64,000 nucleotides of DNA. Source: Planctomycetota bacterium. Its GTDB lineage: Bacteria > Planctomycetota > UBA8108 > SXIK01. Positions within the stretch are counted from its first letter, which is position 1. Each line of letters begins with the position of its first letter. Shown here one piece after another: positions 1-64,000 of this stretch. A program made the position numbers and the translations under genes. The DNA is taken from positions 4,256,001 to 4,320,000 of the forward strand of contig CBDCXR010000004.1 of NCBI GenBank assembly GCA_965223845.1. The letters run 5' to 3'. Below the pieces are notes generated by a model. The model saw only the letters and a program-made list of their open reading frames with translations. It ran no database searches and was not told the origin of the DNA.

Positions 1-2
1 TG

Positions 3-278
3 GCTCACTCGCACGACTGGCCTTGCACTTCTTCCGAATCTCTGACGGAGTCCGTATCGCTTGCGGACACCCCGCCGTCCGAGACACGGATGGAATCCGA
101 CTGTCAGATTTGCCTGGCGCTCAGCACAGTCCGCCACTCCATTGTTGCTCCGAGTGGCTCGCGAACCCACACCCCCCTCGCCTCTATCTCCGCAAGGAGA
201 TTGATCACGTCACCAGACCTCTGGGTCTGCAGCTCGATCGATCTAAACCTTGCGGCGCCTCGGGCCCCTCCAGCCTGA
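3..278 (+). CDS. DUF2946/CruR/CutF-like leader peptide with RAPP arrest motif (5' end truncated by window edge)
   Basis: Frame is open from base 3: AHSHDWPC...SDCQIC...LAAPRAPPA*. It has HxH, CxxC and a C-terminal PRAPP, the DUF2946 hallmarks. The ORF track shows only 90..278. Confidence 0.8.
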   Translation, partial: AHSHDWPCTSSESLTESVSLADTPPSETRMESDCQICLALSTVRHSIVAPSGSRTHTPLASISARRLITSPDLWVCSSIDLNLAAPRAPPA

Positions 279-379
279 ATCTGATCGCTTGTAGTTGAGC
301 TCGACTCGCTGACCGAGCGCGGTTTGCCCGCGTGTCGACGGCGCGAGTTGAAAGCGCATGCGTTCAAGATTCACTGGAG
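268..379 (+). promoter_or_regulatory. Anti-Shine-Dalgarno RNA structure (putative translational attenuator)
   Basis: CTCCAG(cc)TGAATCT at 268-282 is complementary to AGATTCACTGGAG at 367-379, which contains the GGAG SD of the ATG at 388. Inner stem: TCGACTCGC 301-309 with GCGAGTTGA 343-351. Confidence 0.7.
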
Positions 380-387
380 ACTTCAAA

Positions 388-1002
388 ATGCCCTCGATTC
401 GCGAACAGCGGACGACGGTGCCATCGCGAGGCACGTCGAGCCGTTCCAGCGGACGGATCCGCGACGACCTAGTCTCGCGAGCCGTACGTGACCACCTAGA
501 CGTAATGCTCGCAGCCGCACGACGCGTACTTCCTAGCGATGATCTTGCCTGGGACGCAGTGCAAGAATCCCTCCAAGCGCTCTGGAAGGAAGGAGCCATC
601 AACACGCCTCTACGCGGTTGGCTGCTCCGAGCGGTTCGCCTCCGCGCTTTCCATTTGCTTCGGTCCGAGCGACGACGTCGCCAGCACGAAGCCGCGTGCG
701 CCTGCCTTTGCTGCCTGGTCGCCTACGATGATCCGGCTCGTCGAATGGAGAACCGCGAGCTTTTGAATCTGGCGGTGAAGGCTATCGAACGATTGCCCCC
801 AGCATATCGCAGTGTCGTCGAAATGCGTGACTGGCTCGACATGGACTACGCGTCCATTGCATTAGAGCTTGGCGTTCCCGTCGGTACGATCCGCTCGAGA
901 CTCAGCCGCGCCCGTGATCAGGTGCGCGCGGCACTCCGCCCGGCACTTCGACAAGGCCGGCGTTCGGGCGCAGGAGGGAGACCGGTCGCATGTCTGGCGT
1001 GA
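388..1002 (+). CDS. ECF (sigma-70 group 4) RNA polymerase sigma factor with Cys-rich linker
   Basis: Region 2 (AWDAVQE...LRGWLLR) and region 4 (LPPAYR...YASIALELGVPVGTIRSRLSRAR); linker HEAACACLCC; GGAG SD before ATG 388. Confidence 0.9.
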   Translation: MPSIREQRTTVPSRGTSSRSSGRIRDDLVSRAVRDHLDVMLAAARRVLPSDDLAWDAVQESLQALWKEGAINTPLRGWLLRAVRLRAFHLLRSERRRRQHEAACACLCCLVAYDDPARRMENRELLNLAVKAIERLPPAYRSVVEMRDWLDMDYASIALELGVPVGTIRSRLSRARDQVRAALRPALRQGRRSGAGGRPVACLA

Positions 1003-3047
1003 AGAAGCTCACCGGAGATGCGCTTGCTACCGGAGTCGCTCTCCTCGTCGCATCGATCTTCCCAGCTCCTTTGCAGGCGCAGGATCCGGGTCAAAGCGTC
1101 GCGAGGTCACTCATCCGCGGCACCTACGAACGAGTTTTTTTTCCCGAAGACGTCACCCGAATCGCGGTAGGTGACAAAGGCCTCCTGTCGTTCGAGCTGT
1201 TGAACACGCGTGAAGCTCTTGTTCTCGGTAAGGGTGTCGGACGAACGAACGTAGTCGTGTGGTACTCGAGCGGCGCGATCTCCGATCATCGATTCTCCAT
1301 CGAAGAAGATCTTTCCGTCTTGAAAGAGGCCTTGCGTGATCTCGACCCTCGGATCGCTGCGGAAATGGCCTCCAATCGTGCCGCAATCGTACTGCGCGGG
1401 GTTGTGCCCAATGCGATCGTCATGGAGCGTGCCGTTCGGGTCGCGGAGGACTACTTGGGCTCACGCTCGGGACGCACCCGCCGTCGAGGGCGCGGCGCGG
1501 GCACGACGGGCCCGGAGGACCTGGCTCAATCGCTGCGACTCATGGCCGATGCGATCGAGACGACCGATCGGCCTGCGGGAGAAACAGAGACCGTCGTAGC
1601 ATCGTCCACTCCCTCGCCGACGGCATCGGGAACTGTAATCAACCTGCTTCGAGTGGAACAGCCCCCAGAGACGACCGAAGAAAAAATACTCCGTGCGATT
1701 CAGCCTATCGCAGGTTCCGACGTCGCCGTCCGACGAGTCCTGAAAGGGGCGGTACCCGACGATGAGCGCGACGTGTTCGTGCTCGAGGGAAAAGTCGCCA
1801 ACCAGGTCGCGCTCGTACGCGTCTTGTCACTCGCAGCGAGAATCATCACCGGAAGATCTCTCCGCGGAGTGCGCGGCGAAAGCCTCATTCGGGTTCTCGC
1901 CGAGGAAGGCGGCGGCCTTTTCGAGGGAGGCGGACAGTCCGGCCAGGGCAATCGAAACCGCCAGAACTCTGGCGGTGCTGGACGAGGTGGTTCGGGATCC
2001 GGAAGGAGTGCTAGTTTTTTTCAGAGCGATATCGAGACGAATATCGCGCGCGCCAAGGCGCTCGATGTCGCCGACGGGCGCATCCTCTCTTTCCTAGAGG
2101 TTTCCGATCTCCCGCTCGTCCGGGTCAATGTTCAGTTCTACGAGGTAAATCGAGCAGAGATCCTCAACTATTCGTCGGACTGGGCCGCGTTCGTCTCGAG
2201 TTTCGAACAACCTGCGCTGTTAGGAGCTGGGTTGGCACCGGGATTTCAGTCGGCGCCGGCGAGTGTGGGGACCTTTGCCGCTACGGATATCCAGAATGTG
2301 CTCTCCTCGATCGGCGGCAACCTCGGCAATCAGTTCCAATTAGTCGACGACCATCTCGCGGTCGATACGGCGTTTTCTCTGCTTGAAGCGAAGGGTCTGG
2401 CACGACGGCTCTCCGCTCCGTCATTGACGGTACTCTCCGGTGAGCAAGCCGCGCTCTCCGTAGGAGGTGAAATTCCGATCCAGGAGATCTTTTCACCGGC
2501 TTTCAGCGGTGATGATTCCCCGGGCGTGTTCGGCTCTGTGCGCTTTCGGAGTTTCGGGATCTCACTCAATATGAGACCCCAGATCGACGAACGGGACATG
2601 ATCACGCTGGAGCTCGCTCCTACCGTGAGTCAACCGGATCAGCAGCTGACTTCGGTGCTTGTTGATACGACTGGAGCCGAGCAACCGACGACCGCCTTTC
2701 AGAGTCGATCGATGGTTACGAGCAGTCGGTTGAGAGACGGGCAGTCCCTGATGCTCGGCGGACTCGTATCGCGAGGCGACGCGCGTGACATTTCCCAGCC
2801 GCCTTTGATCGGTGATATCCCGCTTCTGGGCTGGTTGTTTCGCAACTTCGGCGAAACCGACGACGACCGCGAGCTGGTGATCCTCGTCAACCCGACGATC
2901 GTCAGAGAACCTATCCCCGAAATCGGCCTCTGGTCGTTTGCGAAACCGAGCGAACTTCTCGAATCAGCCGGACTTCGAAGACCCAGAGCCGACGGCGATC
3001 CGTCGGAATCGCCGCCGCACCTCGCTAAAGATCGGAGCGGGTCGTGA
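990..3047 (+). CDS. cpaC: Tad/Flp pilus secretin CpaC/RcpA
   Basis: Signal peptide; pilus-secretin N domain (RIAVGD...GRTNVVVW); secretin core (APSLTVLSGEQA..VGGEIP, FGISL, LRDGQSLMLGGL, P.IGDIPLLGWLFR, ELVILVNP). Confidence 0.9.
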   Translation: MSGVKKLTGDALATGVALLVASIFPAPLQAQDPGQSVARSLIRGTYERVFFPEDVTRIAVGDKGLLSFELLNTREALVLGKGVGRTNVVVWYSSGAISDHRFSIEEDLSVLKEALRDLDPRIAAEMASNRAAIVLRGVVPNAIVMERAVRVAEDYLGSRSGRTRRRGRGAGTTGPEDLAQSLRLMADAIETTDRPAGETETVVASSTPSPTASGTVINLLRVEQPPETTEEKILRAIQPIAGSDVAVRRVLKGAVPDDERDVFVLEGKVANQVALVRVLSLAARIITGRSLRGVRGESLIRVLAEEGGGLFEGGGQSGQGNRNRQNSGGAGRGGSGSGRSASFFQSDIETNIARAKALDVADGRILSFLEVSDLPLVRVNVQFYEVNRAEILNYSSDWAAFVSSFEQPALLGAGLAPGFQSAPASVGTFAATDIQNVLSSIGGNLGNQFQLVDDHLAVDTAFSLLEAKGLARRLSAPSLTVLSGEQAALSVGGEIPIQEIFSPAFSGDDSPGVFGSVRFRSFGISLNMRPQIDERDMITLELAPTVSQPDQQLTSVLVDTTGAEQPTTAFQSRSMVTSSRLRDGQSLMLGGLVSRGDARDISQPPLIGDIPLLGWLFRNFGETDDDRELVILVNPTIVREPIPEIGLWSFAKPSELLESAGLRRPRADGDPSESPPHLAKDRSGS

Positions 3048-4057
3048 TCCAGCTTCACCGTCGCGGCGCGCGAGAGTCGGGGGCCGCGCTGATCGAGTTT
3101 GCGATCGTCTCTCTCGCTCTGTACCTAATCCTCGCTGCGATCCTTACCTTCGGCTCGGCGATCTGGATCGGCCAGAATCTGCAGCAGGCCGTCGATGTCG
3201 GAGCGCAGGAGCTGGCACGGCTGCCGCTTGATCCGGACATCGATCTGGGCTGGGGCGATCTCCAGCAGGGCTGTGCTGCCCCGGAGGATGTGGAGGACTT
3301 CGCAGCGTGCGACGGTCGCGTCCTGGACGAGATCTACGACAAACAGTACCTCGTCATAACTCGCCAAGATATCTCGAATTCGAATATCGATCCCGACTCC
3401 CCCACCGCGCTTCTCGAGTACGCCGAGACGCTGCCGTTGATCAATCGATTGCTGATCCCGGTAATGATTTTCGATCGCCAGCATAGCGGCGGATCCTGGC
3501 GCTATCCCGGAGCCGTAGTGTTGAATACCGTGACGCCAGAGCCCGAAGAAACCGTGCTCGTTCCGATCGTCAGGAATGGCGAAATCCGTTGGGTCGCGCC
3601 AGTGGAAGAAGTTCGAGTCGATCACGACGGAGATTCGGCTACAGCTCCGGTCGGGCCCTTTTCGGTGCTCCCCCCGGAACCGACTCCTCCTGGCTTCGTC
3701 CCCGGAGTGGTGGCCCTTCGGATCAACTACCCATTCCAAAGCGCGGCGATGTCCGATTTCACGCCGAGCCCGGAAGGTGCCCTCGAGCCGAACCTCGATC
3801 GTGTCGTAACTGCGGACGACGCGTCGCTGACCGCGGGTGCAACAGGAGTCTACGCGCTTCAGGTCGCCGCGAACTCCTACGCGGACGGTGAGCCGAACAT
3901 CCACGGAGGTCGCTATGGTCTTGGCCGCCAGATCGCATTGCCATTCGATCGAGACTCGATTCGCACGTTTGGAGTTCGACCCTACCGGCGGATCCTGTCC
4001 GTGCAGGCGATCTACCGCCGCGAGGTCTTCGATTTCGGCCTCGGATCCACACCATGA
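3044..4057 (+). CDS. tadE: TadE-like pseudopilin with large C-terminal domain
   Basis: RESG|AALIEFAIV prepilin site, hydrophobic helix, then QQAVDVGAQELA; GTGA overlap with cpaC. Confidence 0.85.
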   Translation: MIQLHRRGARESGAALIEFAIVSLALYLILAAILTFGSAIWIGQNLQQAVDVGAQELARLPLDPDIDLGWGDLQQGCAAPEDVEDFAACDGRVLDEIYDKQYLVITRQDISNSNIDPDSPTALLEYAETLPLINRLLIPVMIFDRQHSGGSWRYPGAVVLNTVTPEPEETVLVPIVRNGEIRWVAPVEEVRVDHDGDSATAPVGPFSVLPPEPTPPGFVPGVVALRINYPFQSAAMSDFTPSPEGALEPNLDRVVTADDASLTAGATGVYALQVAANSYADGEPNIHGGRYGLGRQIALPFDRDSIRTFGVRPYRRILSVQAIYRREVFDFGLGSTP

Positions 4058-5316
4058 TTTCGCTACCGAAACCACTGCGCAGCCGAGAGGCCGGATCCGT
4101 ACTCGCGCTCTTCGCGATTCTTCTCTTCGGGCTCGTTGCGCTCCTGGCTTTGTCTATCGATACCGGATTCGTGCTACTGGCTCGCCGTCAGATGCAAGCG
4201 GCCGTCAACTCCGCCTCGGTCGAGGGTCTGCGCTGGCGCGATCGACTACCGCCTGTCGACGACTTGGTCGCTATCGGTGAGGATCCGAGTAACCCGGCAG
4301 AGCTCGAAACTCGAAAGGACGAGATTCGCCGCAAAATGGCGAGGCAATTCGTCCACGCCAGCTTCGATGTCGACTACGACGTAGGAAGCCCCGATCCGTC
4401 GACGGCCGTTCTCGGGGCCGGCCCGATGATCGGATTCGAAGGCGGGATCGATATCGGTGGCGGACTCAGAGCTTCCAGCTTGATTCGCCAACAGAATCCG
4501 AGGGCGTACAAACCAGCTCTCGCGCTGAATCTCGGTAATTCTGTCTCCGGAGACATGGTTTCCGGCGGCTATCTGGTGGACGGTTCGCGCGACGATTATG
4601 AGGACTTCCTCGACGTGAACGATCCGCCGGATGCCTTTCTCGTACGCCTCCGGCGGACAGACGAAGATCTTTCCTCGGCTCCGGACGCCAGCACGTCGGG
4701 TCCACCGATCCCCTCCCTATTCGGCAGGGCGGCCATCGCGCGCGCCGAGGAAGGCAATCCCCAGGCGCTACTTCAGCGTCGCGCGACTGGGGTTCGCGTT
4801 CGGGCGACGTCCATTGCCGATCTGAAACCCGCGGTCTCCGTCGGGTATTCATCGAACACGGACCGACCTGGAGTTCGCTACTTTGTCGACCGCTCGGTCT
4901 TCGACTGTTCCAATCCGACGATTCTCATCGACGAACTGGAGGTACCCCTCGATCCTCTGGGGCCACCCGTGCTCCCCTGTCCGTCGGGAGCGGGAGGAGC
5001 CGTCGTCCTTGGTGACTCGGTGGCGTCCCTCGTCCCTGCGGCACCTCCACTCCCTTCGGAGTCGTTCGTGGTGGCCATCTACGATTCGAGTGTTTGCCCG
5101 GCGGCGGCGGCAGATGTTGTCGTAGGCTTCGCGAACGTCAGAATCATCGACCAATCTGTCGTCCCCGCCGGCGATCTGGTCCTTGCGAACGGCTCCAGCA
5201 CCTTCGTTCGAAACTGCCAGCTCTCCGCGGACTGTTTCGACTCCTTGATCACGAACTGCTTTCAGCTCCAGGGGGCTGCGGTCAGAGCCCCAGCACGGGT
5301 GAGAGCAACTCGTTGA
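4054..5316 (+). CDS. tadG: TadG-like (Tad N-terminal domain) pseudopilin
   Basis: REAG|SVLALFAILL...LSIDTG...RRQMQAAVNSA is the typical Tad/TadG N-terminus; six Cys in the C-terminal part. Confidence 0.8.
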   Translation: MISLPKPLRSREAGSVLALFAILLFGLVALLALSIDTGFVLLARRQMQAAVNSASVEGLRWRDRLPPVDDLVAIGEDPSNPAELETRKDEIRRKMARQFVHASFDVDYDVGSPDPSTAVLGAGPMIGFEGGIDIGGGLRASSLIRQQNPRAYKPALALNLGNSVSGDMVSGGYLVDGSRDDYEDFLDVNDPPDAFLVRLRRTDEDLSSAPDASTSGPPIPSLFGRAAIARAEEGNPQALLQRRATGVRVRATSIADLKPAVSVGYSSNTDRPGVRYFVDRSVFDCSNPTILIDELEVPLDPLGPPVLPCPSGAGGAVVLGDSVASLVPAAPPLPSESFVVAIYDSSVCPAAAADVVVGFANVRIIDQSVVPAGDLVLANGSSTFVRNCQLSADCFDSLITNCFQLQGAAVRAPARVRATR

Positions 5317-5382
5317 CGGAGACGTTGGTCTTTTTGTCGAGTCCTTGGGAACTAGAGACGGTCCGGCGGCACTTCGACGCTG

Positions 5383-5904
5383 ATGACCAGCCCGTTTCTC
5401 GTTGACCGCTCGTTTAGTCGCCGACTCGACCGTGTCGGCATCGTCGTCTCGCTCGCCTGCGCGGCTCACTTCATTTCCGCGCCGGTGCTCCTGCTTGCCG
5501 CGCCCCTACTCGGCGGCCTGTGGGTGCACCCGGCTTCGCATGCGGTAATCGCTGCGTTCGCTCTGCCAGTGGCGGCGTTCTCACTACGGCGGGGATACGC
5601 CGTGCACGGCCGACGGTGGATCGCAGCAGCAGGCGCGCTCGGCGTCGCGTGCGTCGTACTCGGTGTGTTGTTGCCCGTGGCGACTGCGGCCGAACGACCG
5701 CCGGACGAAACGAATTTGAGCCGGTGCACGGATTGCTGCCCATCGATAGACATCGGGGCGGGGGCTGATTCCTGGTCACTTCGCATCCCTCCGGCGAGTT
5801 TCGTCAGCTTGATCGGTGGGATCGCCTTGGTCGCCGCGCACTTCGGGAATCTCCGTTGCTGCCGGAACTGCGGAAAAGCACGTGAGCGATCGTGTGAGCA
5901 GTGA
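5383..5904 (+). CDS. MerC-domain membrane protein with extra Cys clusters
   Basis: LDRVGIVVSLACAAH..P, H in helix 2, GYAVHGR, GG..LVAAHFGN match the MerC-family pattern; about 4 TM helices; extra CTDCC and CCRNC. Confidence 0.8.
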   Translation: MTSPFLVDRSFSRRLDRVGIVVSLACAAHFISAPVLLLAAPLLGGLWVHPASHAVIAAFALPVAAFSLRRGYAVHGRRWIAAAGALGVACVVLGVLLPVATAAERPPDETNLSRCTDCCPSIDIGAGADSWSLRIPPASFVSLIGGIALVAAHFGNLRCCRNCGKARERSCEQ

Positions 5905-6131
5905 CATCCGTGGGCGCGACAGCGCAGCTTTCGGCCGAGCGGGTCCGTTGGTGAGAGATTCGGTCCCCACCCGCGAGCAGGGTACAGAGGTTTCGACAGC
6001 ACGACGGAAGACTCAAAGAAGGAGAGTCTCGGAAATACCGGGAACTTCCTTCCGGCGAGCGGCACATCACACTCGAAAGGAGTGAAGTGCTCCTAGCCCC
6101 GTCACAACGATCCACAAGGAGGTTTCAAGAC

Positions 6132-6494
6132 ATGCGACAGAACATCCAACAAAGGAGGCGCGGAGCTGCAATGATCGAGTACGCCCTGCTCGTCGCGGGC
6201 GTCGTCCTCGTGGCCGCCGCTGCCACGGCAGTCTTCGGGCACAAGACGAACGACTTGATCTCTGGCGTAGCCGCTGTCCTTCCGGGTGCTCACGCAGACG
6301 ACAACGCCCCGATCGTCAGCGGCAAAATCATCGAGACGGCGCCCCAGGACCACGACGGGGACGCTGGAACGCCTGACGCCATCGCGCTCGATATCGACAC
6401 AATCGTTACCAACTCCGACGGCACGGTCGAGCGTCTCGGGAACCGCCTAGGTACGGCATCGAGCATCACGCAGCTGATCGTCGAGGCCGAATAG
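6132..6494 (+). CDS. flp: Flp/Fap pilin, long form (120 aa precursor)
   Basis: RRRG|AAMIEYALL Flp motif (G|xxxxEY); strong SD AAGGAGG upstream of ATG 6132. Confidence 0.88.
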   Translation: MRQNIQQRRRGAAMIEYALLVAGVVLVAAAATAVFGHKTNDLISGVAAVLPGAHADDNAPIVSGKIIETAPQDHDGDAGTPDAIALDIDTIVTNSDGTVERLGNRLGTASSITQLIVEAE

Positions 6495-6530
6495 CCCCGC
6501 GGCGACCAGTCTTAGACTCGAATTCGAAAC

Positions 6531-6570
6531 GCTCAAGGAGTTGCCCTCAGCCCAGGGCGACTCCTTGGGC
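6531..6570 (+). terminator. Strong hairpin after flp (terminator or mRNA stabiliser)
   Basis: GCTCAAGGAGTTGCCCT-cagccc-AGGGCGACTCCTTGGGC, about 17-bp stem with G-U pairs, followed by ATTGTTT. Confidence 0.6.
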
Positions 6571-6595
6571 ATTGTTTGCATCTCGGAGAAAGCAC

Positions 6596-7747
6596 ATGGC
6601 AAGACCGCGCAGAAGCTCGACTCCCTGGGTCGTCGTGACTCTTCTCTTGATCGGCGTGTACGGGCTCGCGGTCTACCTTCAGGTCGAGGGCTATCTGCGA
6701 TTGCCGTTCGAGCTGCCGCTCGTTTCCCAATTTCAGAGGGCTACTTCCGAGGGAGCGGTCGACGCACAGTCGAACGCGCGTGGAAAAATCGCGGTGCCGA
6801 TGTCTGCAGCAGATATTCCTGCCTACACAAAGCTTCGCCGAGAGCACATGTGGGATTCCAAGCGGGGCAGGTTTACCACCATTCTGTTGGACGAAGACGA
6901 CGTCCCGGCGGCCGTACTCCGAGATTTTTCCGAGATCGTGGGGCGTGTTCTCGACCATGACAAACCAGCAGGCTACGTGTTCACCGAGGACGATTTCTAT
7001 CCGAAGGGAACGCGAGAAGGGCTGGTCGCAGGGATCCCGCCGAACAAGATGATGTTGTTGGTCGAGGCGAACAAGGTGAAGGGGCTCTTCGGACTCAGGC
7101 CGGGAGATCGGTTCGACATAGTCCGCACGATCCCCGTCGATTCGAAGGGCGGCGCGGTGTCCCGAGAGACTGCCGGGCCCTACGGGGATCAGATCTCGCT
7201 CGCCATGAAGTTGTCCAACTGGGACAAGCAGGCTGAGGTCCGCGTTGTGGTTCGAGACGGCGTAGTGGTGACTCCGGTGAAGACGAGAGCCAAGCCGACC
7301 TCGAGTCAGAGCCTCACCAGAGGAGCCGTTGCCCGTTCCGTGCCGATCCAAGAGATTTATATCGCGGTTGCTCCCGAGGAAGCGGCGCCGTTGAGCGAGG
7401 CAATGGCGGTTGGTGCCGACGTGAGAGCGGTGATTCGATCGGGTCATGCTACCGTGCCTGCGAACATAGGCGTCTCGGATCTTCAACCACGCAATCCTCT
7501 CAACGACCTGATGTCGGCTTTGATCCCCGCCGACACGGCGTCTTCGAACGGGACGTTTAGGCCAGCGGTCGCAGGTTCGTTCCGACTCGTCGAACGCGTA
7601 GAAGACGGCCGACGTCAGCTCGTGACCGTTCCCGGTTTCGTAGATCGTCAGAACCAGGAACGGTGGGACGGCCAGATTCGCGTCGTCCCTGCTGCGGGTT
7701 CGCTCGACACCACGGAAAGCGGAACGCAAGGTGAGCGGGACGAGTAG
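6596..7747 (+). CDS. cpaB: Flp pilus assembly protein CpaB/RcpC (SAF domain)
   Basis: N-terminal TM; SAF-like AADIPAYTKL; GIPPNKM...GLRPGDRFDIV; IAVAPEEAAPL; position in tad operon. Confidence 0.85.
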   Translation: MARPRRSSTPWVVVTLLLIGVYGLAVYLQVEGYLRLPFELPLVSQFQRATSEGAVDAQSNARGKIAVPMSAADIPAYTKLRREHMWDSKRGRFTTILLDEDDVPAAVLRDFSEIVGRVLDHDKPAGYVFTEDDFYPKGTREGLVAGIPPNKMMLLVEANKVKGLFGLRPGDRFDIVRTIPVDSKGGAVSRETAGPYGDQISLAMKLSNWDKQAEVRVVVRDGVVVTPVKTRAKPTSSQSLTRGAVARSVPIQEIYIAVAPEEAAPLSEAMAVGADVRAVIRSGHATVPANIGVSDLQPRNPLNDLMSALIPADTASSNGTFRPAVAGSFRLVERVEDGRRQLVTVPGFVDRQNQERWDGQIRVVPAAGSLDTTESGTQGERDE

Positions 7748-7756
7748 GAATCGCCG

Positions 7757-9052
7757 ATGCAGATTCTGTTGGTTAGCTCTGATCCATCGCTCCGCGAGGA
7801 ATTCGAGGCCGCACTCGAAAACCTAAAGGAATTCAGTCCCTCCGTCCTCACGGCCGACAGCCCACGACAGGGGGTCGAGGTCGCACGGATTCGACGCCCA
7901 AACCTCGTCCTCATCGAAATGGACGCGAACGGAGGACGGCTCGACCGGTTCGCGTCGGAAATCTCGGCCCACGCACCTCGCACTCTCATCGGCGCGGTGT
8001 ATCGCGCAGACGTGCTCGGGTCAGGAAGCTCGGAAACCGCAATCATCTCGGGCGTTCGAGCCGGCGTGAGCGACTTTCTTCGCCGCCCTCTTTCCAGTGT
8101 GGAAATCGAGCAGTTGCTCATTCGCGCGCGGCACCGAAACGCGCGCCAGGCCCCGGTCGCCCGAGGCCTCATCGTGTCGGTTTCCAGCACGAAAGGAGGG
8201 GTTGGAAAGTCGACGCTCGCAGTCAACAGTGCATGCCTTCTCGCGCGCCGCGCGCCCGGGCGAGTGCTGCTTGTCGATGCATCCCTTCAGCTCGGCGTGT
8301 GCGCACGAATGCTCGACCTCGAAACGAAGACGACCATCACCGACGCGACGCAGGAACTCGATCGGCTGGATCCCACGCTACTGCGTGAGTTGGCGCTCCA
8401 CCACGACAGCGGGCTGCATCTCCTTGCGGCGCCCAAGGATCCAGTCGGCTCGACGGAGGTGAACGACGAGGCTATCGCCCGTGTCTTGGCGACTGCGCGT
8501 CAAGCCTACGAGTATGTCGTGGTCGACACCTTCCCACTTCTGGAATCGGTGGTGCTTGCCGTGCTCGATCTCAGCGACCTCGCCTACCTCGTCTTTCAAG
8601 GCACGGTTCCCTGCGTCCTTGGCCATGTCGGATATCTTCGGGCGCTTGAGAACGTCGGAATTGATGTGAATCGACAACGTCTCGTGTTGAGTCGAAACCA
8701 CGCGCGGTTTTCTGGTGATCTGTCGCTCAGCGATATCGTCCGCAAACTCGGTCGCGACATCGATCACGTCATTCCGTACCAACGGCGCATACTGAGCTCC
8801 ATGAACACTGGTGAACCCTACGTGCTGCGACACCGAGGATTATTCGGGTTCGGACGCGCAGTGCGGAATCTTGTTCACGAAATTGTTCAGGAGCGGGAGG
8901 CTCAAAGCATTAACGGAGATCAGAAGAACGCGCACTCATCCGAATCCTCCCCCGCGGATCACGCCGAAGGAGATTCTGTCCGAGTGCGTGAACCAGATTT
9001 CAGAGCTCCACAGCAGCAGGGTTCGACTCGCTCATCGGAGGTTAATCAATGA
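7757..9052 (+). CDS. cpaE: CpaE/TadZ (receiver domain plus ParA/MinD-like ATPase)
   Basis: N-terminal receiver-like domain; deviant Walker A KGGVGKST; YEYVVVDT. Confidence 0.9.
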   Translation: MQILLVSSDPSLREEFEAALENLKEFSPSVLTADSPRQGVEVARIRRPNLVLIEMDANGGRLDRFASEISAHAPRTLIGAVYRADVLGSGSSETAIISGVRAGVSDFLRRPLSSVEIEQLLIRARHRNARQAPVARGLIVSVSSTKGGVGKSTLAVNSACLLARRAPGRVLLVDASLQLGVCARMLDLETKTTITDATQELDRLDPTLLRELALHHDSGLHLLAAPKDPVGSTEVNDEAIARVLATARQAYEYVVVDTFPLLESVVLAVLDLSDLAYLVFQGTVPCVLGHVGYLRALENVGIDVNRQRLVLSRNHARFSGDLSLSDIVRKLGRDIDHVIPYQRRILSSMNTGEPYVLRHRGLFGFGRAVRNLVHEIVQEREAQSINGDQKNAHSSESSPADHAEGDSVRVREPDFRAPQQQGSTRSSEVNQ

Positions 9053-10479
9053 GCGGCGCGAACGACACGAGTGACACGGAGGCGTCGATCCGGGACCGGA
9101 TACGGTCTCAAGGACGAGAAAAGCCGGTTCGGCTTCGAAAGAAAAGATCCGATGAGTCGCTCTCGGATCGCTCCCGAACGAACGTGCGGTCGACAGTGCC
9201 CGCCTCGGCGACGGACTACGTGGCGATCAAAGCCGGACTCCAGCGACGTCTTCTCGAGGAGATCTCCGAGCGCAACGTTCTGAACGAATCCGATGATGCG
9301 CTTGCGGGGGCGGTCGACGAGTTCGTCTCTCGGGTGCTCGAGACAGAGAAAATCCCGCTCAACCGAAGCGAACGGGACCGTCTTGCCGACGAACTGCGCG
9401 AGGAAACGACCGGTGCGGGACCGCTGGCTCCGCTCATGGCAGATCCGGCGGTGACGGACATCCTCGTAAACGGTCCGCGTAAGGTGTACGTCGAGAGATT
9501 CGGGCTCCTCGAGCGAGCCGGTGTGCAGTTTAGAGATGCCGAGCACATCGTTCGGGTGATCGAGCGAATCGCGGCTCGGATCGGGCGGCGTATCGATGCG
9601 AGCGCACCGCTCTTGGATGCGCGCTTGCCCGATGGTAGTCGTGTCAACGCGACGATCCCCCCGATTTCCATCGATAGTCCGACGATCTCGATCCGCCGTT
9701 TCGGTCAGCGTCGCCTCCGCTCGCAGGACCTTCTTCAACTGGGGATGTACTCGGTCGACATGATCGAGTTTCTCGCGCATGCCGTGAGAGCTCGAATGAG
9801 TGTCCTGGTCTCGGGCGGGACCGGCGCCGGAAAGTCCACACTGCTCGGAGCTCTCTGCGAGTCTATTCCGGATCTCGAACGAATCGTAACGATCGAGGAT
9901 ACGGCCGAGTTGCTGCTTGACCAAGAACACGTGGTGCGCATGGAGAGTAGGCCCTCCAACACCGAAGGGCGAGGCCGCATCACGACGCGAGATCTTGTCA
10001 TCAATTCGCTCCGGATGCGTCCGGATCGCATCATCGTCGGAGAGGTCAGGGGCGGCGAAGCTCTAGATATGCTTCAGGCTCTCAACACGGGCCATGACGG
10101 TGGTCTCTCTACGATCCACGCGAACTCCCCGCGGGATGCCTTGTCTCGTCTCGAGACCATGGTGTTGATGTCGGGGCTCGATCTGCCGTCTAGGGCCATC
10201 CGCGAGCAAATTGTCGCGGCCCTGCGATTTGTGGTGCACGTTCGTCGTTTCGAAGACGGAGTGCGACGAGTCGAGAACGTATCTGAGATCGTTGGCTTGG
10301 AGGGCGCAACGCCCCTCCTCAACGAGGTGTTTCGTTTTGAGCGGCGCGGCTTCGAACGCAATCGCGTGATGGGCGCGTACCGACCCACGGGTATCGTTCC
10401 GAGGCTCGTCGACGAGTTGGGCCGCCGCGGCGTCAAGATTCCCGTGGACATGTTCCAACCTCCGCAGGAGAGAACATGA
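9049..10479 (+). CDS. cpaF: CpaF/TadA pilus assembly ATPase
   Basis: GGTGAGKST, TIEDTAEL, LRMRPDRIIVGEVRG, NTGHDG.STIHAN. Confidence 0.95.
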   Translation: MSGANDTSDTEASIRDRIRSQGREKPVRLRKKRSDESLSDRSRTNVRSTVPASATDYVAIKAGLQRRLLEEISERNVLNESDDALAGAVDEFVSRVLETEKIPLNRSERDRLADELREETTGAGPLAPLMADPAVTDILVNGPRKVYVERFGLLERAGVQFRDAEHIVRVIERIAARIGRRIDASAPLLDARLPDGSRVNATIPPISIDSPTISIRRFGQRRLRSQDLLQLGMYSVDMIEFLAHAVRARMSVLVSGGTGAGKSTLLGALCESIPDLERIVTIEDTAELLLDQEHVVRMESRPSNTEGRGRITTRDLVINSLRMRPDRIIVGEVRGGEALDMLQALNTGHDGGLSTIHANSPRDALSRLETMVLMSGLDLPSRAIREQIVAALRFVVHVRRFEDGVRRVENVSEIVGLEGATPLLNEVFRFERRGFERNRVMGAYRPTGIVPRLVDELGRRGVKIPVDMFQPPQERT

Positions 10480-11339
10480 CGCACCCCGCCCTCTGGTTGA
10501 CCGGACTTGCCGGAATCAGCTTGATCGTGGTGGCCGTTCGCCGCCGGAGCACCTACAGAACTGCCCTAACTCAGCTGACGCGGGACGAGGTCGAGGAAGA
10601 CCGGTTTCAAGACGAGCAAGAGACCGCCCCACGACCTGCCCTATCGCCTCCCAAGCACTGGGTGGCAGTCGCCCTGTCGCTTTCGAGCGGAGCGGTGTTG
10701 TATCTCGTCGCTGATTTGCCGATCGTCTTCGCGATTACACTCTCCTTGATCGTCGGCATAAGTGCGTTCGTTGTCGTCGAGTCAGTTCGTGAAAGAAAAC
10801 TACTACGTCTCGAAAGGCAACTGGCGGACACGGTCGATCTGCTCGTCGCATCTCTTCGAGCCGGAGCAGGGATCATGGACGCACTAGAGGATGCCGTGCG
10901 GGAATCGAGAAGACCGCTGCGGGGAGTCCTGGAGGCGACTCTCACACGACTACGCTATGGAGATTCACCGCACCGGGTATTCAGCGAGTTCGCGGAGTCG
11001 ATCTCGCTCGAATCAGTACGACTCTTCTCTCTCTCCTTGTCTGTTCACTGGGAAGTCGGCGGCAGCCTTGCGTCGAGCCTCTCTAGCGTCGGACGCTTCA
11101 TCAGGGACCGCGTCGAGGCTCAACGCAGCGTCTCCACGCAGGGCGCGCAGGTTCGGGCGTCAGTGATCGGCGTGACTCTCGTCGCGTACTTTATTGCCAT
11201 CATCGTTTGGCGGTCACGGCCCGACGCCATGGCTGCGTTTCTTACGACAACCGTGGGGACTTGGCTGACGTCGGTAGCTCTCATGCTTCAAGCATTGGGG
11301 CTGTTCTGGATGTTCAAGCTAAGCCGCATTCGATACTGA
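10476..11339 (+). CDS. tadB: TadB inner-membrane platform protein
   Basis: T2SSF-like: QLADTVDLLVASLRAG, EVGGSLA; follows cpaF. Confidence 0.88.
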   Translation: MTHPALWLTGLAGISLIVVAVRRRSTYRTALTQLTRDEVEEDRFQDEQETAPRPALSPPKHWVAVALSLSSGAVLYLVADLPIVFAITLSLIVGISAFVVVESVRERKLLRLERQLADTVDLLVASLRAGAGIMDALEDAVRESRRPLRGVLEATLTRLRYGDSPHRVFSEFAESISLESVRLFSLSLSVHWEVGGSLASSLSSVGRFIRDRVEAQRSVSTQGAQVRASVIGVTLVAYFIAIIVWRSRPDAMAAFLTTTVGTWLTSVALMLQALGLFWMFKLSRIRY

Positions 11340-11353
11340 CAGGAAACGCTCTT

Positions 11354-12271
11354 GTGAACGACGCCGTCGTATGGCTGACAGCCTCCGCGGGCGTAGCGCT
11401 GCTCTTGATCGGGATATGGCGCTCGCGAGGGCGACAACCGATCCGAGCAAGGCTTTTCGAGGACGATTCCGCCCCCTCGCTGCCTCCCCCTGTCGACGTA
11501 GCCTCTTCAGCGCCATTGGATTCGTGGATCAGCCGGTGGCTTTACGTTGCCGGGTTCAGACACAGACGATCGACCACCGTTTTTCTCCTCTGGGCCGCGT
11601 TTGCGGCGTTCGTCGGTGGGATGGCCGGCTACGCGCTACAGAGTTCGGGGTTCCTCGATCTGGGTGCGCAGTGGCTCGCCGAAGTTCCTGGAGGACTTGG
11701 CGAGCTCTTCCTTCCGGCGATCGTTCTGGCGCCTTGGATTGTCTTCGCGATCGTGTCGTCGATCCCATGGCTCCACGTGAGAGCGTCACGCCGGCGAATT
11801 GTGAACGAAATCGAGCAAGATCTGCCCATAACGGCGGAGCTCCTCGCAACCCTCGGCGAGGCGGGGCTCGGGTTCGACTCGGCCGTCGACCGAATCCTCG
11901 CCTCAAAACAGAAGCACCGCGCATTGGCATCCGAGCTCGGTGCGTTTCGGCGAGATCTTTTGGCAGGACTTCCTCGCATCCAAGCTCTTCGCCGGCTTGC
12001 GGTTCGCGTTGATCTTCCGGCTGTATCGACAGTCGTTTCGGCTCTCGTGCAGGCGGAGCAGGTAGGAGCAGGGCTCGCGAGCGTGCTCCGGAACGAAGCT
12101 GACGACTTGAGAAACCGTCGACGCGAGCGGGCTCTTCGCGTTGCGCAGGCGTTGCCGGTCAAGCTCACCGTGCCGCTAGTCCTCTGTTTTTTCCCGGCGA
12201 TCGTCATTGCGGTTCTGGGCCCTACGTTCTTCGAGATCTTTCAGATGCTCGAAACTTATCTGGCTCGCTGA
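11354..12271 (+). CDS. tadC: TadC inner-membrane platform protein
   Basis: EAGLGFDSA, ALVQAEQVG, PVKLTVPLVLCFFPA; GTG start after AGGA. Confidence 0.88.
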   Translation: MNDAVVWLTASAGVALLLIGIWRSRGRQPIRARLFEDDSAPSLPPPVDVASSAPLDSWISRWLYVAGFRHRRSTTVFLLWAAFAAFVGGMAGYALQSSGFLDLGAQWLAEVPGGLGELFLPAIVLAPWIVFAIVSSIPWLHVRASRRRIVNEIEQDLPITAELLATLGEAGLGFDSAVDRILASKQKHRALASELGAFRRDLLAGLPRIQALRRLAVRVDLPAVSTVVSALVQAEQVGAGLASVLRNEADDLRNRRRERALRVAQALPVKLTVPLVLCFFPAIVIAVLGPTFFEIFQMLETYLAR

Positions 12272-12282
12272 GCGGGGAACGA

Positions 12283-12975
12283 ATGAACGAATCAGGCTCC
12301 TACTTCAAGTCTCTGCTCTTGCGAGCATGCACGGCGGCCGTTCTCGGGGCGTATAGCGTCGCCTCCGGTTGCGCCACGATGACGCTCGAAGGGCCAGACG
12401 ATCCGGCTAGCGAGCTGAGATCGCTGCTCGACGAGCTCGAGTCCCGCACAGACGAGGGCAACCATGGAGAGGACGCAAGGCGAAGGCTCGCCAGGCTCTC
12501 GGCCAAGTATCCGCGCGACGTCGACATCCATCTAGCGAATGCAGTGTACGCAGCGCAGGACGCGGATCCCGCCGGTGCGAGGTTCCATCTCGACGCGCTC
12601 TTTCGCATCGTTTCCGTTCATCCAGAGGCTGCACTCCTTCGAGCTGAGCTTGCGATGAAGGAAGGAAACCTCCCGCTCGCGTTGCGAGTACTCGACGAAC
12701 AGATTCGTCTCGTCCCCGATCATCCTGGCTTACGCGAGACCCGTGGATCGGTGTACTACTTTCGGGGCGAATACCGAGCCGCTTGGGAGGAACTGCAGCG
12801 GGCTTTGAGCCTCGGCGCGCCTGGTTGGCGAGTGGCTTATCACAAAGGCTTAGTAGCCGAGGCGGAGGGGAGGTCCGAGGACGCTCGGACGCTCTACGAA
12901 AACAGCCTCCGTCTGAATCCTGACTTCCAACCCGCTGCGTCGCGCGCTCGCGCGCTAAGCGAGGCTGGGGAGTAG
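12283..12975 (+). CDS. TPR lipoprotein, TadD/pilotin-like
   Basis: Lipobox-like VASG-C; several TPR repeats; last gene of the tad operon. Confidence 0.75.
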   Translation: MNESGSYFKSLLLRACTAAVLGAYSVASGCATMTLEGPDDPASELRSLLDELESRTDEGNHGEDARRRLARLSAKYPRDVDIHLANAVYAAQDADPAGARFHLDALFRIVSVHPEAALLRAELAMKEGNLPLALRVLDEQIRLVPDHPGLRETRGSVYYFRGEYRAAWEELQRALSLGAPGWRVAYHKGLVAEAEGRSEDARTLYENSLRLNPDFQPAASRARALSEAGE

Positions 12976-13159
12976 GCGCATCGACACAAGTAGATCGGCG
13001 GGCCATAGGTCGCGAACACTCGTCCGCATCGTGCCCAAGGATTCATACGAGTCCGTGCCCTCTAAGCGGGATTGCTCTCAGGGCAGCTCGCCCGATGGAC
13101 ATCGGGCAGAATGGGCGCGAGTCAACGAGCGACCGTTTCGCCCCGGGTCGCGACCGCTC

Positions 13160-13345
13160 CCTCACGCTGCGCGCGATCGAACGCCTAGTCGATACCGCCC
13201 GACTGGTGCTGGAGAGCGCGTCGTGCGCTTGCCTGCACGATCGCCGAACCTGAACGCCTCCGCCGAGCGACTCGTGCTCTCGATCGAAAGTGAGCGACTT
13301 TGCCGAATGACCTTCTTCACGGACGGTTCGCTTCGGCGAGCCTCC
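13160..13345 (+). pseudogene. Degraded transposase fragment (integrase core domain)
   Basis: VVRLPARSPNLNASAERLVLSIESERLCRMTFF...SLRRA resembles the rve_3-type motif P.RSPNLNAYAERFV.SIK.ECL.RMIFF; boundaries approximate. Confidence 0.7.
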
Positions 13346-13569
13346 AATCGTTCGAGGTGCAGCGCCGAGGTACGCGACGCGGCTCCGGAGGCACATCGAT
13401 CCATCCTGCAAGCGGCTGTGTTTTTGCCAAAAACGGACCTTCGATCTGCGACAATGGAGCGTTTGTCGGTCAACGGAGCCCGCGGGCTTGCTCCCGCAGG
13501 GCGAGAAGGATTGCTGCATCCCCAAAATGCCAGCCGGTGCGCGGAGAACGAGAAAGAGAACGCGAAGCT

Positions 13570-16077
13570 ATGAGAACGAATTCGATGACCGTTGCCTGCG
13601 GGGCGCTGATCGCCCTGGCGACTGGGATCTCGAGTGTTTGGGCGACCGGGCAAAAGGACACGCCAGAGACCGCGCTCACGAGGGCTCGAAAGCTCGAGGC
13701 CTGGTACACAGATCAACTCGAGAGTCTGCGCACGGAACTCACCGCCGAACTACCTCAGGGCGATCGGGCGAACGCCGACACGCTGAATCAGCTCTTGGCG
13801 AGCGATGTCCGGGACGCCAAGCTCGTCAAGTTCGTCGTCTTGCTCGAGGCCACGCCGCAAGGCCTAGCCGAGTTTGCCCGGCAGGGAAAAGAACAGGAAG
13901 CGCTTATCGAGAGACTGCTGGCGGACACCGGACTCATGAAGCAGATGCTGGTGGCCGACGGCGCGAAGGCCAAACGCGAAGGGCGCGGCTACGGCCCGGC
14001 GCAGTACGGGCAGGCGATGAAAATCTATTCCGACATCCAGAGAGTGAGCGAGAAAGCCTCCGCCGGTGTTCTTCAGCGACTGGCACTCGCCATCGGCCTC
14101 GAGCACGCGGTTCCGATCAGACAAGCGAACCCTGCGGCCCGGACCGACGCGCCCGAAACCATCGACCCGGTTCATCGCTATCTCCACTACGAGAAGGCAT
14201 ACGGGGGCGGAGAACTAGACCCGGCGTTCGAACGCCTGAGCACCTGGGAGCTCCGCATGGTCATCAACGGAGACGAACCGGACGAGACCCTCGCTTGGGG
14301 ACGCGAGATGCTTCGAAACTTCCGACCCGATCACATCTTCGACACGGACGAGGGCTGGCGTTACGTGAGCATCGTCAGGTCCGACGTCAAGTACGGGTCA
14401 GAGAACGTCAAACACGACAGACCCGAGCTTCAGAAGTATCAGAATATCCTCATGAACGGCGGCGTGTGCGGTCGTCGGGCGTTCATCGGGCGTTTCATTC
14501 TGCGCGCCTTCGGAGTCCCGACCATCGCTCGTCCCAGTCGCGGTCACGGAGCCTTGGCGCACTCGACGCCCCGGGGCTGGGTCGTCAATCTCGGCGGAGA
14601 CTGGGGTTGCGGCTGGACCAACACTCCTTACAGGAAGGATCTCGATTTCCTCGCAACCACACAGGCGCGAAACAGCCGAGAGGCCTATCTGACCGTCAAG
14701 CGAGCGCGGTGGATCGGTGACGTCCTCGGAGAGAAGCGAACCTTCGGAGAAGGTGAAGGCACCCCCGCGTTTTGGAACGGCGTGGCGCTCCGAACGCAGC
14801 GCGCAATCATTGACGAGGCCGAGGCCGTTACGCTCGACGCACTCGGCGAGGACCTCGGCGAGGCCAACGAATCCACGGTGGCGGAGGCGGTCCTCGCTTC
14901 ACCGACTTCGGGTGAGGACAGGAAGATCACCTACGGCGAGGACGGCGTCATCTCGATTCCGGCCGCCGCGTACAGCAAGCCGTCGGGGAACACGCGGGAT
15001 GTGTTCGCCATGAAGAGCTTCGGCGGCGGCTTGCAGATCTTCCTCCCACGATTCTTCCCGCAGGGCAAGACGGTTTTACGCGGTGGTACGTGGAAGGGCG
15101 AACCTGACGCATGCACGTCCGGGAAGCGTCTCCTCAGCGGCGGCTACGGCAAATACGAAAACTGGGGCCTCCGAGCAGCCGTGTCATCCACCGGTAGCGA
15201 CACTCCGCGTGAGCTGACGCTCGATTTGGGTGACGGCATGATGATGGAGCTCGTCTACATCAAGCCCGGAACTTTTGTGATGGGTGGCGAAAGCAAGACC
15301 GACGGAAGGTTCCAGTGCGTCGAATTGCCGAAGCACGAGGTGCAGCTCACCAAGGGCTTCTATCTGGGCAAGTACGAGGTAACGCAGGCGCAGTACCAGG
15401 CCATCATGGGCTCGAACCCCAGCCGGTCCACCAAAGGCCCTGACTGTCCGGTGGACAATGTTGGCGAGGCGGACGCCCTCTCATTCTGTGGAAAGCTCGC
15501 CCAGAAGACCGGGCTCGACGTGCGACTCCCGACGGAAGCGGAGTGGGAATACGCCTCTCGCGCGGGCCGCGATACGAAATGGTTCTTTGGTGACGATCCC
15601 TCGCAACTCGGGGAGTACGCCTGGTTCAAGGGCAACGCGGGCGCCAAGTCCCATCCTGTCGGTCAAAAGAAGCCCAATCCTTGGGGGCTCTACGACATCT
15701 ACGGCAACGTCTGCGAGCGGATCTCGGACAAATACTCTCGAAGCTACTACTCGATCAGTCCCAAGGTCGACCCGACCGGGCCGAGCCAAGGGGTGAAGTC
15801 CCGTTTCGAGTACAAGGTCACCGTTCCGCGGACTGGGAAGTACGCGTTGACGGCGGTCGTGGTGACGGCCAACTACGACCAGCGGCTGAACGTGTCCGTC
15901 GGTGATGCCGGTCCTGAAACTACGCTGGAACTACCCTTCACACTCGGAACGTGGCAAAGCTCTGAACCGGTCACGCTCTCCCTCGAGAAGGGCGAGACCG
16001 TCCTGCGGTTTTCGCGCAACAAGCCCCCGCAGTACGGGGTGGCCGTCAAGTCGTTCGCGTTGGAGCCGGTGCGTTGA
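13570..16077 (+). CDS. Secreted multidomain protein: transglutaminase-like core, circularly permuted FGE/SUMF1 domain, CBM-like beta-sandwich
   Basis: Signal peptide; GGVCGRRA...RAFGVP...GH; FGE motifs GKYEVTQAQY, RLPTEAEWEYA, NPWGLYDIYGNV; C-terminal jelly-roll-like strands. Confidence 0.75.
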   Translation: MRTNSMTVACGALIALATGISSVWATGQKDTPETALTRARKLEAWYTDQLESLRTELTAELPQGDRANADTLNQLLASDVRDAKLVKFVVLLEATPQGLAEFARQGKEQEALIERLLADTGLMKQMLVADGAKAKREGRGYGPAQYGQAMKIYSDIQRVSEKASAGVLQRLALAIGLEHAVPIRQANPAARTDAPETIDPVHRYLHYEKAYGGGELDPAFERLSTWELRMVINGDEPDETLAWGREMLRNFRPDHIFDTDEGWRYVSIVRSDVKYGSENVKHDRPELQKYQNILMNGGVCGRRAFIGRFILRAFGVPTIARPSRGHGALAHSTPRGWVVNLGGDWGCGWTNTPYRKDLDFLATTQARNSREAYLTVKRARWIGDVLGEKRTFGEGEGTPAFWNGVALRTQRAIIDEAEAVTLDALGEDLGEANESTVAEAVLASPTSGEDRKITYGEDGVISIPAAAYSKPSGNTRDVFAMKSFGGGLQIFLPRFFPQGKTVLRGGTWKGEPDACTSGKRLLSGGYGKYENWGLRAAVSSTGSDTPRELTLDLGDGMMMELVYIKPGTFVMGGESKTDGRFQCVELPKHEVQLTKGFYLGKYEVTQAQYQAIMGSNPSRSTKGPDCPVDNVGEADALSFCGKLAQKTGLDVRLPTEAEWEYASRAGRDTKWFFGDDPSQLGEYAWFKGNAGAKSHPVGQKKPNPWGLYDIYGNVCERISDKYSRSYYSISPKVDPTGPSQGVKSRFEYKVTVPRTGKYALTAVVVTANYDQRLNVSVGDAGPETTLELPFTLGTWQSSEPVTLSLEKGETVLRFSRNKPPQYGVAVKSFALEPVR

Positions 16078-16204
16078 ACGGCGGACCGTCGCCAGGGACA
16101 ACATTCGCGAACTGCTGGCGAACGACGGATGCGAGCGCGGCAGCCCTCACTCCGTCTCGCTGAATCAGAAGCGTCTTGAGTCAACACTACGATAGGACGT
16201 CGCA

Positions 16205-17617
16205 GTGAGAATCAACCAAGTCATTCGAGTAGTTGGCCTCGTCACCAGTCTGTGCATTGGAACGGCCGGCGACGCGCGTGCCGAAGGCAAGCCGATCAAG
16301 GTCTTCATCCTTTCCGGCCAGTCCAACATGGTCGGAGCCGGCAAGGTGACCGGAGGCGGGCGCCGCTGGGGATCGGAGATTTCCGATCCGGTGGTGTCCG
16401 TTTACGAGGGCGACTACGATTCGAAGGTCGACTACGACCAGTTGAAGCCGATCGAGACGCTGAAGCTCGAGAAGTTCGGTGGTGTCCGACCGACGCCCTA
16501 CCCGAAAGGTGGCACGCGAGTGACGCGCGGCTTCGTCACAGTGAAGGAGACCGGGAGCTATCAGTTCCGGCCCGGCTACGGCGGCTCCATGGACAACATC
16601 ATGGAGGTCGACGGCAAGGTGGTGCACCGAAAGAAGCCCGGCGAGGAGGCGGTGCGAGCCGAAGTCCGGTTGACCGGCGGAGAGAGAGTCCCGTTCAAGA
16701 TCACGTACGTGACGAAGAACGCGGATGGTCTCGGTTGGATCGACCGGATGGATGTTCCCGGCGCGCTCTCGACGTTGGTGAATCACAAGGGAATGTATCC
16801 CTACCTGAAGAACGACGAGGGTCAGTGGGTGGCGCGCGATGATGTCTGGTACAAGGGCGTGATCGCGGCCGGCGGAAGCCACTGGCTAGGCGTCCGCTCC
16901 GGCAGGATCGGACCGGAGCTGGGCTTCGGGCACGTTGTCGGCAACGAGATCGACGAGCCGGTGCTCGTTCTGAAGACCTCGCAGGGAAACCGTTCCCTCG
17001 GCTGGGACTTTCTCCCTCCCGGCAGCGAGTCCTACGAATACGGGGACAAGGTCTACGCCGGGTACAAGCAATCGCCGTCGTCATGGGACAAGGGGAGCGA
17101 ACCGAAGCCGATCAATTGGTACGCCGGCAAGCAATACGACGATTGTTTCGGATCCGCCCGCGAAGTGCTCAAGAACTTCGACGAGCAGTTCCCCCACTGG
17201 AAAGGACGTGGCTACGAGATCGTGGGCTTCGGCTGGTGGCAGGGCGACAAGGACCGCTACAACGCGGGACACGCGTCCCGATACGAGAAGAACCTCGTCC
17301 ACCTCATCAAGACGCTCCGCGAGGAGTTCGAAGCTCCGAAGGCCAAGTTCGTCATCGCCACCCTCGGACAAACCGCGAAGGACATCACGCCGGCCAACGA
17401 TCAGCAGAGAAACGAGAAGCTGATCCTCGAGGCCCAGCTCGCGGTGGATGGCGCGGCCGGCAAGTATCCGGAATTCAAGGGCAACGTCGCCACCGTCTAT
17501 ACTCACCCGCTCAGCCAGGGCGGCGCATCGAACAGCCACTACAACGGCAACGCCCAGACCTACATGGACGTCGGGCTCGCGATGGGTGAGGCGATGGCGA
17601 AGTTGCTCGCTGAATGA
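16205..17617 (+). CDS. Secreted SGNH sialate O-acetylesterase (SASA)-family protein with inserted PA14-like domain
   Basis: VFILSGQSNM, GPELGFG, GWWQG, SHYNGN; signal peptide. Confidence 0.8.
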   Translation: MRINQVIRVVGLVTSLCIGTAGDARAEGKPIKVFILSGQSNMVGAGKVTGGGRRWGSEISDPVVSVYEGDYDSKVDYDQLKPIETLKLEKFGGVRPTPYPKGGTRVTRGFVTVKETGSYQFRPGYGGSMDNIMEVDGKVVHRKKPGEEAVRAEVRLTGGERVPFKITYVTKNADGLGWIDRMDVPGALSTLVNHKGMYPYLKNDEGQWVARDDVWYKGVIAAGGSHWLGVRSGRIGPELGFGHVVGNEIDEPVLVLKTSQGNRSLGWDFLPPGSESYEYGDKVYAGYKQSPSSWDKGSEPKPINWYAGKQYDDCFGSAREVLKNFDEQFPHWKGRGYEIVGFGWWQGDKDRYNAGHASRYEKNLVHLIKTLREEFEAPKAKFVIATLGQTAKDITPANDQQRNEKLILEAQLAVDGAAGKYPEFKGNVATVYTHPLSQGGASNSHYNGNAQTYMDVGLAMGEAMAKLLAE

Positions 17618-17632
17618 CCATCGCTTCGTTGC

Positions 17633-17660
17633 TCCGGTAGGCGTCTGACCGCCTACCGGA
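17633..17660. other. Perfect 11-bp stem hairpin between the esterase genes
   Basis: TCCGGTAGGCG-tctgac-CGCCTACCGGA; no U tract. Confidence 0.5.
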
Positions 17661-17760
17661 TGGAGGCCGAAGAGCTGGTCGCGGCCCCGATCAAAGCTCA
17701 GCCGAGTGATCGGGGGCGGAGAAGCGGGACGACTCGGAGTGTAAACCAGAGAGTGAAACG

Positions 17761-20292
17761 ATGAGAACGACGAGAAAAAGCTCCCCTGCCTTTGGGAACC
17801 GACTCAAGGGAACGCTGTTGCTTTGCATCTCTCTTGTCAGCGCCGCGAGCGTGGCAGCCGACGTGCCCGCGGTCTTGCCGCGGCCCGACCAGACTCCGCC
17901 CTCGAAGGGTAAGGTCAAGGTCTACGTCCTGGCGGGGCAATCCAACATGGTCGGCTTCGGATATCTCCAGGGAGCCCGCCCCGTCTATCCGAGCATCTAC
18001 CTCTCGGCAGATCCGAACATCAAGATCGGTCGCATGCCGGTTGGCCCATCGGCACTGTTGCGGCACGGGATCTATCAGGCGGCCGACAGCGATGCCATGG
18101 GCGCCAAGGTTGCCATCTATCCGGGGGCGTACAAGGAGGGCGCGGACTACAGCGCGTTGACGCCCGTCAAAGAGACGACCGTTGCCCTCGGCACGGTGGC
18201 CGCTCGGTTACCCGCGATCGATGCGCCTCACACGGTGGTCGCGAGAGCGTTCATCGATGTCCCCATGAGCGGAACTCACGAGCTTCACCCCGGCTTCGAG
18301 GAGAGCACTCAGGCCGTCGTTTCCCTCGAGGGCCGGGAGGTCTACCGCAAGGATCCCGGCAAAGACGCGGTGGTGACGCCGGTCTCCCTGGAACGAGGCA
18401 AGCGATACCCGATCGCCATCACGTACATGAAGGGGGGATCTGCGGCCTTCTGGCTCAAGCAGATCGATCTCAAGGGCAAGGGCGATCTCATCACTCTGAT
18501 CGAGGACGGCAAGTACACCTGGTTCGCCGACGCCGAGGGCAAGTGGACCGTCCGCAACGACGTGACCTACTGGGAGACGCGCATCTCCAAAAAAGAAGGC
18601 GGCAGCGGAGGACCGCTCTCGACGACCTCCAACGGCAGGTTCATCGGTCCCGAAGTTCCCTTCGGCTACGTGATGGGAACCTACCACGACGAGCCGGTGC
18701 TGCTGATCGAATCATCGATGGGCAACCGGGCGCTCAGCTTCGACTTTCGTCCGCCTTCCAGCGGGAAGACCGAGGAAGAAAAAGCCAACGAATATTGCGG
18801 TTACGAGTACGACGCCATGGTTCGGGGCGTACACACCACGCTCGAGAACATCGAGAAGGTGGTGCCGAGCTACGAGGGGCAAGGCTACGAGATCGCCGGC
18901 TTCGTCTGGTTCCAGGGGCACAAGGACAAGAACGTTCCCAAGGCGGTCTACGAGAAACACCTCGTGAATCTCATTCAGGACCTGCGCAAGGAATTCAAGA
19001 CTCCGGAAATGCCGGCGGTAGTGGCCACGGTCGGCTTCGGCGGAATGGACATGGATCCCGGCCACTTCATGACTTGGGAGGCCCAGATGGCGGTCGGCGA
19101 TCCGGAGCAGCATCCCGAGTTCGCCGGCAAAGTGGCCACCGTGGACACCCGTGGATTCTGGAGGTCTCGGGGAGAGTCACCGACGGGCACTGGCTACCAC
19201 TACAACCACAATGCAGAGACCTACGTTCTCATCGGCGACGCGCTCGGGCGCGCCATGGTGCGGTTGCTCGGCGGCACGGCGGAGAAGCTGATCGTTCCGG
19301 CGGAGCCGAAGCAGCACCCGGACGTCGCGACGATCTATTCGGATGCGGTAACGGGTCGCTTCAACAAGAGAGGTCCTCACTACGGCCCCGAGTACTACCG
19401 GGCGATGGGTCAGGCGCTGAAGCCGATCATCATGGACGAGATGGTCCCGGGATTCCTGGAGTCAGCGCTCGGTCCCAAGAGCCGCGGCGCACTCAAGGGG
19501 ATCGTGTCCGGCGAAAAGCCGAAGCGAATGCCGGCCGACATTCGCACCGAGCTCGACACTCTCATCGATTACTACGATATGGCGGGAGTTCCGGGCTACG
19601 GGTGGAAGCCTTTCGGCGAAATGCGCAAGGCTCGCTGGTCGTACTTCAGTTTCGATCCACCGGAAAAGCAGGAACTTACCAAGAGCGATCGCTACCGCGA
19701 GATCACCTTCCCGAAGGGAACGGAGAGCTGGTTCGAGAAGAACTTCGATCCGGACAAGGCCGGTTGGAAGACCGGCAGAGCTCCTTTCGGGCAGATGGGC
19801 GGCAAGCTCGACAGACGGCGTCCCCGGTGCAACGGATCTCTCTGCGGTTGCAGTGAGATGCCGGTCACGCTCTGGGAAAAGGAGGTCCTGCTCATGCGGA
19901 AAACCTTCGACCTCCCGCCGATCAAGAAAGGACACGTCTATCGTTTGATCCTGGGCGGGGCGGGATGCGATCGCTCGGGTGAGGGCTTTGCCATCTACGT
20001 CAACGGGAAGTTGCTAACCCAGGTGAACGGCGGCTTCTTTCGCTATTCCGGCATTCGAGGTGCATATCTCTTCGAAGACATCCGGCCGGAATTCGAGAGC
20101 GGCAGGGTGACGATCTCGATCATCAACTTCCTGCGCTATACGCACTTCAGAAACAAGACCACCTACTTCGGGCCCCATCCCGATTACTACGCCAAGCCCG
20201 TGCCTCCCAATGGCCACGTCGACCTGTGGATGGAGGAGGCGAGACTTTCCCCCGCTGTTCTCGAGGCGGCGGAAGCCGCTAGAGGCGACTGA
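17761..20292 (+). CDS. Secreted SASA-family esterase with PA14-like insert and C-terminal beta-sandwich extension
   Basis: VYVLAGQSNM, GPEVPFG, GFVWFQG, YHYNHN; paralogous to the upstream gene. Confidence 0.8.
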   Translation: MRTTRKSSPAFGNRLKGTLLLCISLVSAASVAADVPAVLPRPDQTPPSKGKVKVYVLAGQSNMVGFGYLQGARPVYPSIYLSADPNIKIGRMPVGPSALLRHGIYQAADSDAMGAKVAIYPGAYKEGADYSALTPVKETTVALGTVAARLPAIDAPHTVVARAFIDVPMSGTHELHPGFEESTQAVVSLEGREVYRKDPGKDAVVTPVSLERGKRYPIAITYMKGGSAAFWLKQIDLKGKGDLITLIEDGKYTWFADAEGKWTVRNDVTYWETRISKKEGGSGGPLSTTSNGRFIGPEVPFGYVMGTYHDEPVLLIESSMGNRALSFDFRPPSSGKTEEEKANEYCGYEYDAMVRGVHTTLENIEKVVPSYEGQGYEIAGFVWFQGHKDKNVPKAVYEKHLVNLIQDLRKEFKTPEMPAVVATVGFGGMDMDPGHFMTWEAQMAVGDPEQHPEFAGKVATVDTRGFWRSRGESPTGTGYHYNHNAETYVLIGDALGRAMVRLLGGTAEKLIVPAEPKQHPDVATIYSDAVTGRFNKRGPHYGPEYYRAMGQALKPIIMDEMVPGFLESALGPKSRGALKGIVSGEKPKRMPADIRTELDTLIDYYDMAGVPGYGWKPFGEMRKARWSYFSFDPPEKQELTKSDRYREITFPKGTESWFEKNFDPDKAGWKTGRAPFGQMGGKLDRRRPRCNGSLCGCSEMPVTLWEKEVLLMRKTFDLPPIKKGHVYRLILGGAGCDRSGEGFAIYVNGKLLTQVNGGFFRYSGIRGAYLFEDIRPEFESGRVTISIINFLRYTHFRNKTTYFGPHPDYYAKPVPPNGHVDLWMEEARLSPAVLEAAEAARGD

Positions 20293-20342
20293 GTAGGACT
20301 TCCCGATTCGATCATCTTCGGTCGGAACGGGACGAGCGGACG

Positions 20343-21578
20343 ATGGACAAGATCAACAAACGCGAGTTCCTCAAGCGGGCGACGCTGCTCGGGGCGGGAG
20401 CAGTCGTCCCAGCGTCCGCGGCCGAGGACGCGCCTGCTCCGGCGAGCAGTCCGCCCTCGACGGACATCGTTGACGAGCGATTCGCATCCACCACGGGTCG
20501 TCAGTTCGGATCTCAGGTGATCCATCACGGCGAGGCGGACGGTTACCAAGTCACACCGATCAGCCAGGACAAGGCGTCCCCGAGCTACCAACGGCCCGGC
20601 AATCTGCACAATCCGACCGTTGCCGCCTTGTTGCGCAAAGTACTGGAAACGGAGGGTTCCGAAGCGGCAGTGGGAGGAGCCTGCGGCATGAGCGTCATCT
20701 CGCAGACCTACACGGCGCTGCTGAGGCCAGGGGATCGCGTGGTGGTTCACCGCTGCAACTACGACTGGGTGATGACCCTGTTCCGCGATTTCTTACCGGC
20801 TTGGAACGTCGACGTTCAGTTCGTGGATCTGACCGATCCCGAGAACCTGGTGAGGTCTCTGAAGGCCAAGCCCGCCGAGTTCGTCCACTGGGAACCCTAC
20901 GTGAACCCGACGATGGAGGTGTTGGACACGCCCTCCCTGATCAAGATCGCCAAGGCGGCTGGCGCTACGGTGATCGTAGACAACACCTGGCTGACTCCCT
21001 ACCTGCTGCAGCCCTTTCGCATGGGCGCCGACCTGGTGATTCACAGCCTAACGAAGTACATGGGCGGTCACGGCAATGCCATGGGCGGCGTGGTCTCCGG
21101 CCGGAGCGCTCTCGTGAAAAGGATCGAAGCGGCGCAAAACTGGATGGGCGGCTTGTTGAGGCCCATGGACGCCTTTCTCGTCACGCAGGGAGTGAAAACG
21201 CTTCCCTTGCGGATGCGCCAGCATTCCCGTTCCGCACAAATGGTTGCCGAGTTTCTCCAGTCGCATCCGGCGGTTGCCCGCGTGCGCTATGGCGGCCTGC
21301 CGGCTTGGAACCCGCGTGCTGAGTCCGGCTCTCCGAAGGCGTTCGGCGGCATGCTGGGCGTCGAATGGAAAAAGGACGTCGTCCATCGAGACTTGGGCAA
21401 GCACGTCGAGCTGATCCTCAATGCCACGAGCTTGGGCGACCCGGTCACCAGGATCACGCGGCGCGACGAGGAGACGTCCCGCGGGATACCCGCGCGATTC
21501 ACACGCGTTTCGATCGGATTGGAAGAAACGGCAGACTTGATCGCCGACTTCGATCAAGCGATCGCGCGGTGTGGGTAG
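20343..21578 (+). CDS. PLP-dependent Cys/Met metabolism enzyme (cystathionine/methionine gamma-lyase family) with Tat-like signal
   Basis: VDNTWLTP, HSLTKYMGGH (PLP lysine), SLG, RVSIGLE; N-terminus NKREFLK plus h-region plus ASA. Confidence 0.85.
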   Translation: MDKINKREFLKRATLLGAGAVVPASAAEDAPAPASSPPSTDIVDERFASTTGRQFGSQVIHHGEADGYQVTPISQDKASPSYQRPGNLHNPTVAALLRKVLETEGSEAAVGGACGMSVISQTYTALLRPGDRVVVHRCNYDWVMTLFRDFLPAWNVDVQFVDLTDPENLVRSLKAKPAEFVHWEPYVNPTMEVLDTPSLIKIAKAAGATVIVDNTWLTPYLLQPFRMGADLVIHSLTKYMGGHGNAMGGVVSGRSALVKRIEAAQNWMGGLLRPMDAFLVTQGVKTLPLRMRQHSRSAQMVAEFLQSHPAVARVRYGGLPAWNPRAESGSPKAFGGMLGVEWKKDVVHRDLGKHVELILNATSLGDPVTRITRRDEETSRGIPARFTRVSIGLEETADLIADFDQAIARCG

Positions 21579-21686
21579 GATCGGCGGGGGCGCTGGGCGC
21601 GGGGCGGGATCGCCGCGACGTCAGAATCTGCTTCGCGCCCCCAAAAAAAACCCGGCGCGATCCACTTTTTCTTGTGGCGCGCATTG

Positions 21687-21701
21687 GTTTAGCTGCTAAA
21701 C
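21687..21701. promoter_or_regulatory. Putative MarR operator 1
   Basis: GTTTAG-CTG-CTAAAC palindrome 7 bp before the marR ATG. Confidence 0.75.
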
Positions 21702-21708
21702 TTTTGGC

Positions 21709-22176
21709 ATGTCGCTCACACCGAGAACTCGCCCAGTCGTGATGCAGCTCACCCGGCTCGTAAATGTCTGGAAAGCCTACGACCGCCTCGGACACGAGGT
21801 GGCGGGCGAACACCTGACGGCCGGCGAGATGCAAACGATCAAGGTAGCGGCGGAATTCCCCGAGCTGAACACCACCGAGCTCGCCGAAGAGCTCGGTGTC
21901 ACGAAAGGGGCGATCTCTCAGGCCATCAGCAAGCTCGTCGACCGAGGCCTGCTCGAGCGCTACCGAGAATCTGACGACGAGCGCAACACCTTCACGCGAC
22001 TGACCAAAAAAGGCGCGCGGATTTACGACAAGCATTCCCAGAGTTACGAGAAGGACATTCGCGCGTTCGATGCCCTGCTCAAGGAGGCAGACCCGAGTCA
22101 CGTGGACTTCATGCTCGAGTTCGTGAGCAAGGTCGAGGGGTTCTTTCGCCAGCAGTTGACGGGAACCGACCGGTAG
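21709..22176 (+). CDS. MarR-family transcriptional regulator
   Basis: TELAEELGVTKGAISQAISKLVDRGLLER...DER...LTKKG. Confidence 0.92.
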   Translation: MSLTPRTRPVVMQLTRLVNVWKAYDRLGHEVAGEHLTAGEMQTIKVAAEFPELNTTELAEELGVTKGAISQAISKLVDRGLLERYRESDDERNTFTRLTKKGARIYDKHSQSYEKDIRAFDALLKEADPSHVDFMLEFVSKVEGFFRQQLTGTDR

Positions 22177-22195
22177 ATTTTTTTTTGGACCATTT

Positions 22196-22210
22196 GTTTA
22201 GTAGCTAAAC
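22196..22210. promoter_or_regulatory. Putative MarR operator 2
   Basis: GTTTAG-TAG-CTAAAC upstream of SDR1. Confidence 0.75.
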
Positions 22211-22229
22211 CTAAGAGAGGAACGACCAC

Positions 22230-23087
22230 ATGCAGAAGGCCAACAAGACCGTCCTGATCACGGGCTGCTCGAGCGGCTTCGGGAAGCTTGCTGCGAGGAC
22301 GTTTTGGGACAGGGGCTGGAATGTCGTGGCGACCATGCGGAACCCGGGGAAGGAAACGGAACTCACGCGACTTGAAGGGCTGCTCGTCACCAGACTCGAC
22401 GTGACGGACGTCGAGAGCATCCGCGAAGCCGTCGACGCTGTGATCGAACGCTTCGGCTCGATCGACGTTTTGGTCAATAACGCAGGATACGGCGGTCACG
22501 CTCTCTTCGAGCAAATGAGCGACGACGCGATTCGCCGAATGTACGACACGAACGTCCTCGGCGTGATGAACGTGACCCGGGCGGTGCTGCCCGCCATGCG
22601 ACGGCAGAACGAAGGAACCGTCATCAACGTCACATCGATGGTCGGGCTGATGGGCGCGCCCACAATTTCCGTCTACACCTCGACGAAATTCGCCGTCGAA
22701 GGGCTGTCGGAAGCGATGGCTCTCGAATACCAGCCTCTGAACATCTCGGTGAAGACGGTTGCACCGGGCGCCTACCCAACGACTCGATTCACCGTGAACA
22801 CTGACGACGACCTGAACGCTGGCGGTGAAGAACTCGCCTCCTACGCGAAGAGTCTCTACGCCCATTTGCAGGGCGTTGTGCAGGGCATGTCGGCTCAAGG
22901 CGGAAAGGAAGCGGATCCGCAGGAGGTTGCCGACAAGATCTACGAATGCGCGACGACGGAAACGCCCGTGCATAACCCGGTCGGTGCCGACGCGGAGATG
23001 CTCGCCGAGATGATGGGCCATGGATCGCGTCACGACTTCTTGAACCACTTGGCAGGTATGGTGCTGCCAGCCCAGAAGACGAGCTGA
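22230..23087 (+). CDS. Short-chain dehydrogenase/reductase
   Basis: TGCSSGFG, NNAG, YTSTK. Confidence 0.93.
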   Translation: MQKANKTVLITGCSSGFGKLAARTFWDRGWNVVATMRNPGKETELTRLEGLLVTRLDVTDVESIREAVDAVIERFGSIDVLVNNAGYGGHALFEQMSDDAIRRMYDTNVLGVMNVTRAVLPAMRRQNEGTVINVTSMVGLMGAPTISVYTSTKFAVEGLSEAMALEYQPLNISVKTVAPGAYPTTRFTVNTDDDLNAGGEELASYAKSLYAHLQGVVQGMSAQGGKEADPQEVADKIYECATTETPVHNPVGADAEMLAEMMGHGSRHDFLNHLAGMVLPAQKTS

Positions 23088-23116
23088 GAGCCGCTCTCTC
23101 TTTTTTTCGAGTCATA

Positions 23117-23131
23117 GTTTAGCAACTAAAC
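23117..23131. promoter_or_regulatory. Putative MarR operator 3
   Basis: GTTTAG-CAA-CTAAAC upstream of SDR2. Confidence 0.75.
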
Positions 23132-23146
23132 CGTAGGAGCAGCGCG

Positions 23147-23974
23147 ATGTCAGTCAGGAACAATAAGGTCGTCCTTGTCACCGGAGCTTCGTCGGGTATC
23201 GGAAAAGAAATCGCGAAACAGCTGCTGGGCGAGGGATACACCGTCTACGCTGCGGCGCGGCGACTCGAGCGAATGCAGGACATCGAGGAGCTGGGCGCCA
23301 TCCCGATTCGGATGGACATCAGCAAGGACGAGGACATCGTCGCTGCTGTTGATCGGATCGCGTCCGGTCACGGCGGAGTGGATGTCCTCGTCAACAACGC
23401 GGGATTCGCCACCTACGGGGCGATGGAGGATACGTCCACGAAAGACGCCCGTTATCAGTTTGAGGTGAATCTGTTCGGTCTATCGCGCCTGACGCAGCTC
23501 CTTCTCCCCCACATGCGCGAGCAACGCTCTGGCACGATCATCAACATCTCGTCGGTCGGCGGAAAGATCTACACGCCGTTGGGCTCCTGGTACCACGCCA
23601 CCAAGCACGCGCTCGAAGGCTGGAGCGATTGCCTGCGCCTCGAGCTGAAGCGGTTCGGGATTCACGTCGTGATCGTGGAGCCTGGAGCCGTCATTACCGA
23701 GTTCGGGGACGTCATGACCGCTCCCATGCTCGAGCGCTCCGGCGACACCGTCTATGCACCACTCGCGAAGCGCGTGGCCGAAATGACCAAGAAAGCGTAC
23801 GAGGGCAGAAGAGGCTCGCCGCCATCCGTCATCGCCGAGGTCATCTCGAAAGCGGTTCGGGCTCCTCGGCCCAAGACACGCTACGCGGCGGGCAAGTACA
23901 GCTTCATGACCCTGTTTCTGCGGCGCTGGCTCAGCGACCGGCTGTTCGACCGTGTCATCATGTCGATGTTGTGA
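23147..23974 (+). CDS. Short-chain dehydrogenase/reductase
   Basis: TGASSGIG, NNAG, YHATK. Confidence 0.93.
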   Translation: MSVRNNKVVLVTGASSGIGKEIAKQLLGEGYTVYAAARRLERMQDIEELGAIPIRMDISKDEDIVAAVDRIASGHGGVDVLVNNAGFATYGAMEDTSTKDARYQFEVNLFGLSRLTQLLLPHMREQRSGTIINISSVGGKIYTPLGSWYHATKHALEGWSDCLRLELKRFGIHVVIVEPGAVITEFGDVMTAPMLERSGDTVYAPLAKRVAEMTKKAYEGRRGSPPSVIAEVISKAVRAPRPKTRYAAGKYSFMTLFLRRWLSDRLFDRVIMSML

Positions 23975-24235
23975 TCGGATTGCGGCGTTTCGAAGCGACG
24001 TCCTCGCGCCGGGCACCAGATCTACGACCAACCGCTCGCGAGCGATCGCGTAGCCGAAAGCGCACGACCGCCGCGGAGCCCGAGCCGCAAAGCTAGCCCC
24101 TCGCGCCTTTTCCGAAGCGCGAGGTGGGCCGCGGACTTGTTATCATCCGGCGTGGAAGATTGAGTCCGCCCGTTGTTCCGGTGCGCGGACTCCTGAGGGA
24201 TCGTTCCCAATCGCGAGCCTTCTCAGTCGAGAGTC

Positions 24236-26947
24236 ATGAATCGAACACCCCGTACTCTTCTATCCGGGCTCATCGCCTCGTTGCTTGCTGGCGGCTTCGG
24301 CTCGTACGCCGCGGAGCCCGAGCCGGGAGCGGCCGAGGAGCAGGTACGCTTCGACGGCGACACCTGGCTCGAAATCGCCGAGTCGGATGACCTCAATCTC
24401 CACGACGAAGACTTCACGATCTACGCGAGGATCCGCACGGATGATGGCGGGGCCATCTTCTCGAAGGCGAGACGTCGTGGAGACTGGTCGCCGAACAGCA
24501 AGTGCTTCTTTCTTCAGAATGGGCACCTCGCCTACGACGTCGGCTGGGTGGGCATGACCGCCACTGCGCGGCCCGTCGCGGAGGAGGAAGGCTGGCACGA
24601 TGTCGCGCTCACGTGGCGCAGCGAGGACGGGCGCGTGCGCTTCTGGATCGACGGAGACTGGGCGCATATCGAGAACTTCGAAGAGGACGAGGAGCCGAGC
24701 GAAGAAGACGAAGACGAAGACGAAGAAGAGGAAGAGGAAGAGGAAGAGCGACCCGGCTATCTTCGGCCGCGACGCGAGGTCCGCGGTCACGTTGTTCGCA
24801 TCGGGTACGCGCGTCCCGACTTCCCGGAGGAGGTCGGCGCGTTTGCCGGCGACATCGAGGTCGTGCGTTTCTATCAGCGTTCGCTGTCGAACGCCGAGCT
24901 CGATGCCGTTCGGAGCGGCCGGCCGCCGAAGCGCGGCTTGCGGGGCGAGTGGAAGACGCAGAGCTCGATCGACGGAGAGGTCGCCGACTCGGCGGGACGG
25001 GGCCATTTCGCAAGCGTCAAGCGAGCGGAGCCGGAGCCGGTGCTCGAGATCATCCCGAAGGTCGAGCGAAAGAAGCCGGAGCCGGTCGAGCTGCCGAAAG
25101 ACGTCTATACGCTCGACGAGGTCCACCCTCTTCTCAAAGAGCACTGCATCCGCTGTCACGGGAAGCGCCGATCCCGCGGCGAGCTCGACGTCGAGAGCGC
25201 GCTCGAGCAGCAGCCCCTCGTCCGCAACCTCGACCTCTGGAAGAACGTGCTCCATCGGATCGAGCACGGTGAGATGCCGCCCGAGGACGAAGATCAGCCG
25301 TCCCGCATCGAGCGCGCGATGCTCGTTCGCTGGCTCGACCGAGAGATCAACGAGTTCGACTACAGTCAGATCGACAACCCGGGTTTCGAGCCCGCTCGTC
25401 GCCTCACGCATGCGGAGTACTCGAATACGCTAGGCGATCTCTTCGGTGTCGACGTCGACGTCGAACACCTCTTCCCGGAAGATCTCAGCGGTACGAGCGG
25501 ATTCGACAACAGCGCCAACACGCTCTTCATTCAACCTCTCTTGATGGAGCGGTACATGAGTGCCGCGGATCTCGCGGTCGCGCGCGCGTTGCCGTCGGAG
25601 GCGAAAACGGACGTCGAGAAGCGAGTCCGGAAGAGGATCCTCATCGCGGAGCCCGGCCTCGGGAAGGGTGCCGAGAGGAGTGACGTCGAGGCCGCCGCCG
25701 AGATCATCGACCGCTTTCTACCGCGGGCGTACCGGCGACCGGTCGACTCGGCCGAGATCGAGGAGATACGGGCACTCTTCTCGAAGATCCGAACCGGAGG
25801 CGACGACTTCGACACTTCGATCCGGAAGACGCTCGCAGCGATCCTGGTGTCACCGAAGTTTTTGCTTCGGCTCGAGGACTCGAAGGACGGTGCCGAGCCG
25901 TACGCGGTCGGCGAGTACGAGATGGCGAATCGTCTCGCCTACTTCCTTTGGGCGTCCATGCCGGACGACGAGCTCTTCGAGCTCGCCCGAGCGCGGAAGC
26001 TACGCGATCCCGAGGTCATCGAGAAGCAGGTCGCGCGCTTGCTCGCCGATCCTCGTGCGGAGACACTTGGCAGCATCTTTGCCGCGCAGTGGCTCGGCTT
26101 TGGCATTCTCGGGACTCGCGTGCGGATGGATCCGATCGACAATCCCTGGTGCACCGACACCCTGATGGCGTCGATGCGCCATGAGACCGAAATGCTCGTC
26201 GCTTCGCTGATCCACGACAACGCGCCGATCACACGCTTGATCGATGCGAACTACACATTTCTCAATGAGGAGTTGGCGAAACACTACCGGTTGGACGGCA
26301 TCGAAGGCGAAACGATGCGGCGCGTTCAACTGGAGGACTCGAGGCGCCACGGCGTGCTCGGCCACGGCAGCATTCTCGCGATCACAGCCTTTCCGGGGCG
26401 TACCAGTCCCGTCGTCCGCGGGCGCTGGATCCTCGATGATCTGCTCGGAACGCCGCCACCACCGCCTCCGCCGAACGCGGACGAAATCTCCGAAGAGATC
26501 CGCGAGAACCGACGCCTGACGCAGCGGCAGAAGTTGGCGCTCCATCGCCAGAACCCGAAGTGCGCGTCCTGCCACGACGAGATGGACCCGCTCGGTCTGA
26601 GCCTAGAGAACTTCGACTGGTTCGGTCGCTGGCGGGAACGCTCTCGCGGTCGGAAGGTCGACGCGACCGGACAGCTTTCGGACGGTACGGAATTCGTCGG
26701 GCCGGACGGCCTGCGCCGTGTCATCCTCGAGAAGAAGCGCGGCGACCTCGTTCGACAGGTCACGCGCAAGATGCTGTCCTACGCGCTCGGGCGTCAGCTC
26801 GAGTACTACGACGAACCGGCGGTGCGAAAGATCATCGCCGCGCTCGAGGAGGACGGGTATCGTTTTCAGACGCTGATTCGTGAAGTCGTCATGAGCTACC
26901 CATTCCGGTACCGCAAGAATCCCGGAGCGCCCGACTCAGGAGAATGA
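24236..26947 (+). CDS. DUF1592/1588/1587/1595/1585 planctomycete cytochrome c protein with N-terminal LamG-like domain
   Basis: CIRCH and CASCH heme motifs; RRLTHAEYSNT, SPKFL, RLAYFLWASMPD, TSPVVRG; LamG-like WHDVALTW...FAGDIEVVRFY. Confidence 0.88.
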   Translation: MNRTPRTLLSGLIASLLAGGFGSYAAEPEPGAAEEQVRFDGDTWLEIAESDDLNLHDEDFTIYARIRTDDGGAIFSKARRRGDWSPNSKCFFLQNGHLAYDVGWVGMTATARPVAEEEGWHDVALTWRSEDGRVRFWIDGDWAHIENFEEDEEPSEEDEDEDEEEEEEEEERPGYLRPRREVRGHVVRIGYARPDFPEEVGAFAGDIEVVRFYQRSLSNAELDAVRSGRPPKRGLRGEWKTQSSIDGEVADSAGRGHFASVKRAEPEPVLEIIPKVERKKPEPVELPKDVYTLDEVHPLLKEHCIRCHGKRRSRGELDVESALEQQPLVRNLDLWKNVLHRIEHGEMPPEDEDQPSRIERAMLVRWLDREINEFDYSQIDNPGFEPARRLTHAEYSNTLGDLFGVDVDVEHLFPEDLSGTSGFDNSANTLFIQPLLMERYMSAADLAVARALPSEAKTDVEKRVRKRILIAEPGLGKGAERSDVEAAAEIIDRFLPRAYRRPVDSAEIEEIRALFSKIRTGGDDFDTSIRKTLAAILVSPKFLLRLEDSKDGAEPYAVGEYEMANRLAYFLWASMPDDELFELARARKLRDPEVIEKQVARLLADPRAETLGSIFAAQWLGFGILGTRVRMDPIDNPWCTDTLMASMRHETEMLVASLIHDNAPITRLIDANYTFLNEELAKHYRLDGIEGETMRRVQLEDSRRHGVLGHGSILAITAFPGRTSPVVRGRWILDDLLGTPPPPPPPNADEISEEIRENRRLTQRQKLALHRQNPKCASCHDEMDPLGLSLENFDWFGRWRERSRGRKVDATGQLSDGTEFVGPDGLRRVILEKKRGDLVRQVTRKMLSYALGRQLEYYDEPAVRKIIAALEEDGYRFQTLIREVVMSYPFRYRKNPGAPDSGE

Positions 26948-28332
26948 CCGTGGAGTCACGAACCCAGGTTCAGCCGCCCGGCATCCTTTCGGATCAGTGG
27001 AAGATCTCGCGACGCACGATGCTTCGCGGGCTCGGCGCCGCCATCGCGCTGCCCCTCCTCGACGTGATGGGGCCAGTGAGCGCAGCCCGAGCGAAAGCCG
27101 CGCCACCCGCGGTTCGCGTGGGCTATCTCTACTTTCCGAACGGGGTTTCGGAGGGTGCGTGGAAACCGAAGCGGACGGGCGAGGCGGGCGAGTTGCTCGA
27201 GCTCAACGAATGGATGGCGCCGCTCGAGGCCCACAAGAATGACATCATCATCACGGAGCGCGTCTGGACTCCGCGCGGCAACGGTCACGGACCCGGCACG
27301 GCGACCTGGCTCACCGGCGGAGGCTACGATCGCCGCCGTTACGATGCCGGCGGTGTCTCCGTCGATCAGATCGCGGCAAAGGAGATCGGCAAGAACACGC
27401 TGCTTCCGTCGCTCGAGCTCTCACTCCGTGGCGAGGGCTTTTTCTCGAACGATTTGACGCGCAATACGATCTCGTGGACGACGAGCCGTACACCGGCGCC
27501 GCGGGAGACGATCCCCCGCGCGATCTACGACCGCATGTTCCGCAAAGCCGACGAAGGTGCGACGGACCGCAACGTGCTCGATCTTGTCCTCGCCCACGCC
27601 AAATCGCTGCGCGGCAAGGTCAGCGACGCCGACCGGCGCAAGATCGACGAGTACCTCGAGTCGCTGCGATCCGTGGAGCGACGATTGGAGTTTGCCGAGA
27701 AGCAATCGAAGAAGTTCGCCGAAGACAAGGCGCTCACCGATTCACTCCGCCGGCCGGAACCGGGCATTCCAGCGGATCACCGCGAGTACGTCCGGCTGAT
27801 GCTCGACTTGATGCTCCACGCGTTTTGGGCCGACGCGACGCGCGTCTCTACCTTCATGCTCGATCACGGCCAAAGCAATCGCTACTTCAACTTCATCGAT
27901 GGCGTTCAAGGTACGTGGCACGCTCTCTCCCATTGGAAAGACGCCAGCGGCAAGACCGAGGATGACGATGGCGTCACATCCTGGGGCTCCGTCGACGAAA
28001 AACGCGACATGTACCGGATGGTCACCCGCTGGCACCACGAACAGCTCGACTATCTGCTCGGTCGCATGAAGGAGATCCGCGATGGCGACGCGACGCTGCT
28101 GGACAATTCCATGATCCTCTACGGGTCGAACCTCGCGGACGGTCACGAACACGGAGCCAAGGATCTTCCCGTTCTTCTCGCGGGCCGCGGTGGAGGCACG
28201 ATCAAAAGCGGCCGACTGCTCAAGTTCGAGCGCGACACTTCGTTGTCGCGACTCCACTTGAGCATGCTGCAGCGCCTCGGGGTGAAAGCAAAGCACTTCG
28301 CGGAAACCGACGAGCCGATCGATCTCGGTTGA
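26944..28332 (+). CDS. DUF1552 domain protein (Tat signal)
   Basis: SRRTMLRGLG..IALPLL, YFPNG, SVDQIAA, LPSLEL, LLDNSMILYGS. Confidence 0.9.
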   Translation: MTVESRTQVQPPGILSDQWKISRRTMLRGLGAAIALPLLDVMGPVSAARAKAAPPAVRVGYLYFPNGVSEGAWKPKRTGEAGELLELNEWMAPLEAHKNDIIITERVWTPRGNGHGPGTATWLTGGGYDRRRYDAGGVSVDQIAAKEIGKNTLLPSLELSLRGEGFFSNDLTRNTISWTTSRTPAPRETIPRAIYDRMFRKADEGATDRNVLDLVLAHAKSLRGKVSDADRRKIDEYLESLRSVERRLEFAEKQSKKFAEDKALTDSLRRPEPGIPADHREYVRLMLDLMLHAFWADATRVSTFMLDHGQSNRYFNFIDGVQGTWHALSHWKDASGKTEDDDGVTSWGSVDEKRDMYRMVTRWHHEQLDYLLGRMKEIRDGDATLLDNSMILYGSNLADGHEHGAKDLPVLLAGRGGGTIKSGRLLKFERDTSLSRLHLSMLQRLGVKAKHFAETDEPIDLG

Positions 28333-28356
28333 GCGGTTCGGTCATGGCCCGTGGCC

Positions 28357-30243
28357 TTACTTCGGAGTCGTTTCCGACTTCGACTCGATCTCTCGATTGT
28401 CGCGCACGACTCCGTTCTCCCCGGCGCCCGCGGCCCCGCGGATGTCGACACCGGTGTGGCCCTCCGGGCTCTCGAAAACGTTACGCAGGACGATCGGCGC
28501 AGGCGATGCGTTTGCTATGCGTAGCGCTGCCTCCCAGTAGTTCGAGACTCGATTGTCGATCGCGATCACGCTCGCTCCGTCCGCCGAGATCGCGTGCCGC
28601 CAGCCACTGATCGCATTTGACTCGAGCGTCACCTCGGAACCGGGAAGCGCCCACACCGCGAAATTGGGTGGCCCGCCCTTTCGGGGCCCCTTCCCCTCGA
28701 ATCGATTGCCGACGGCCCGCACGACTCCGCCCGCCCGCACACCGGCGACTCCGCTCCCGCGGATCAAGTTGTCGCGGAGATCAGCCTCGGCCCCTTCGAA
28801 GACCATCACGATCGGCGGCAGGCCACCGTCACGCGCCAGCTCGTTCTGCGAAAACTCGACGCGCCATCCGCTCTGCACACCAGCGGCGACGAGCCCGTTG
28901 TCGATCACACGATTGCGCAAAGCGGTAGAACGACCGGACTCGCACGCTTCGAAGCCTAAGCCCGCGGCCTTGTTGCTACGACAATCGTTGTCGACGAGAA
29001 GAGTCTCGGCATCCTCGCGCTGGCCGATCCCCGTCCGCTCGTTCTCCACACACGAATTGCCGACGATCACCGGCCGTGATTTTCCTCGCGAGCCGATTCC
29101 CGCGAGCCGGTTCCGGTCGCAGCGATTGTCCACCACGAGTGGGCTCGAGCCATCGCGTACACCGATCCCCGCCATACCGTTTTCGTAGCACTCGTTCGAC
29201 TGGACGATCGGACGATGTCCCGGACCGCTGCGGATTCCGATCCCCGCCCGTCGATTGCGATAGCACTTGTTCCCGCGGACGATCGGCTCGGCGCCCGAAC
29301 CGATGCCGATTCCGGCCCGGATGTTCTCGTAGCACGAATTGCCGATGACGATCGGCGATGCTCGCTCCTGCCCGATGCCGGCGTAGAAGTTCTCGAAGCA
29401 AGTGTTCCCCTCGATGACTGCCGCAGCTCCGTGTGTGGAACCGATACCACCGCCCATGTTGCGATAGCAGAAGTTTCGAAACACGCGCGGCGAGCAGCGC
29501 TTTCCTTCAACGCCCCGAATCGCGATTCCGTTGTCGCCGACGTGGTGGACGATGTTGTCTCGAACGACACAGGTCACGCCGACGATGGCGATTCCCGGCG
29601 TACGGGGATCTCCAATGCGCTCATGCGACTGCTCCTCTCCGCGAGTGTCACGGTGGCGATTCCATTCTTCGTCGTCGTATCGACCGATCCCGGTGATGGT
29701 GAAGCCATCGAGAACGGCTCCCTCGGCCATGACGACCCCGGGTTGGTCGACGCGTCCGCCGCCGTCGAGCACCGTCGCCTCCGCGCGCGCGAGTCCGAGC
29801 TCGCCCTTCCGGTCGTCGCCGGAGCTCTTGACCACGATTCCTTCTCGCAGACGGAGCCGCTCGCGGTAGACACCCGGATCTACAAGGACGGTGTCACCCG
29901 GCGTACCGGCGTCGATCGCGGCCTGGACGGTCGCGTAGTCTCGAGGCACTCGCAGCGTCGCGGCGAAGCAAGCGGTCGAGCTCGCGATTGCGATCAACGA
30001 ACCGATCGATAGCAAGCTCCAACGTGGGAAAGAACGGCGAGCATGAACGGCGGAGCGCGCGCTCTCGGTGGCGTTTTCGATCCGTTTCGCCAAGCGGAGC
30101 GTACTGAGCCGTACGCGAGCATTCGCGGAGCGGGTCAAAATCCGCCGCGGGTGGGATACTCGCCGAGCGAGAGCGTGCTTTGCCGCTGGGTCTTCGCAAC
30201 GCTCGGACGAAGTCCCGGTTAAGAAGGTCATCGATCGAAACAT
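28357..30243 (-). CDS. Secreted right-handed beta-helix (pectin lyase-like) repeat protein; true start probably near 30050
   Basis: ATLRVPRDYATVQAAID...PGVYRE followed by about 10 repeats of P.I.GN.CY.N..AGIG. Confidence 0.8.
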   Translation of the reverse strand: MFRSMTFLTGTSSERCEDPAAKHALARRVSHPRRILTRSANARVRLSTLRLAKRIENATESARSAVHARRSFPRWSLLSIGSLIAIASSTACFAATLRVPRDYATVQAAIDAGTPGDTVLVDPGVYRERLRLREGIVVKSSGDDRKGELGLARAEATVLDGGGRVDQPGVVMAEGAVLDGFTITGIGRYDDEEWNRHRDTRGEEQSHERIGDPRTPGIAIVGVTCVVRDNIVHHVGDNGIAIRGVEGKRCSPRVFRNFCYRNMGGGIGSTHGAAAVIEGNTCFENFYAGIGQERASPIVIGNSCYENIRAGIGIGSGAEPIVRGNKCYRNRRAGIGIRSGPGHRPIVQSNECYENGMAGIGVRDGSSPLVVDNRCDRNRLAGIGSRGKSRPVIVGNSCVENERTGIGQREDAETLLVDNDCRSNKAAGLGFEACESGRSTALRNRVIDNGLVAAGVQSGWRVEFSQNELARDGGLPPIVMVFEGAEADLRDNLIRGSGVAGVRAGGVVRAVGNRFEGKGPRKGGPPNFAVWALPGSEVTLESNAISGWRHAISADGASVIAIDNRVSNYWEAALRIANASPAPIVLRNVFESPEGHTGVDIRGAAGAGENGVVRDNREIESKSETTPK

Positions 30244-30603
30244 GCTGGACTCTTTCTAACGAAGAGAGACGCTATCGTTTCATCCGGGCGCTCGAGCCGA
30301 GCGAACGATTCGACATTTTAGCCTATCCACGACGCGGAGGGCCGACTCGACGTGAAACCGGCGCGATCTGTGTCGTCGTCGCCGGCACGAGCTGCTGCTC
30401 TCGCTAGTCGATGTCACGCGTGTGCACTGGGATGACAATCGCGGCTCTGATTCTCGCCTGCGCCTCCTCCCTTGGTGCTCCCACCGAGAGCAACGACGCG
30501 GAGTTGCGGAATCGCCTCGCTGAGGGTCGGTGTTCTCAACCTGACCGGGTCGAAGACTCGTCCCGTGGTGGAAGTTCAACCACGTCTTGCGGAACCCGGC
30601 GCC

Positions 30604-31920
30604 TCACCCGAGCTCGTTGATCTTCCATCCAGGTCGGTACGAGGCTTTGATCCAGCGGTCCGCCTCGGGTGCGCCGTCGAAACGGAGCGATTCGCTGTCC
30701 CAGCGGAGTTCACGCCCTGGATAACGGACGGCGATGTTTCCGAGAAGAACGGTCTCGGTGAGAGGCGCTGAATAGGCGAACGGCGTCGATGTTTCCCCCT
30801 TGCCGCGGACGGCGTCCGTCCATTCGAGGTAGTGGCTCGTCGTCTGGCGCCGCGGAATCTTACCCTCCAAACCGAGGAGACGCGCGCGCGACTTGTAGCC
30901 CATGAGGAGCGATCCGTGCTCCCCCACGAGGACGGATCCGTTGTCCGGAACATCACTCTCCTGGGCAAATCCAAGACGTTCGAAGGGAGGCTTCACCGCG
31001 TTGTCGAGCCAGCGAAGAGAAAGTCGCTCTCCGGCCGTGTGGACGTTTTTCGCGAAGACGTACTCGACGTCCGCATGGAGCGGGTAGGTCTCGCCGTTCG
31101 GGCGCTCCGAGCCGTGCGATCGTACGGCGATCGGAGGGTCGAGCTCGAGAGCCTGAAACACCGGGTCGAACATGTGGCAACCCATGTCGCCGATGGACCC
31201 CGTACCGAAGTCTTCCCAGCCCCGCCAGCGAAACGGGTGGTAGATGTCTTTGACCCAGGGCCGTCCGGGCGCAACCCCGAGCCAGAGATCCCACGCGACG
31301 TGCGCCGGCGCCGCCCCGTTGCTCGAAGGCCGAGGAATCCCCTGCTCCCAACGGCCGCGCGGACGATCCGTCCAGCACCAGATCTCTTTGACCTTGCCGA
31401 TGACGCCGCTCCGGAAGAGCTCCACCGCCGCCTTTTGCGAACCGTAGTTCCGTACTTGTATGCCCATCTGAGTGACGAGCTTCTTCTCCGCGGCGAGCCT
31501 CTGGAGTGCTCGCGCTTCAGCGATCGTTCGCGTCAGTGGCTTTTGGCAGTAGATGTGCACGCCTCGCTGCATCGCGGAAAACGCGATCGGCGCGTGCATG
31601 TGATCCGGGGTCGTGACGGTGGCGATGTCGATGGCCTCGCGGTCGAGCAGCTTCCGCCAATCGGAATACGCTCTCGCGTGCGGGTGGAGCGCCTGCGCCT
31701 TCGCGAGCGACTTCCCGTCAACGTCGCAGAGTGCGGCGACCTCGACGAGCGGGTCCTTAGCCGTCTCGGCGAGATCGACAGCGCCCTTCCCACCGACACC
31801 GAATGCCGCGTAACGGAGGCGCTCGGCGCTCCCGCGCGCGCGGAGGATGCCAGGGCAGGAAATGCAGGCCAGGGCGTGCGCAGCGGCACGGAGTACGGAG
31901 CGTCGGGTGCGCCGGGCCAT
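30604..31920 (-). CDS. Gfo/Idh/MocA oxidoreductase (Tat signal)
   Basis: TRRSVLR, TPDHMH, CQKPL, WDLWLG, GDMGCH. Confidence 0.92.
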   Translation of the reverse strand: MARRTRRSVLRAAAHALACISCPGILRARGSAERLRYAAFGVGGKGAVDLAETAKDPLVEVAALCDVDGKSLAKAQALHPHARAYSDWRKLLDREAIDIATVTTPDHMHAPIAFSAMQRGVHIYCQKPLTRTIAEARALQRLAAEKKLVTQMGIQVRNYGSQKAAVELFRSGVIGKVKEIWCWTDRPRGRWEQGIPRPSSNGAAPAHVAWDLWLGVAPGRPWVKDIYHPFRWRGWEDFGTGSIGDMGCHMFDPVFQALELDPPIAVRSHGSERPNGETYPLHADVEYVFAKNVHTAGERLSLRWLDNAVKPPFERLGFAQESDVPDNGSVLVGEHGSLLMGYKSRARLLGLEGKIPRRQTTSHYLEWTDAVRGKGETSTPFAYSAPLTETVLLGNIAVRYPGRELRWDSESLRFDGAPEADRWIKASYRPGWKINELG

Positions 31921-32215
31921 GTGGGCTGTCCTCTTCTCGGAGAGAATACGTGGATGAAGAGTTTGGAGCTGTGAGCGGAGGACGTCCAGAGTCGAAAACG
32001 ACTCGTTCGCTCCGCGGCACCTACCGCCGTGAAGCTGGGTGAGATCTGGATATACGAGAGAATGTAGACATTTTACAGTTGTGAGCAGACGTTACCATTG
32101 AAGCAATACCTGCGACCGCTACGGCGCGGGAAACGCTGGTTTGAAGCGCCGAGCCACCAAGTGCGAACGTCGAAAAGACATTGGACGACGCACCCCTCGA
32201 ATCGAACAGAAGCTC

Positions 32216-34225
32216 ATGAATCTCTGCGTACTACGCTCGTCCGTTATCGCCGTGCTCCTCTCGCTCGGCGCGAACGCACTCGCCCTCGAGATCCGAGGCG
32301 CAGCGGTGATCCCGCACGCTCCCGTGCGGGAAATGCAATTCCGACGCCCGATCGACTTCCGAGCCGGCGCGCGTATTCAGCTCTTCGTGATCAACGAGAC
32401 TGCCGAGCCCGTCCGAGTGGACGAGCTGGAGATCGACGGACTCGCGCCGGCTGGCCACATGAAATCGGGCGACTGGTCCTGGCATGACACTCCGGCGATA
32501 TGGGCCGAAGGTACACGCCCGATTCCGCCGGGTGCCCTGTCCTGCTGGACGTACAACCAGGTCGAGGGCTTCGACGACGGCAAACGGCGCGTGACGGTCG
32601 CGGGTGAGACACTCGAGGTCGAGCTTCGCCGCCCGCGGGTCTGGCTCGAGGCAGTGACGTTTCTCGGGACCGGCGATGCCCTCTACCCGAATCGCATCGT
32701 GGTCCATGTTCGGAATACGTCGACGGGCCCGATCTCGATGCGATCTCTGCGCCTCTGGTTGCCGAAATCGAACGCGACGTTCCGCCATCTCTATCCGACC
32801 GCACCCGTAAAGGACGCGCAGCTCTTCCCCGCGAGCGGCGTGATCGATTCGGGGGATACGGGATGTCTCGTCGCCCGCGTGAAGGACCTGCCGCTCACCT
32901 ACGCCGCGGTCGAGCTCCTCGCCGAGAACGCGAGCAAGAAACCTCTCACCCTCTGGTCCCATCTCCGCATCAAGAAAGAAGTCTTCGATATCGGCGGCGG
33001 CTGGGTGAGCTCGAACCGAGTGCCAGGCGGCTCGCTCCGGGCCGAACCCTACTTGAAGACTCTCCGCGCGCTTCACATCAGCTCGGGCATGCACGATTCG
33101 GTCCCCGGTTACACGGACCAGACTGGGCCGGACAGCTTGTACGCGCGCTACCCGATCAAGATGATGAACCGGCTCCAGCCCGTCGAGCGCTTCGATCGCG
33201 ACGATGTTCTGCCGCGCATTCACGCCGTCGAGTTCCTCGGCGAGCCGCAGTACCGCGCGCGCACGAAGGGAAAGATGCCGCCGGCCGTTCTCGAGGCCTT
33301 TCGCCCGTACGCGCCGACGCGCTTGGCGACATCGGTCACACTCAGCGATGCATCGACCTGGCACCTCTGGGCCGGGCTCTCGGACTACCCGCACTACGAC
33401 GCTTACCGCGTCACGGCGCCGATGGCCGACTCTTGGCGGAGCTACGACCGATGGGGCGGAGTGCGCATCGGCTGGGGAGCGCCGCTCGAAACGATCGGCG
33501 ACATGACCCGGTCGCTCCGGGAAAACAGCCGACCGGCGTCGATCGCGTACTGGTCACAAGGGCCGCACGAGGGATGGCGCGGCTACGACGGCAGGCAGAG
33601 AAGTTCGCCGACCGTCGAAGAACTAAGGGCACAGGCCTACCACGGGCTCTCGAGTCGCATCACTTCGCTCTATTGGTTCAATCTCAGCCTCCGTTCACTT
33701 CTCAAGTTTCGCGACACGCTGCCCGAGCTTCAGAGGATCGGACGCGAAATCCGCCTGCTCGACGACTACTACCTGGAAGGTTGCGCCCACTCGTATCGAC
33801 GCGTTCTCAGCGACTCGACACCGAGCGCCGACCTCGCTGTCATCGCCGCGCCGCGCGGAGCGCTGCTCTTTTTTCTCGACCTCGAGTACGAGCCCGATCC
33901 CGAAGAAAAAGTGTTCCGTTTCCCGGAGCACCGAAAGTTGACGCTCGAGTTCCGCCTTCCGAGTTATCTCCGCGATCCTAAAGACGTGTTCCGAGTCGAT
34001 GCAGAAGGGACGCACGACGTCGAGCACGAGGTGAGCGGCTCACAGGTTCGCGTCACCGACCGAGTGTCGAACGTCGGGATCTGGGTCGCTGCGCCGAATC
34101 GGGGCGAGCGCGAGCGATTGAAGAGGCGGCTCGGCCAGCTCCTCGAGTACGAACGCTCGTTCGACTTCGATCCCGGACGGATCGACGGCGACTTCGAGAA
34201 GCTGAGAGGTCTACTCGGCGACTGA
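32216..34225 (+). CDS. Secreted hypothetical protein
   Basis: Long ORF with host-like codon usage and signal peptide (ANALA); no family recognised. Confidence 0.7.
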   Translation: MNLCVLRSSVIAVLLSLGANALALEIRGAAVIPHAPVREMQFRRPIDFRAGARIQLFVINETAEPVRVDELEIDGLAPAGHMKSGDWSWHDTPAIWAEGTRPIPPGALSCWTYNQVEGFDDGKRRVTVAGETLEVELRRPRVWLEAVTFLGTGDALYPNRIVVHVRNTSTGPISMRSLRLWLPKSNATFRHLYPTAPVKDAQLFPASGVIDSGDTGCLVARVKDLPLTYAAVELLAENASKKPLTLWSHLRIKKEVFDIGGGWVSSNRVPGGSLRAEPYLKTLRALHISSGMHDSVPGYTDQTGPDSLYARYPIKMMNRLQPVERFDRDDVLPRIHAVEFLGEPQYRARTKGKMPPAVLEAFRPYAPTRLATSVTLSDASTWHLWAGLSDYPHYDAYRVTAPMADSWRSYDRWGGVRIGWGAPLETIGDMTRSLRENSRPASIAYWSQGPHEGWRGYDGRQRSSPTVEELRAQAYHGLSSRITSLYWFNLSLRSLLKFRDTLPELQRIGREIRLLDDYYLEGCAHSYRRVLSDSTPSADLAVIAAPRGALLFFLDLEYEPDPEEKVFRFPEHRKLTLEFRLPSYLRDPKDVFRVDAEGTHDVEHEVSGSQVRVTDRVSNVGIWVAAPNRGERERLKRRLGQLLEYERSFDFDPGRIDGDFEKLRGLLGD

Positions 34226-34288
34226 CGGAGCCCTCGAGATTCCGTGACCATTCGGCAGTTAACGCGCAACGTCCGGAGTGAACAAAAC

Positions 34289-36607
34289 ATGCTCATGAGA
34301 TCCTCTCGTTTCGCGTCGTCGACCAGCGCGATCCTCGCTGCCGTGCTTCTCTGTTCGCAGGGACAACGTGCTACCGCAACCGAGCGACCTGACATCCCCG
34401 CCCATCAACCGGTGGTCCTGCCCGGATTACACGCGTACGCGCAAAAGAGCATCGCCGCGGGCGAGGAGATCGAGTTTCGGGTGAGTAGCAGCGTTCCGTA
34501 CGACTTGTCCGTCGTGCGACTCGGGCCCGATCCCGAAAACCGGGACGAGGATCCGACGCTCGAGACGTTCCGTGTCGAAGCGCCTCGATCTCAGCCGATT
34601 CATCCCGGTTCCTACGTACACGTGAGCAAAGGCCTCCCCGCCGAGAGGCGACTGACGGAGCTGACCTTGGAAGCCTGGATTCGCCCGTTCCACTTGTCCG
34701 GCTGGCAAGGCTTGATCACCCAGCACGACTACCCGGACCGATGCGGATTCGGTTTGTTTCTGAATCAAGGGCGAGTCGCATTCATCACCGGCGCCGGCGG
34801 TGCTTTCGATCCGGGTTCGCTTCACGCGACCGATCCAGGTTCCATCACGGCCCGGCGCTGGCACCACGTCGTAGGATCCTGGGACGGAAGGGTGAAGAGA
34901 ATCTACGTCGACGGCGAGCTCAGGACCGAGTTCCCTTTCGCCGGCGTGGTGCGTCCCGCGCAGACCTCGCTTCGGATCGGGGCGTACGGGAGCGACGGAC
35001 TGGCGTCGAACTTCTATGGCGGCGACATCGCCATGTGCGCCGTGCATGAACGAGCGCTCGGGAGGGATCAGATCAAGAAGCGCTTCGCTGATCGTGGGTT
35101 GACGATTCCGAAGGGCGATTCCGTGCTCGCATGCTGGCCGTTCAGCGAAGAACGCGGCACGCGAGTCGCCGACGCAAGCGCCGACCGGCGAGACGGCCGG
35201 ATCATCAACCGGGGAACGTGGATGATCGGTGGCCCGGGCTTCGACGCTACGAAAGTCGGTCGACACGATTCGAGCTACGATCCCACCCGCGACGAAAAGC
35301 GCGGCCACGGCCTCCGACTCGCAGCGGACGAGCTCTACGACGCCCGCTGGGACGTCAGTCACCGGTTCCGCGTTCCCGCGGACGCCAAGTCTGGAGTGTA
35401 CGCGGGACGATTCGATTTTCAGATGAACGGGAAGCCCATGCGGTATTTCACGACGTTCATCGTGCGGCGCCCCGAGTCGAGGCCCAAGGCGCCCTTGCTG
35501 GTGCTCGTGAGCTCGAACACCTGGCTGGCGTACAACTCGGTTCCGTTCCCGGTCAATCACGGACCGGGGCTCCTCCAGATGGGAACCGGGGGGCTGCGCA
35601 CGAGTCACCCCTCGGCGCCGACGTACAGCTTCTACAGCGATCACCGAAACGGCCAGCCCACGTACAAAGTCGGATTGAAAGTGCCGTGGCCGGCCGCCGG
35701 CCCCAACAAGACCTACATCAACCAGTCCTACAGCCATCTTCTGCGCGGCGAACGTTTCCTCCACCTCTGGCTGGATCGCCACGGATACGACTACGACGTC
35801 ATCGCCGACCACGACTTGGATCGCCACCCGGAAGTCTTGGACGGCTACAGAGCGGTCTGCCTCAACGGACACAGCGAATACTGGTCGATTCGCGCCTACA
35901 ACGGACTCGATCGCTACCTCGAGGCCGGCGGAGCGGCCGTGGTGATGTCCGGCAACACCATGTTTTGGCGAGTGAGCTTCGACGACGGCGGCGAGGTGAT
36001 GGAGTGCCGCAAGTTTGGCACGCAGATCGGCGGGCGGGCACACGCGAAGGTGGGCGAGCTCTATCACAGTCACGACTTCAAGCGCGGCAGTCTGATGCGT
36101 TTCTGCGGCTACCCTGCTTGGAAGTCGATCGGTCTTACGTGCATAGGATGGGGAGGCGGCAACTTCAAGCCGTACCAGGTCGATCTACCGGATCATTTCC
36201 TCTTCAACGAACCTCACAAGACCGGACTGAAGAAAGGCGATGCGTTCGGGTTCGTCAACCGCACCAGCGGAGCGGTCGGCCACGAGTACGACGTTCGGCT
36301 GTCGACGATTCTGCGCACGACCGAGAACCCCGTCTTCACGGGGCTGGTCGAACCCGAGGGAATCACCACCTTGGCACGCAGCCACGACAAGCGAAACGTC
36401 CTCGACTTCAACGCCGAGGGGCACAAACCGCGACGGGGCGGGGAACAGACGATCGCGGAGATCATCTACTGGAATCGCCCGCAGGGCGGTCGGGTGTTTC
36501 ACACCGGGTCGATCGCGACCGCGTGGGGCCTGTACCACGACGAATCGTTGAGTCGGCTGGTGCAAAACGTCCTCCACCACTTCAACGTAACGCCGACGAA
36601 ACGTTGA
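34289..36607 (+). CDS. N,N-dimethylformamidase large-subunit-like protein with LamG-like domain
   Basis: SNTWLAYN, YSDHRNG, GHSEYWS, SGNTMFWRV, GGRVFHTGS; LamG WHHVVGSWDG; signal peptide. Confidence 0.8.
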   Translation: MLMRSSRFASSTSAILAAVLLCSQGQRATATERPDIPAHQPVVLPGLHAYAQKSIAAGEEIEFRVSSSVPYDLSVVRLGPDPENRDEDPTLETFRVEAPRSQPIHPGSYVHVSKGLPAERRLTELTLEAWIRPFHLSGWQGLITQHDYPDRCGFGLFLNQGRVAFITGAGGAFDPGSLHATDPGSITARRWHHVVGSWDGRVKRIYVDGELRTEFPFAGVVRPAQTSLRIGAYGSDGLASNFYGGDIAMCAVHERALGRDQIKKRFADRGLTIPKGDSVLACWPFSEERGTRVADASADRRDGRIINRGTWMIGGPGFDATKVGRHDSSYDPTRDEKRGHGLRLAADELYDARWDVSHRFRVPADAKSGVYAGRFDFQMNGKPMRYFTTFIVRRPESRPKAPLLVLVSSNTWLAYNSVPFPVNHGPGLLQMGTGGLRTSHPSAPTYSFYSDHRNGQPTYKVGLKVPWPAAGPNKTYINQSYSHLLRGERFLHLWLDRHGYDYDVIADHDLDRHPEVLDGYRAVCLNGHSEYWSIRAYNGLDRYLEAGGAAVVMSGNTMFWRVSFDDGGEVMECRKFGTQIGGRAHAKVGELYHSHDFKRGSLMRFCGYPAWKSIGLTCIGWGGGNFKPYQVDLPDHFLFNEPHKTGLKKGDAFGFVNRTSGAVGHEYDVRLSTILRTTENPVFTGLVEPEGITTLARSHDKRNVLDFNAEGHKPRRGGEQTIAEIIYWNRPQGGRVFHTGSIATAWGLYHDESLSRLVQNVLHHFNVTPTKR

Positions 36608-36647
36608 CGAAAACGCGAGCGCCGTCATCGGTCCCGCAGCGAGCAGT

Positions 36648-38876
36648 CTATCCATCGGAGTTTGTCTTTGTGCCGATGCGCAGCAGTTGAAGGGCGTCAA
36701 GGATGACAAAGCCGGTCGTGTCCGCGTTCGTGATTCGAATCTCCGTTTCGACATCTGCCAGTAGATCGACCGTGCCGAAAAGGCGGAAGTACCTGCCAGT
36801 GGGTATCGCTCGCGTCTGATCCACAACGAACGACTTCTTGAATGCCCCCGAAGAAACAGCCACGGGGACATTCTTCGCTCGGCTTGGATGAGGCGAGTAA
36901 GCCATGAGGATCTGGTATCGACCGGACTCGGGCGCCTTGAATCGGAAGGTCGCGGTCGCACTCCCGTCGCCTTTCACCTTGGCATCGCTCTCCCCACTGA
37001 AAACGTAGCCGCGTTCGATGTGTGGTTTGAATCTCGTCGAGCGCGACCAGTCGCCGGCGAGCTTCGCGTCCGCATCGTCGAGCACGATCCCCGGAAGCGT
37101 CTTCGCGGCGATGGAGCGATTCTCCGAGGGCACATCGGTCTCCGGCAGATCCAGGGCCTGGTCTTGAGCCAGAAGCCGCTCGCGGAGCTGCGCGTACTTC
37201 AGCTCCTGTACTGCGAGACCCTGTTTCGCCGCGAGCGCCGCGGCGACTCCCGCTCCCTGGCCGATGACCATCCACGCCCCTTCGATTCGCAGCGACGAGA
37301 TGCCCACGTGCGTGCACGACAGTGCGACCGGAACGAGCAAGTTCTCACACTGTTCGGATCTCGGGAGGATCGAACGGTACGGCACATGGTAAGCGTAGCC
37401 CTGCCCGGGAATCCTCCTTACGGGAAAGATCGTGCCCTCATTGATCACCCCTCCGCCTCTGAGCGCGATGCGCTGGCAGTCGTGCGAGTCGATCGGAAAC
37501 GACGAGACGGCGATCGGATCTTCCTTCTCGGGCGTTTCGAGAATGTCCTTTTGGCTGATGACATACATGCCCTTCATTCGTCGCGACTCGCGGACGTAGA
37601 GAGCCGGGGAGAAATGCTCATAGCGCGCGAACTCGTCCTTGCATAGGCCGAGTCCGACGTATCGATCGCGCATCTCTGCGGGCACCGCCGAGTCGGTGGT
37701 CAAAAAATGAAAGAACTCGAGCGTGTACTGTTTATGTGCCTCCCAAATCTTCTTCCGTCCCGCTTCACCAGCCGAGTGCCAGCCACTCCCACCGCCCACT
37801 AGACCGATCGAAAACTGTCCCCCGATCGAGTTGTTGCCATCGAACTTCCTGCTGGGAAGCGGATAGAGGTCGAAGCCGACTCGCTTCTCCCCTGCCTTGA
37901 GAGCGCGGCGAACGATCTCGAACCGGCCCGGATCGTAGTGCGCCGGCTTCGGCATCGGGACGCGTATGTCCGGATCTTTCGTCAGGCAAAGCCGAAAGCT
38001 GTAGGTCATCACGTTTCTGTCGCCGGCGTCTTCGTCGCCGGCATCTTCGGCTGTGACTAGCGGCAACGTGTCGTCTTCATCGTCGAAGCCGTTGATATCC
38101 ATCTTGCGCTTCGGATACTGCTTGCCGGCCAGCGACTCGTCGTACTCGGCGCGGCCCTCGCGGCCGATGGACCACTCAACACCCGCGGCCGCCATCAAAT
38201 CGCCCTCGTAAGTCCCGTCCACGAAGACCTTGGCTTTGAACAACCCGTTCTTGGTTTCTAACGACGATATCCGCGGCCCATCCTTCACGACCGACTGCAA
38301 GTAACGTTCGGTCAGCACCGTGACTCCGGCCTCGTCGAGCATCCTCAGCGTCACACGCATCGCGACGTGCGGCTCGAAGGTCCACCTCGACTGATCCTTC
38401 TTCGTCGGGTCGTAAGGGGGATTCAGCCCGCGGTCGGTGTAGTCCTCGACGACGCGCCTGTGCCACTCCTCGAATAGGCCCCGCAGCGTAGACCGCACCA
38501 TTTGGTTGGAATCGCAGTGGCTGAGTCCTCCGGTACTCAGCCCGCCAACGTGGTCGGTCGGTTCGAGCAGAATGACCGAAGGACCTTCGCGAGCCGCGGC
38601 GATCGCGGCGCAGAAACCGCCAGGCGTCGAGCCATAGACGATGACATCGGCGATGCGGTCTTCGTTTCCCGTTGGCTGACCCCGTGCGCTAGGCCTGCCG
38701 TTTTGGTCTGCGCTGGGATTCTTCGCGCCGACGCCGTCGACGTTCCTGTACCTCAGATCGCCGGCGCGGATGGACACGGCCTTGGGCAACTCCTGGGTTC
38801 TCTCGTTCGCCCATCCCGACGACGACAGAGGCATCAAAATGAGCAGAATCGCGGTCGTTTTCGTGAGGCGGTTCAC
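36648..38876 (-). CDS. Secreted FAD-dependent oxidoreductase (PF12831-like) with C-terminal golvesin/xanthan-lyase CBD-like domain
   Basis: DVIVYGSTPGG..AAIAAAR, DGTYEGDL, YVRESRR, IDSHD, YRSILP; C-terminal GIVLDD...GRYQI...ILDALQL. Confidence 0.85.
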   Translation of the reverse strand: MNRLTKTTAILLILMPLSSSGWANERTQELPKAVSIRAGDLRYRNVDGVGAKNPSADQNGRPSARGQPTGNEDRIADVIVYGSTPGGFCAAIAAAREGPSVILLEPTDHVGGLSTGGLSHCDSNQMVRSTLRGLFEEWHRRVVEDYTDRGLNPPYDPTKKDQSRWTFEPHVAMRVTLRMLDEAGVTVLTERYLQSVVKDGPRISSLETKNGLFKAKVFVDGTYEGDLMAAAGVEWSIGREGRAEYDESLAGKQYPKRKMDINGFDDEDDTLPLVTAEDAGDEDAGDRNVMTYSFRLCLTKDPDIRVPMPKPAHYDPGRFEIVRRALKAGEKRVGFDLYPLPSRKFDGNNSIGGQFSIGLVGGGSGWHSAGEAGRKKIWEAHKQYTLEFFHFLTTDSAVPAEMRDRYVGLGLCKDEFARYEHFSPALYVRESRRMKGMYVISQKDILETPEKEDPIAVSSFPIDSHDCQRIALRGGGVINEGTIFPVRRIPGQGYAYHVPYRSILPRSEQCENLLVPVALSCTHVGISSLRIEGAWMVIGQGAGVAAALAAKQGLAVQELKYAQLRERLLAQDQALDLPETDVPSENRSIAAKTLPGIVLDDADAKLAGDWSRSTRFKPHIERGYVFSGESDAKVKGDGSATATFRFKAPESGRYQILMAYSPHPSRAKNVPVAVSSGAFKKSFVVDQTRAIPTGRYFRLFGTVDLLADVETEIRITNADTTGFVILDALQLLRIGTKTNSDG

Positions 38877-39276
38877 GGTGTTTTCTCGTTTGGGCTCACG
38901 CTGCAACCTGCCTTCTATCGGATGCACCGCGGCCGTGGATTTCAGGCTCCCGACCATGCCGCGCATCCTACCAGACGCCGTGACCCACGGAGGACGGACG
39001 ACTGAGAGAAGGCGGAAACACTTCGCGTTCACGCGAGTGTTGACGGGCCGGGTGAGGAGAGCGCACCCCTCGAATCGACGCCCCGGACCGTCTCGGTCAA
39101 GAGACGAGAGGGCCAGGCAGGCGTCGCCATCCGCGTCGAGTTCAGCGATGATAGGAAGGCCGCCCGAGTTCCGATGCCGGATGGATCTGCTCGAACTTGA
39201 CGGCGCAGTCATCGGAGGCCGCGGTAAACTCGGGGCACTTCACACGAAGCGCAGCAAGGAATTCTTCGAGCTCGAA

Positions 39277-40602
39277 ATGACCACTCACTCGCGCCGTTCG
39301 TTTCTTCGCGGTTCCGCCGCTGGCGGCCTCGGCTTGCTTCTTTTGCCTGCCCGACTTGCTCGCGGCTATTCCGCGAACGAGAAGGTCGATGTCGCCTTCA
39401 TCGGTGTGGGTGGAGTCGCTCGCGGCAATCGTGCGCGCATGAAGCGCTTGGCGTCGGACGCAAACATCGTCGCCCTGTGCGATGTCGACGAGAAGAACTT
39501 GGCGGCTGCGTTAGCGCAGCATGAGGGCGCCAAGTCGCACCGAGACTACCGAAAGATGCTCGAAGAGCAGAAGGGGATCGACGCCGTCGTCGTTTCGACT
39601 CCCGACCACAGCCATTTCCCTGCGTCGATTCTCGCCATGCAGCTCGGCAAGGGCGTAGCGACCGAAAAGCCGATGGCGCACACCGTTTGGGAGGCGCGCC
39701 AACTGGCGATCGCGGCCAAGAAGTACGGCGTCGCGACGCAGATGGAAAACGAGCATCACGCGAAAGACGCGCTTCGCCAACAAGTTGAATGGGTACAGTC
39801 CGGTGCCATCGGCGAAGTGCGCGAGGTGCACATTTTTTCCAACCGACCGATTTGGCCACAGGGAATGAAGAAGCGCCCGCCCAGCGAGAAGGCGCCGCCC
39901 CATACCGATTGGGATCTCTGGATCGGTCCTGCTCCCTACCGTGACTATCACAAGGGATTGCACCACTTCGCGTGGAGAGGCTGGTGGGATTTCGGCACCG
40001 GGGCGCTCGGAGATATGGGATGCCATCAGTTCGATCCCGTGTTCTGGGCACTCGAGCTCGGGCAACCCGATGCGGTTTGGGCCGAGCAGGTCGGCAATAC
40101 CGATGAGAGCGGACCGACCTCGGCCGTTGTGACGTACGAATTTCCCGCGCGGGTGAAGCTCCCGCCCGTCACGGTGAAGTGGTTCGAAGGAAAGACGAAA
40201 GTCCCGCGGCCCAAAGCCCTCGAAGAGGGACGCAAGCTGCCATCCGGCGGCATCGTCTACTACGGCAGTAAGGAGACGCTTCTCGCGAAGCATCCGCCGA
40301 TCACGGAGATCGTGCCGAAGTCGCGGGCGCGAAGGTTTCGTCCGCCCAGCGCATTCATCCGGCGTTCACCGGGGCACTACAAGGAATGGCTCGATGCCAT
40401 AAAGGGCGGCGAGCCCGCCTCGTCGAACTTCGTCGACTACAGCGGCCCGCTCACCGAGCTCGTCCTCTTGGGGAACCTCGCGATTCGGAGCGGCGAGAAG
40501 ATCGAGTGGGACGCGAAGAAGCTCATCGCAACATCCTCCGCGAAGGCGCAGCAATTCGTACGGCGCACGTATCGCGCGGGTTGGGACTTTTGGACGGCGT
40601 GA
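39277..40602 (+). CDS. Gfo/Idh/MocA oxidoreductase (Tat signal)
   Basis: SRRSFLR, TPDHSH, EKPM, WDLWIGPAP, GDMGCH. Confidence 0.92.
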   Translation: MTTHSRRSFLRGSAAGGLGLLLLPARLARGYSANEKVDVAFIGVGGVARGNRARMKRLASDANIVALCDVDEKNLAAALAQHEGAKSHRDYRKMLEEQKGIDAVVVSTPDHSHFPASILAMQLGKGVATEKPMAHTVWEARQLAIAAKKYGVATQMENEHHAKDALRQQVEWVQSGAIGEVREVHIFSNRPIWPQGMKKRPPSEKAPPHTDWDLWIGPAPYRDYHKGLHHFAWRGWWDFGTGALGDMGCHQFDPVFWALELGQPDAVWAEQVGNTDESGPTSAVVTYEFPARVKLPPVTVKWFEGKTKVPRPKALEEGRKLPSGGIVYYGSKETLLAKHPPITEIVPKSRARRFRPPSAFIRRSPGHYKEWLDAIKGGEPASSNFVDYSGPLTELVLLGNLAIRSGEKIEWDAKKLIATSSAKAQQFVRRTYRAGWDFWTA

Positions 40603-40833
40603 GTCGTGGTGAGTCTCGCCAGAGACTCTCCGGCAGTCACATCGTCCGGAACGAGATCGTCGGCTGAGCCATCCCGCTAGATGGCGAGGCTGTCGGCAAC
40701 TTCAGTCCGATCGAAGCTATGCGTTCCAAGGAGCCGCTGATGCGCGATGGCTATCCCAGACGGACGAACGCCGAACGCGGCTGCATGATCCCGCGATCAG
40801 CAGAATCGAACCGGGATGTCTCACTCTCCCCTC

Positions 40834-43272
40834 TCAACCGCGTATGACGGCGTGCCAGAACTTCTGGAGTGTGGCCCACCGTATATCCCTACCCTTGTCC
40901 GTGCGCGCAGCCTCGATGATGTCCGCCCTTCGAAGCGGGGTCAGGTTGGGAGAATCGTGATCCAAGAAACCGCCCAGTGAACGAAGTCCAGCTCTGCCGT
41001 GACAATCCATACATTCCCGCATTCGAGGCTTGAGATTCGTTTCGCGTCGCGCAACGGGATCTGAATGTTCGCCGTCACTTGAGATGAGGGACTTCCAGAC
41101 CGTTTCGTCCCTTCCGAACGCTCTCATCACGGCATTCCCTTTCATCAGCTCCCTCGGTTGCAGGACGAATTCCGTCACAGACTGAGTCGGACTCGGACTC
41201 GCCTCGTCGTAGCTCCTTTCGACGTCGAGATAGGCTCGTAATTGAATCGAAAAGACCAAGGGGCTGAGGACCAACCGTCCTTCGTCGCTGACGAGGAACG
41301 CCCGCTCGATGAGTGCGAACTGAGTCCCCACCGGAAACACCTCGCCTCGTTGGAACCCATCGATGCTTGCGATCGTTTTCTCGCGCCCGCCCGGTGTTCG
41401 TACGGATTGAAAGAACGCTGAACGCCGGTGCTTGGATTCTGCGTGCTGCGTCCGCGGGTGCTCAGATCGCCCGAAGCCTACCCAAGAGCCGCCTTCCTCG
41501 AACAGGTCGGCGGGTAGGAACGGCGCGAACGGATCGCTCGGGTCGGGGGTCTCGGGGAATTCTCCCGAGTCCACGGTGGCGAGTCCCGTCGAAGGAAGCG
41601 CCAGGATCTTCTTTTTCGGCAAGGCCAAACGTCTGATCAGCGACGCGATGCGCGGCGTAGATTCGGCAGGGGCTGGATTGCGCACTCGCGTAGCATCGAG
41701 AACCGCCCAGAGCCGATGCTGGAGGAGCGCTCTTTGAATGTCGCTGTAGTTCTCGATCGTTTCCTGGGGCAGCGATTCGAAGGTCTTCAGCGCCGCGTCG
41801 AACCTCGCGAAGGAAGCTGGATCGAAAGGGAACTTCGAGCGGCCGTAGAGCACCGGTGTGAATTCATCGTGCCCGAGCACTTCTCCGTTGACCGATCGCC
41901 GGAGCACGATGGAATCGAAGAGCTCGTCGTACGCATCCTCTGCGCGGGAAAGCAGGTCTGTCTTCGCAGAGTGCTTTTGCCAGAGTCGGTGGAGCGCCTT
42001 CCATGTGTGGTCGTCTCGTTTCCGCGAGGATGTCGCCCGGATGATCGCGTCGGGATCGCCCTCCTTGAGAAACCGGGGACGTCCGTAGTGAGGGAGAGAC
42101 GTCTTGATGCCCAGCCGGCTAGGCGTCCCAGAGTGACAGCCGCTGCAGAGCTCGAGGCGCGGCCCCCCCGGGGATCCCCTCGCCAGCTCGAATGGATCAT
42201 CGGAGCCGCCCTCGATGCTCTCGTTGTCACCGGCTTCAAAGCGAGGCTCGTGCGGACCCAGCGCTTTCATGGAGGCATCGCCCTCCATGAGTCGGCGTGG
42301 CTGCATGACGAACTCGGCCACGGATTGCCTCGCGCGGGGACGCCCGGTTTCCTTTCGCTCGCGCGGTACTACGCCGACGAAGGCGCGCAAACTGACGCTG
42401 ACGGTGAGCGGACTGAGGACCAGCTCGCCGGCGTCGCTGATCAGGAACGCCTGCTCGATCAGAGCGAGTTGCGTTCCGACGGGCTGCTCCTCCCGACGAT
42501 TGAACCTCGCGATGCTCTCGAGAGCCTCGGTGCGACCGCCAGGAACTCGCAGGAAGGAAAGAAATGCTGAGCGCCACTTGAACTTCGTCGAGTGAACGTC
42601 CGCTGGAATGGGACGAAGAACCGCCCCCAAGCAGATCCATGCGCTGTCCTTTGAGTAGCTCTCCCCGGTGTCGAGATCGGCCGGAAACAACGGCTTTCGC
42701 AGATCCTCAGGGTCCGGATGCTGCGAATAGGCACCGGACTTGATCGTCGCCGTCAAGGTGTTCGGTAGCGCCAAAATCTCCTCCCGCGTTAGCGCGAGTC
42801 TCCGAATGAGCGACGCGATCGTCGGCCGGAGCTCGGCACGCCGATCTCCGTGTCTGCGGTGCCGGATGCCGCTCCGAACCTCGCCGGTGATGGATGTCGT
42901 TTTCCAGCGGTCCGGAAGAGTCGCGTCGAACACTTTCCAGAGATGGCGCTGCAACAACGCGCGCTTCACATCGCTGTACGCGTCGACCTTCTCCTGCGGA
43001 AGCGCTGCGAACGCATGCAGCGCCGCGCTGAACTTCTCGTAGGTCTCGTCACCGAACGGAAACCTCGAGTGGAAGAAGATCACCGGGGAAGTCTCGTTCT
43101 CGGCGTACGACTTGCCGTCTCGCGTGTAGCGCGTCATGAGCACGTCATAGAGCGTGTCGTACGGATCTTCGGCGCCCTCTGCCCCCTGAACGTCACCGCT
43201 CAGCAGTTGCCCCAAAAAAAGGACGAGCAGGACTCCGCGAGCCGGATTGTTCGTTGCGTTCGTTTTCGCCAT
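40834..43272 (-). CDS. Secreted protein of two tandem ~400-aa repeats, each ending in a CxxCH heme motif
   Basis: Signal peptide; repeats starting EDPYDTLYD and EDAYDELFD; CSGCH and CMDCH. Confidence 0.75.
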   Translation of the reverse strand: MAKTNATNNPARGVLLVLFLGQLLSGDVQGAEGAEDPYDTLYDVLMTRYTRDGKSYAENETSPVIFFHSRFPFGDETYEKFSAALHAFAALPQEKVDAYSDVKRALLQRHLWKVFDATLPDRWKTTSITGEVRSGIRHRRHGDRRAELRPTIASLIRRLALTREEILALPNTLTATIKSGAYSQHPDPEDLRKPLFPADLDTGESYSKDSAWICLGAVLRPIPADVHSTKFKWRSAFLSFLRVPGGRTEALESIARFNRREEQPVGTQLALIEQAFLISDAGELVLSPLTVSVSLRAFVGVVPRERKETGRPRARQSVAEFVMQPRRLMEGDASMKALGPHEPRFEAGDNESIEGGSDDPFELARGSPGGPRLELCSGCHSGTPSRLGIKTSLPHYGRPRFLKEGDPDAIIRATSSRKRDDHTWKALHRLWQKHSAKTDLLSRAEDAYDELFDSIVLRRSVNGEVLGHDEFTPVLYGRSKFPFDPASFARFDAALKTFESLPQETIENYSDIQRALLQHRLWAVLDATRVRNPAPAESTPRIASLIRRLALPKKKILALPSTGLATVDSGEFPETPDPSDPFAPFLPADLFEEGGSWVGFGRSEHPRTQHAESKHRRSAFFQSVRTPGGREKTIASIDGFQRGEVFPVGTQFALIERAFLVSDEGRLVLSPLVFSIQLRAYLDVERSYDEASPSPTQSVTEFVLQPRELMKGNAVMRAFGRDETVWKSLISSDGEHSDPVARRETNLKPRMRECMDCHGRAGLRSLGGFLDHDSPNLTPLRRADIIEAARTDKGRDIRWATLQKFWHAVIRG

Positions 43273-43657
43273 AAGACTCTCCCGAATGCCATCGCGCTGG
43301 AATCTCGGGGTCTTAGTAGGCCGAGCTGAGCCGGGCACTATCGTTTTCTCCCGATTTTGAACGCTCCGTGTGGCCTCCTCGAGGCTGAGGCCGGGGAAGG
43401 CTGTCGATCGCCAGATCGGGGTGTTCGTCGGGGGCGCGCGGGTCGCCGTCCGGGTGCGCTTCGAGAATGCGGGTGAGGTGTCTCGCGCAGATAACTTAAC
43501 TCTTCTCGCGCGTTTCCTCGAAAACGAAGAGCCGCTCGCCGGATGGACCGCCGTGCTGATCGACCCGTGACCGATCTATGACAATGCCGACGTACATTCC
43601 ACGGCGTAGTCGGCGTGACCGTGACGTACCGTACCGTCCATCAGGAGTGATCTCGTC

Positions 43658-44497
43658 ATGCGCTCGATTCTCCAGTTCTCTCGCGATCTCGGCGGCACGC
43701 GCGTCGTCGCCATCATCACCACGACGCTGATCGTTCTGTGCGGAAACGAACTCATCCGCACGGAGGACACAAATGTCAGCGGTGGCGACGAATCTGAGAA
43801 GTACGTTCGTGAGCACCTGAAGGAATTTCTTGCGCCTGCGGACGTCAAGTTCCTCGACGATGGCCGCGTCAGACTGTCTCTCAAGTTTAAGAAGGACAGC
43901 GGACCGAACGAGAAAGTGGCGGCTCTCTTCTTGCCGGCAGTTTCCTCGCCCAAGTCGAGGAGCACGTTTCGGTGGGCGTTACCAGAAGAGGCGCTCCGAG
44001 CGTCTCCGGGGTTGCGCGTTTCCAACAAGGGGGCAGCGCACCTCAAATGCTGGTTTCGCGATGATGTCGAGGCGGAAATCGATTTCTTTCAGCCCGTCAG
44101 TCAGGGGGAGAACCCGGCTCTCGCCGTCGTTTTCACCAACAAGACCGGAGAGTCGATCGGAAGCAACTACGGGAAGCAATGCGCCTTCTTCCGTCGCGGA
44201 AAGCTCCTCGGCGCGCGCGGCGTCAAAGGGAGCTTGGAGCTCATGAAAGGGTGCTGCGCGATCAAGCGCACGAACAAGCTCCGAGTCAAGGATGGTGTCT
44301 TCGAAGTGTCACTCGAGAACAAGAAAAACCACAGCTTCAAGTACTCAGCGAAGAAGTTTCCCTCGGGCCGGGTGGGAATCATCTGGGGTGGCGGGATAGC
44401 CGCCTCCGTCGGTCGGATCGAAATCACCGGTCACCTCGACGTGAAACGCACGATCGAGGAAATGAAGCGAAAGACGGCAAAGAAACGGCGGCGCTGA
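43658..44497 (+). CDS. Hypothetical basic protein with N-terminal hydrophobic segment
   Basis: AGGAG SD; Lys-rich, beta-strand-like sequence. Confidence 0.65.
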   Translation: MRSILQFSRDLGGTRVVAIITTTLIVLCGNELIRTEDTNVSGGDESEKYVREHLKEFLAPADVKFLDDGRVRLSLKFKKDSGPNEKVAALFLPAVSSPKSRSTFRWALPEEALRASPGLRVSNKGAAHLKCWFRDDVEAEIDFFQPVSQGENPALAVVFTNKTGESIGSNYGKQCAFFRRGKLLGARGVKGSLELMKGCCAIKRTNKLRVKDGVFEVSLENKKNHSFKYSAKKFPSGRVGIIWGGGIAASVGRIEITGHLDVKRTIEEMKRKTAKKRRR

Positions 44498-44639
44498 AGC
44501 CTCACGCGAAGGAAGAAAGCGCTGCGAAGTCATCGGCTCGGATTGTGTCGCCCCTCCCCCCTCGAACGACACACTTCTTTCGCCGTCCTCGCTCGTCTGT
44601 GTAGACGAACTCGAGTTCGGATCCGGTCCGCCCGCTTCT

Positions 44640-44725
44640 CCGAGTCCACGCCGCTCGCCTCGAGAGACGTGGCGATCGTCGCGCAGTGCTTCGAGTCACG
44701 GTCGCGCACGAGGTACTGGCGCCTT
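44640..44725 (-). pseudogene. Transposase relic (integrase core fragment)
   Basis: RQYLVRDRDSKH...LEASGV resembles the YLIRDRD.KF...L...GV motif of the same IS family as 13160-13345. Confidence 0.45.
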
Positions 44726-45079
44726 CGAGGAACTCGGCTCCCGCCACGCGACGATTCGTGCGAACTCTGCGACCCCGCCCGCGTCGGACGCGGCTTGAGC
44801 GCGGCCGCGCGATCTCGTCGCAACTCGACTCGGAGCGCACAGCACGTCACGCGTCCCCTACTCGTCCGGCGACATGCGACGTCATCGCCTTCGGAAATAC
44901 GAAAAACCGCTAGTCCGCGACCCGGTTCGCTCTACTGAGACTTCGAGGGACTCGCTACGATCTCGAATCGATTCAGAAGCGAGCAGGATGTTAGGAGGGC
45001 TTCATGGCTCGCTCGTTCGTTTCGATGGCCGCGCGGTGAGTGTCAAGACGGCGTTCTCGAAGCTGATGTTCTCCGTCGA

Positions 45080-45982
45080 ATGAGATCCTCCAAGAGAAGA
45101 CGAACGCAAATCGCTCTTGCCGCGGGGCTCGGCGTGCTCGCGTTGGCGGTGGTGACCGGTGTTGTTCGCCGCGGTGAGATTCGTGCCTGGTACGAGTTCC
45201 GCCAGGTCTTTGCAAGCCTCGGGAGGAACGAGCAGGGCTACTCGGAGTACCGGCATCGGCAGACCGGGATCGTGTTCGTGTCACTCCCCGGGGGGGAATT
45301 CCCGATGGGCAGCCCAGAAACCGATGAGTTGGCTTACGACGAGGAGCGCCCTCAACACGAAGTCACCTTGAGTCCGTTTCTGATCGCGAAATTCGAGATC
45401 ACGCAAGAGCAGTGGCGCGCCGTCCTGGGAAACCATCGCCCCGGCCTCCAGCCATCGCGATTCCGCGGCGACACTCTTCCCGTCGAGAGGGTCTGGAGAG
45501 GGCACATCGAGGAATTCTGTAGCAAGTCGGGGCTCTTGCTTCCGACGGAAGCACAATGGGAGTACGCGTGCCGGGGAGGAACGACGACGAGATACTCGTC
45601 TGGGGACGACGAGTCGGATCTCGCCGAAGTCGGTTGGTACCGAGAAAACTCCGGATCGCGCCCGCGCCCAGTGGGTCAAAAACCGGCGAACCGTTTCGGT
45701 CTCCACGATATGCACGGCAACGTCTCCGAGTGGTGCGTCGACGTGTACGATGCGAGGTTCTACTCGAAGCCCGAGTCGCGCGAGCTGGATGCTCAAAGCA
45801 CGAGGGGATCCGACCTACGCGTCTTGCGCGGCGGCGCCTACTACGACGCTGCGCGGGGTTGCCGCTCTGCGTATCGCGGGGAGGTTGACGACCCCGGGAT
45901 CAAGGGCTCCGGACGCGGGTTCCGCCCCATCTGGCCGATTCGCAAACCGCAAGGTCGCGATCAAGGCACGTTGAAGCGGTGA
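45080..45982 (+). CDS. FGE-sulfatase (SUMF1) domain protein, canonical motif order
   Basis: F.MG...P.HEV, LPTEAQWEYA, GLHDMHGNVSEW, RVLRGG, GFR; N-terminal TM. Confidence 0.9.
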   Translation: MRSSKRRRTQIALAAGLGVLALAVVTGVVRRGEIRAWYEFRQVFASLGRNEQGYSEYRHRQTGIVFVSLPGGEFPMGSPETDELAYDEERPQHEVTLSPFLIAKFEITQEQWRAVLGNHRPGLQPSRFRGDTLPVERVWRGHIEEFCSKSGLLLPTEAQWEYACRGGTTTRYSSGDDESDLAEVGWYRENSGSRPRPVGQKPANRFGLHDMHGNVSEWCVDVYDARFYSKPESRELDAQSTRGSDLRVLRGGAYYDAARGCRSAYRGEVDDPGIKGSGRGFRPIWPIRKPQGRDQGTLKR

Positions 45983-46613
45983 GTAACCATCGCACGGGAA
46001 AAGTCGACGGTCCGAGGGCGCCGACACCTCAGCGCGTGTTCCGTGAGTCTTCGGCGCCATCGCCTCACCCACCCCGGATTTCCGGGACGAGCTCGTCGCA
46101 GAGCCGTTGCGCGGGCCGTTTCCGGTCGAAATCGCGACCCGAACGGATGCGACGACGGCGGCGCTCGGCTGGGGGTTCGCACCATCTCGCCCCCGGACGC
46201 AGCGACCGGAGCCCGCCCGCATCGCTGCGCCTTGCGCGGGTCACCTGCTCGGCTCCCCCGGGTGATTCGTCGCAGATCAGCTAGGAGCCCGTGCGGTCGG
46301 CATCGCGAAGCGAACCGCAGGCGGTCCGCACCGGCAACTCGGCTTGGAGGCGTGTCGCTCCCGACCTCGCGGCGATGAGCCGGAGATTGTCGGTTCTTGT
46401 CGTCACGTTTCCACTCGAGAGTCGCCTTCCGTATCATGCGGCCCGGCTCAGGGTCGCTCCGACGCGCCGAGAACGCTTCGCCTGTACGCGCGGCGGGTTT
46501 TTCGAGCGGATCGAACAGCTCCGGCTCGGGTCGGTGCCTCGCCATACGCGCGCCTCCATACTCTTACCTCGGCGTCCATGATTCTTCGTACGGAAGGGAG
46601 TTCTTCGGTGTCC

Positions 46614-48026
46614 ATGTCTCGCATTCTCGTGATCCAGAGTTTATGGATCGTCGTTCTGTTCAATGCTCAGCTCGTTCGCGGCGAAAACGGCGACTCGGAC
46701 CCGCTCCCGCATCCGAAGAAATTCGATCCCACAAAATACCTCGGCAAGTGGTACGAAGCGGCGCGATTGCCGGCCGAGGGTCAGCCGGCGGATTCGCTTG
46801 CGACCGCCGAATACTCCCGTCCGGAGGACGGCGACTACGTGGCCGTCAAGAACACGGCGTTCCGTCGAGATGGCTCGGTCGTGGGAGCACTCCAGGGCAA
46901 AGCCCGCCTCGTGGAAGGTGGTGCTCCCGGCCGACTGGCAGTCAGCTTTGGCGGCGAAATTCCTGAGGAGCCGAACTACCACGTGCTCTTCGTCGACCGG
47001 AGGTATCGACACGCGGTAGTCGGAGCGGCCGATCGTAGCTCACTCTGGGTGCTCGCGCGGGAGGTGCCCGTTCGCGCGGGGAAACTCAATCGTCTAGTGG
47101 CGATCGCGAAGAAGGCGGGTTTCGAGACCGGAAAGCTGATCATCGCCGATTGGAGTCGCGCCGCGCCGCTCCCGCATCCAAAGAAGTTCGAGCCAGCTCG
47201 CTATCTCGGAAAGTGGTTTGAAGCGGCACGAATGCCGACCCCGGCCCAGAGCAAAGGGTCGCTGGCGACGGCCGAATACTCAGCCACAAAGAAGCCTGGG
47301 GAGGTGCGAGTTCGGAATACCGCGCTCAGCGCGCAAGGTGAGGTCTTGGGAACGATCGACGGCAAGGCCCGACAGATCGGCGACGGGCCGCCGGGACGAT
47401 TCGCGGTCACATTCGGTCCGACTTTCCCAACGAAGCCCAACTACTGCGTGCTTCACGTCGACAAAGAATACCGCCATGCCCTCGTTGGCACCCCGGATCG
47501 CAAATCCCTTTGGATCCTCGCGCGTGAGGTTCCCGTCGGCCGAAGGCCCCTCAAGAGACTCAAGGCCATCGGCGCGCGCTACGGCTTCGACATCGATCGC
47601 TTGATCCTCGGTGACTGGTCGGGAGTGAAGCTCGAGTCGAAGCGAGAGACGACGAAGCTGACCGCCGATGATCTCGTGGGGACGTGGACGTTCGAGAAGG
47701 GCGTTCGCGACGGCAGGAAGGTCGACGACAAACGTCTTCCCGATTGGAGCGTCCAAATCACGAAAGAGACCTTCACGCTCAAGACCTCGGTGACCTTCGT
47801 CATGAGCTACGAGCTCGACGCTCGACAAGACCCCGCCGCGATCGAGTTCAGGATCGACGAGGGGCCGTTCGGGAAGGGGTCGACCGCTCCGGGGATACTC
47901 CGCATCGCGCGAGGACGACTGACTGTCTGCTATCATCCCCGGGGCGGGGATCGACCGACCGAATTCGAGGCCGACGCCGGCAGCGGGCATTTCGCGTTCG
48001 TCCTCGTACGGAAAGACGCGGAATAG
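46614..48026 (+). CDS. Tandem lipocalin (Blc-like) x2 plus TIGR03067-like domain
   Basis: Two YLGKW[YF]EAAR...NY.VL.VD..YRHA.VG..DR.SLW.LAR units; C-terminal LVGTW...GI.....L.VCY...RPTEF. Confidence 0.85.
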   Translation: MSRILVIQSLWIVVLFNAQLVRGENGDSDPLPHPKKFDPTKYLGKWYEAARLPAEGQPADSLATAEYSRPEDGDYVAVKNTAFRRDGSVVGALQGKARLVEGGAPGRLAVSFGGEIPEEPNYHVLFVDRRYRHAVVGAADRSSLWVLAREVPVRAGKLNRLVAIAKKAGFETGKLIIADWSRAAPLPHPKKFEPARYLGKWFEAARMPTPAQSKGSLATAEYSATKKPGEVRVRNTALSAQGEVLGTIDGKARQIGDGPPGRFAVTFGPTFPTKPNYCVLHVDKEYRHALVGTPDRKSLWILAREVPVGRRPLKRLKAIGARYGFDIDRLILGDWSGVKLESKRETTKLTADDLVGTWTFEKGVRDGRKVDDKRLPDWSVQITKETFTLKTSVTFVMSYELDARQDPAAIEFRIDEGPFGKGSTAPGILRIARGRLTVCYHPRGGDRPTEFEADAGSGHFAFVLVRKDAE

Positions 48027-48119
48027 TCGGCGGCGACGTCGTGGGGTTATCGAGTGTCACGATGTAGCCGACTGCACTCTGCGCGGCTGCCGTCGGGGAG
48101 AGCCGAACGGACCATTCTC

Positions 48120-50741
48120 ATGTCAGGATTAAGAGCTGGGTTTATCGTGTGCGCCTGCCTTGTGGCCGCGCACTCCTCCGTAGTCTCGGCCGGCACCGAG
48201 GAGGAGCAGGGGCGAACCGGCAACATCGTCGAGTACTTCGGCCGGGACCGCGTCGATGTCGCTGAAGAGGGCGAGGTCGTTCACGTGTTTCGTGAAGGCC
48301 TCTTGCTCCCCGGAACTGGAATGCGCGGATCGCGCCAAGGCACGACTCCCGTCGATGCGGTGTTCTCCCGTTTCTTGTTCGATCCACCGCCCAAAGAACG
48401 GATCGCCGCCGGGGAGCCGTTCGATGCGGACGCGTTCGGCAGTCCGATCGTCTGGCAGACCATCAGCGCGGGAGAGAGAAGCACGTTCGAAGATCGCCGT
48501 CTACGCGGCGGGGTCTTGCACTTGAGCTACACGAGCGAGGTGGATCGAACGGTCTTGTTCGAGGCGTCCGGCCACACGCGAGTCTTGATCGACGGTCGAC
48601 CCCGCGAAGGCGACCATTATGACTACGGGTGGACCTTGATCCCGTTGCGGCTTCAAGCGGGGCGCCACGAGTTCGTCTTGCGCGGCGGACGATTCGGCCG
48701 GATGCGGGCGCGCCTGCTCGAGCCGTCGACACCGGTCCGGTTTACCCTGCGGGATCCGACTCTGCCGGACGTCCGGTTCGAGGATCGAGTTGAGCACTTG
48801 GGCGCCGTGCGAGTGATCAACGCCACGACTCAAGATTGGCGCGGCGGCAAGATCCTCTGCGAGGCTCGAGGGAAACTCGCCGAGAGCACACTTCCATCGA
48901 TCGCACGGCTGCACGTTCGAAAGGTGCCGTTTCGCATTCCGTACCCAGAAGACTTGAAGGAATCCGATGGCACAGTCGAGTACGACTTGAGCTTGGTCGA
49001 CGGCTCCGGAAAGACCGTCTCGACCGCGCGCATCGAGCTCGCGGTGCGTTCGAAGTTTCGCCATCACAAACGAACCTTCGTGAGTGACATCGACGGGAGC
49101 GTGCAGTACTTCAGCGTCGCGCCGGCGACGGATCGCGAGCTCGAACAACCCGCTCTTTTCCTCTCGGTCCACGGTGCCTCGGTCGAAGCGACCAACCAGG
49201 CGGCTGCGTACAAGCAGAAGACGTGGGGGCACCTCGTCGCGCCCACCAATCGTCGACCCTTCGGGTTCGCTTGGGAGGACTGGGGCCGACTCGACGCTCT
49301 CGAGGTGCTGGCTGAGGCCGAGAAGATCTACCGAACGGACCGCAGCCGAACGTACCTCACGGGTCACTCTATGGGCGGACACGGGACCTGGTATCTGGGC
49401 GCGACGTACCCCGGTCGCTTCGCCGCGATCGCCCCGTGCGCCGGCTACCCCGACCTGCTCGAATATCGCGGTGGTTTCCTCAAGCGGATCGAAACGCTCT
49501 CCGCCGAGCAGCGGAAGCGATTCGGGGTGACGGACCGACTCATCGCGCGCCTCCGCAGGGCGAACGAGGCCTCGACTCCCTTCGACGAGATCGTCGCGCG
49601 AGCCGGCAACTCGAGTCGAACGCTGAAGTTGATCGACAACTACGCTCAGCTCGGCGTCTACGTTCTCCACGGCGAGAAGGACACGGTCGTTCCGACGGAC
49701 ATCGCCCGCGACATGCGAAAGCGGCTCGGGGAGTTCCACCGCGATTTCGCGTACTACGAGTACCCCGGCGGCTCGCACTGGTACGGGAATCACAGCGTCG
49801 ATTGGGGACCGATCTTCGATTTCTTTGAAGCGAGAACGCTGCAAGCCTCGCGGGAGATCGGCCGCCTCGCGTTTCGCACTGCGTCGCCGGGCGTTTCCGC
49901 TCGGAACCGATTCCTCACCGTCGTCCAGCAGGAGACGCTTTCGGAGATCAGCTCGGTCGATTTCGAACGAGAAAAAGATGGGGCGACCGTTACTACCGAA
50001 AACGTGAGTGTCCTAGCTCTCGACATCGAGGACATGGGGCTCGATTCCGAACAGAGCCTGGAGGTCGACGGCCAGTCGATGGAGTTCTCGACGGAGGACA
50101 CGAAGCTCTACGTCTCGAAAAAGGACGAGAAATGGACGCGCCTCGAAGGGGCTCCACGGCTGCGCGAGAAGGGACCGCATCGAAACGGTGGTTTCAAGGA
50201 CGCGTTTCGCAATCGCGTCGTGTTGATCTACGCGACGAACGGCACGCCGCTCGAGAACGAGTGGTACTACAATCGAGCCCGGTTCGACGCCGAGAAGTTC
50301 TGGTACCGAGGGAACGGCAGTGTGGACCTCATCGCCGACAACGAGTTCGACCCGAGCGAGCATCCGAACCGCAATGTCGTTCTCTACGGGAACGCGACGA
50401 ACAATCGCACGTGGGAGAAGCTGCTCAAGGACTGCCCGCTCCAGGTGAGAGAGGGCGCACTCCATCTCGGCGAGATTCGCTTGGACGGTACTTCATGGGG
50501 TGCGTACTTCGTGTACCCGCGACCCGATTCGGACACCGCGACCATCGGCGTTGTCACGGCCTCCGGCGCAGAGGGAATGAAGGCGGCCTACGCCAACCAC
50601 TACCTAGTGAACGGAACGAACTTCGCGGATGTCATGATCTTCGACGACAGGTTCCTCACGTACGGAGCGCAGGCCCTCAAGTGCGTCGGCTTCTGGGGGA
50701 ACGACTGGAGCGTATCTGCGGGTGACTTCGTGTGGCGATGA
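48120..50741 (+). CDS. Secreted alpha/beta hydrolase (esterase/S9-like)
   Basis: LSVHGA, GHSMGG nucleophile motif, HGEKDTVV, HW. Confidence 0.85.
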   Translation: MSGLRAGFIVCACLVAAHSSVVSAGTEEEQGRTGNIVEYFGRDRVDVAEEGEVVHVFREGLLLPGTGMRGSRQGTTPVDAVFSRFLFDPPPKERIAAGEPFDADAFGSPIVWQTISAGERSTFEDRRLRGGVLHLSYTSEVDRTVLFEASGHTRVLIDGRPREGDHYDYGWTLIPLRLQAGRHEFVLRGGRFGRMRARLLEPSTPVRFTLRDPTLPDVRFEDRVEHLGAVRVINATTQDWRGGKILCEARGKLAESTLPSIARLHVRKVPFRIPYPEDLKESDGTVEYDLSLVDGSGKTVSTARIELAVRSKFRHHKRTFVSDIDGSVQYFSVAPATDRELEQPALFLSVHGASVEATNQAAAYKQKTWGHLVAPTNRRPFGFAWEDWGRLDALEVLAEAEKIYRTDRSRTYLTGHSMGGHGTWYLGATYPGRFAAIAPCAGYPDLLEYRGGFLKRIETLSAEQRKRFGVTDRLIARLRRANEASTPFDEIVARAGNSSRTLKLIDNYAQLGVYVLHGEKDTVVPTDIARDMRKRLGEFHRDFAYYEYPGGSHWYGNHSVDWGPIFDFFEARTLQASREIGRLAFRTASPGVSARNRFLTVVQQETLSEISSVDFEREKDGATVTTENVSVLALDIEDMGLDSEQSLEVDGQSMEFSTEDTKLYVSKKDEKWTRLEGAPRLREKGPHRNGGFKDAFRNRVVLIYATNGTPLENEWYYNRARFDAEKFWYRGNGSVDLIADNEFDPSEHPNRNVVLYGNATNNRTWEKLLKDCPLQVREGALHLGEIRLDGTSWGAYFVYPRPDSDTATIGVVTASGAEGMKAAYANHYLVNGTNFADVMIFDDRFLTYGAQALKCVGFWGNDWSVSAGDFVWR

Positions 50742-51097
50742 CCGAACCCGTCGATTCGGGCTGCGACTCTAGCTGCGCCGCAGGGCGGTGGGAAGTTCGA
50801 GCGTTTCTTGAAGCTAGTGTCTCCCAGCTCGTTCGTCGAGAGCTGGGTCCGGTCACGTTTGCGCACCCAAGATGCCGAGTCTCGGCAAAATGACTCTCAC
50901 TCCCCCCTCTCAGCTCCGGGAGCAGCGACACCGCTGTTCAGTCGAGCGAGGCTGAACACAGGGCGTCGGTCCGGCGGAGGCGCCGACTCTCCTGTCTCGT
51001 GAGCGTGCTTCGTTTCCCCTCGAGAATCGTGTTCCATTTGGCAGCCGAGCACGGCGCCGGCAGCTTTGAGGCGGCTCGGGGAGCGAACCCGAATTCG

Positions 51098-53491
51098 TCA
51101 GCGCCTCCGAAACAGATTCGATAGCACGAGCTCGCGAACGAGGCTCCGCAGGCGATAGTCGTCCGCCTCTGCCGCGGCGGCGATCGAACGGAGACGCTCT
51201 CGGTCGTCGACCGTCATCACTCGCCTCAGAGCGTAAGTAGCGAGCTGCTCCAAGAACGCTTCGGCCAAACGACCGTCATCTTCTGAGAGAAGCTGTTTGA
51301 ATTCTTCCGGGCCGGAGAAGCTGCGTCCATCGGGCAGCTTGCCCGACGCGTCGACACGCGGATTCTCGCCAACGCCTCCTTGAACGCGCTCCGTTTCTCG
51401 CCAGCGACCGATCGCGTCGAAGTTCTCGAACGCGAGTCCGAGCGGATCGATCTTCGCGTGACAGGAAACGCAATTGGGAGTCGTCGCGTGCGCCTCGAGC
51501 TGAGAGCGGATCGTCGTCTTCGGCTGATCGGTTTTGACGGGTTCCAACGGTTCGACGTTCGGCGGGGGCGGAGGTGGTGAGCGAGCGAGGATCGCTTCGG
51601 AAAGCCAGGCGCCTCGGTGGACCGGCCGATGGCGAGTTCCATCCGAGGTCAACGACAGGATGGATCCATGAGTCAGTATGCCGCCGCGGCGAGACTCCGG
51701 GCCGAGCTCCACCCGCGAGAGTTTCGACTCTTTCGGAGCTGGGAGACGATAGTGAAGAGCGAGTCTCGAATTGAGCATCGTCCAGTTCGAGTGTGCGATC
51801 TCGCTGAGCGGTAGATTCTTCCTGAACATTTCGGCGAAGTAGGCCGTAGTCTCCATCACCATGCTCTCTTCGAGCCAAGGGTCGTACTTCGGGTAGAGGC
51901 TCGGATCGGGCTGAAACATGCCCACGCGATGGAGCTGGAGCCACTGTTTCGGGAAAGAGTCGAGGAACCGCTCGATCTTCCGGTCCGCGATCATTCGGTC
52001 GAATTCGGCCGCGAGGCTCTCGGAAGAAACGAGCGCCCCCTTTCGCGCCGCAGCGAAGAGCGGCTCGTCCGGCATGGAGCTCCAGAGAAAGAACGAGAGC
52101 CGACTGGCGAGCTCGAAGTCGCTCACGCGTTCACGGTCTTCGCCCGGAGATCCCTCCGCGAGATGAAAGAAGCTGCGAGCGACGAGCATGCTCGAGAGAG
52201 CCGACCGATACGCCGAGCGAAATCCCTCTCCCGCGTCCCGCTCGGCGGCCACGAACCGAACGTAGCGCTCGATCTCATCGTCAGACACCGGTCTGCGCCA
52301 CGCCCGTTCGCCGAATCGACGGAGGGAGGCCAGTACGTCGTTCGGATCCTCCCCGTTCGAAGGGAACAGTCCTCGCCGTTTCGCGCGATCGGCTTCGGTG
52401 GTGAGCGGCCCTTCGATCTCGGCCCAATCGACGAGCAACAAGGGCATCACGGGCCTGCCTTCCTCATCGACGATCTTCGTCCGAAAGGAGTTGTAGCCTC
52501 CTCGAAGGGACGATACGGGGCTCCCGGCGTCGATCCGTTCGTTTCTGAACAGCTTGTAGGCCCCGTTGGGATGCTTCTGTGATCGAGCGTGATTGCGAAT
52601 CGCGTAGCCACCAGCCGGAAACAGCCCTTCGAACACGATCGTTTCGGGAGCATCATCGGAAGTCGTCAAGTCGACCCCGAAGAACGATCTCTTGTGATGC
52701 GTGTGCCACAGCGACAAGCGCGGTACCCGACCGGAGAACGCCCGAAGACCGCACGCGCGGATCCTGATTCGATAGCGCCCCGGTCGGTCGAGGTGAGCGA
52801 AGTTCCACCCTTCACCGAGCTGAAGGAGAAGACGCTTTCCTTCGCCGTGATCCCGCCGGACGGTTTTCGAAGTCGGCTCCGTTTCCGGAAAGGCGAGCTC
52901 GACGACAGCATCCGCGGCGTCTAGGTAGCGTTCGATGTGCGACGGAGCGACGGAGAGAAGAGCGCCGATGCGGTCGAAGCCTCGCCAACGAGGGTCTTCG
53001 CTGAACGCCCCCGGCGCGTCGACGTCGTACACGACGCCGAGAAGGTCGTAGATCGTATGGGCGTACTCCGCGCGGCTGAGACGATAGTGCTCCACCGGAC
53101 CGCGCTTCGCCATAAGGGCTGCCGCCCCTTCGCGAATCCTCGTCGTGAGAACCTCGACGATCCGCCCGATCTCCTCTGCGCTCGGCTGAGGCTCCTTGGG
53201 CGGTGGCATCTCGCCGGCGTTGATGCGAAACACGACCTCGTTCCATTTCTCCGCCACCTGCGCATCCGCGAAATCGACCGCAAGGGTGTCGAGGCGAAAC
53301 CTACCCTTCTGGGTGGTACGCCCGTGGCAACGGACGCAGTGAGATTCGAAGAAGGGACCGAGCGTTTGATCCGCCATCACTTCGCCGGTCGCGATCCTCG
53401 CCGAGGCACAGAAGGATGCGAGGACGAGAGCGGTGCGCAAAGCGGACACCGGCGCGGCGGACCGGAGTGACGCTCGCAGCGAGAACACCAT
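51098..53491 (-). CDS. DUF1592-family planctomycete cytochrome c protein
   Basis: CVRCH and CVSCH; RLSRAEY, RLSFFLWSSMPD, RPVHRG, FENFDAIGRWR. Confidence 0.9.
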   Translation of the reverse strand: MVFSLRASLRSAAPVSALRTALVLASFCASARIATGEVMADQTLGPFFESHCVRCHGRTTQKGRFRLDTLAVDFADAQVAEKWNEVVFRINAGEMPPPKEPQPSAEEIGRIVEVLTTRIREGAAALMAKRGPVEHYRLSRAEYAHTIYDLLGVVYDVDAPGAFSEDPRWRGFDRIGALLSVAPSHIERYLDAADAVVELAFPETEPTSKTVRRDHGEGKRLLLQLGEGWNFAHLDRPGRYRIRIRACGLRAFSGRVPRLSLWHTHHKRSFFGVDLTTSDDAPETIVFEGLFPAGGYAIRNHARSQKHPNGAYKLFRNERIDAGSPVSSLRGGYNSFRTKIVDEEGRPVMPLLLVDWAEIEGPLTTEADRAKRRGLFPSNGEDPNDVLASLRRFGERAWRRPVSDDEIERYVRFVAAERDAGEGFRSAYRSALSSMLVARSFFHLAEGSPGEDRERVSDFELASRLSFFLWSSMPDEPLFAAARKGALVSSESLAAEFDRMIADRKIERFLDSFPKQWLQLHRVGMFQPDPSLYPKYDPWLEESMVMETTAYFAEMFRKNLPLSEIAHSNWTMLNSRLALHYRLPAPKESKLSRVELGPESRRGGILTHGSILSLTSDGTRHRPVHRGAWLSEAILARSPPPPPPNVEPLEPVKTDQPKTTIRSQLEAHATTPNCVSCHAKIDPLGLAFENFDAIGRWRETERVQGGVGENPRVDASGKLPDGRSFSGPEEFKQLLSEDDGRLAEAFLEQLATYALRRVMTVDDRERLRSIAAAAEADDYRLRSLVRELVLSNLFRRR

Positions 53492-53517
53492 CGCCAGGCT
53501 CTTCGATCCGGGACCCC

Positions 53518-54750
53518 TCACGGCAGAATCATCTTCTTCGAACGCTCGAGGTCTTCGGGAGACATGATCCACTCATCGTGTGCGAGCAGAACGTAGGTCC
53601 AGGGGCCCTTGATTCGGACGATGCGGCCGGGACGAAACCCATCGAGCATCCGCCCGACGTTCAGTCGCACCTGAAATCCGCTGCTCCCGGGCGGCGGGTT
53701 CTCCGATTCTCTCCACTCGAGCAAGTCGCTCGGCGCAGAGTACTCCTGGTGGTAGCTCCAAGTGCGCAAGGTGGTCTCTGCATTGCAGATCTTGATCGTC
53801 CTCTTCTTCATGCGACGGATATCTTCATAGAGCGAGGGGTCCATGCCGCCGAAGAGAGTGACCGTGACCTCACCACCACCGATGTCGTAGTTCTTCACCG
53901 AGTCGACCCAACCGGGCAAGAACCGCGAACGAATGAGGCGGAGGTGTCGCTGGCGCTGAATTTCGGTGAAAGCTGCGAGGCTCGCCTCGTCGAGCCAGAT
54001 GTCGGTTGCGGCGTGACTCCCGAACGGGCCCCATGTCAGATTGAGCTGAATCTCTCGACCGGATTCGAGCTCCTCCATTCCGACGAGCGCGCGGCTCTTC
54101 CAGATCCGAGTGGACGCGTCGATGTTGAACCGCGTCGGCTTGTTGATCCCTCCTTCGATCTCCGGACCGAGGGGCTCGACCGAGAGCTTGAGGAGTTTGG
54201 CCGGTCCCGTGCCCTGCTCGATGCCGACGACCTTCCACGACCGTCCCCGACGGGAATAAAAGCTGACGGCATCTTCGAGCAGGATCGCGTGGTTGTACTT
54301 CGCCGAGGGATTCCGCTTGAGCTGTTCGTCCGAAATTCGCGGAATCGTGTCCTCTTCCCCTTCGAGCGGGAGCAGAAACTGCCCGTGCACGTGCGTGCCG
54401 AGCGGCAGATCACGCACATCGGCGGGGGCTCCGTGGTACCGCACCACCCCGTAGGGAAGCATGGCGAAATAGTGCCGCTGTGCGTTGTCACCCTGCCGAA
54501 TCCCTCCGCGTCGATTCATCGGATCGCTGACGACGAGATCGCCGGCGAGGTGGACCCCCGCTCCGGCGGGAGGAAAGATCCCACGCTTCGGGACGTAGTC
54601 GCGGAGCGCCTCGGTCGAAAGCGCACCGGGCAGTGAATCCGCCTCGCCGGCGACTCCGCTCGACCCGACAACGATCAAGGAGAAGAGGATCGTCGCCGCG
54701 AGCGCGTGGATGCGCTCGGCAAGCTCCGCCGCGGACGTCGACCCGTTCAC
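53518..54750 (-). CDS. Secreted hypothetical protein between DUF1552 and DUF1592
   Basis: GTGA overlap with the DUF1552 gene; signal peptide; no family recognised. Confidence 0.75.
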   Translation of the reverse strand: MNGSTSAAELAERIHALAATILFSLIVVGSSGVAGEADSLPGALSTEALRDYVPKRGIFPPAGAGVHLAGDLVVSDPMNRRGGIRQGDNAQRHYFAMLPYGVVRYHGAPADVRDLPLGTHVHGQFLLPLEGEEDTIPRISDEQLKRNPSAKYNHAILLEDAVSFYSRRGRSWKVVGIEQGTGPAKLLKLSVEPLGPEIEGGINKPTRFNIDASTRIWKSRALVGMEELESGREIQLNLTWGPFGSHAATDIWLDEASLAAFTEIQRQRHLRLIRSRFLPGWVDSVKNYDIGGGEVTVTLFGGMDPSLYEDIRRMKKRTIKICNAETTLRTWSYHQEYSAPSDLLEWRESENPPPGSSGFQVRLNVGRMLDGFRPGRIVRIKGPWTYVLLAHDEWIMSPEDLERSKKMILP

Positions 54751-56099
54751 GCGAGGATCTCCGAGATCACACCGTTCGAATCGGCAAACCTCTCGGTCGC
54801 TACGCCCATCCTCTGTGCGATGGTGAGCAGGAGATTGCTGAAGTGAGCCTCGGTGTTCACCGGGCTGTGGTAGACGCTCACTCCTTCGCCGTAGCCCTTG
54901 AATCCGCGGACCGTCTGATTGAAATCGACGTGAGCCCCGTGCTTGAGACCGAGACTAGCACCGCCCGCGAGCACGAGCGGTAGACTGGTGGTTCCGTGGC
55001 TGTTTCCGTACGAGAGGCCGCTCCCGTAGAGAGACACCGTCGTCTCGATCAGAGCTTCGTCGCCATCGCGAACGTCGGACAGTCGATCGAGAAAGTACGC
55101 GAACTGCTGTACGTTGAAGACATCGCTGCGCGTAAGCTGCTCGAGCGTGTCCCGATTGCCGTTGTGATGCGAAAGCGAGTGCCGGTCGCGATTGATTCCG
55201 ATTTCCGGTACGGACGGTCCCGTGCCTTCGTTTCCCGTGTTAAAGGTAACGACGCGAGTCACGTCGGTCTCGAACGCGAGCACGATGATGTCGTAGACTG
55301 TTCGCAGGTACTCGCCCAGCCGCTCGAGCGGGACGTCGCGATTGAGCTTCGCGCCGACGCCCGGGTCGATCTTCGGCCTCGGAGTATCGAGCCAGGCTTC
55401 GGCCCTCTTCGCGCGGATCTCGACTTCGCGAACCGAGACCAGATACTGCTCGAGCCGCCCCCGATCGTCCGTTCCGAGCCTCCGAGCGAGAGACTTCGCA
55501 TCGCCCAGAACGAGGTCGAGCACGCTCTTCTTTCGACGGAGCCCCCGGCGCTGGCTCTCGACTCCCCCGCGCGGCTCGGCGAATAGATCCTGGAACACCA
55601 CCGCCGGACTCTTCCGAGCGGGAAGCGAAATGCCGTCAGCGCTCACCGCCAAGGTGTGTCCCTGATTGCTGACTTCGAGCGACGGATACCGAGTTTCCGG
55701 CGCCGTGACCGCCGCGATGAGCTGATCAACCGAGATCGAATTGCGATCCGTTGGGCCGTGCTTCGCCCCGGTGAGCCAGGTCTGAGTCGCACTGTGCGCG
55801 ATGCCGAACGCATTCGGGTGAAAGAGCCCGGAAATCGGGCTGATTCTCGCGCGGTGCTTCTGAAGCGGCGAGAGGATGCGCGAAAGCTCGTAGTCGGATC
55901 CCGCCTTCGGCATCTCGTAGTCATTCGTATTGACGCCGTTCGGCAGGTAGATGAATACGCTGCGGCGCGGCCGAGCGACGCTCGCAGCCGCGCGCAGTGG
56001 GCGCATGCAATCGAGGAACGGGAGGGCCAGTGACACACCGAGCCCACGCAGAAAATGGCGCCGATCGAGGAGCCAGTTCTGAGACAGATAGTTCGCCAT
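54747..56099 (-). CDS. DUF1552 domain protein (Tat signal)
   Basis: DRRHFLRGLG.SLALP, YLPNG, SVDQLIA, YPSLE. Confidence 0.9.
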   Translation of the reverse strand: MANYLSQNWLLDRRHFLRGLGVSLALPFLDCMRPLRAAASVARPRRSVFIYLPNGVNTNDYEMPKAGSDYELSRILSPLQKHRARISPISGLFHPNAFGIAHSATQTWLTGAKHGPTDRNSISVDQLIAAVTAPETRYPSLEVSNQGHTLAVSADGISLPARKSPAVVFQDLFAEPRGGVESQRRGLRRKKSVLDLVLGDAKSLARRLGTDDRGRLEQYLVSVREVEIRAKRAEAWLDTPRPKIDPGVGAKLNRDVPLERLGEYLRTVYDIIVLAFETDVTRVVTFNTGNEGTGPSVPEIGINRDRHSLSHHNGNRDTLEQLTRSDVFNVQQFAYFLDRLSDVRDGDEALIETTVSLYGSGLSYGNSHGTTSLPLVLAGGASLGLKHGAHVDFNQTVRGFKGYGEGVSVYHSPVNTEAHFSNLLLTIAQRMGVATERFADSNGVISEILA

Positions 56100-56243
56100 G
56101 TGGGGATCCCTCGCGCCTCTGCGTCTCGCCGTTAGGATGCGAATTGCACCGCTCTGGGCACGCTCATCCTACAGAGCGAGCGGTGAAGGGGAAATCGAGC
56201 ACTCCGAGAATCAGGCGTCTCGACTCCGGCGACCCGACCGCGT

Positions 56244-57668
56244 TCACCTCTCCTGAATGTCTCTGAGCCGGGTCTCGCCGGCCGGACGTGTGTGCCGTCG
56301 CATCTCTTCCTGGAAGAGAACCGCCATCCCGCGGAGCTTGCGAACGACTTGGCGATCGAAGACGGGTTTCCGCTCGCCGGGGTCGTTCTTCAAGTGGTAG
56401 AGCGTTGGCGCCGGGTTGAGGAAGAGCTTCCACGGCCCGGACCGAACGGCGGCGAGCGCACCGTGGCTCCCGTGATAGAAGAACGCGTTCTGGTACTCGA
56501 CGCGGTCGACGATCCTCGCCCACTCCCCGGGCGGATTCCACGGACGGCGTAGCGGCAAGCTCGAATTCAGCGAACCGGCCGCGGGGAGAGGAATCGTGTC
56601 GGTCTTTCCCGTGAGAAGATCGCTTAGATCACGACCATCGAGGATTGGACCGGACGGCACCTCGATTCCGGCGAGCGTGGCGAGCGTCGGGTACCAATCC
56701 ATCGCGTTGACCACCGCGTCGCTTTCGTGTCCCGCGCGGATTCCTCGGCCGGGTCCCCAAGCGATGGCCGGAACGCGGATGCCGCCCTCGAACGTCGACA
56801 GCTTTCGCCCTCTGAGCGGCTGCTTCGCGTTCCGGCCCGGACCGCGCCCGTTGTCGGAGGCGTAGACGACGACCGTGTTCTCCGCGAGATTCAGCTCTCC
56901 GAGTCGATCCAAGAGGCGACCGGTGTGGTGATCGAGCTCCTGAATCGCATCGCCGTACTCACCCCACTCGGACGATCCCTTAAACTCACCGCTTACACCA
57001 AGCGGGTTGTGGAGCATGGTGTGCGCGAGGTAAAGAAAGAAACGCCGCTCCTTCTTTTCTTCGATGAAGGCAATCGCTTCGTCCGTGTAGCGACGCGTCA
57101 GCTCAGCCGGATCGGCGGGCCGCTTGACCACGTCGCCGTTTCGGATCAGCGGCACACCACCTTCATCCTTGAAGTAAACGGTCTCGACGTCGTCGAGATT
57201 GTGGAGAAGTCCGAAGTAGTGGTCGAATCCCTGACTTCGCGGAAGGAACGGTTCGCGGAAACCGAGGTGCCACTTCCCGATGCACGCGGTCGCGTAGCCG
57301 TTCGCCCGAAAGAGCTCGGCGAGAGTGAGCTCGTCCGGGTGGATGCCCGTCACCGAGTCGGCGCGATGGACCCAGGTCGCGTTTCCGATCCGGCGCGGGT
57401 AACAGCCCGTGAGAAGTCCCGCGCGGGACGGACTGCAGATCGGCGCCGCCGCGTAGTAGTCGGTGAATCGGATCCCGCTCGCCGCGAGGCCGTCGATGCG
57501 CGGAGTCTTCACCTCGGTCGCGCCGTAGCAGCCGAGATCGTAGTACCCTTGGTCGTCGACGAGGATGAAGATCACGTTCGGTCGATCGTTCGCCGCCGAG
57601 GACGTCGTGAGTAGGAGCACCGCAGCCGGGACGGCGAGCGCGCGCAGCAGTCCGATTCTCTCGTGCAT
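56244..57668 (-). CDS. Sulfatase (formylglycine-dependent, family S1)
   Basis: PNVIFILVDD, CSPSRAGLLTG, GKWHLG, SDNG, EGGIRVP. Confidence 0.95.
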   Translation of the reverse strand: MHERIGLLRALAVPAAVLLLTTSSAANDRPNVIFILVDDQGYYDLGCYGATEVKTPRIDGLAASGIRFTDYYAAAPICSPSRAGLLTGCYPRRIGNATWVHRADSVTGIHPDELTLAELFRANGYATACIGKWHLGFREPFLPRSQGFDHYFGLLHNLDDVETVYFKDEGGVPLIRNGDVVKRPADPAELTRRYTDEAIAFIEEKKERRFFLYLAHTMLHNPLGVSGEFKGSSEWGEYGDAIQELDHHTGRLLDRLGELNLAENTVVVYASDNGRGPGRNAKQPLRGRKLSTFEGGIRVPAIAWGPGRGIRAGHESDAVVNAMDWYPTLATLAGIEVPSGPILDGRDLSDLLTGKTDTIPLPAAGSLNSSLPLRRPWNPPGEWARIVDRVEYQNAFFYHGSHGALAAVRSGPWKLFLNPAPTLYHLKNDPGERKPVFDRQVVRKLRGMAVLFQEEMRRHTRPAGETRLRDIQER

Positions 57669-57669
57669 G

Positions 57670-60600
57670 CTATTCGTTCTTTCTCGCGCGCTCGGCGACC
57701 ACGATCGTGCCGCCCGAGTTTTCGAAGTTCGTCCCGACTCCCGCGGCGTCGAAGTCCGACTTCGTGTAGGTTCCCGGTGAGAACTGCAAGCCGTTCACGG
57801 TGAGCCCCGCGACCGTGTAAGTCGTGCGGGGGCCGAGGTTCCATCGGCTGGTTCGATCGACGGTGATCGTCCCGCCCGTCGAGGAGACATCGAAACCGCC
57901 CTCGACGCGCAGGTTGGCTCCGTTCCGAAGCACGATGCTCCCGGTGAGCTGGTAGGCTCGCTCGCTCGTATTCTGTCCGCGAACATGAACGCGGCTTTGT
58001 CCGACTCCGCGGATTCCGTTGCCGTCGATGAGAAGAGACGCCGACCCGCCCTCTTCTCGAAGCGCACCGTCGATCTCGAGTCCGCTCCCCGAATTGTGTG
58101 CCATGACGAAAGTGCCCCCGCCGCTCAGCGTGACGTCCGAACGAATGCCGCCGCCGTGACCCGAGTGATTCACGATTGCCGCATGCTCGAAGACCCCCAC
58201 GTCCCCGCCCCGTAGGACCATCGCGCCAGCACTCGCCCCGGCTCGTGCATGGACGTTCCAAAACCCGTTTTGGTTCCCATCGATCTTGAGCGCAGCCCAG
58301 GTTACGCGATCCGAACCGATGTCGTAGTTGTTGTCCGTGAGGTTCCGGGCTCGAAGCACCGCGATGTCGCTCGGACCGGGCGTTGCATCGCCGTCCCAAT
58401 TGGCCGGGTCCGACAGACGGCTCGTCTCGGCTCCGCGATCCCAGATCACCTCTCGACTCACTACGCTTCCTTTCGGAAGAACCGAGACGGTCGTTTCATC
58501 GTAGCCCGTCATACCGTCGTCATCCGTAACCGTCAGGCGAAAGACGTAGTCGCCGGCATTCAGATCCGCGGCGGCCGCCTCACCCCCAGCGACCGAGCGA
58601 AGCGTCGCTCGCGTCGGCCCGGCGACCTGCTTCCAGTCGTACGCGGCGATCGCTCCGCCGGCGTCGGTGGCCGATCCGGTCAGCGTGACGGACGACTTCG
58701 GTAGTACGACGACCTGATCGGGGCCGGCGTCGGCAACGGGCGGAGCCGGTGGCGGTTCCGGGACCACACGAACGATGACGTCGTCGTGAGCAACGTTTTC
58801 TTCGTCGTCGGTGACGGAGAGGCGGAAGGCATAGATCCCCACGACGAGGTCCGAGGCTCTCAGATCTTCCGTGCGCTCGCCCGACAGCACCGCCGTCGTC
58901 GGACCCGACCGTTGAGTCCAGGCGTAGTCCCGAATCGTTCCGTCGAAGTCGACGGCCGATCCGTCGAGGACGACAAACGATCGCGGCCGAGCGATCTCCT
59001 TGTCGGCACCGGCGTCCACCACCGGAGGGCCGGACGCCGTGAAGACGAAGCCATCCCCGGCTCCGGCGCCGAATTCGAAGCTCGCCTGATCGGCGGAGAC
59101 GACTCTCGTCTCGCCGAACGTGAAGTTGTGGAACTTAAAGTCGGTGATCTGACCGGAGAAGTAGTTCGCTCCAGGAGCACCGAGGTTCCCAACCCCCATC
59201 CCGCCGGGCACACGCAGATTTGTGAATGTGACGTCTCTGATCACTTGCCCGCCGAAGCACTGGAATCCAAACAGGCGGAGGACCGGACCCTCCACTCGGA
59301 TGTCGCGAAACTCGATGCGGCTGATCATCCCCGGGCCCCCGGAGTTCGCGTAGTTGAAGAGGGCCCGATTGACCTGACCGACGCCGTACCAGTTGTCGAA
59401 GTGAATGACGTCGATTCGGCTCACGCGGACGTCGTTCACCGTCTTCGGAAACCAGCCGAACTGAAACACGGCGCCGTTGTTGCTCTGCCACACCACACAG
59501 TTGTCGATGGTCGAACCGCTGTTGTAGATCTTGAAGGCGTCGTCATCGGCGTGAATGAACGCGTTCGCGATGCGACTCTCGTCGCCGGTCGGATTCGGCA
59601 GTCCGTCGTTGTTGTAGGTCCACGCGCCGACCATCTTGAAATTATCGAAGGTGCCGCGCGTACGACGGTCGGCGTCGTTGATGAAAGAGAGAACCCAGTG
59701 CGGAGAGTTCGCGATCGTCACATCCTCGAGAGTGACTTCCTCGACGGCGAGCTGAACCACCTTCACGTGCGCCCACCAGTCGTCGCCCGCTGTGTACGAG
59801 AAGTCCTTCGTGAGGTGCCACGGAAGCTTCGCCCCCGAAATGATTCCGGGTCCGGTGAAGGCGAACTTCGGTCTGAGCGTCTCTCCCCCCCAGTCATCGC
59901 GGTAGACGTGATCGATCGTCGTTCGATCGTAGAAGGGTGACCGGTCCTCCGGGATGACATCGATCGCGCCGTAGAGCAGTGCTCCGCCTTCGAGGTGGAT
60001 GTGCTCGATGTTGTTCGGCACTTGCCAGTAGCCGATGTCGTAGACTCCCGGGGGAAAGACGATGACGCGCTTACCGTCGCAGGCACCGAGTGTACTTCTT
60101 CCCGCACGGAGGCCCGCTCCGCCGCTAACGGAAACGATTTCCTCGTGGCGGCCCGGCGACACCGTGTAGATCTCGTCCGCTGGCACACCAGCGATCGCAC
60201 TCGTCGACTTTCGAAGGTCCACGAACACGAGCATCGCGTCCTTGACGCACGGAATGCCGTGAGGCGGACCGGTGTAGCACGAGCTCTTGATCTCGGTATC
60301 GAATTCGACGGAGATCTTCTGCCCGGGACTCGCCGTGAACTCGACGGTCTCGTTGCCTACGCGATCCCCCGCGATCCCGTGGCGCGCCGGCCGAAGCATG
60401 ACCGAAGCGAATCCGCCCTCGAGCCGGCGGACTCGCACTCTTACCGGACCGGTCGCGGCGAACGTCGTCCAGCTGAAAGTCTTCCCGGCCTCGTCGCGAG
60501 ATCCGCTCCCGGTTTCTCGCGCGGTATCGAAGTTCACGAACGTCGGGCGCCACGCACCGTCGACGAGGACCTGCGCCTCGTATTGCGATGACGCCGTAGC

Positions 60601-60741
60601 GCCGGGAGGCGGCGGGTAGATCGTGACGACGGGTGTGTCGAGCTGTGCCGAGTGGTTCGGTGAACTCGAGCGCGCGAGGACTAGGCACGAAACTCCGATC
60701 GCGACCGCAAACGAAGCGGCGTGGAGACAACTATGAATCAT
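57670..60741 (-). CDS. Secreted GH49/GH28-like beta-helix glycosidase with two PKD domains and a passenger-like C-terminal domain
   Basis: FPPGVY, NNDG...HADDDAFKIY acidic motif; two VADAG.D...DG.I..Y.W.Q...Y.FRL.VTDD units. Confidence 0.7.
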   Translation of the reverse strand: MIHSCLHAASFAVAIGVSCLVLARSSSPNHSAQLDTPVVTIYPPPPGATASSQYEAQVLVDGAWRPTFVNFDTARETGSGSRDEAGKTFSWTTFAATGPVRVRVRRLEGGFASVMLRPARHGIAGDRVGNETVEFTASPGQKISVEFDTEIKSSCYTGPPHGIPCVKDAMLVFVDLRKSTSAIAGVPADEIYTVSPGRHEEIVSVSGGAGLRAGRSTLGACDGKRVIVFPPGVYDIGYWQVPNNIEHIHLEGGALLYGAIDVIPEDRSPFYDRTTIDHVYRDDWGGETLRPKFAFTGPGIISGAKLPWHLTKDFSYTAGDDWWAHVKVVQLAVEEVTLEDVTIANSPHWVLSFINDADRRTRGTFDNFKMVGAWTYNNDGLPNPTGDESRIANAFIHADDDAFKIYNSGSTIDNCVVWQSNNGAVFQFGWFPKTVNDVRVSRIDVIHFDNWYGVGQVNRALFNYANSGGPGMISRIEFRDIRVEGPVLRLFGFQCFGGQVIRDVTFTNLRVPGGMGVGNLGAPGANYFSGQITDFKFHNFTFGETRVVSADQASFEFGAGAGDGFVFTASGPPVVDAGADKEIARPRSFVVLDGSAVDFDGTIRDYAWTQRSGPTTAVLSGERTEDLRASDLVVGIYAFRLSVTDDEENVAHDDVIVRVVPEPPPAPPVADAGPDQVVVLPKSSVTLTGSATDAGGAIAAYDWKQVAGPTRATLRSVAGGEAAAADLNAGDYVFRLTVTDDDGMTGYDETTVSVLPKGSVVSREVIWDRGAETSRLSDPANWDGDATPGPSDIAVLRARNLTDNNYDIGSDRVTWAALKIDGNQNGFWNVHARAGASAGAMVLRGGDVGVFEHAAIVNHSGHGGGIRSDVTLSGGGTFVMAHNSGSGLEIDGALREEGGSASLLIDGNGIRGVGQSRVHVRGQNTSERAYQLTGSIVLRNGANLRVEGGFDVSSTGGTITVDRTSRWNLGPRTTYTVAGLTVNGLQFSPGTYTKSDFDAAGVGTNFENSGGTIVVAERARKNE

Positions 60742-61226
60742 GGCGTAGGAGGGTGGCCGTTGGCAACTCGAGATCGGGTTCAGTCGTTCCGGCTTTCTAA
60801 CCCAAGAACGATGCTATCCTCGTGCAGATCCCTTTGCTTCCCCGGACGGTCGGCGGTCGGGCTATGCCGATGATTCACGATGACTCCGTTGACGCACTAA
60901 CGCAACAATCTCTTGTGTTGAACATCCGCCATCCTGGATGCGATTCAAATCGTCGTCGTTGCTATTCGTCAACGCTTCCACTCTGAGTGAGGTTTCGACG
61001 CGAATTCGGAACAACCGAGCACAACGTCGGCTGTCGTCTAAACCATGGCTGCCTGAAACCTTTCCCGTTGACCGATTCGCACCGCTCTGATTACTCTAAC
61101 TACGTTCTCTGTGCGAAGAAGTCAGCCGAATCGACGAGGTTCGGTGACGCTCCCAGTGTTCGGGGCTACCGCAAACCTCTGTGATTGGGCATCGCAGTGA
61201 TGTGGCGTCGGGAGAGTGATAATCAA

Positions 61227-63098
61227 ATGTCGAGTGACCACGTGCATGGATCCCCGGCGTCGTCGGGCAAGACTGACTCACAAGAAAAACCGGGGAGCTC
61301 CTCGGCGGGATCAGATAACCAAGAGAGTCCCGATTCTGAAGTAAGACGTGAGTCCCGCGACGAACGATCGCCCCCGACCTGTGACGACGAAGAAACGGCC
61401 ACACCCGATTCGGACGCGACAGCCGCAACGATATCCGACGCGGGATCGGAACGTTCCGACGAAGACAAAACCGGAGTTTCCTCATCACCGCGGCCGCGGA
61501 AACGAAAAAGGCGCAGCCGCGGGGATGCCGCAGAGATTCGCCTTCAAGGTCGTCGCGCGATGTGTAAGAGCATCGCGGAGATTGCCCCCCACATGTTGAA
61601 GACCGTAAAACTCCGCGTATTGGGGCGGTATTTGGAGTCCACAAGAGGACTCGATGATGCGGCCCTAACGGAGGTCCTCGTAAACGATGCTCAGAAAATT
61701 GCCCGAAAAGAGAGGCTGCTTGAGGCTTTGAACAAGCTCGATCCCGATGTCGATCGGAGGAATTTGAAGTCGATCATAATCTACGGCGTACTTCTGCAAG
61801 AAGAAGCCCACAGTCTGGATGAAAGACGTCTCGATCAAAAAGTCTTGGAATTCGAGAAGAACATCGTCACTCGTGCGAGATCACTCGATTTTTTTGACGA
61901 GAAAAAACACGATTCTGTTCGCTGCCACCACTACGACACTTATCGAATCGTTCTCGAAGCTGCGTGGCGCAGCGATGACGACATTTCGGCCGACGAGGCT
62001 GCGCTTCTCGCTGTGCTTCGCAATCGACTAAACATATCGCTCGAGGAGCACTGGCTGATAGGAGCATACTTGAAACGCTTCCCAAGGTCGAATTGCGCGT
62101 TACACACACCAGACGACGTAAACGAGGCGCGCAAAGAGTTGCAGAGAGAATCCATACTCTGGAGCTATCGCGACGAAAGCCATACCTTTGACGTGATTCC
62201 TCACGAAGTAGTCACCGTAATTCGGAGCTCTGTCGCTCGGCAGGAACTTCAACGTGTAAATTTTCGCCGCATGCTTAGCCATGATTTCGTTCTGCTAGCT
62301 GACTTGCGGACCATCCTCCAGAATCGCGGCATGGATCGGTATGGGAACAAGGACGTTTTAATCGAACGCGTGGCGAGTTCGGACATTCAGCCGAGCGAAG
62401 TCCTCTCCTCTCTCGACCGATCGAAACTCTCAGACATGTGTCGCCACGTCCGATTGAAGTCATCTGGAAACAAACCAGAATTGATCTCCAGATTGATTGA
62501 CTTCTACGACGACCTCTCGTTTGAGGAAAGAGAAACCAAGGACGCTAGAGAAGAGTGGTATCACGACTACGAACTTCTCGCCTCGCGGAGATATTCTGAC
62601 TTACGCGCTAAAAAACTGATCTCCAAGGATATCGAGATCGAACACAAGTTCGAACAAGCCACAAATTTTCTCTTCCAAGAAATACTTAACGTTAGGATAG
62701 ATGTTTCACGAAAAGTCACCAAAGCAGACGGAAGAATTCTCCTTGCGGGAAAGGATGTAATTCTTTGGGACTGCAAATCGTCCGAAGGACCGGTGAATCT
62801 TCAAGACTATCTGGAAAGTCAATTCGATTTTTACGTAAGGACAGAACGAGAGAAAGGTTTTCATCCTCTTGCATTTATCGTTATAGGGCCCACATTTTCT
62901 TCAGACTCGATCAGGCTCGCCCATCGCTACAAAGCTCGCACAAATTGTGATGTAGCACTTATCACTGCTGCAGCTCTCAAAGAACTATCAGAGCGATGGG
63001 AAGCTATGAACACCGACAAACCGTTCCCCGTACGACTCTTCAACCGCACTGAAGTTATCGAGGAAGAGCAGGTTACGTTCTTGCTTAGCTTGGCATGA
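61227..63098 (+). CDS. SAP-motif and PD-(D/E)xK restriction-endonuclease-like protein
   Basis: Two SAP-like motifs (DLRTILQNRGMDRYGNKDVLIERV; KLSDMCRHVRLKSSGNKPELISRL); FE...ADG...WDCK motif; visibly AT-rich relative to flanks. Confidence 0.7.
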   Translation: MSSDHVHGSPASSGKTDSQEKPGSSSAGSDNQESPDSEVRRESRDERSPPTCDDEETATPDSDATAATISDAGSERSDEDKTGVSSSPRPRKRKRRSRGDAAEIRLQGRRAMCKSIAEIAPHMLKTVKLRVLGRYLESTRGLDDAALTEVLVNDAQKIARKERLLEALNKLDPDVDRRNLKSIIIYGVLLQEEAHSLDERRLDQKVLEFEKNIVTRARSLDFFDEKKHDSVRCHHYDTYRIVLEAAWRSDDDISADEAALLAVLRNRLNISLEEHWLIGAYLKRFPRSNCALHTPDDVNEARKELQRESILWSYRDESHTFDVIPHEVVTVIRSSVARQELQRVNFRRMLSHDFVLLADLRTILQNRGMDRYGNKDVLIERVASSDIQPSEVLSSLDRSKLSDMCRHVRLKSSGNKPELISRLIDFYDDLSFEERETKDAREEWYHDYELLASRRYSDLRAKKLISKDIEIEHKFEQATNFLFQEILNVRIDVSRKVTKADGRILLAGKDVILWDCKSSEGPVNLQDYLESQFDFYVRTEREKGFHPLAFIVIGPTFSSDSIRLAHRYKARTNCDVALITAAALKELSERWEAMNTDKPFPVRLFNRTEVIEEEQVTFLLSLA

Positions 63099-63410
63099 CG
63101 TCACGCGTTGCGGCGAGGCGGCGAGGTCCGAAGGAGCGGTACGATCTTGCGGACGCCGCGTGATTGAAGGAGATGATCGATAGCCATCGTCGATGGCTAC
63201 CAAGGTGAACCGCGCCGTTTTGGGAAGTGGGGCCGATTCGTCACCGACGAGAAGAACCGAGCGACCTGGGAAGGAAACGCCAACCGTTGCAAAAAAACCC
63301 TATCCGGGAATCGATTCTTGGCGACAGGGCCAGAGCTCGAGAGAGGCGGCAAGTAGAGTTCGACGATACAGCCTCCCTAGTCGGTGGCCGTCCCGGGTAT
63401 CATTCCCCGC

Positions 63411-63986
63411 ATGGACTCCAGCGAAGTGATCTCGGCCGTTCGCAGCGCGAAGCTCACCGTCGTCGACGACAACCCTCACTACCGGATCTTCGACTGCACC
63501 GTGAAGGAGTACCCGGCGTGGACGCTTCTCGTTCAGACGAGCGGCAAGCCGATCTCGCTCGGCCGTCCGACGCTACGTTACCTGAATACGGAGCGACTCC
63601 GTGAATTTGTGGAGGAGCAGGACATCTCGCACCTCGAGAACTCCCCGCTCGAAATCTACACGTTCCGTTGGGTCGCCGAACCGCAGGGCAAGATGATCTT
63701 CGACGTGGGGTGGGCGATCGATCCTAGCGTTGCGCGCGAAAAGGCCTCTCAAATCTCGTCGGCTGGATTCGTCCTGCGAGAAGAGAAGCCGCTCCGAGTC
63801 GCGAGCATCGCCTACGAGGGGCCGTTTCCTCACCAGCCGAAGAGCGGCTGGGGCGAGATTCAATGGGAGCGTCGCGCGAAAGAGAAAGGCCTTGTGTACT
63901 CGGGACTCTATCGCGAGCTCTACCACGCCTACGACTGGGCGGAGAACCGTCACGTCGTTGAGATTCAGATGCAGATCGACGGATGA
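63411..63986 (+). CDS. GyrI-like small-molecule-binding domain protein
   Basis: VASIAYEGP...YRELYH...VEIQM pattern. Confidence 0.6.
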   Translation: MDSSEVISAVRSAKLTVVDDNPHYRIFDCTVKEYPAWTLLVQTSGKPISLGRPTLRYLNTERLREFVEEQDISHLENSPLEIYTFRWVAEPQGKMIFDVGWAIDPSVAREKASQISSAGFVLREEKPLRVASIAYEGPFPHQPKSGWGEIQWERRAKEKGLVYSGLYRELYHAYDWAENRHVVEIQMQIDG

Positions 63987-64000
63987 AACAGAAACTCGTC

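Follow-up and report, generated by a model that had tools for sequence, protein, structure and literature searches.

A candidate leader-peptide switch for the sigma factor of a Planctomycetota tad pilus operon

Gene content of the tad locus

The window, a stretch of 64,000 nucleotides from a Planctomycetota genome, begins with a single tad (type IVc pilus) operon (positions 1-12975), in which all 13 genes lie on the + strand and tad-type domains are found. The genes are arranged in the order leader ORF, ECF sigma, cpaC, tadE, tadG, merC-like, flp, cpaB, tadZ, cpaF, tadB, tadC and tadD, as follows:

1..278, + strand: leader ORF, 3' two thirds (ORF list; the genome sequence supplies the 5' end)
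388..1002, + strand: ECF sigma factor, 204 aa from the ATG at 388 (the database entry of this protein is likewise 204 aa)
990..3047, + strand: CpaC/RcpA-type secretin (Pfam Secretin 6.9e-37, T2SS-T3SS_pil_N 1.7e-11)
3044..4057, + strand: TadE-like pseudopilin, 337 aa, with VDHDGD (Pfam TadE 3.8e-07)
4054..5316, + strand: TadG-like pseudopilin, 420 aa (Pfam Tad, PF13400, 3e-05)
5383..5904, + strand: MerC-family membrane protein, 173 aa (Pfam MerC, PF03203, 5.9e-19, 69.1 bits)
6132..6494, + strand: Flp pilin, 120 aa from the ATG at 6132 (G/AAMIEY; homology to the pilins of 18 other loci)
6572..7747, + strand: CpaB/RcpC (TIGR03177 1.5e-12)
7757..9052, + strand: TadZ/CpaE-type ParA/MinD ATPase with a receiver-like domain at the N-terminus (domain matches)
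9049..10479, + strand: CpaF/TadA secretion ATPase (Pfam T2SSE 1.1e-61; TIGR03819 6.4e-103)
10476..11339, + strand: TadB (Pfam T2SSF 4.7e-15)
11207..12271, + strand: TadC, longest ORF (Pfam T2SSF 4.6e-17)
12283..12975, + strand: TadD-like TPR protein whose N-terminus has a hydrophobic stretch containing a Cys (TPR families)

Comparison with the related locus G005 places the true start of TadC probably near 11340. According to Pfam and NCBIfam, the Tad/Flp core set is complete (Flp pilin, CpaC, CpaB, TadZ/CpaE, CpaF/TadA, TadB and TadC), and the operon shares these components, together with TadD, TadE/TadG and the G/xxxxEY site of Flp, with Caulobacter cpa and Aggregatibacter tad. On the other hand, it differs from both in the leader ORF and ECF sigma gene at its head, in the MerC-family gene inside, in its long pilin (120 aa) with PGAHADDN, and in the absence of a prepilin peptidase gene (TadV/CpaA), none being found between positions 1 and 12975. 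The four metal-type signatures that an earlier note on this DNA had reported for the co-oriented operon are all present in the sequence, with small corrections only.

One of these signatures concerns the pilin. The flp start is preceded, 8 nt upstream, by AAGGAGG, and the encoded pilin, which matches Pfam Flp_Fap weakly (E = 0.05), combines the G/AAMIEY processing motif and a conserved PGAHADDN with a clade-specific DHDGD insertion. The DHDGD motif does occur in both the pilin (APQDHDGDAGTP) and the TadE-like protein (RVDHDGDSAT). In the pilin it is located inside an insertion of ~7 residues that is seen only in this small clade, and its His is not kept (DLDGDG in G016, DHVGD in G005), and the DHDGD motifs count as weak evidence. 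That the pili capture metal or attach to minerals is speculative.

The leader ORF and the RNA hairpin

The leader frame (3..278, + strand) is open at the 5' edge of the window, and in the genome sequence the full leader comprises 141 aa (L001:1353-1778), with its start 148 nt upstream of the window. A basic N-terminal segment of about 18 residues is followed by a hydrophobic anchor of ~19 residues (hydropathy scores of 1.3-2.9 in related leaders), His-rich stretches, a CxxC motif and a C-terminal PRAPPA-stop. Judging by hydropathy, the leader may be exported through Sec. Three features of the leader and of the RNA beyond it are as follows:

99..113, + strand: D-C-Q-I-C codons (C84, C87), putative sensing CxxC (both Cys invariant in 11 leaders)
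261..278, + strand: R-A-P-P-A-stop codons (CGG GCC CCT CCA GCC TGA), putative arrest site (R137, P139 and P140 invariant)
268..379, + strand: long RNA hairpin (fold z = -2.33, consensus fold, pairing test)

The leader had been described earlier as carrying HSH, DCQIC and a terminal PRAPP. The first two are found (AHSH twice; ESDCQIC), whereas RAPP is not strictly terminal, since the C-terminus reads AAPRAPPA-stop and one Ala follows it. In the alignment of 11 RxPP-type leaders, only M1, C84, C87, R137, P139 and P140 are invariant, and the RxPP codons vary synonymously among relatives, which indicates conservation at the peptide level; some relatives have RGPP instead of RAPP. The second Cys of the CxxC is 52 residues ahead of the first Pro of the Pro-Pro pair. 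A Cys is positioned 46-55 residues ahead of Pro-Pro in 33/33 related leaders (51-52 residues in 23 of them), whose overall Cys content is 2.9%, and His is enriched 54 residues ahead (16/33 leaders). Among the homologues listed, RAPP lies inside the last 16 residues in 113/120, and the distance from CxxC to PP is 46 in 109 of the 113 that bear RAPP. The residues between CxxC and RxPP are not conserved, though their spacing is fixed. In a second class of leaders, the conserved Cys is a single one, preceded by His (E-H-x-x-C). The leader of the close relative L131 contains HGLGHE three times.

The assignment of the leader to DUF2946 in the earlier note stood in part: the match to PF11162 runs end-to-end (profile positions 2-117 of 117; E = 0.02), but its 16.1 bits are under the Pfam gathering score of 23.7 bits. 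DUF2946 gives E < 1 in 8/10 RxPP-type leaders, with only L065 above the cut-off (25.7 bits), and a precomputed Pfam domain is recorded for 0/120 of the leader homologues listed. On sequence grounds, the leader is a divergent DUF2946/CutF-CruR relative. It passes the filters published for CutF-like proteins (<150 aa, PP in the last 15 residues, same-strand gene within 1000 nt downstream; PMC9973294), with 141 aa, PP at 139-140 and the sigma start 110 nt past the leader stop. Its invariant CxxC is a candidate metal-binding motif of the Cys/His kind expected in CutF-like proteins, and PRAPPA-stop has the sequence of a putative RAPP/RGPP arrest peptide.

Similar to CutF (Rhodobacter capsulatus) and CruR (Bordetella pertussis), the leader is a short ORF that combines an export signal at the N-terminus (here predicted) with a Cys/His motif, a C-terminal Pro-rich or RAPP motif and a next gene targeted in cis (here proposed). 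In CutF, 45 residues separate the Cu motif from the Pro motif (PMC9973294), so that the distance from Cys motif to Pro motif is alike in CutF and these leaders, about 45-52 residues, whereas the motif is CxxxC in CutF and CxxC in the leader. The targets are also different: a multicopper oxidase, TonB receptor, RND pump or chaperone for CutF/CruR, and an ECF sigma factor here. Planctomycetota have 0 occurrences in the main text of the mBio 2023 CutF-like study. Both RAPP and RGPP are described as arresting ribosomes and resisting EF-P, and the CruR arrest as occurring with two Pro codons in the P and A sites (PMC12992588). An arrest peptide upstream of an ECF sigma gene is not new, as RAPP/RGPP peptides precede ECF sigma genes in Streptomyces lividans (SLIV_33595, SLIV_33605), with arrest reported in vitro and in vivo (PMC12992588). 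ApdA, ApdP and the S. lividans peptides resemble the leader in that they too are small proteins targeted to the membrane, with R-A/G-P-P toward the C-terminus and a gene on the same strand downstream. For the S. lividans peptides, four transmembrane segments are predicted and their description includes no metal motif, in contrast to the single anchor, DUF2946-like sequence and CxxC of the leader; moreover, both an RNA switch and a candidate regulon, comprising the flp operon and merC-like, can be put forward here.

The hairpin links the end of the leader with the start of the sigma gene. Its 5' arm is made up of the Pro-Pro codons (CUCCAG), the stop codon and the bases that follow, and its 3' arm ends in CUGGAG, which includes the Shine-Dalgarno GGAG of the sigma gene (376-379). 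CutF presents a comparable arrangement, where the stem-loop covering the cutO ribosome-binding site opens upon stalling (PMC9973294; bioRxiv 10.1101/2025.02.05.636593). The fold z-scores are -2.33 at this locus (G000), -2.85 in G005 and -3.40 in G016. When partners of the sigma initiation region were compared over a context extended by 180 nt and 120 nt (37-58 candidates), the stall window was the top partner in 10/32 leader-bearing loci, among them all three members of this clade, for which 9.9, 12.1 and 13.0 base pairs were expected, respectively. In the remaining 22/32, another segment paired better with the guessed sigma start; either these guessed starts are wrong or another mechanism is used. 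Four relatives yield a consensus fold of 35 pairs, of which 9 are changed on both sides (compensatory). Paired cells amount to 93.4% versus 28.7-38.4% with the partners slid, and 0/500 shuffles reach the observed value, the structure having been derived from the same four sequences on which it was tested. The closing helix CUCCAG/CUGGAG is invariant in these four close relatives but for one G-U pair, and covariation is found in the inner stems only.

The sigma factor, its promoter motif and related loci

Downstream of the hairpin, the following elements of the sigma gene and of the flp region are relevant:

685..714, + strand: HEAACACLCC codons, H-x3-C-x-C-x2-C, in the sigma2-sigma4 linker directly after region 2
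5348..5372, + strand: promoter motif GGAACTAGAGACGGTCCGGCGGCAC, ending 10 nt ahead of the merC-like ATG
6041..6065, + strand: promoter motif GGAACTTCCTTCCGGCGAGCGGCAC, upstream of flp (motif search)
6531..6570, + strand: 17-bp hairpin directly 3' of flp, terminator- or attenuator-like (from the sequence)

The sigma factor scores 24.3 bits against Sigma70_r2 and 61.2 bits against Sigma70_r4_2, and its gene has a further in-frame ATG upstream, at 358. As the earlier note had stated, the gene encodes HEAACACLCC and overlaps the secretin gene, by 13 nt (secretin ORF start 990). Within the motif, H100, C104, C106 and C109 are invariant in 8 aligned sigma sequences, so the cysteines whose conservation that note had proposed to check are retained in the sigma factor as well as in the leader; among 82 sigma homologues, the 10 closest retain H-x3-C-x-C-x2-C. 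An anti-sigma gene is not found adjacent to the sigma gene, nor is an anti-sigma domain found from the leader to tadD in this operon. Published criteria for CorE-like factors are a CxC between sigma2 and sigma4 and a Cys-rich C-terminal domain of 21-50 residues (PMC6851896). Here, the tail past region 4 has ~24 residues and a single Cys (C202), kept in 6/8 sequences. The comparison with metal-activated CorE-type factors thus holds for the CxC (C104-A-C106) and the lack of an anti-sigma but fails for the Cys-rich C-terminal domain, and membership of the CorE family was rejected, as judged by the published motif definition. CorE and CorE2 (Myxococcus xanthus; ECF44, now ECF238) are also similar in that a promoter motif of their own is not evident upstream of the gene, whereas the motif of the present sigma factor is extended to H-x3-C-x-C-x2-C.

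The ECF-type promoter motif GGAAC-N13-15-CGGCA(C/T) has 2 matches only on both strands of the 64-kb window, one ahead of flp and one ahead of merC-like, and its strict form has 6 matches in the 7.93-Mb genome, including the one ahead of merC-like. In related loci, the exact motif is found ahead of flp in 17/21, versus 4/1798 control windows, and with -35 variants in 20/21, versus 11/1798. The position of the motif suggests that the sigma factor may recognize GGAAC-CGGCAC. In 6/7 non-tad RxPP-type loci, the motif is located upstream of the leader, as expected for an autoregulated ECF promoter; none of the tad-linked loci has it at that place. A single sigma70-like site is located 7 nt ahead of the leader ATG.

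The MerC-domain gene reported between the tadG-like gene and flp is borne out, at 69.1 bits (E = 5.9e-19) against a PF03203 gathering cut-off of 27.6 bits. Its product conserves CxxH (first hydrophobic segment), CxDCC and, at the C-terminus, CC. It is the one MerC-family gene of the 7.9-Mb genome, just as the sigma factor is the only one of its family there. A mer operon context (merR, merT/P, merA) is not found in 1-13 kb, the neighbors being tadG and flp.

Pairing of leader with sigma factor, and of sigma factor with tad genes, is widespread in the phylum: leader and sigma occur together in 33/51 related Planctomycetota loci, tad genes directly follow sigma in 20/51 loci across families, and the secretin gene directly follows it in 11/29 loci of a 401-genome sample. 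A recognizable leader was not found in 10 of the 20 sigma-tad loci. The synteny proposed in the earlier note was retained in G005 and G016 with respect to the leader-ECF sigma-cpaC-tad order, but a link between merC-like and tad is confined to G000 and G005; in L081, sigma is followed by merC-like. Downstream of non-tad family members, the genes are for the most part uncharacterized and unrelated to metals. His-rich secreted proteins are encoded at the locus in G016 and G005.

Proposed mechanism and competing readings

By combining these observations, we consider it reasonably likely that the tad operon is run by its own ECF sigma factor, whose synthesis would be gated post-transcriptionally by the upstream leader peptide, the leader probably stalling the ribosome and thereby switching on the sigma factor. 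The candidate RNA switch and the ECF-type promoters ahead of flp and merC-like offer a concrete route from the leader to the pilus genes.

In SecM, VemP and MifM, arrest on an exported leader opens a hairpin masking the next gene, and the pull of translocation releases the arrest. These systems are also covered in PMC12992588. The present proposal resembles them in that an arrested ribosome would unmask the initiation region of the next gene. In contrast, SecM, VemP and MifM control Sec or YidC components and are without a metal-type motif, whereas the leader here would control a sigma factor for pili.

The proposed sequence of events is as follows. The leader would be exported through Sec during translation. 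With the ribosome at RAP-P and the CxxC 52 residues back, the CxxC would be about where the chain leaves the translocon. There, the Cys/His residues may meet a thiophilic metal (Cu or Zn) or an oxidizing environment, altering the pull on the nascent chain and so the duration of the arrest. An arrested ribosome would cover the 5' arm of the hairpin, so that the Shine-Dalgarno is freed and the sigma factor is translated. The sigma factor would then transcribe flp through tadD, as well as merC-like, from the GGAAC-N14-CGGCAC promoters. In addition, H-x3-C-x-C-x2-C in its linker may serve as a further check on metal or redox state, this time in the cytoplasm, and the MerC-like membrane protein may import the ion, thereby feeding back on the sigma factor.

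What the leader senses bears on the most serious competitor, in which the RNA switch and the circuit from sigma to flp stay as proposed, with thiol oxidation or Sec export capacity, not metal, as what the leader reports. A disulfide in the CxxC, or translocation itself, would then give the pull that releases the arrest, and the pili would follow the redox or secretion state of the envelope. Cu or another metal, the signal put forward in the earlier note, is one candidate; thiol redox or Sec-export sensing also fits the leader anatomy. The CxxC residues are the sole invariant internal residues of RxPP-type leaders besides RxPP. RAPP/RGPP uORFs are reported upstream of DsbA, thioredoxin and sec genes as well (PMC12992588), the model for CutF invokes failed disulfide formation (bioRxiv 10.1101/2025.02.05.636593), and the genes after non-tad family members are not metal-related. 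However, leaders of the E-H-x-x-C class have a single Cys, with which an internal disulfide is impossible; His-rich stretches adjoin the leader anchor, with the triple HGLGHE in L131; the MerC-family gene lies under the same promoter motif; and the G016 and G005 loci encode His-rich secreted proteins. We regard this reading as possible but rather unlikely.

It is improbable that the leader acts as a finished protein, whether as an anti-sigma factor anchored in the membrane or as a periplasmic chaperone handling metal for the pilus machinery, with RAPP and the hairpin being incidental. A small single-pass anchored protein beside a sigma gene does recall the class II anti-sigma factor CnrY (PMC6851896), and a pN/pS of 0.58 for the leader (G000 vs L131) implies that the peptide is only mildly constrained overall. 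Nevertheless, about 18 residues ahead of the hydrophobic segment compare with 45 in CnrY (PMC6851896), the invariant residues comprise CxxC and RxPP only, start Met aside, and the spacing between them is fixed over an unconserved sequence. Moreover, the Pro-Pro codons pair with the sigma Shine-Dalgarno in 3/3 clade loci, and CutF is reported to be degraded after export and to act only in cis (PMC9973294). It is very improbable that there is no functional link at all, the ECF sigma and MerC-like genes merely residing in a tad operon and the motifs being chance in GC-rich DNA. This would agree with the 46 genome-wide matches of a looser promoter pattern versus ~30 expected by chance (our own composition estimate), with a crude motif search upstream of leaders, in which nothing exceeded shuffled controls, and with the location of the MerC gene away from the locus in 12/13 other relatives holding one. 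On the other hand, the recurrence of sigma followed by tad across families, the enrichment of the exact motif ahead of flp over control windows, the Cys-to-Pro-Pro spacing in every related leader, and the presence in one operon of both the sole MerC-family gene and the sole sigma factor of its family in the genome argue against chance.

If the favored reading is true, in which the leader peptide gates the sigma factor of the tad operon, pilus production would be tied to a signal sensed outside the cytoplasm.

Organization of the operon and of its leader peptide

ORF and domain searches place thirteen genes in one orientation at positions 1-12975 of the window, which covers 4256001-4320000 of contig C4 in a genome of 7.9 Mb (7.93 Mb).

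Genes of the tad operon in order, all in one orientation (window positions)
Frame open at the window edge, genomic start 148 nt upstream: leader ORF, 141 aa
388-1002: ECF sigma factor
990-3047: CpaC secretin
3044-4057: TadE-like pseudopilin
4054-5316: TadG-like pseudopilin
5383-5904: MerC-family protein (69.1 bits against a cut-off of 27.6)
6132-6494: Flp pilin
Downstream of flp, in this order: CpaB, TadZ/CpaE, CpaF, TadB and TadC
End at 12975: TadD-like TPR protein

A 17-bp GC-rich hairpin at 6531-6570, directly 3' of flp and 5' of cpaB, resembles a partial terminator or attenuator and could adjust how much pilin is made relative to the machinery. After the operon, on the same strand, a 925-aa ORF at 13300-16077 contains an FGE-sulfatase (formylglycine-generating enzyme-like) domain (2.3e-32). 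All of the motifs from which an earlier note had proposed a metal-gated pilus operon are present, with the correction that one Ala stands between RAPP and the stop codon of the leader.

From the N- to the C-terminus, the leader consists of a basic start, a hydrophobic stretch of ~19 residues, AHSH...AHSH, ESDCQIC and AAPRAPPA-stop. Its Pfam match to DUF2946 runs end-to-end at 16.1 bits, under the cut-off of 23.7. The leader set comprised 33 leaders upstream of related sigma genes, locus L089 being omitted from the Pfam and spacing counts; DUF2946 is matched at E < 1 by 8 of 10 leaders with a C-terminal R-x-P-P (RxPP-type, one of them above the cut-off) and by 7 of the 23 that belong to a second type. 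When 11 RxPP-type leaders are aligned, nothing is invariant apart from the start Met, both Cys residues of CxxC, and the R, P and P of RxPP. At RxPP the Arg is encoded by any of the four CGN codons and the prolines by several different ones, and therefore the constraint acts on the amino acids. A profile search retrieved 164 proteins at E <= 1e-3, all unnamed; among the 120 homologues listed, 113 carry RAPP inside the last 16 residues, and none has a precomputed Pfam domain. Judged from these sequence features, the leader is a divergent DUF2946/CutF-CruR-like peptide, and its conservation is at the level of the peptide. Outside the conserved islands it evolves fast, the pN/pS ratio between the window leader and L131, a locus of a metagenomic relative, being 0.58. 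The L131 leader (L131:1800-2249), the closest metagenomic one, has three tandem copies of HGLGHE after the anchor and an identical DLNLAAPRAPPA end.

Counted from the second Cys of CxxC, the first Pro of Pro-Pro lies 52 residues further on in the genome of the window (G000) and 51 and 52 residues further on in G005 and G016, two related genomes with the same leader-sigma-tad order; in the remaining RxPP-type leaders the distance is 46-48 residues. The CxxC-to-Pro-Pro distance is 46 in 109 of the 113 RAPP-bearing homologues among the 120 listed. All 33 leaders, of both types, have a Cys 46-55 residues ahead of Pro-Pro (at 51-52 in 23 of them), with an overall Cys content of 2.9%. Conservation is poor in the stretch between the Cys motif and Pro-Pro, and it thus seems to be the length of this stretch that is retained. 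In CutF, 45 residues separate the Cu motif from the Pro motif, a spacing that its authors propose to place the Cu motif at the periplasmic mouth of SecY once the ribosome reaches the prolines (PMC9973294). The constant distance provides a direct and measurable prediction on arrest peptides that sense events at the translocon exit.

Across 51 loci of the sigma family from a species-representative collection, the leader is of the RxPP type in 9, ends in L-A-P-(K/H/G)-x-S-P-P followed by 1-7 more residues in 24, and is not recognisable in 18. The loci with this second class of leader, which likewise precedes genes of the sigma family, span L047-L093 (for example, L049:182-649 and L076:9248-9706). 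APKQSPP is seen in 10 of 23 second-class leaders, and an E-H-x-x-C motif lies 50-53 residues before Pro-Pro. LAPKxSPP, of which we found no description in the literature searched, is possibly a new arrest sequence.

RNA pairing between the Pro-Pro codons and the sigma start

In the minimum-energy fold of G000, CUCCAG at the Pro-Pro codons (268-273) pairs with CUGGAG (374-379; z = -2.33), which contains a GGAG 8 nt upstream of the sigma ATG at 388. The same leader-sigma pairing is found in G005 (z = -2.85); in the G016 fold (z = -3.40), a purine-rich stretch ahead of the sigma AUG is the partner of the codons that immediately precede PRGPP. The consensus fold of G000, L131, L120 (a metagenomic locus) and G005 has 35 pairs, 9 of which are changed on both sides, and its closing helix is invariant except for one G-U. 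Of the cells of this fold, 93.4% are paired, compared to 28.7-38.4% with the partners slid, and none of 500 shuffles came up to the observed values, for a structure derived from the same four sequences.

Pair probabilities were also summed after refolding with the sequence extended by 180 nt upstream and 120 nt downstream, so as to avoid end effects, in 32 loci (L079 and L089 were omitted). The stall window, that is, the region of the Pro-Pro codons, ranks first among 37-58 candidate partners for the initiation region in 10 of these loci, which include all three clade loci, with 9.9, 12.1 and 13.0 expected pairs in G000, G005 and G016, respectively; by our own estimate, chance would give roughly one locus in 32. 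In the other 22, the stall window is not the best partner; either the start codons guessed there are wrong or another mechanism is in use, as with CruR, which works through Rho. An MFE test on trimmed regions, in which 18 of 32 loci had at least 5 initiation-region bases paired to the stall window, was set aside for the context-extended test, as pairing of this kind is promoted when the sequence is cut at those two ends. If a ribosome were held with CCU in the P site and CCA in the A site, it would sit over the 5' arm of the hairpin; CruR is likewise arrested with two Pro codons in these sites (PMC12992588).

The sigma family, its candidate promoter motif and neighbouring genes

In an even sample of the phylum, a sigma factor of this family is found at E <= 1e-25 in 29 of 401 genomes, and a secretin gene directly follows it in 11 of the 29 loci examined. 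Among the 51 loci, tad genes directly follow sigma in 20, of which 10 have a leader, and lie nearby in 3 more. In other loci of the family, the next genes encode proteins without Pfam matches or, in the four non-tad loci L052, L057, L077 and L079, DUF1559 and N-terminal-methylation (pilin-like) proteins. This sigma family may generally control proteins of surface-filament type.

The exact HExACACLxC motif is present only in the 10 closest of 82 sigma homologues; more distant ones keep RRRxHE and have other Cys patterns. CorE-like factors are defined by a CxC between sigma2 and sigma4 and a Cys-rich C-terminal domain of 21-50 residues (PMC6851896, PMC8999054). The sigma factor of the window has the CxC and lacks the Cys-rich C-terminal domain. 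The AlphaFold2 model (8-row alignment; mean pLDDT 64.8, linker < 56) is too poor to judge clustering of H100, C104, C106, C109 and C202.

A motif of the form GGAAC-N13-15-[CG]G[GA]CA[TC] lies upstream of flp in 17 of 21 related loci, and in 20 of 21 if -35 variants are allowed, compared to 4 and 11, respectively, of 1798 random windows of the same loci (L054, L062 and L080, which have no flp match, were excluded). The pattern occurs only twice in the 64-kb window, both strands included, at 6041 before flp and at 5348 before the merC-like gene, and six times in its strict form in the 7.93-Mb genome, these two sites included. The motif at 5348 ends 10 nt before the merC-like ATG; with only these 10 nt (5372-5383) between the -10-like element and the ATG, the transcript would be leaderless or nearly so. 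In 6 of 7 non-tad loci whose leaders are of the RxPP type, the same motif precedes the leader by 65-457 nt, the position expected of an ECF promoter under autoregulation; no tad-linked locus has it within the 500 nt ahead of the leader. Based on position and co-occurrence, we infer that this sigma factor reads a GGAAC...CGGCA-type motif. Ahead of the G000 leader, the only promoter-like element is a sigma70-like TTGACC-N17-GAGAAT (L001:1318-1346; window -182 to -154; 1 site against 0.1 expected in shuffles), which ends 7 nt before the leader ATG, so that the leader mRNA may also be leaderless. A crude 5-mer/4-mer pair count detected no shared bipartite promoter upstream of the leaders in 33 loci (maximum 8, against 5-8 in shuffles).

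The MerC-family gene is single-copy in G000 and occurs in 14 of 61 relatives, within the tad locus only in G000 (between tadG and flp) and G005 (after tadD). In locus L081, sigma is followed by a merC-like gene with the promoter motif between them. Conserved in the protein are a CxxH within its first hydrophobic segment, a CxDCC and a CC at the C-terminus. In place of the G005 merC-like gene, G016 has a His/Cys-rich lipoprotein gene after tadD; the ECF motif is matched only partially before these two genes (GGAACT without CGGCAC; GGAAC-N14-CGGACT). In G005, a divergent secreted protein starting DDHGHGHEDD lies behind a perfect GGAACT-N13-CGGCAC.

His-rich neighbour genes
L012:1833-2201 and L044 ~7300-7616, minus strand: His-rich neighbour genes of G016 and G005

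The proposal that DHDGD in the pilin and TadE is a metal signature was rejected as weak. In the pilin, DHDGD sits in a short insertion that we saw in this clade alone, and its His is not retained; VDHD of TadE is conserved, the comparison covering only three sequences of 61-66% identity. The motif common to all 19 intact aligned pilins is PGAHADDN or a close variant. These planctomycete Flp pilins (window 6132-6494 and 18 related flp genes) are long, at about 95-120 aa, and C-terminal to the hydrophobic helix they share FGHKTND and PGAHADDN(G/A)PI.SGKIIET. In G005, flp (L011:6800-7100) reads as two frames, with an N-terminal half that stops after ~45 residues and a degenerate C-terminal half in the other frame, and its promoter has GGAAT in place of GGAAC; this may reflect decay of the pilin gene or a mistake in the assembly.

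Proposed control of sigma synthesis and its implications

The peptide motifs, their fixed spacing, the hairpin, the promoter motif and the synteny are in silico observations, and the model they support best has the sigma gene controlled by a CutF/SecM-type switch and the sigma factor then driving transcription of flp through tadD and of the merC-like gene. Export of the leader, ribosome arrest, the ligand, the sign of the response, promoter recognition by this sigma factor and any feedback through the merC-like protein and the sigma linker are what we infer. The main rival concerns the signal, in that the leader may report thiol redox or export instead of metal.

ECF sigma factors are normally restrained by anti-sigma factors; for many ECF groups without one, we know of no established control mechanism, and to our knowledge, regulation in Planctomycetota is largely unexplored. 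The anatomy described here points to control of sigma synthesis by a nascent-chain sensor of the CutF/CruR type, which would carry an extracytoplasmic signal into transcription without a membrane signalling protein. The principle is not new, since DUF2946 uORF sensors and RAPP/RGPP arrest peptides are already known, and a December 2025 report describes two arrest peptides of S. lividans whose ORFs precede ECF sigma genes (PMC12992588). In the literature searched, which did not extend to the CutF neighbour table (File S1 of PMC9973294), we found nothing on a DUF2946-like sensor before an ECF sigma gene, on its RNA switch or on a Planctomycetota-wide spread, and no paper that connects leaders of this kind, or ECF sigma factors, with tad loci.

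A joint reading, which we regard as rather doubtful when taken whole, is that of phylum-wide ECF signalling free of anti-sigma factors, in which a co-translationally exported sensor peptide with a fixed spacing of 46-52 residues from metal-binding Cys to arrest site gates sigma translation. The class would include the LAP-type motif, and the output here would be Tad pili and a MerC-like importer, whose ion is maybe fed back to the H-x3-C-x-C-x2-C of sigma. If this reading is true, the trace-metal environment would switch surface attachment. These results are of interest to those who study ECF sigma factors, arrest peptides or the surface biology of planctomycetes, and the Tad pili of Planctomycetota gain a named candidate regulator, a promoter motif and a testable input.

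Follow-up and report, generated by a model that had tools for sequence, protein, structure and literature searches.

The window analysed here, a stretch of 64,000 nt from a Planctomycetota genome, begins inside a small open reading frame that ends in codons for Arg-Ala-Pro-Pro-Ala, and an ECF-type sigma factor gene follows. The question that this locus raises is whether the small frame is a leader whose nascent chain stalls the ribosome, and whether the stall sets the synthesis of the sigma factor. The reading that we favour, with moderate confidence, is that of a CruR/CutF-like leader that arrests at RAPP, unmasks the Shine-Dalgarno (SD) sequence of the sigma gene and is modulated by metal through a CxxC motif.

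A complete leader frame precedes a sigma gene and a tad locus

The window holds the 3' 276 nt of the leader coding sequence (1..278, frame 3, + strand, as are all the features described below), and the rest of the frame lies upstream. The original prediction needed this frame to have a start codon before the window. We observed that the frame is indeed complete. It encodes a protein of 141 aa (P0001) and starts from an ATG at position G000:C4:4255853 of the window's genome, G000 (equivalent to L001:1353), which is 147 nt upstream of the window. Two homologues, P0003 and P0004, resemble P0001 in the start region and at the C-terminus. A promoter-like element (TTGACC-17-GAGAAT) ends 6 nt before this ATG, and is kept in a related metagenome contig, L062. 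The gene upstream is divergent; the leader is the first gene of its operon, and an intergenic region of 109 nt follows it.

The upstream sequence, which had been suggested as the place to look for a signal peptide, encodes a strongly hydrophobic segment at residues 19-37 (mean Kyte-Doolittle 2.36) that is preceded by K9, R16 and R18. The N-terminus is thus predicted to be a signal peptide or a membrane anchor. At its C-terminus the leader reads ...AAPRAPPA-stop, with RAPP at residues 137-140 of 141. The R-A-P-P codons, CGG GCC CCT CCA, occupy 261..272 (R 261-263, A 264-266, P 267-269, P 270-272), and are followed by the last Ala codon (273-275) and the stop codon TGA (276..278). The CxxC motif (C84-Q-I-C87, codons at 102..113) lies 49 residues before R137. 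This motif is invariant in 16/16 aligned leaders, and so are the R and the two P residues of RAPP. We also considered the leader as an anti-sigma factor, but this was rejected, since the part ahead of the membrane segment is only 18 residues long and Pfam gave no anti-sigma domain.

The gene at 388..1002 encodes a protein of 204 aa that scored above the cut-offs for Sigma70_r2, r4 and r4_2, and matched TIGR02937 with 56 bits (cut-off 42.9). Since only regions 2 and 4 are present and the ECF superfamily model is matched, the product is assigned by sequence as an ECF-type sigma-70 factor. An H-x3-C-x-C-x2-C patch is conserved between regions 2 and 4. ATG 358 was rejected as the start of this gene, since conservation of the N-terminus (MPS.../MSP...) begins at ATG 388, and L062 is without an upstream in-frame ATG. 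When an anti-sigma gene was sought beside the sigma gene, none was found adjacent to it, which makes control at the level of sigma synthesis plausible.

The end of the sigma gene is overlapped by the start of a CpaC/RcpA-type secretin gene (990..3047). The rest of the tad pilus locus, which is complete downstream of the leader and sigma genes, extends over 3044..12975 (TadE-like, TadG-like, MerC-like, weak RcpC/CpaB-like, CpaE-like ATPase, CpaF ATPase, two TadB/C-like and a TPR protein).

The arrest codons pair with the Shine-Dalgarno sequence of the sigma gene

The original prediction had claimed that the end of the leader frame is complementary to the region that contains the SD of ATG 388, and this was confirmed both in the sequence and in the fold. 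The segment 268-282 (CTCCAGCCTGAATCT) pairs with 367-379 (AGATTCACTGGAG) through 6 + 7 Watson-Crick pairs that flank a 2-nt CC bulge. The two further elements that had been claimed were also found: the extension of 283-288 (GATCGC) with 360-365 (GCGTTC) is paired at 5/6 positions, and the inner stem of 301-309 with 343-351 at 9/9 positions, with one G-U among them. The 5' arm of the helix, or anti-SD (268..288), thus consists of CUCCAG, the CC bulge, UGAAUCU and GAUCGC, and has the leader stop codon inside it. The 3' arm (360..379) carries the SD, GGAG, at 376-379, which is 8 nt ahead of ATG 388. The 16S rRNA 3' end (located by an Rfam SSU search) is canonical, ...CACCTCCTTT, with the CCUCC sequence, and GGAG can therefore be read as a Shine-Dalgarno sequence. 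Both arms are brought together by inner hairpins of the intergenic region (290..358, including 301-309/343-351), with no T-run after them.

When 240-400 was folded with RNAfold, the MFE and centroid structures each contained precisely this helix, and the SD is thus predicted to be paired. The MFE was -58.2 kcal/mol (z = -1.97), and 3/200 shuffles of this region folded as well as the native sequence. In the predicted fold, the SD window of G000 pairs with the arrest window at a probability of 0.61. No intrinsic terminator was found on the + strand of the intergenic region, and no Rfam model matched L001:1200-2100 at E ≤ 1. We conclude that the helix joining the arrest codons to the SD of the sigma gene is real in the sequence and in the predicted fold.

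We further estimated how often such pairing would be expected by chance. The stability of the duplex (255-290 with 360-387, -24.0 kcal/mol) is unremarkable, as 15.7% of 5000 random segment pairs drawn with this geometry from the genome (65% GC) were equally stable or more so. Of 5000 36-mers centred on CCNCCN from the genome, only 0.14% formed equally good pairing with the true SD region. Synonymous recodings of R-A-P-P-A paired as well in 1.8% of 5000 cases if weighted by codon usage, and in 7.3% of 1536 if unweighted. When the arrest window (42 nt) was shuffled with its dinucleotides preserved, 1/60 shuffles reached the observed SD pairing probability. Both prolines of RAPP are on rare codons (CCT 9.6% and CCA 11.8% of the Pro codons in G000), and the combination CCT-CCA makes up 2.5% of the 12,188 Pro-Pro dicodons in the long ORFs of this genome. 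Pro-Pro codons of the CCU-CCN type are inherently complementary to an SD of the GGAG type.

The leader is a probable remote member of the DUF2946 family

P0001 matched PF11162 (DUF2946) over positions 2-117 of 117 with an E-value of 0.02 and 16.1 bits, which is below the gathering cut-off of 23.7. This was the result of a per-protein hmmscan; a six-frame PF11162 search of the window's own genome gave no match at E ≤ 0.1. Eight of the 16 planctomycete leaders matched PF11162 at E ≤ 0.1, the best with 2.1e-5. A profile made from the 16 leaders matched 550 proteins at E ≤ 1e-3. In 144 of the best 149 new profile matches, R[AG]PP was present at most 12 residues from the C-terminus, and the CxxC-RxPP spacing in these 144 was 43-49, with modes at 43 and 46. 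Pfam was scanned with 50 of the 149 new matches (from the 150 listed of the 550), and 28 of the 50 matched PF11162 at E ≤ 0.01, 13 of them above the gathering cut-off.

The spacing between CxxC and RAPP, which is 49 in P0001 and 43-49 in 14 related loci, is similar in length to the published one but varies more than the published tolerance (about 45, within one or two residues; PMC9426467). What is conserved across the leader family is CxxC, RxPP and the spacing between them, rather than a fold. These comparisons suggest that the leader is remotely related to DUF2946 and belongs to the CruR/CutF class of metal-responsive arrest-peptide leaders.

The helix is partially conserved in relatives

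Relatives were gathered by alignment of the sigma factor against genome contigs, and by a closer alignment of the leader against metagenome contigs. L005, L006 and L007, which were weak matches of the first genome search, were on inspection not family members. L032, L035, L042 and L061 had been flagged by the RxPP filter, but had no CxxC leader and were dropped. L037, where the leader is present and the sigma start is unclear, was left out of folding.

The covariation that had been expected in homologues was seen in part. In two relatives with the same architecture, the metagenome contig L062 and the genome G005, the pairing probabilities were 0.61 and 0.58, and these values were reached by 3/60 and 0/60 shuffles, respectively. 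CUCCAG/CUGGAG is invariant across G000, L062 and G005, and the pair after GAAUC has changed on both sides, from U-A in G000 to G-C in L062 and G005. The intergenic region of G005 has diverged outside the helix elements. The pairs beside the bulge are mismatched (U.U in L062 and C.A in G005), and the helix is carried by only these three sequences, with one compensatory pair.

Outside these three sequences the helix was mostly not kept. The SD region of G016 pairs mainly with codons 5' of its RGPP motif, and the pairing is not above that of shuffles (29/60 reach the value). Six distant sigma-linked loci, with intergenic regions of 220-370 nt, were folded, and the helix was absent in 5/6 of them (pairing probability ≤ 0.16), the exception being L045 with 0.59. 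Altogether, the SD pairing was not above shuffles (more than 3/60 reaching the observed value) in 8/15 loci tested.

Pairing between arrest codons and an SD was also observed before unrelated genes. We evaluated 10 further planctomycete CruR-like leaders that precede other genes, and in four of these (L066, L073, L077 and L011) the observed value was reached by at most 3/60 shuffles.

A ribosome stalled at RAPP would expose the Shine-Dalgarno sequence

The stall/SD switch put forward in the original prediction is plausible, and each of its elements found some support. It matches published biology, and its design is already in print. In the mechanism that we propose, the nascent leader would probably be targeted to the membrane by its N-terminal hydrophobic segment. 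The leader is predicted to arrest its own translation at R-A-P-P, when the P site holds peptidyl-Pro139 and the A site Pro140. By analogy with the toeprints of CruR and ApdA, the P-site codon would be CCT 267-269 and the A-site codon CCA 270-272. Counted from the first nucleotide of that P-site codon, the segment 268-282 would span +2 to +16, and the footprint of the stalled ribosome (about nt 252-284) would cover the whole 5' arm of the helix.

The claim that a RAPP-stalled ribosome covers the anti-SD fits this geometry, and it also fits constrained folding in silico. When 30 nt around the P site were made unpairable, the mean accessibility of the SD window rose from 0.38 to 0.55 in G000 and from 0.37 to 0.62 in L062. 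The same treatment raised it from 0.37 to 0.55 in G005 and from 0.16 to 0.53 in G016. The simulated stall thus frees the SD only in part.

As long as the stall persists, the SD would be free and the sigma factor would be translated, probably along with the translationally overlapping tad secretin gene. Once the stall is relieved, termination would occur two codons on, the helix would re-form, and sigma synthesis would drop. With the ribosome on RAPP, the CxxC motif, at its distance of 49 residues from the Arg, would be just outside the exit tunnel. It is a likely metal (copper) sensor that would tune, in one direction or the other, the duration of the stall. Membrane targeting or a pulling force may contribute further.

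Comparison with known arrest peptides

Leaders of the CruR/CutF family were described in 2022-2025. CruR (Bp2923), a DUF2946 protein of Bordetella pertussis, is reported to need RAPP for downstream expression and CxxC for the copper response, and Rho-dependent termination is described there as controlling a TonB-dependent transporter (Roy et al. 2022, PMC9426467). Arrest of CruR is also reported in the PURE system, where the P and A sites are occupied by the two Pro codons; the same account gives RAPP/RGPP as the strongest arrest cores and describes arrest for CruR, ApdA and ApdP (PMC12992588).

Like CruR, the present leader is encoded by a small ORF that comes first in its operon, and it has an export signal at the N-terminus, an invariant CxxC and, near the stop, RAPP, with a CxxC-RAPP spacing of similar length. 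In both cases a long, structured intergenic region separates the leader from the gene that it regulates or would regulate. There are also differences. P0001 is below the Pfam cut-off for DUF2946, the family of CruR. The CxxC-RAPP spacing is 45 residues in CruR and 49 here, and the tail after RAPP is 3 residues in CruR and 1 here. The target of CruR is a TonB-dependent transporter, while in this planctomycete it would be an ECF sigma gene together with a tad locus. Unlike the present locus, CruR has no described SD-masking helix, as far as the main text of PMC9426467 goes, where the words 'Shine' and 'hairpin' have 0 occurrences.

In CutF of Rhodobacter capsulatus, a copper-dependent stall is reported to melt a stem-loop that shields the SD of the next gene (PMC9973294; bioRxiv 10.1101/2025.02.05.636593). 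CutF is, by these descriptions, a DUF2946-like exported leader with the same SD-unmasking logic as we propose here. However, CutF carries CxxxC, and its proline-rich motif is another one (PMC9973294 contains no occurrence of 'RAPP'), whereas the present leader has CxxC and RAPP. The stem-loop of CutF is described as intergenic, whereas here the arrest and stop codons themselves form the 5' arm. The target of CutF is a multicopper oxidase, and here it would be an ECF sigma gene.

The leader also resembles ApdA and ApdP, which are described as having a C-terminal RAPP/RGPP core and as small secretory or membrane proteins encoded upstream of the regulated gene. The Apd proteins are, however, described as monitoring Sec or YidC, unlike the metal sensing proposed here. 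ApdA/ApdP and other RAPP/RGPP arrest peptides are reportedly the subject of work by Sakiyama 2021, Morici 2024 and Fujiwara 2024. In SecM-secA and MifM-yidC2, a stalled ribosome disrupts an SD-sequestering helix, and the stall site is in or beside the 5' arm. SecM and MifM sense the activity of the export machinery that they regulate, whereas in the present locus the target would be a transcription factor and the sensor motif CxxC. The genes after the leader (an ECF sigma gene and then a Tad secretin gene) are neither Sec nor YidC, which sets the leader apart from the monitoring substrates SecM, MifM, VemP and ApdA/P. The arrest motif of SecM is given as RAGP (PMC9426467, PMC12992588).

RAPP/RGPP ORFs are reported upstream of diverse genes, and two of them, SLIV_33595 and SLIV_33605, precede ECF sigma genes in Streptomyces lividans (EMBO J 2025, PMC12992588). 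These Streptomyces peptides are described there as predicted four-TM proteins, and not as CxxC/DUF2946-like.

Alternative explanations

The alternative that survives best, although we regard it as rather unlikely, keeps the same CruR-like arrest peptide and places the control in transcription. The stall would block the loading or tracking of Rho at a C-rich site and allow read-through into the sigma gene; its release would lead to Rho termination in the intergenic region, and the helix over the SD would be secondary or additive. A C-rich, G-poor patch that could act as a rut-like Rho-loading site is present at 153..195. The best 30-nt window of this patch, 117 nt upstream of the stop codon, contains 18 C and 2 G. 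C minus G is 16 here, and a value of at least 14 was seen in 3.3% of 3000 random 426-nt segments. G005 has a window with 12 C and 1 G at a similar position; however, the position of the patch is not conserved in L062 or G016, and a C-rich patch alone is weak evidence. Among the RAPP-bearing members of DUF2946, CruR alone has had its mechanism dissected; its control is reported to depend on Rho, and the latter half of its gene to contain an unstructured C>G patch (PMC9426467). The SD pairing is also missing in most of the sigma-linked loci with long intergenic regions (L045 excepted), and these must therefore use something else. What the Rho explanation leaves unexplained in the present locus are the rare Pro codons and the conserved, compensated helix over the SD.

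It is improbable, in our estimate, that the leader is simply an exported protein that binds metal, such as a chaperone, and plays no regulatory role in cis, and that the SD pairing is a by-product of Pro-Pro codons in a GC-rich genome. The frequency of equally stable random segment pairs and the loci that were not above shuffles, both given earlier, are what such a by-product would predict, and a role as a copper chaperone was once proposed for the family (CutF; as related in PMC9426467). However, conservation falls on CxxC, RxPP and the spacing, and not on the fold, and the helix depends on rare codons and carries a compensatory change. Published work describes the CruR and CutF proteins as undetectable or short-lived, and cutF as complementing only within the intact cutFOG operon (PMC9426467, PMC9973294). 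Bacterial proteomes are also reported to avoid RAPP and RGPP strongly, except where these motifs serve in arrest (PMC12992588).

Least probable of all is that the helix acts on the sigma gene without any stall, either by damping its translation constitutively or by affecting the stability or processing of the mRNA. The helix might, for instance, open only briefly whenever a ribosome terminates, as in simple translational coupling over a distance. Termination at TGA 276-278 would also place a ribosome over the 5' arm, so that leader translation alone would open the helix, but the invariant R-x-P-P, the restricted CxxC spacing and the RAPP requirement described for the family (PMC9426467) are left unexplained.

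Implications for the family and for planctomycetes

The arresting, SD-unmasking leader remains the reading that we prefer. With it, the locus adds an ECF sigma factor and a Tad pilus, in Planctomycetota, as a new target to the known CruR/CutF class, and does not add a new principle. If this reading is true, the class would be extended to a phylum where it has only been noted in passing. The output would be of a new type, as a transcription factor heads a Tad pilus locus in place of a copper-handling protein. The mechanism would be a hybrid, with a CruR-like RAPP core and CutF-like SD masking, and the ECF sigma factor would have an input route that needs no anti-sigma factor. The locus is compact and easily tested.

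For the organism itself, we tentatively suggest a wider picture, which we hold with less confidence than the mechanism. A planctomycete ECF sigma factor without an anti-sigma factor may obtain its metal input through a CxxC...RAPP peptide that stalls on the very codons that are the anti-SD of the sigma gene. Sigma synthesis, and with it the expression of the Tad pilus or pilin-like proteins and surface attachment, would then follow from this input, and the use of arrest codons as an anti-SD could be a lineage-wide alternative to the Rho-based control of CruR.

The leader ORF and its family

We observed that the reading frame ended in ...AAPRAPPA followed by TGA 276-278, and translation thereby confirmed the RAPP that the original prediction had placed just before the stop codon. 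The upstream start codon on which that prediction depended was found on the same contig as an ATG 147 nt upstream of the window, which covers G000:C4:4256001-4320000, and the complete ORF encodes a leader protein (P0001) of 141 aa. A search of this upstream sequence for a signal peptide had also been proposed. A signal-like segment was present at residues 19-37 (LIALVSALAILGQAVLPLL; mean hydropathy 2.36), preceded by K9, R16 and R18, which suggests a signal peptide or a signal anchor. The distance from C84-x-x-C87 to R137 was 49 residues.

A promoter-like TTGACC-17-GAGAAT element (L001:1318-1346 in the stretch that includes the upstream DNA; window -182 to -154) was conserved upstream of position 1803 in a metagenome relative, L062, as TTGACA-18-GAGAAT-6-ATG. 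Since the element ends 6 nt 5' of the leader ATG, the leader mRNA may have almost no 5' UTR, with leaderless or near-leaderless translation. Further upstream, on the minus strand (L001:92-739), a divergent ORF encodes 215 aa; its N-terminus has a signal-like segment, and it matched no Pfam family.

P0001 aligned end to end with Pfam DUF2946 (PF11162, the CruR/CutF leader family), yet below threshold (E 0.02, 16.1 vs 23.7 bits). Two close homologues, P0003 (69% identity) and P0004 (53%), share its C-terminus, LNLAAPRAPPA. In an alignment of 16 leaders of planctomycetes, drawn from genomes and a single metagenome, the invariant columns were the start Met, one His, two Cys and R-x-P-P, and eight of the leaders matched PF11162 at E<=0.1. 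A profile built from them retrieved 550 proteins at E<=1e-3 from 1.84 billion representatives. Among the best 149 new matches of these 550, 144 carried R[AG]PP, as RAPP in 110 and RGPP in 34, no more than 12 residues from the C-terminus, with a CxxC-RxPP spacing of 43-49 in those 144. PF11162 was matched at E<=0.01 by 28 of the best 50 profile matches scanned, 13 of them above the gathering cut-off. Because of the sub-threshold end-to-end match, the PF11162 matches of its relatives and the profile matches with CxxC and RxPP, P0001 is classed by sequence as a remote member of the DUF2946 superfamily.

The sigma gene and the tad locus

The gene opening at ATG 388 encodes an ECF sigma factor (Pfam regions 2 and 4; TIGR02937 56 bits vs a cut-off of 42.9), with no anti-sigma gene adjacent to it. 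Its end is overlapped by the start of a secretin gene (990-3047), which is followed by a full tad locus comprising TadE-like, TadG-like, MerC-like, weak RcpC-like, CpaE-like, CpaF, two TadB/C-like and a TPR protein. Between regions 2 and 4, sigma residues 100-109 (window 685-714) form an H-x3-C-x-C-x2-C patch (HEAACACLCC), invariant in three aligned orthologues and a candidate metal or redox site inside the sigma factor itself. The MerC-family membrane protein gene (5383-5904, plus strand; Pfam MerC E 5.9e-19) adds a second metal-related element to the surroundings of the leader. The relative genome G005 has a MerC copy (48% identity) that lies about 12 kb downstream of its leader and shares strand and contig with it; none was found in another relative, G016 (82% complete), with the window MerC as query.

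A predicted helix between the RAPP codons and the Shine-Dalgarno sequence

The Pro-Pro-Ala-stop region had been claimed to be complementary to the Shine-Dalgarno (SD) region of the sigma gene, with an extension and an inner stem, and base-pair counts bore this out. On the plus strand, 268-282 (CTCCAGCCTGAATCT) pairs with 367-379 (AGATTCACTGGAG) through 6 + 7 pairs flanking a CC bulge; 5 of 6 positions pair between 283-288 and 360-365, and all 9 between 301-309 and 343-351. RNAfold of 240-400, the check proposed at the time, placed all three elements in both the MFE and the centroid structures (MFE -58.2 kcal/mol, z -1.97, equalled by 3 of 200 shuffles). The GGAG at 376-379, 8 nt 5' of ATG 388, is a credible SD, since the 16S rRNA of this genome ends in a canonical, CCUCC-containing tail.

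The covariation check gave a divided answer. The helix was kept in L062 and G005, where CUCCAG (the Pro-Pro-Ala codons) faces CUGGAG before the sigma ATG, as in the window genome (G000). The second segment varies with pairing preserved (GAAUCU/AGAUUC in G000, GAAUCGU/ACGAUUC in L062, AAUCGUG/CACGAUU in G005), and its 5' arm is coding (...ASIV-stop) in G005 and consists of stop codon and intergenic sequence in the other two. The pair following GAAUC is U-A in G000 vs G-C in L062 and G005, which is one two-sided change; beside the bulge there is a mismatch in L062 (U.U) and G005 (C.A). Pairing probabilities between the SD window (-16 to -4) and a 42-nt arrest window were 0.61, 0.61 and 0.58 in G000, L062 and G005; dinucleotide shuffling of the arrest window gave values as high in 1, 3 and 0 of 60 cases, respectively. 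However, in G016 most pairing of the SD region is with the codons immediately 5' of RGPP, a result equalled by 29 of 60 shuffles, and of the six sigma-linked loci that are more distant, all with intergenic regions of 220-370 nt, five gave probabilities of 0.16 or less (L045, 0.59). Both results count against selection, as does the equal stability of 15.7% of random same-geometry segment pairs of G000.

Codon choice was also evaluated. CCT (9.6%) and CCA (11.8%) are the two rarest Pro codons of this 65% GC genome, and CCT-CCA makes up 2.5% of its Pro-Pro dicodons. Usage-weighted synonymous recodings paired equally well in 1.8% of cases (G000); unweighted, the share of 1536 variants was 7.3% in G000, 6.3% in L062 and 0.5% in G005.

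Distribution in Planctomycetota

We examined 49 Planctomycetota loci encoding relatives of the sigma factor, retrieved with the H-x3-C-x-C-x2-C patch as the query pattern, and found a CruR-like leader directly upstream in 9. A secretin followed the sigma gene in 20 of 50 loci examined, and the leader-sigma-secretin triple was seen only in G000, G005 and G016 among these 50. In L021, L033, L045 and L047, which belong to a second planctomycete group, the leader and sigma gene are 220-370 nt apart and the next ORF has a pilin-like N-terminus in all four; in the three scanned with Pfam (L021, L033, L045) this ORF carries DUF1559 and an N-terminal methylation motif and is not a secretin.

A leader match at E<=1e-4 was obtained in 16 of 401 sampled Planctomycetota genomes. 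The genes that follow varied (secreted proteins of about 450 aa without a Pfam family, an ABC ATPase and a DUF1559 protein), and one looks, from its N-terminus, like a metal ABC-transporter binding protein. A secreted protein of about 420-480 aa recurs after the leader in L010, L011, L012, L066, L071, L073, L075 and L076; it matched no Pfam family in L010, L011 and L012, the three scanned, and may be a so far uncharacterised, metal-related protein of the outer membrane or periplasm. In 4 of 10 non-sigma leader loci, at most 3 of 60 shuffles equalled the pairing between the SD and the arrest window. From these loci and the uneven sigma-linked ones, SD masking by arrest codons is predicted to be recurrent in Planctomycetota, not universal.

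Proposed mechanism and published relatives

Arrest-controlled unmasking of the SD is in our judgement the most likely mechanism, with a probability somewhat above even. The nascent leader would be directed to the membrane, and Pro139-Pro140 peptide bond formation would fail at R-A-P-P. The ribosome would then be parked with its P site at 267-269 and 268-282 inside the mRNA channel, blocking the helix, so that GGAG 376-379 would be exposed and the sigma gene translated. In a simulated stall, with 30 nt around the P site barred from pairing, SD accessibility in G000 rose only moderately, from 0.38 to 0.55. The CxxC would by then have just cleared the exit tunnel, and metal bound there, a pull exerted by the translocon, or both would change the duration of the stall; on release, termination two codons on would let the helix re-form. 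What we infer here is the arrest, its ligand, the sign of the response and its consequence for sigma.

For CruR (Bp2923) of Bordetella pertussis, a DUF2946 protein encoded by an upstream ORF, the consulted text of Roy et al. 2022 (PMC9426467) reports that the downstream transporter depends on RAPP for its expression and that copper control depends on CxxC. The mechanism proposed there is that the RAPP stall blocks Rho-dependent termination and copper relieves the stall. Positions 153-195 form a patch rich in C and poor in G (30 nt of it contain 18 C and 2 G), a bias shown by fewer than 3.3% of random segments, and this patch supports such a mechanism in the window; we consider the Rho mechanism rather unlikely as the main one, and it and SD unmasking are not mutually exclusive. 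Non-regulatory or stall-independent readings take the small share of probability that remains.

Given the published work on CruR, CutF and RAPP arrest peptides, the original inference is a rediscovery of a known design. RAPP and RGPP are reported as the strongest arrest cores, found preferentially towards the C-terminal end of small secretory proteins encoded upstream of diverse genes, and CruR arrest in the PURE system places one of its two Pro codons in the P site and the other in the A site (EMBO J 2025, PMC12992588, in the portions consulted). The CxxC-RAPP distance is 45 residues in CruR (PMC9426467) and 49 in P0001, and, going by the consulted parts of the CutF work (Ozturk et al. 2023, PMC9973294, and a 2025 preprint), the window leader appears to couple a RAPP core to SD masking of the CutF type. 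On this comparative and literature evidence the original interpretation is supported, the mechanism itself being predicted; what the analysis showed was the sequence, predicted structure, geometry, family membership and partial conservation.

By its sequence, the leader is best classed as a further case of the known CruR/CutF (DUF2946) metal-responsive arrest-peptide class, of which 'a few' CruR homologues are mentioned for Planctomycetes in the consulted text of PMC9426467. Neither sigma factors nor pili are named as targets in the main text of either the CruR or the CutF paper (PMC9426467, PMC9973294), and, within the reach of our searches, the planctomycete target here, an ECF sigma factor at the head of a Tad pilus locus, has no earlier description. 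An ECF sigma factor that lacks an anti-sigma factor and takes its input from translation arrest would have partial precedent in Streptomyces, where two RAPP/RGPP peptides are encoded upstream of ECF sigma genes, according to the portions of PMC12992588 consulted.
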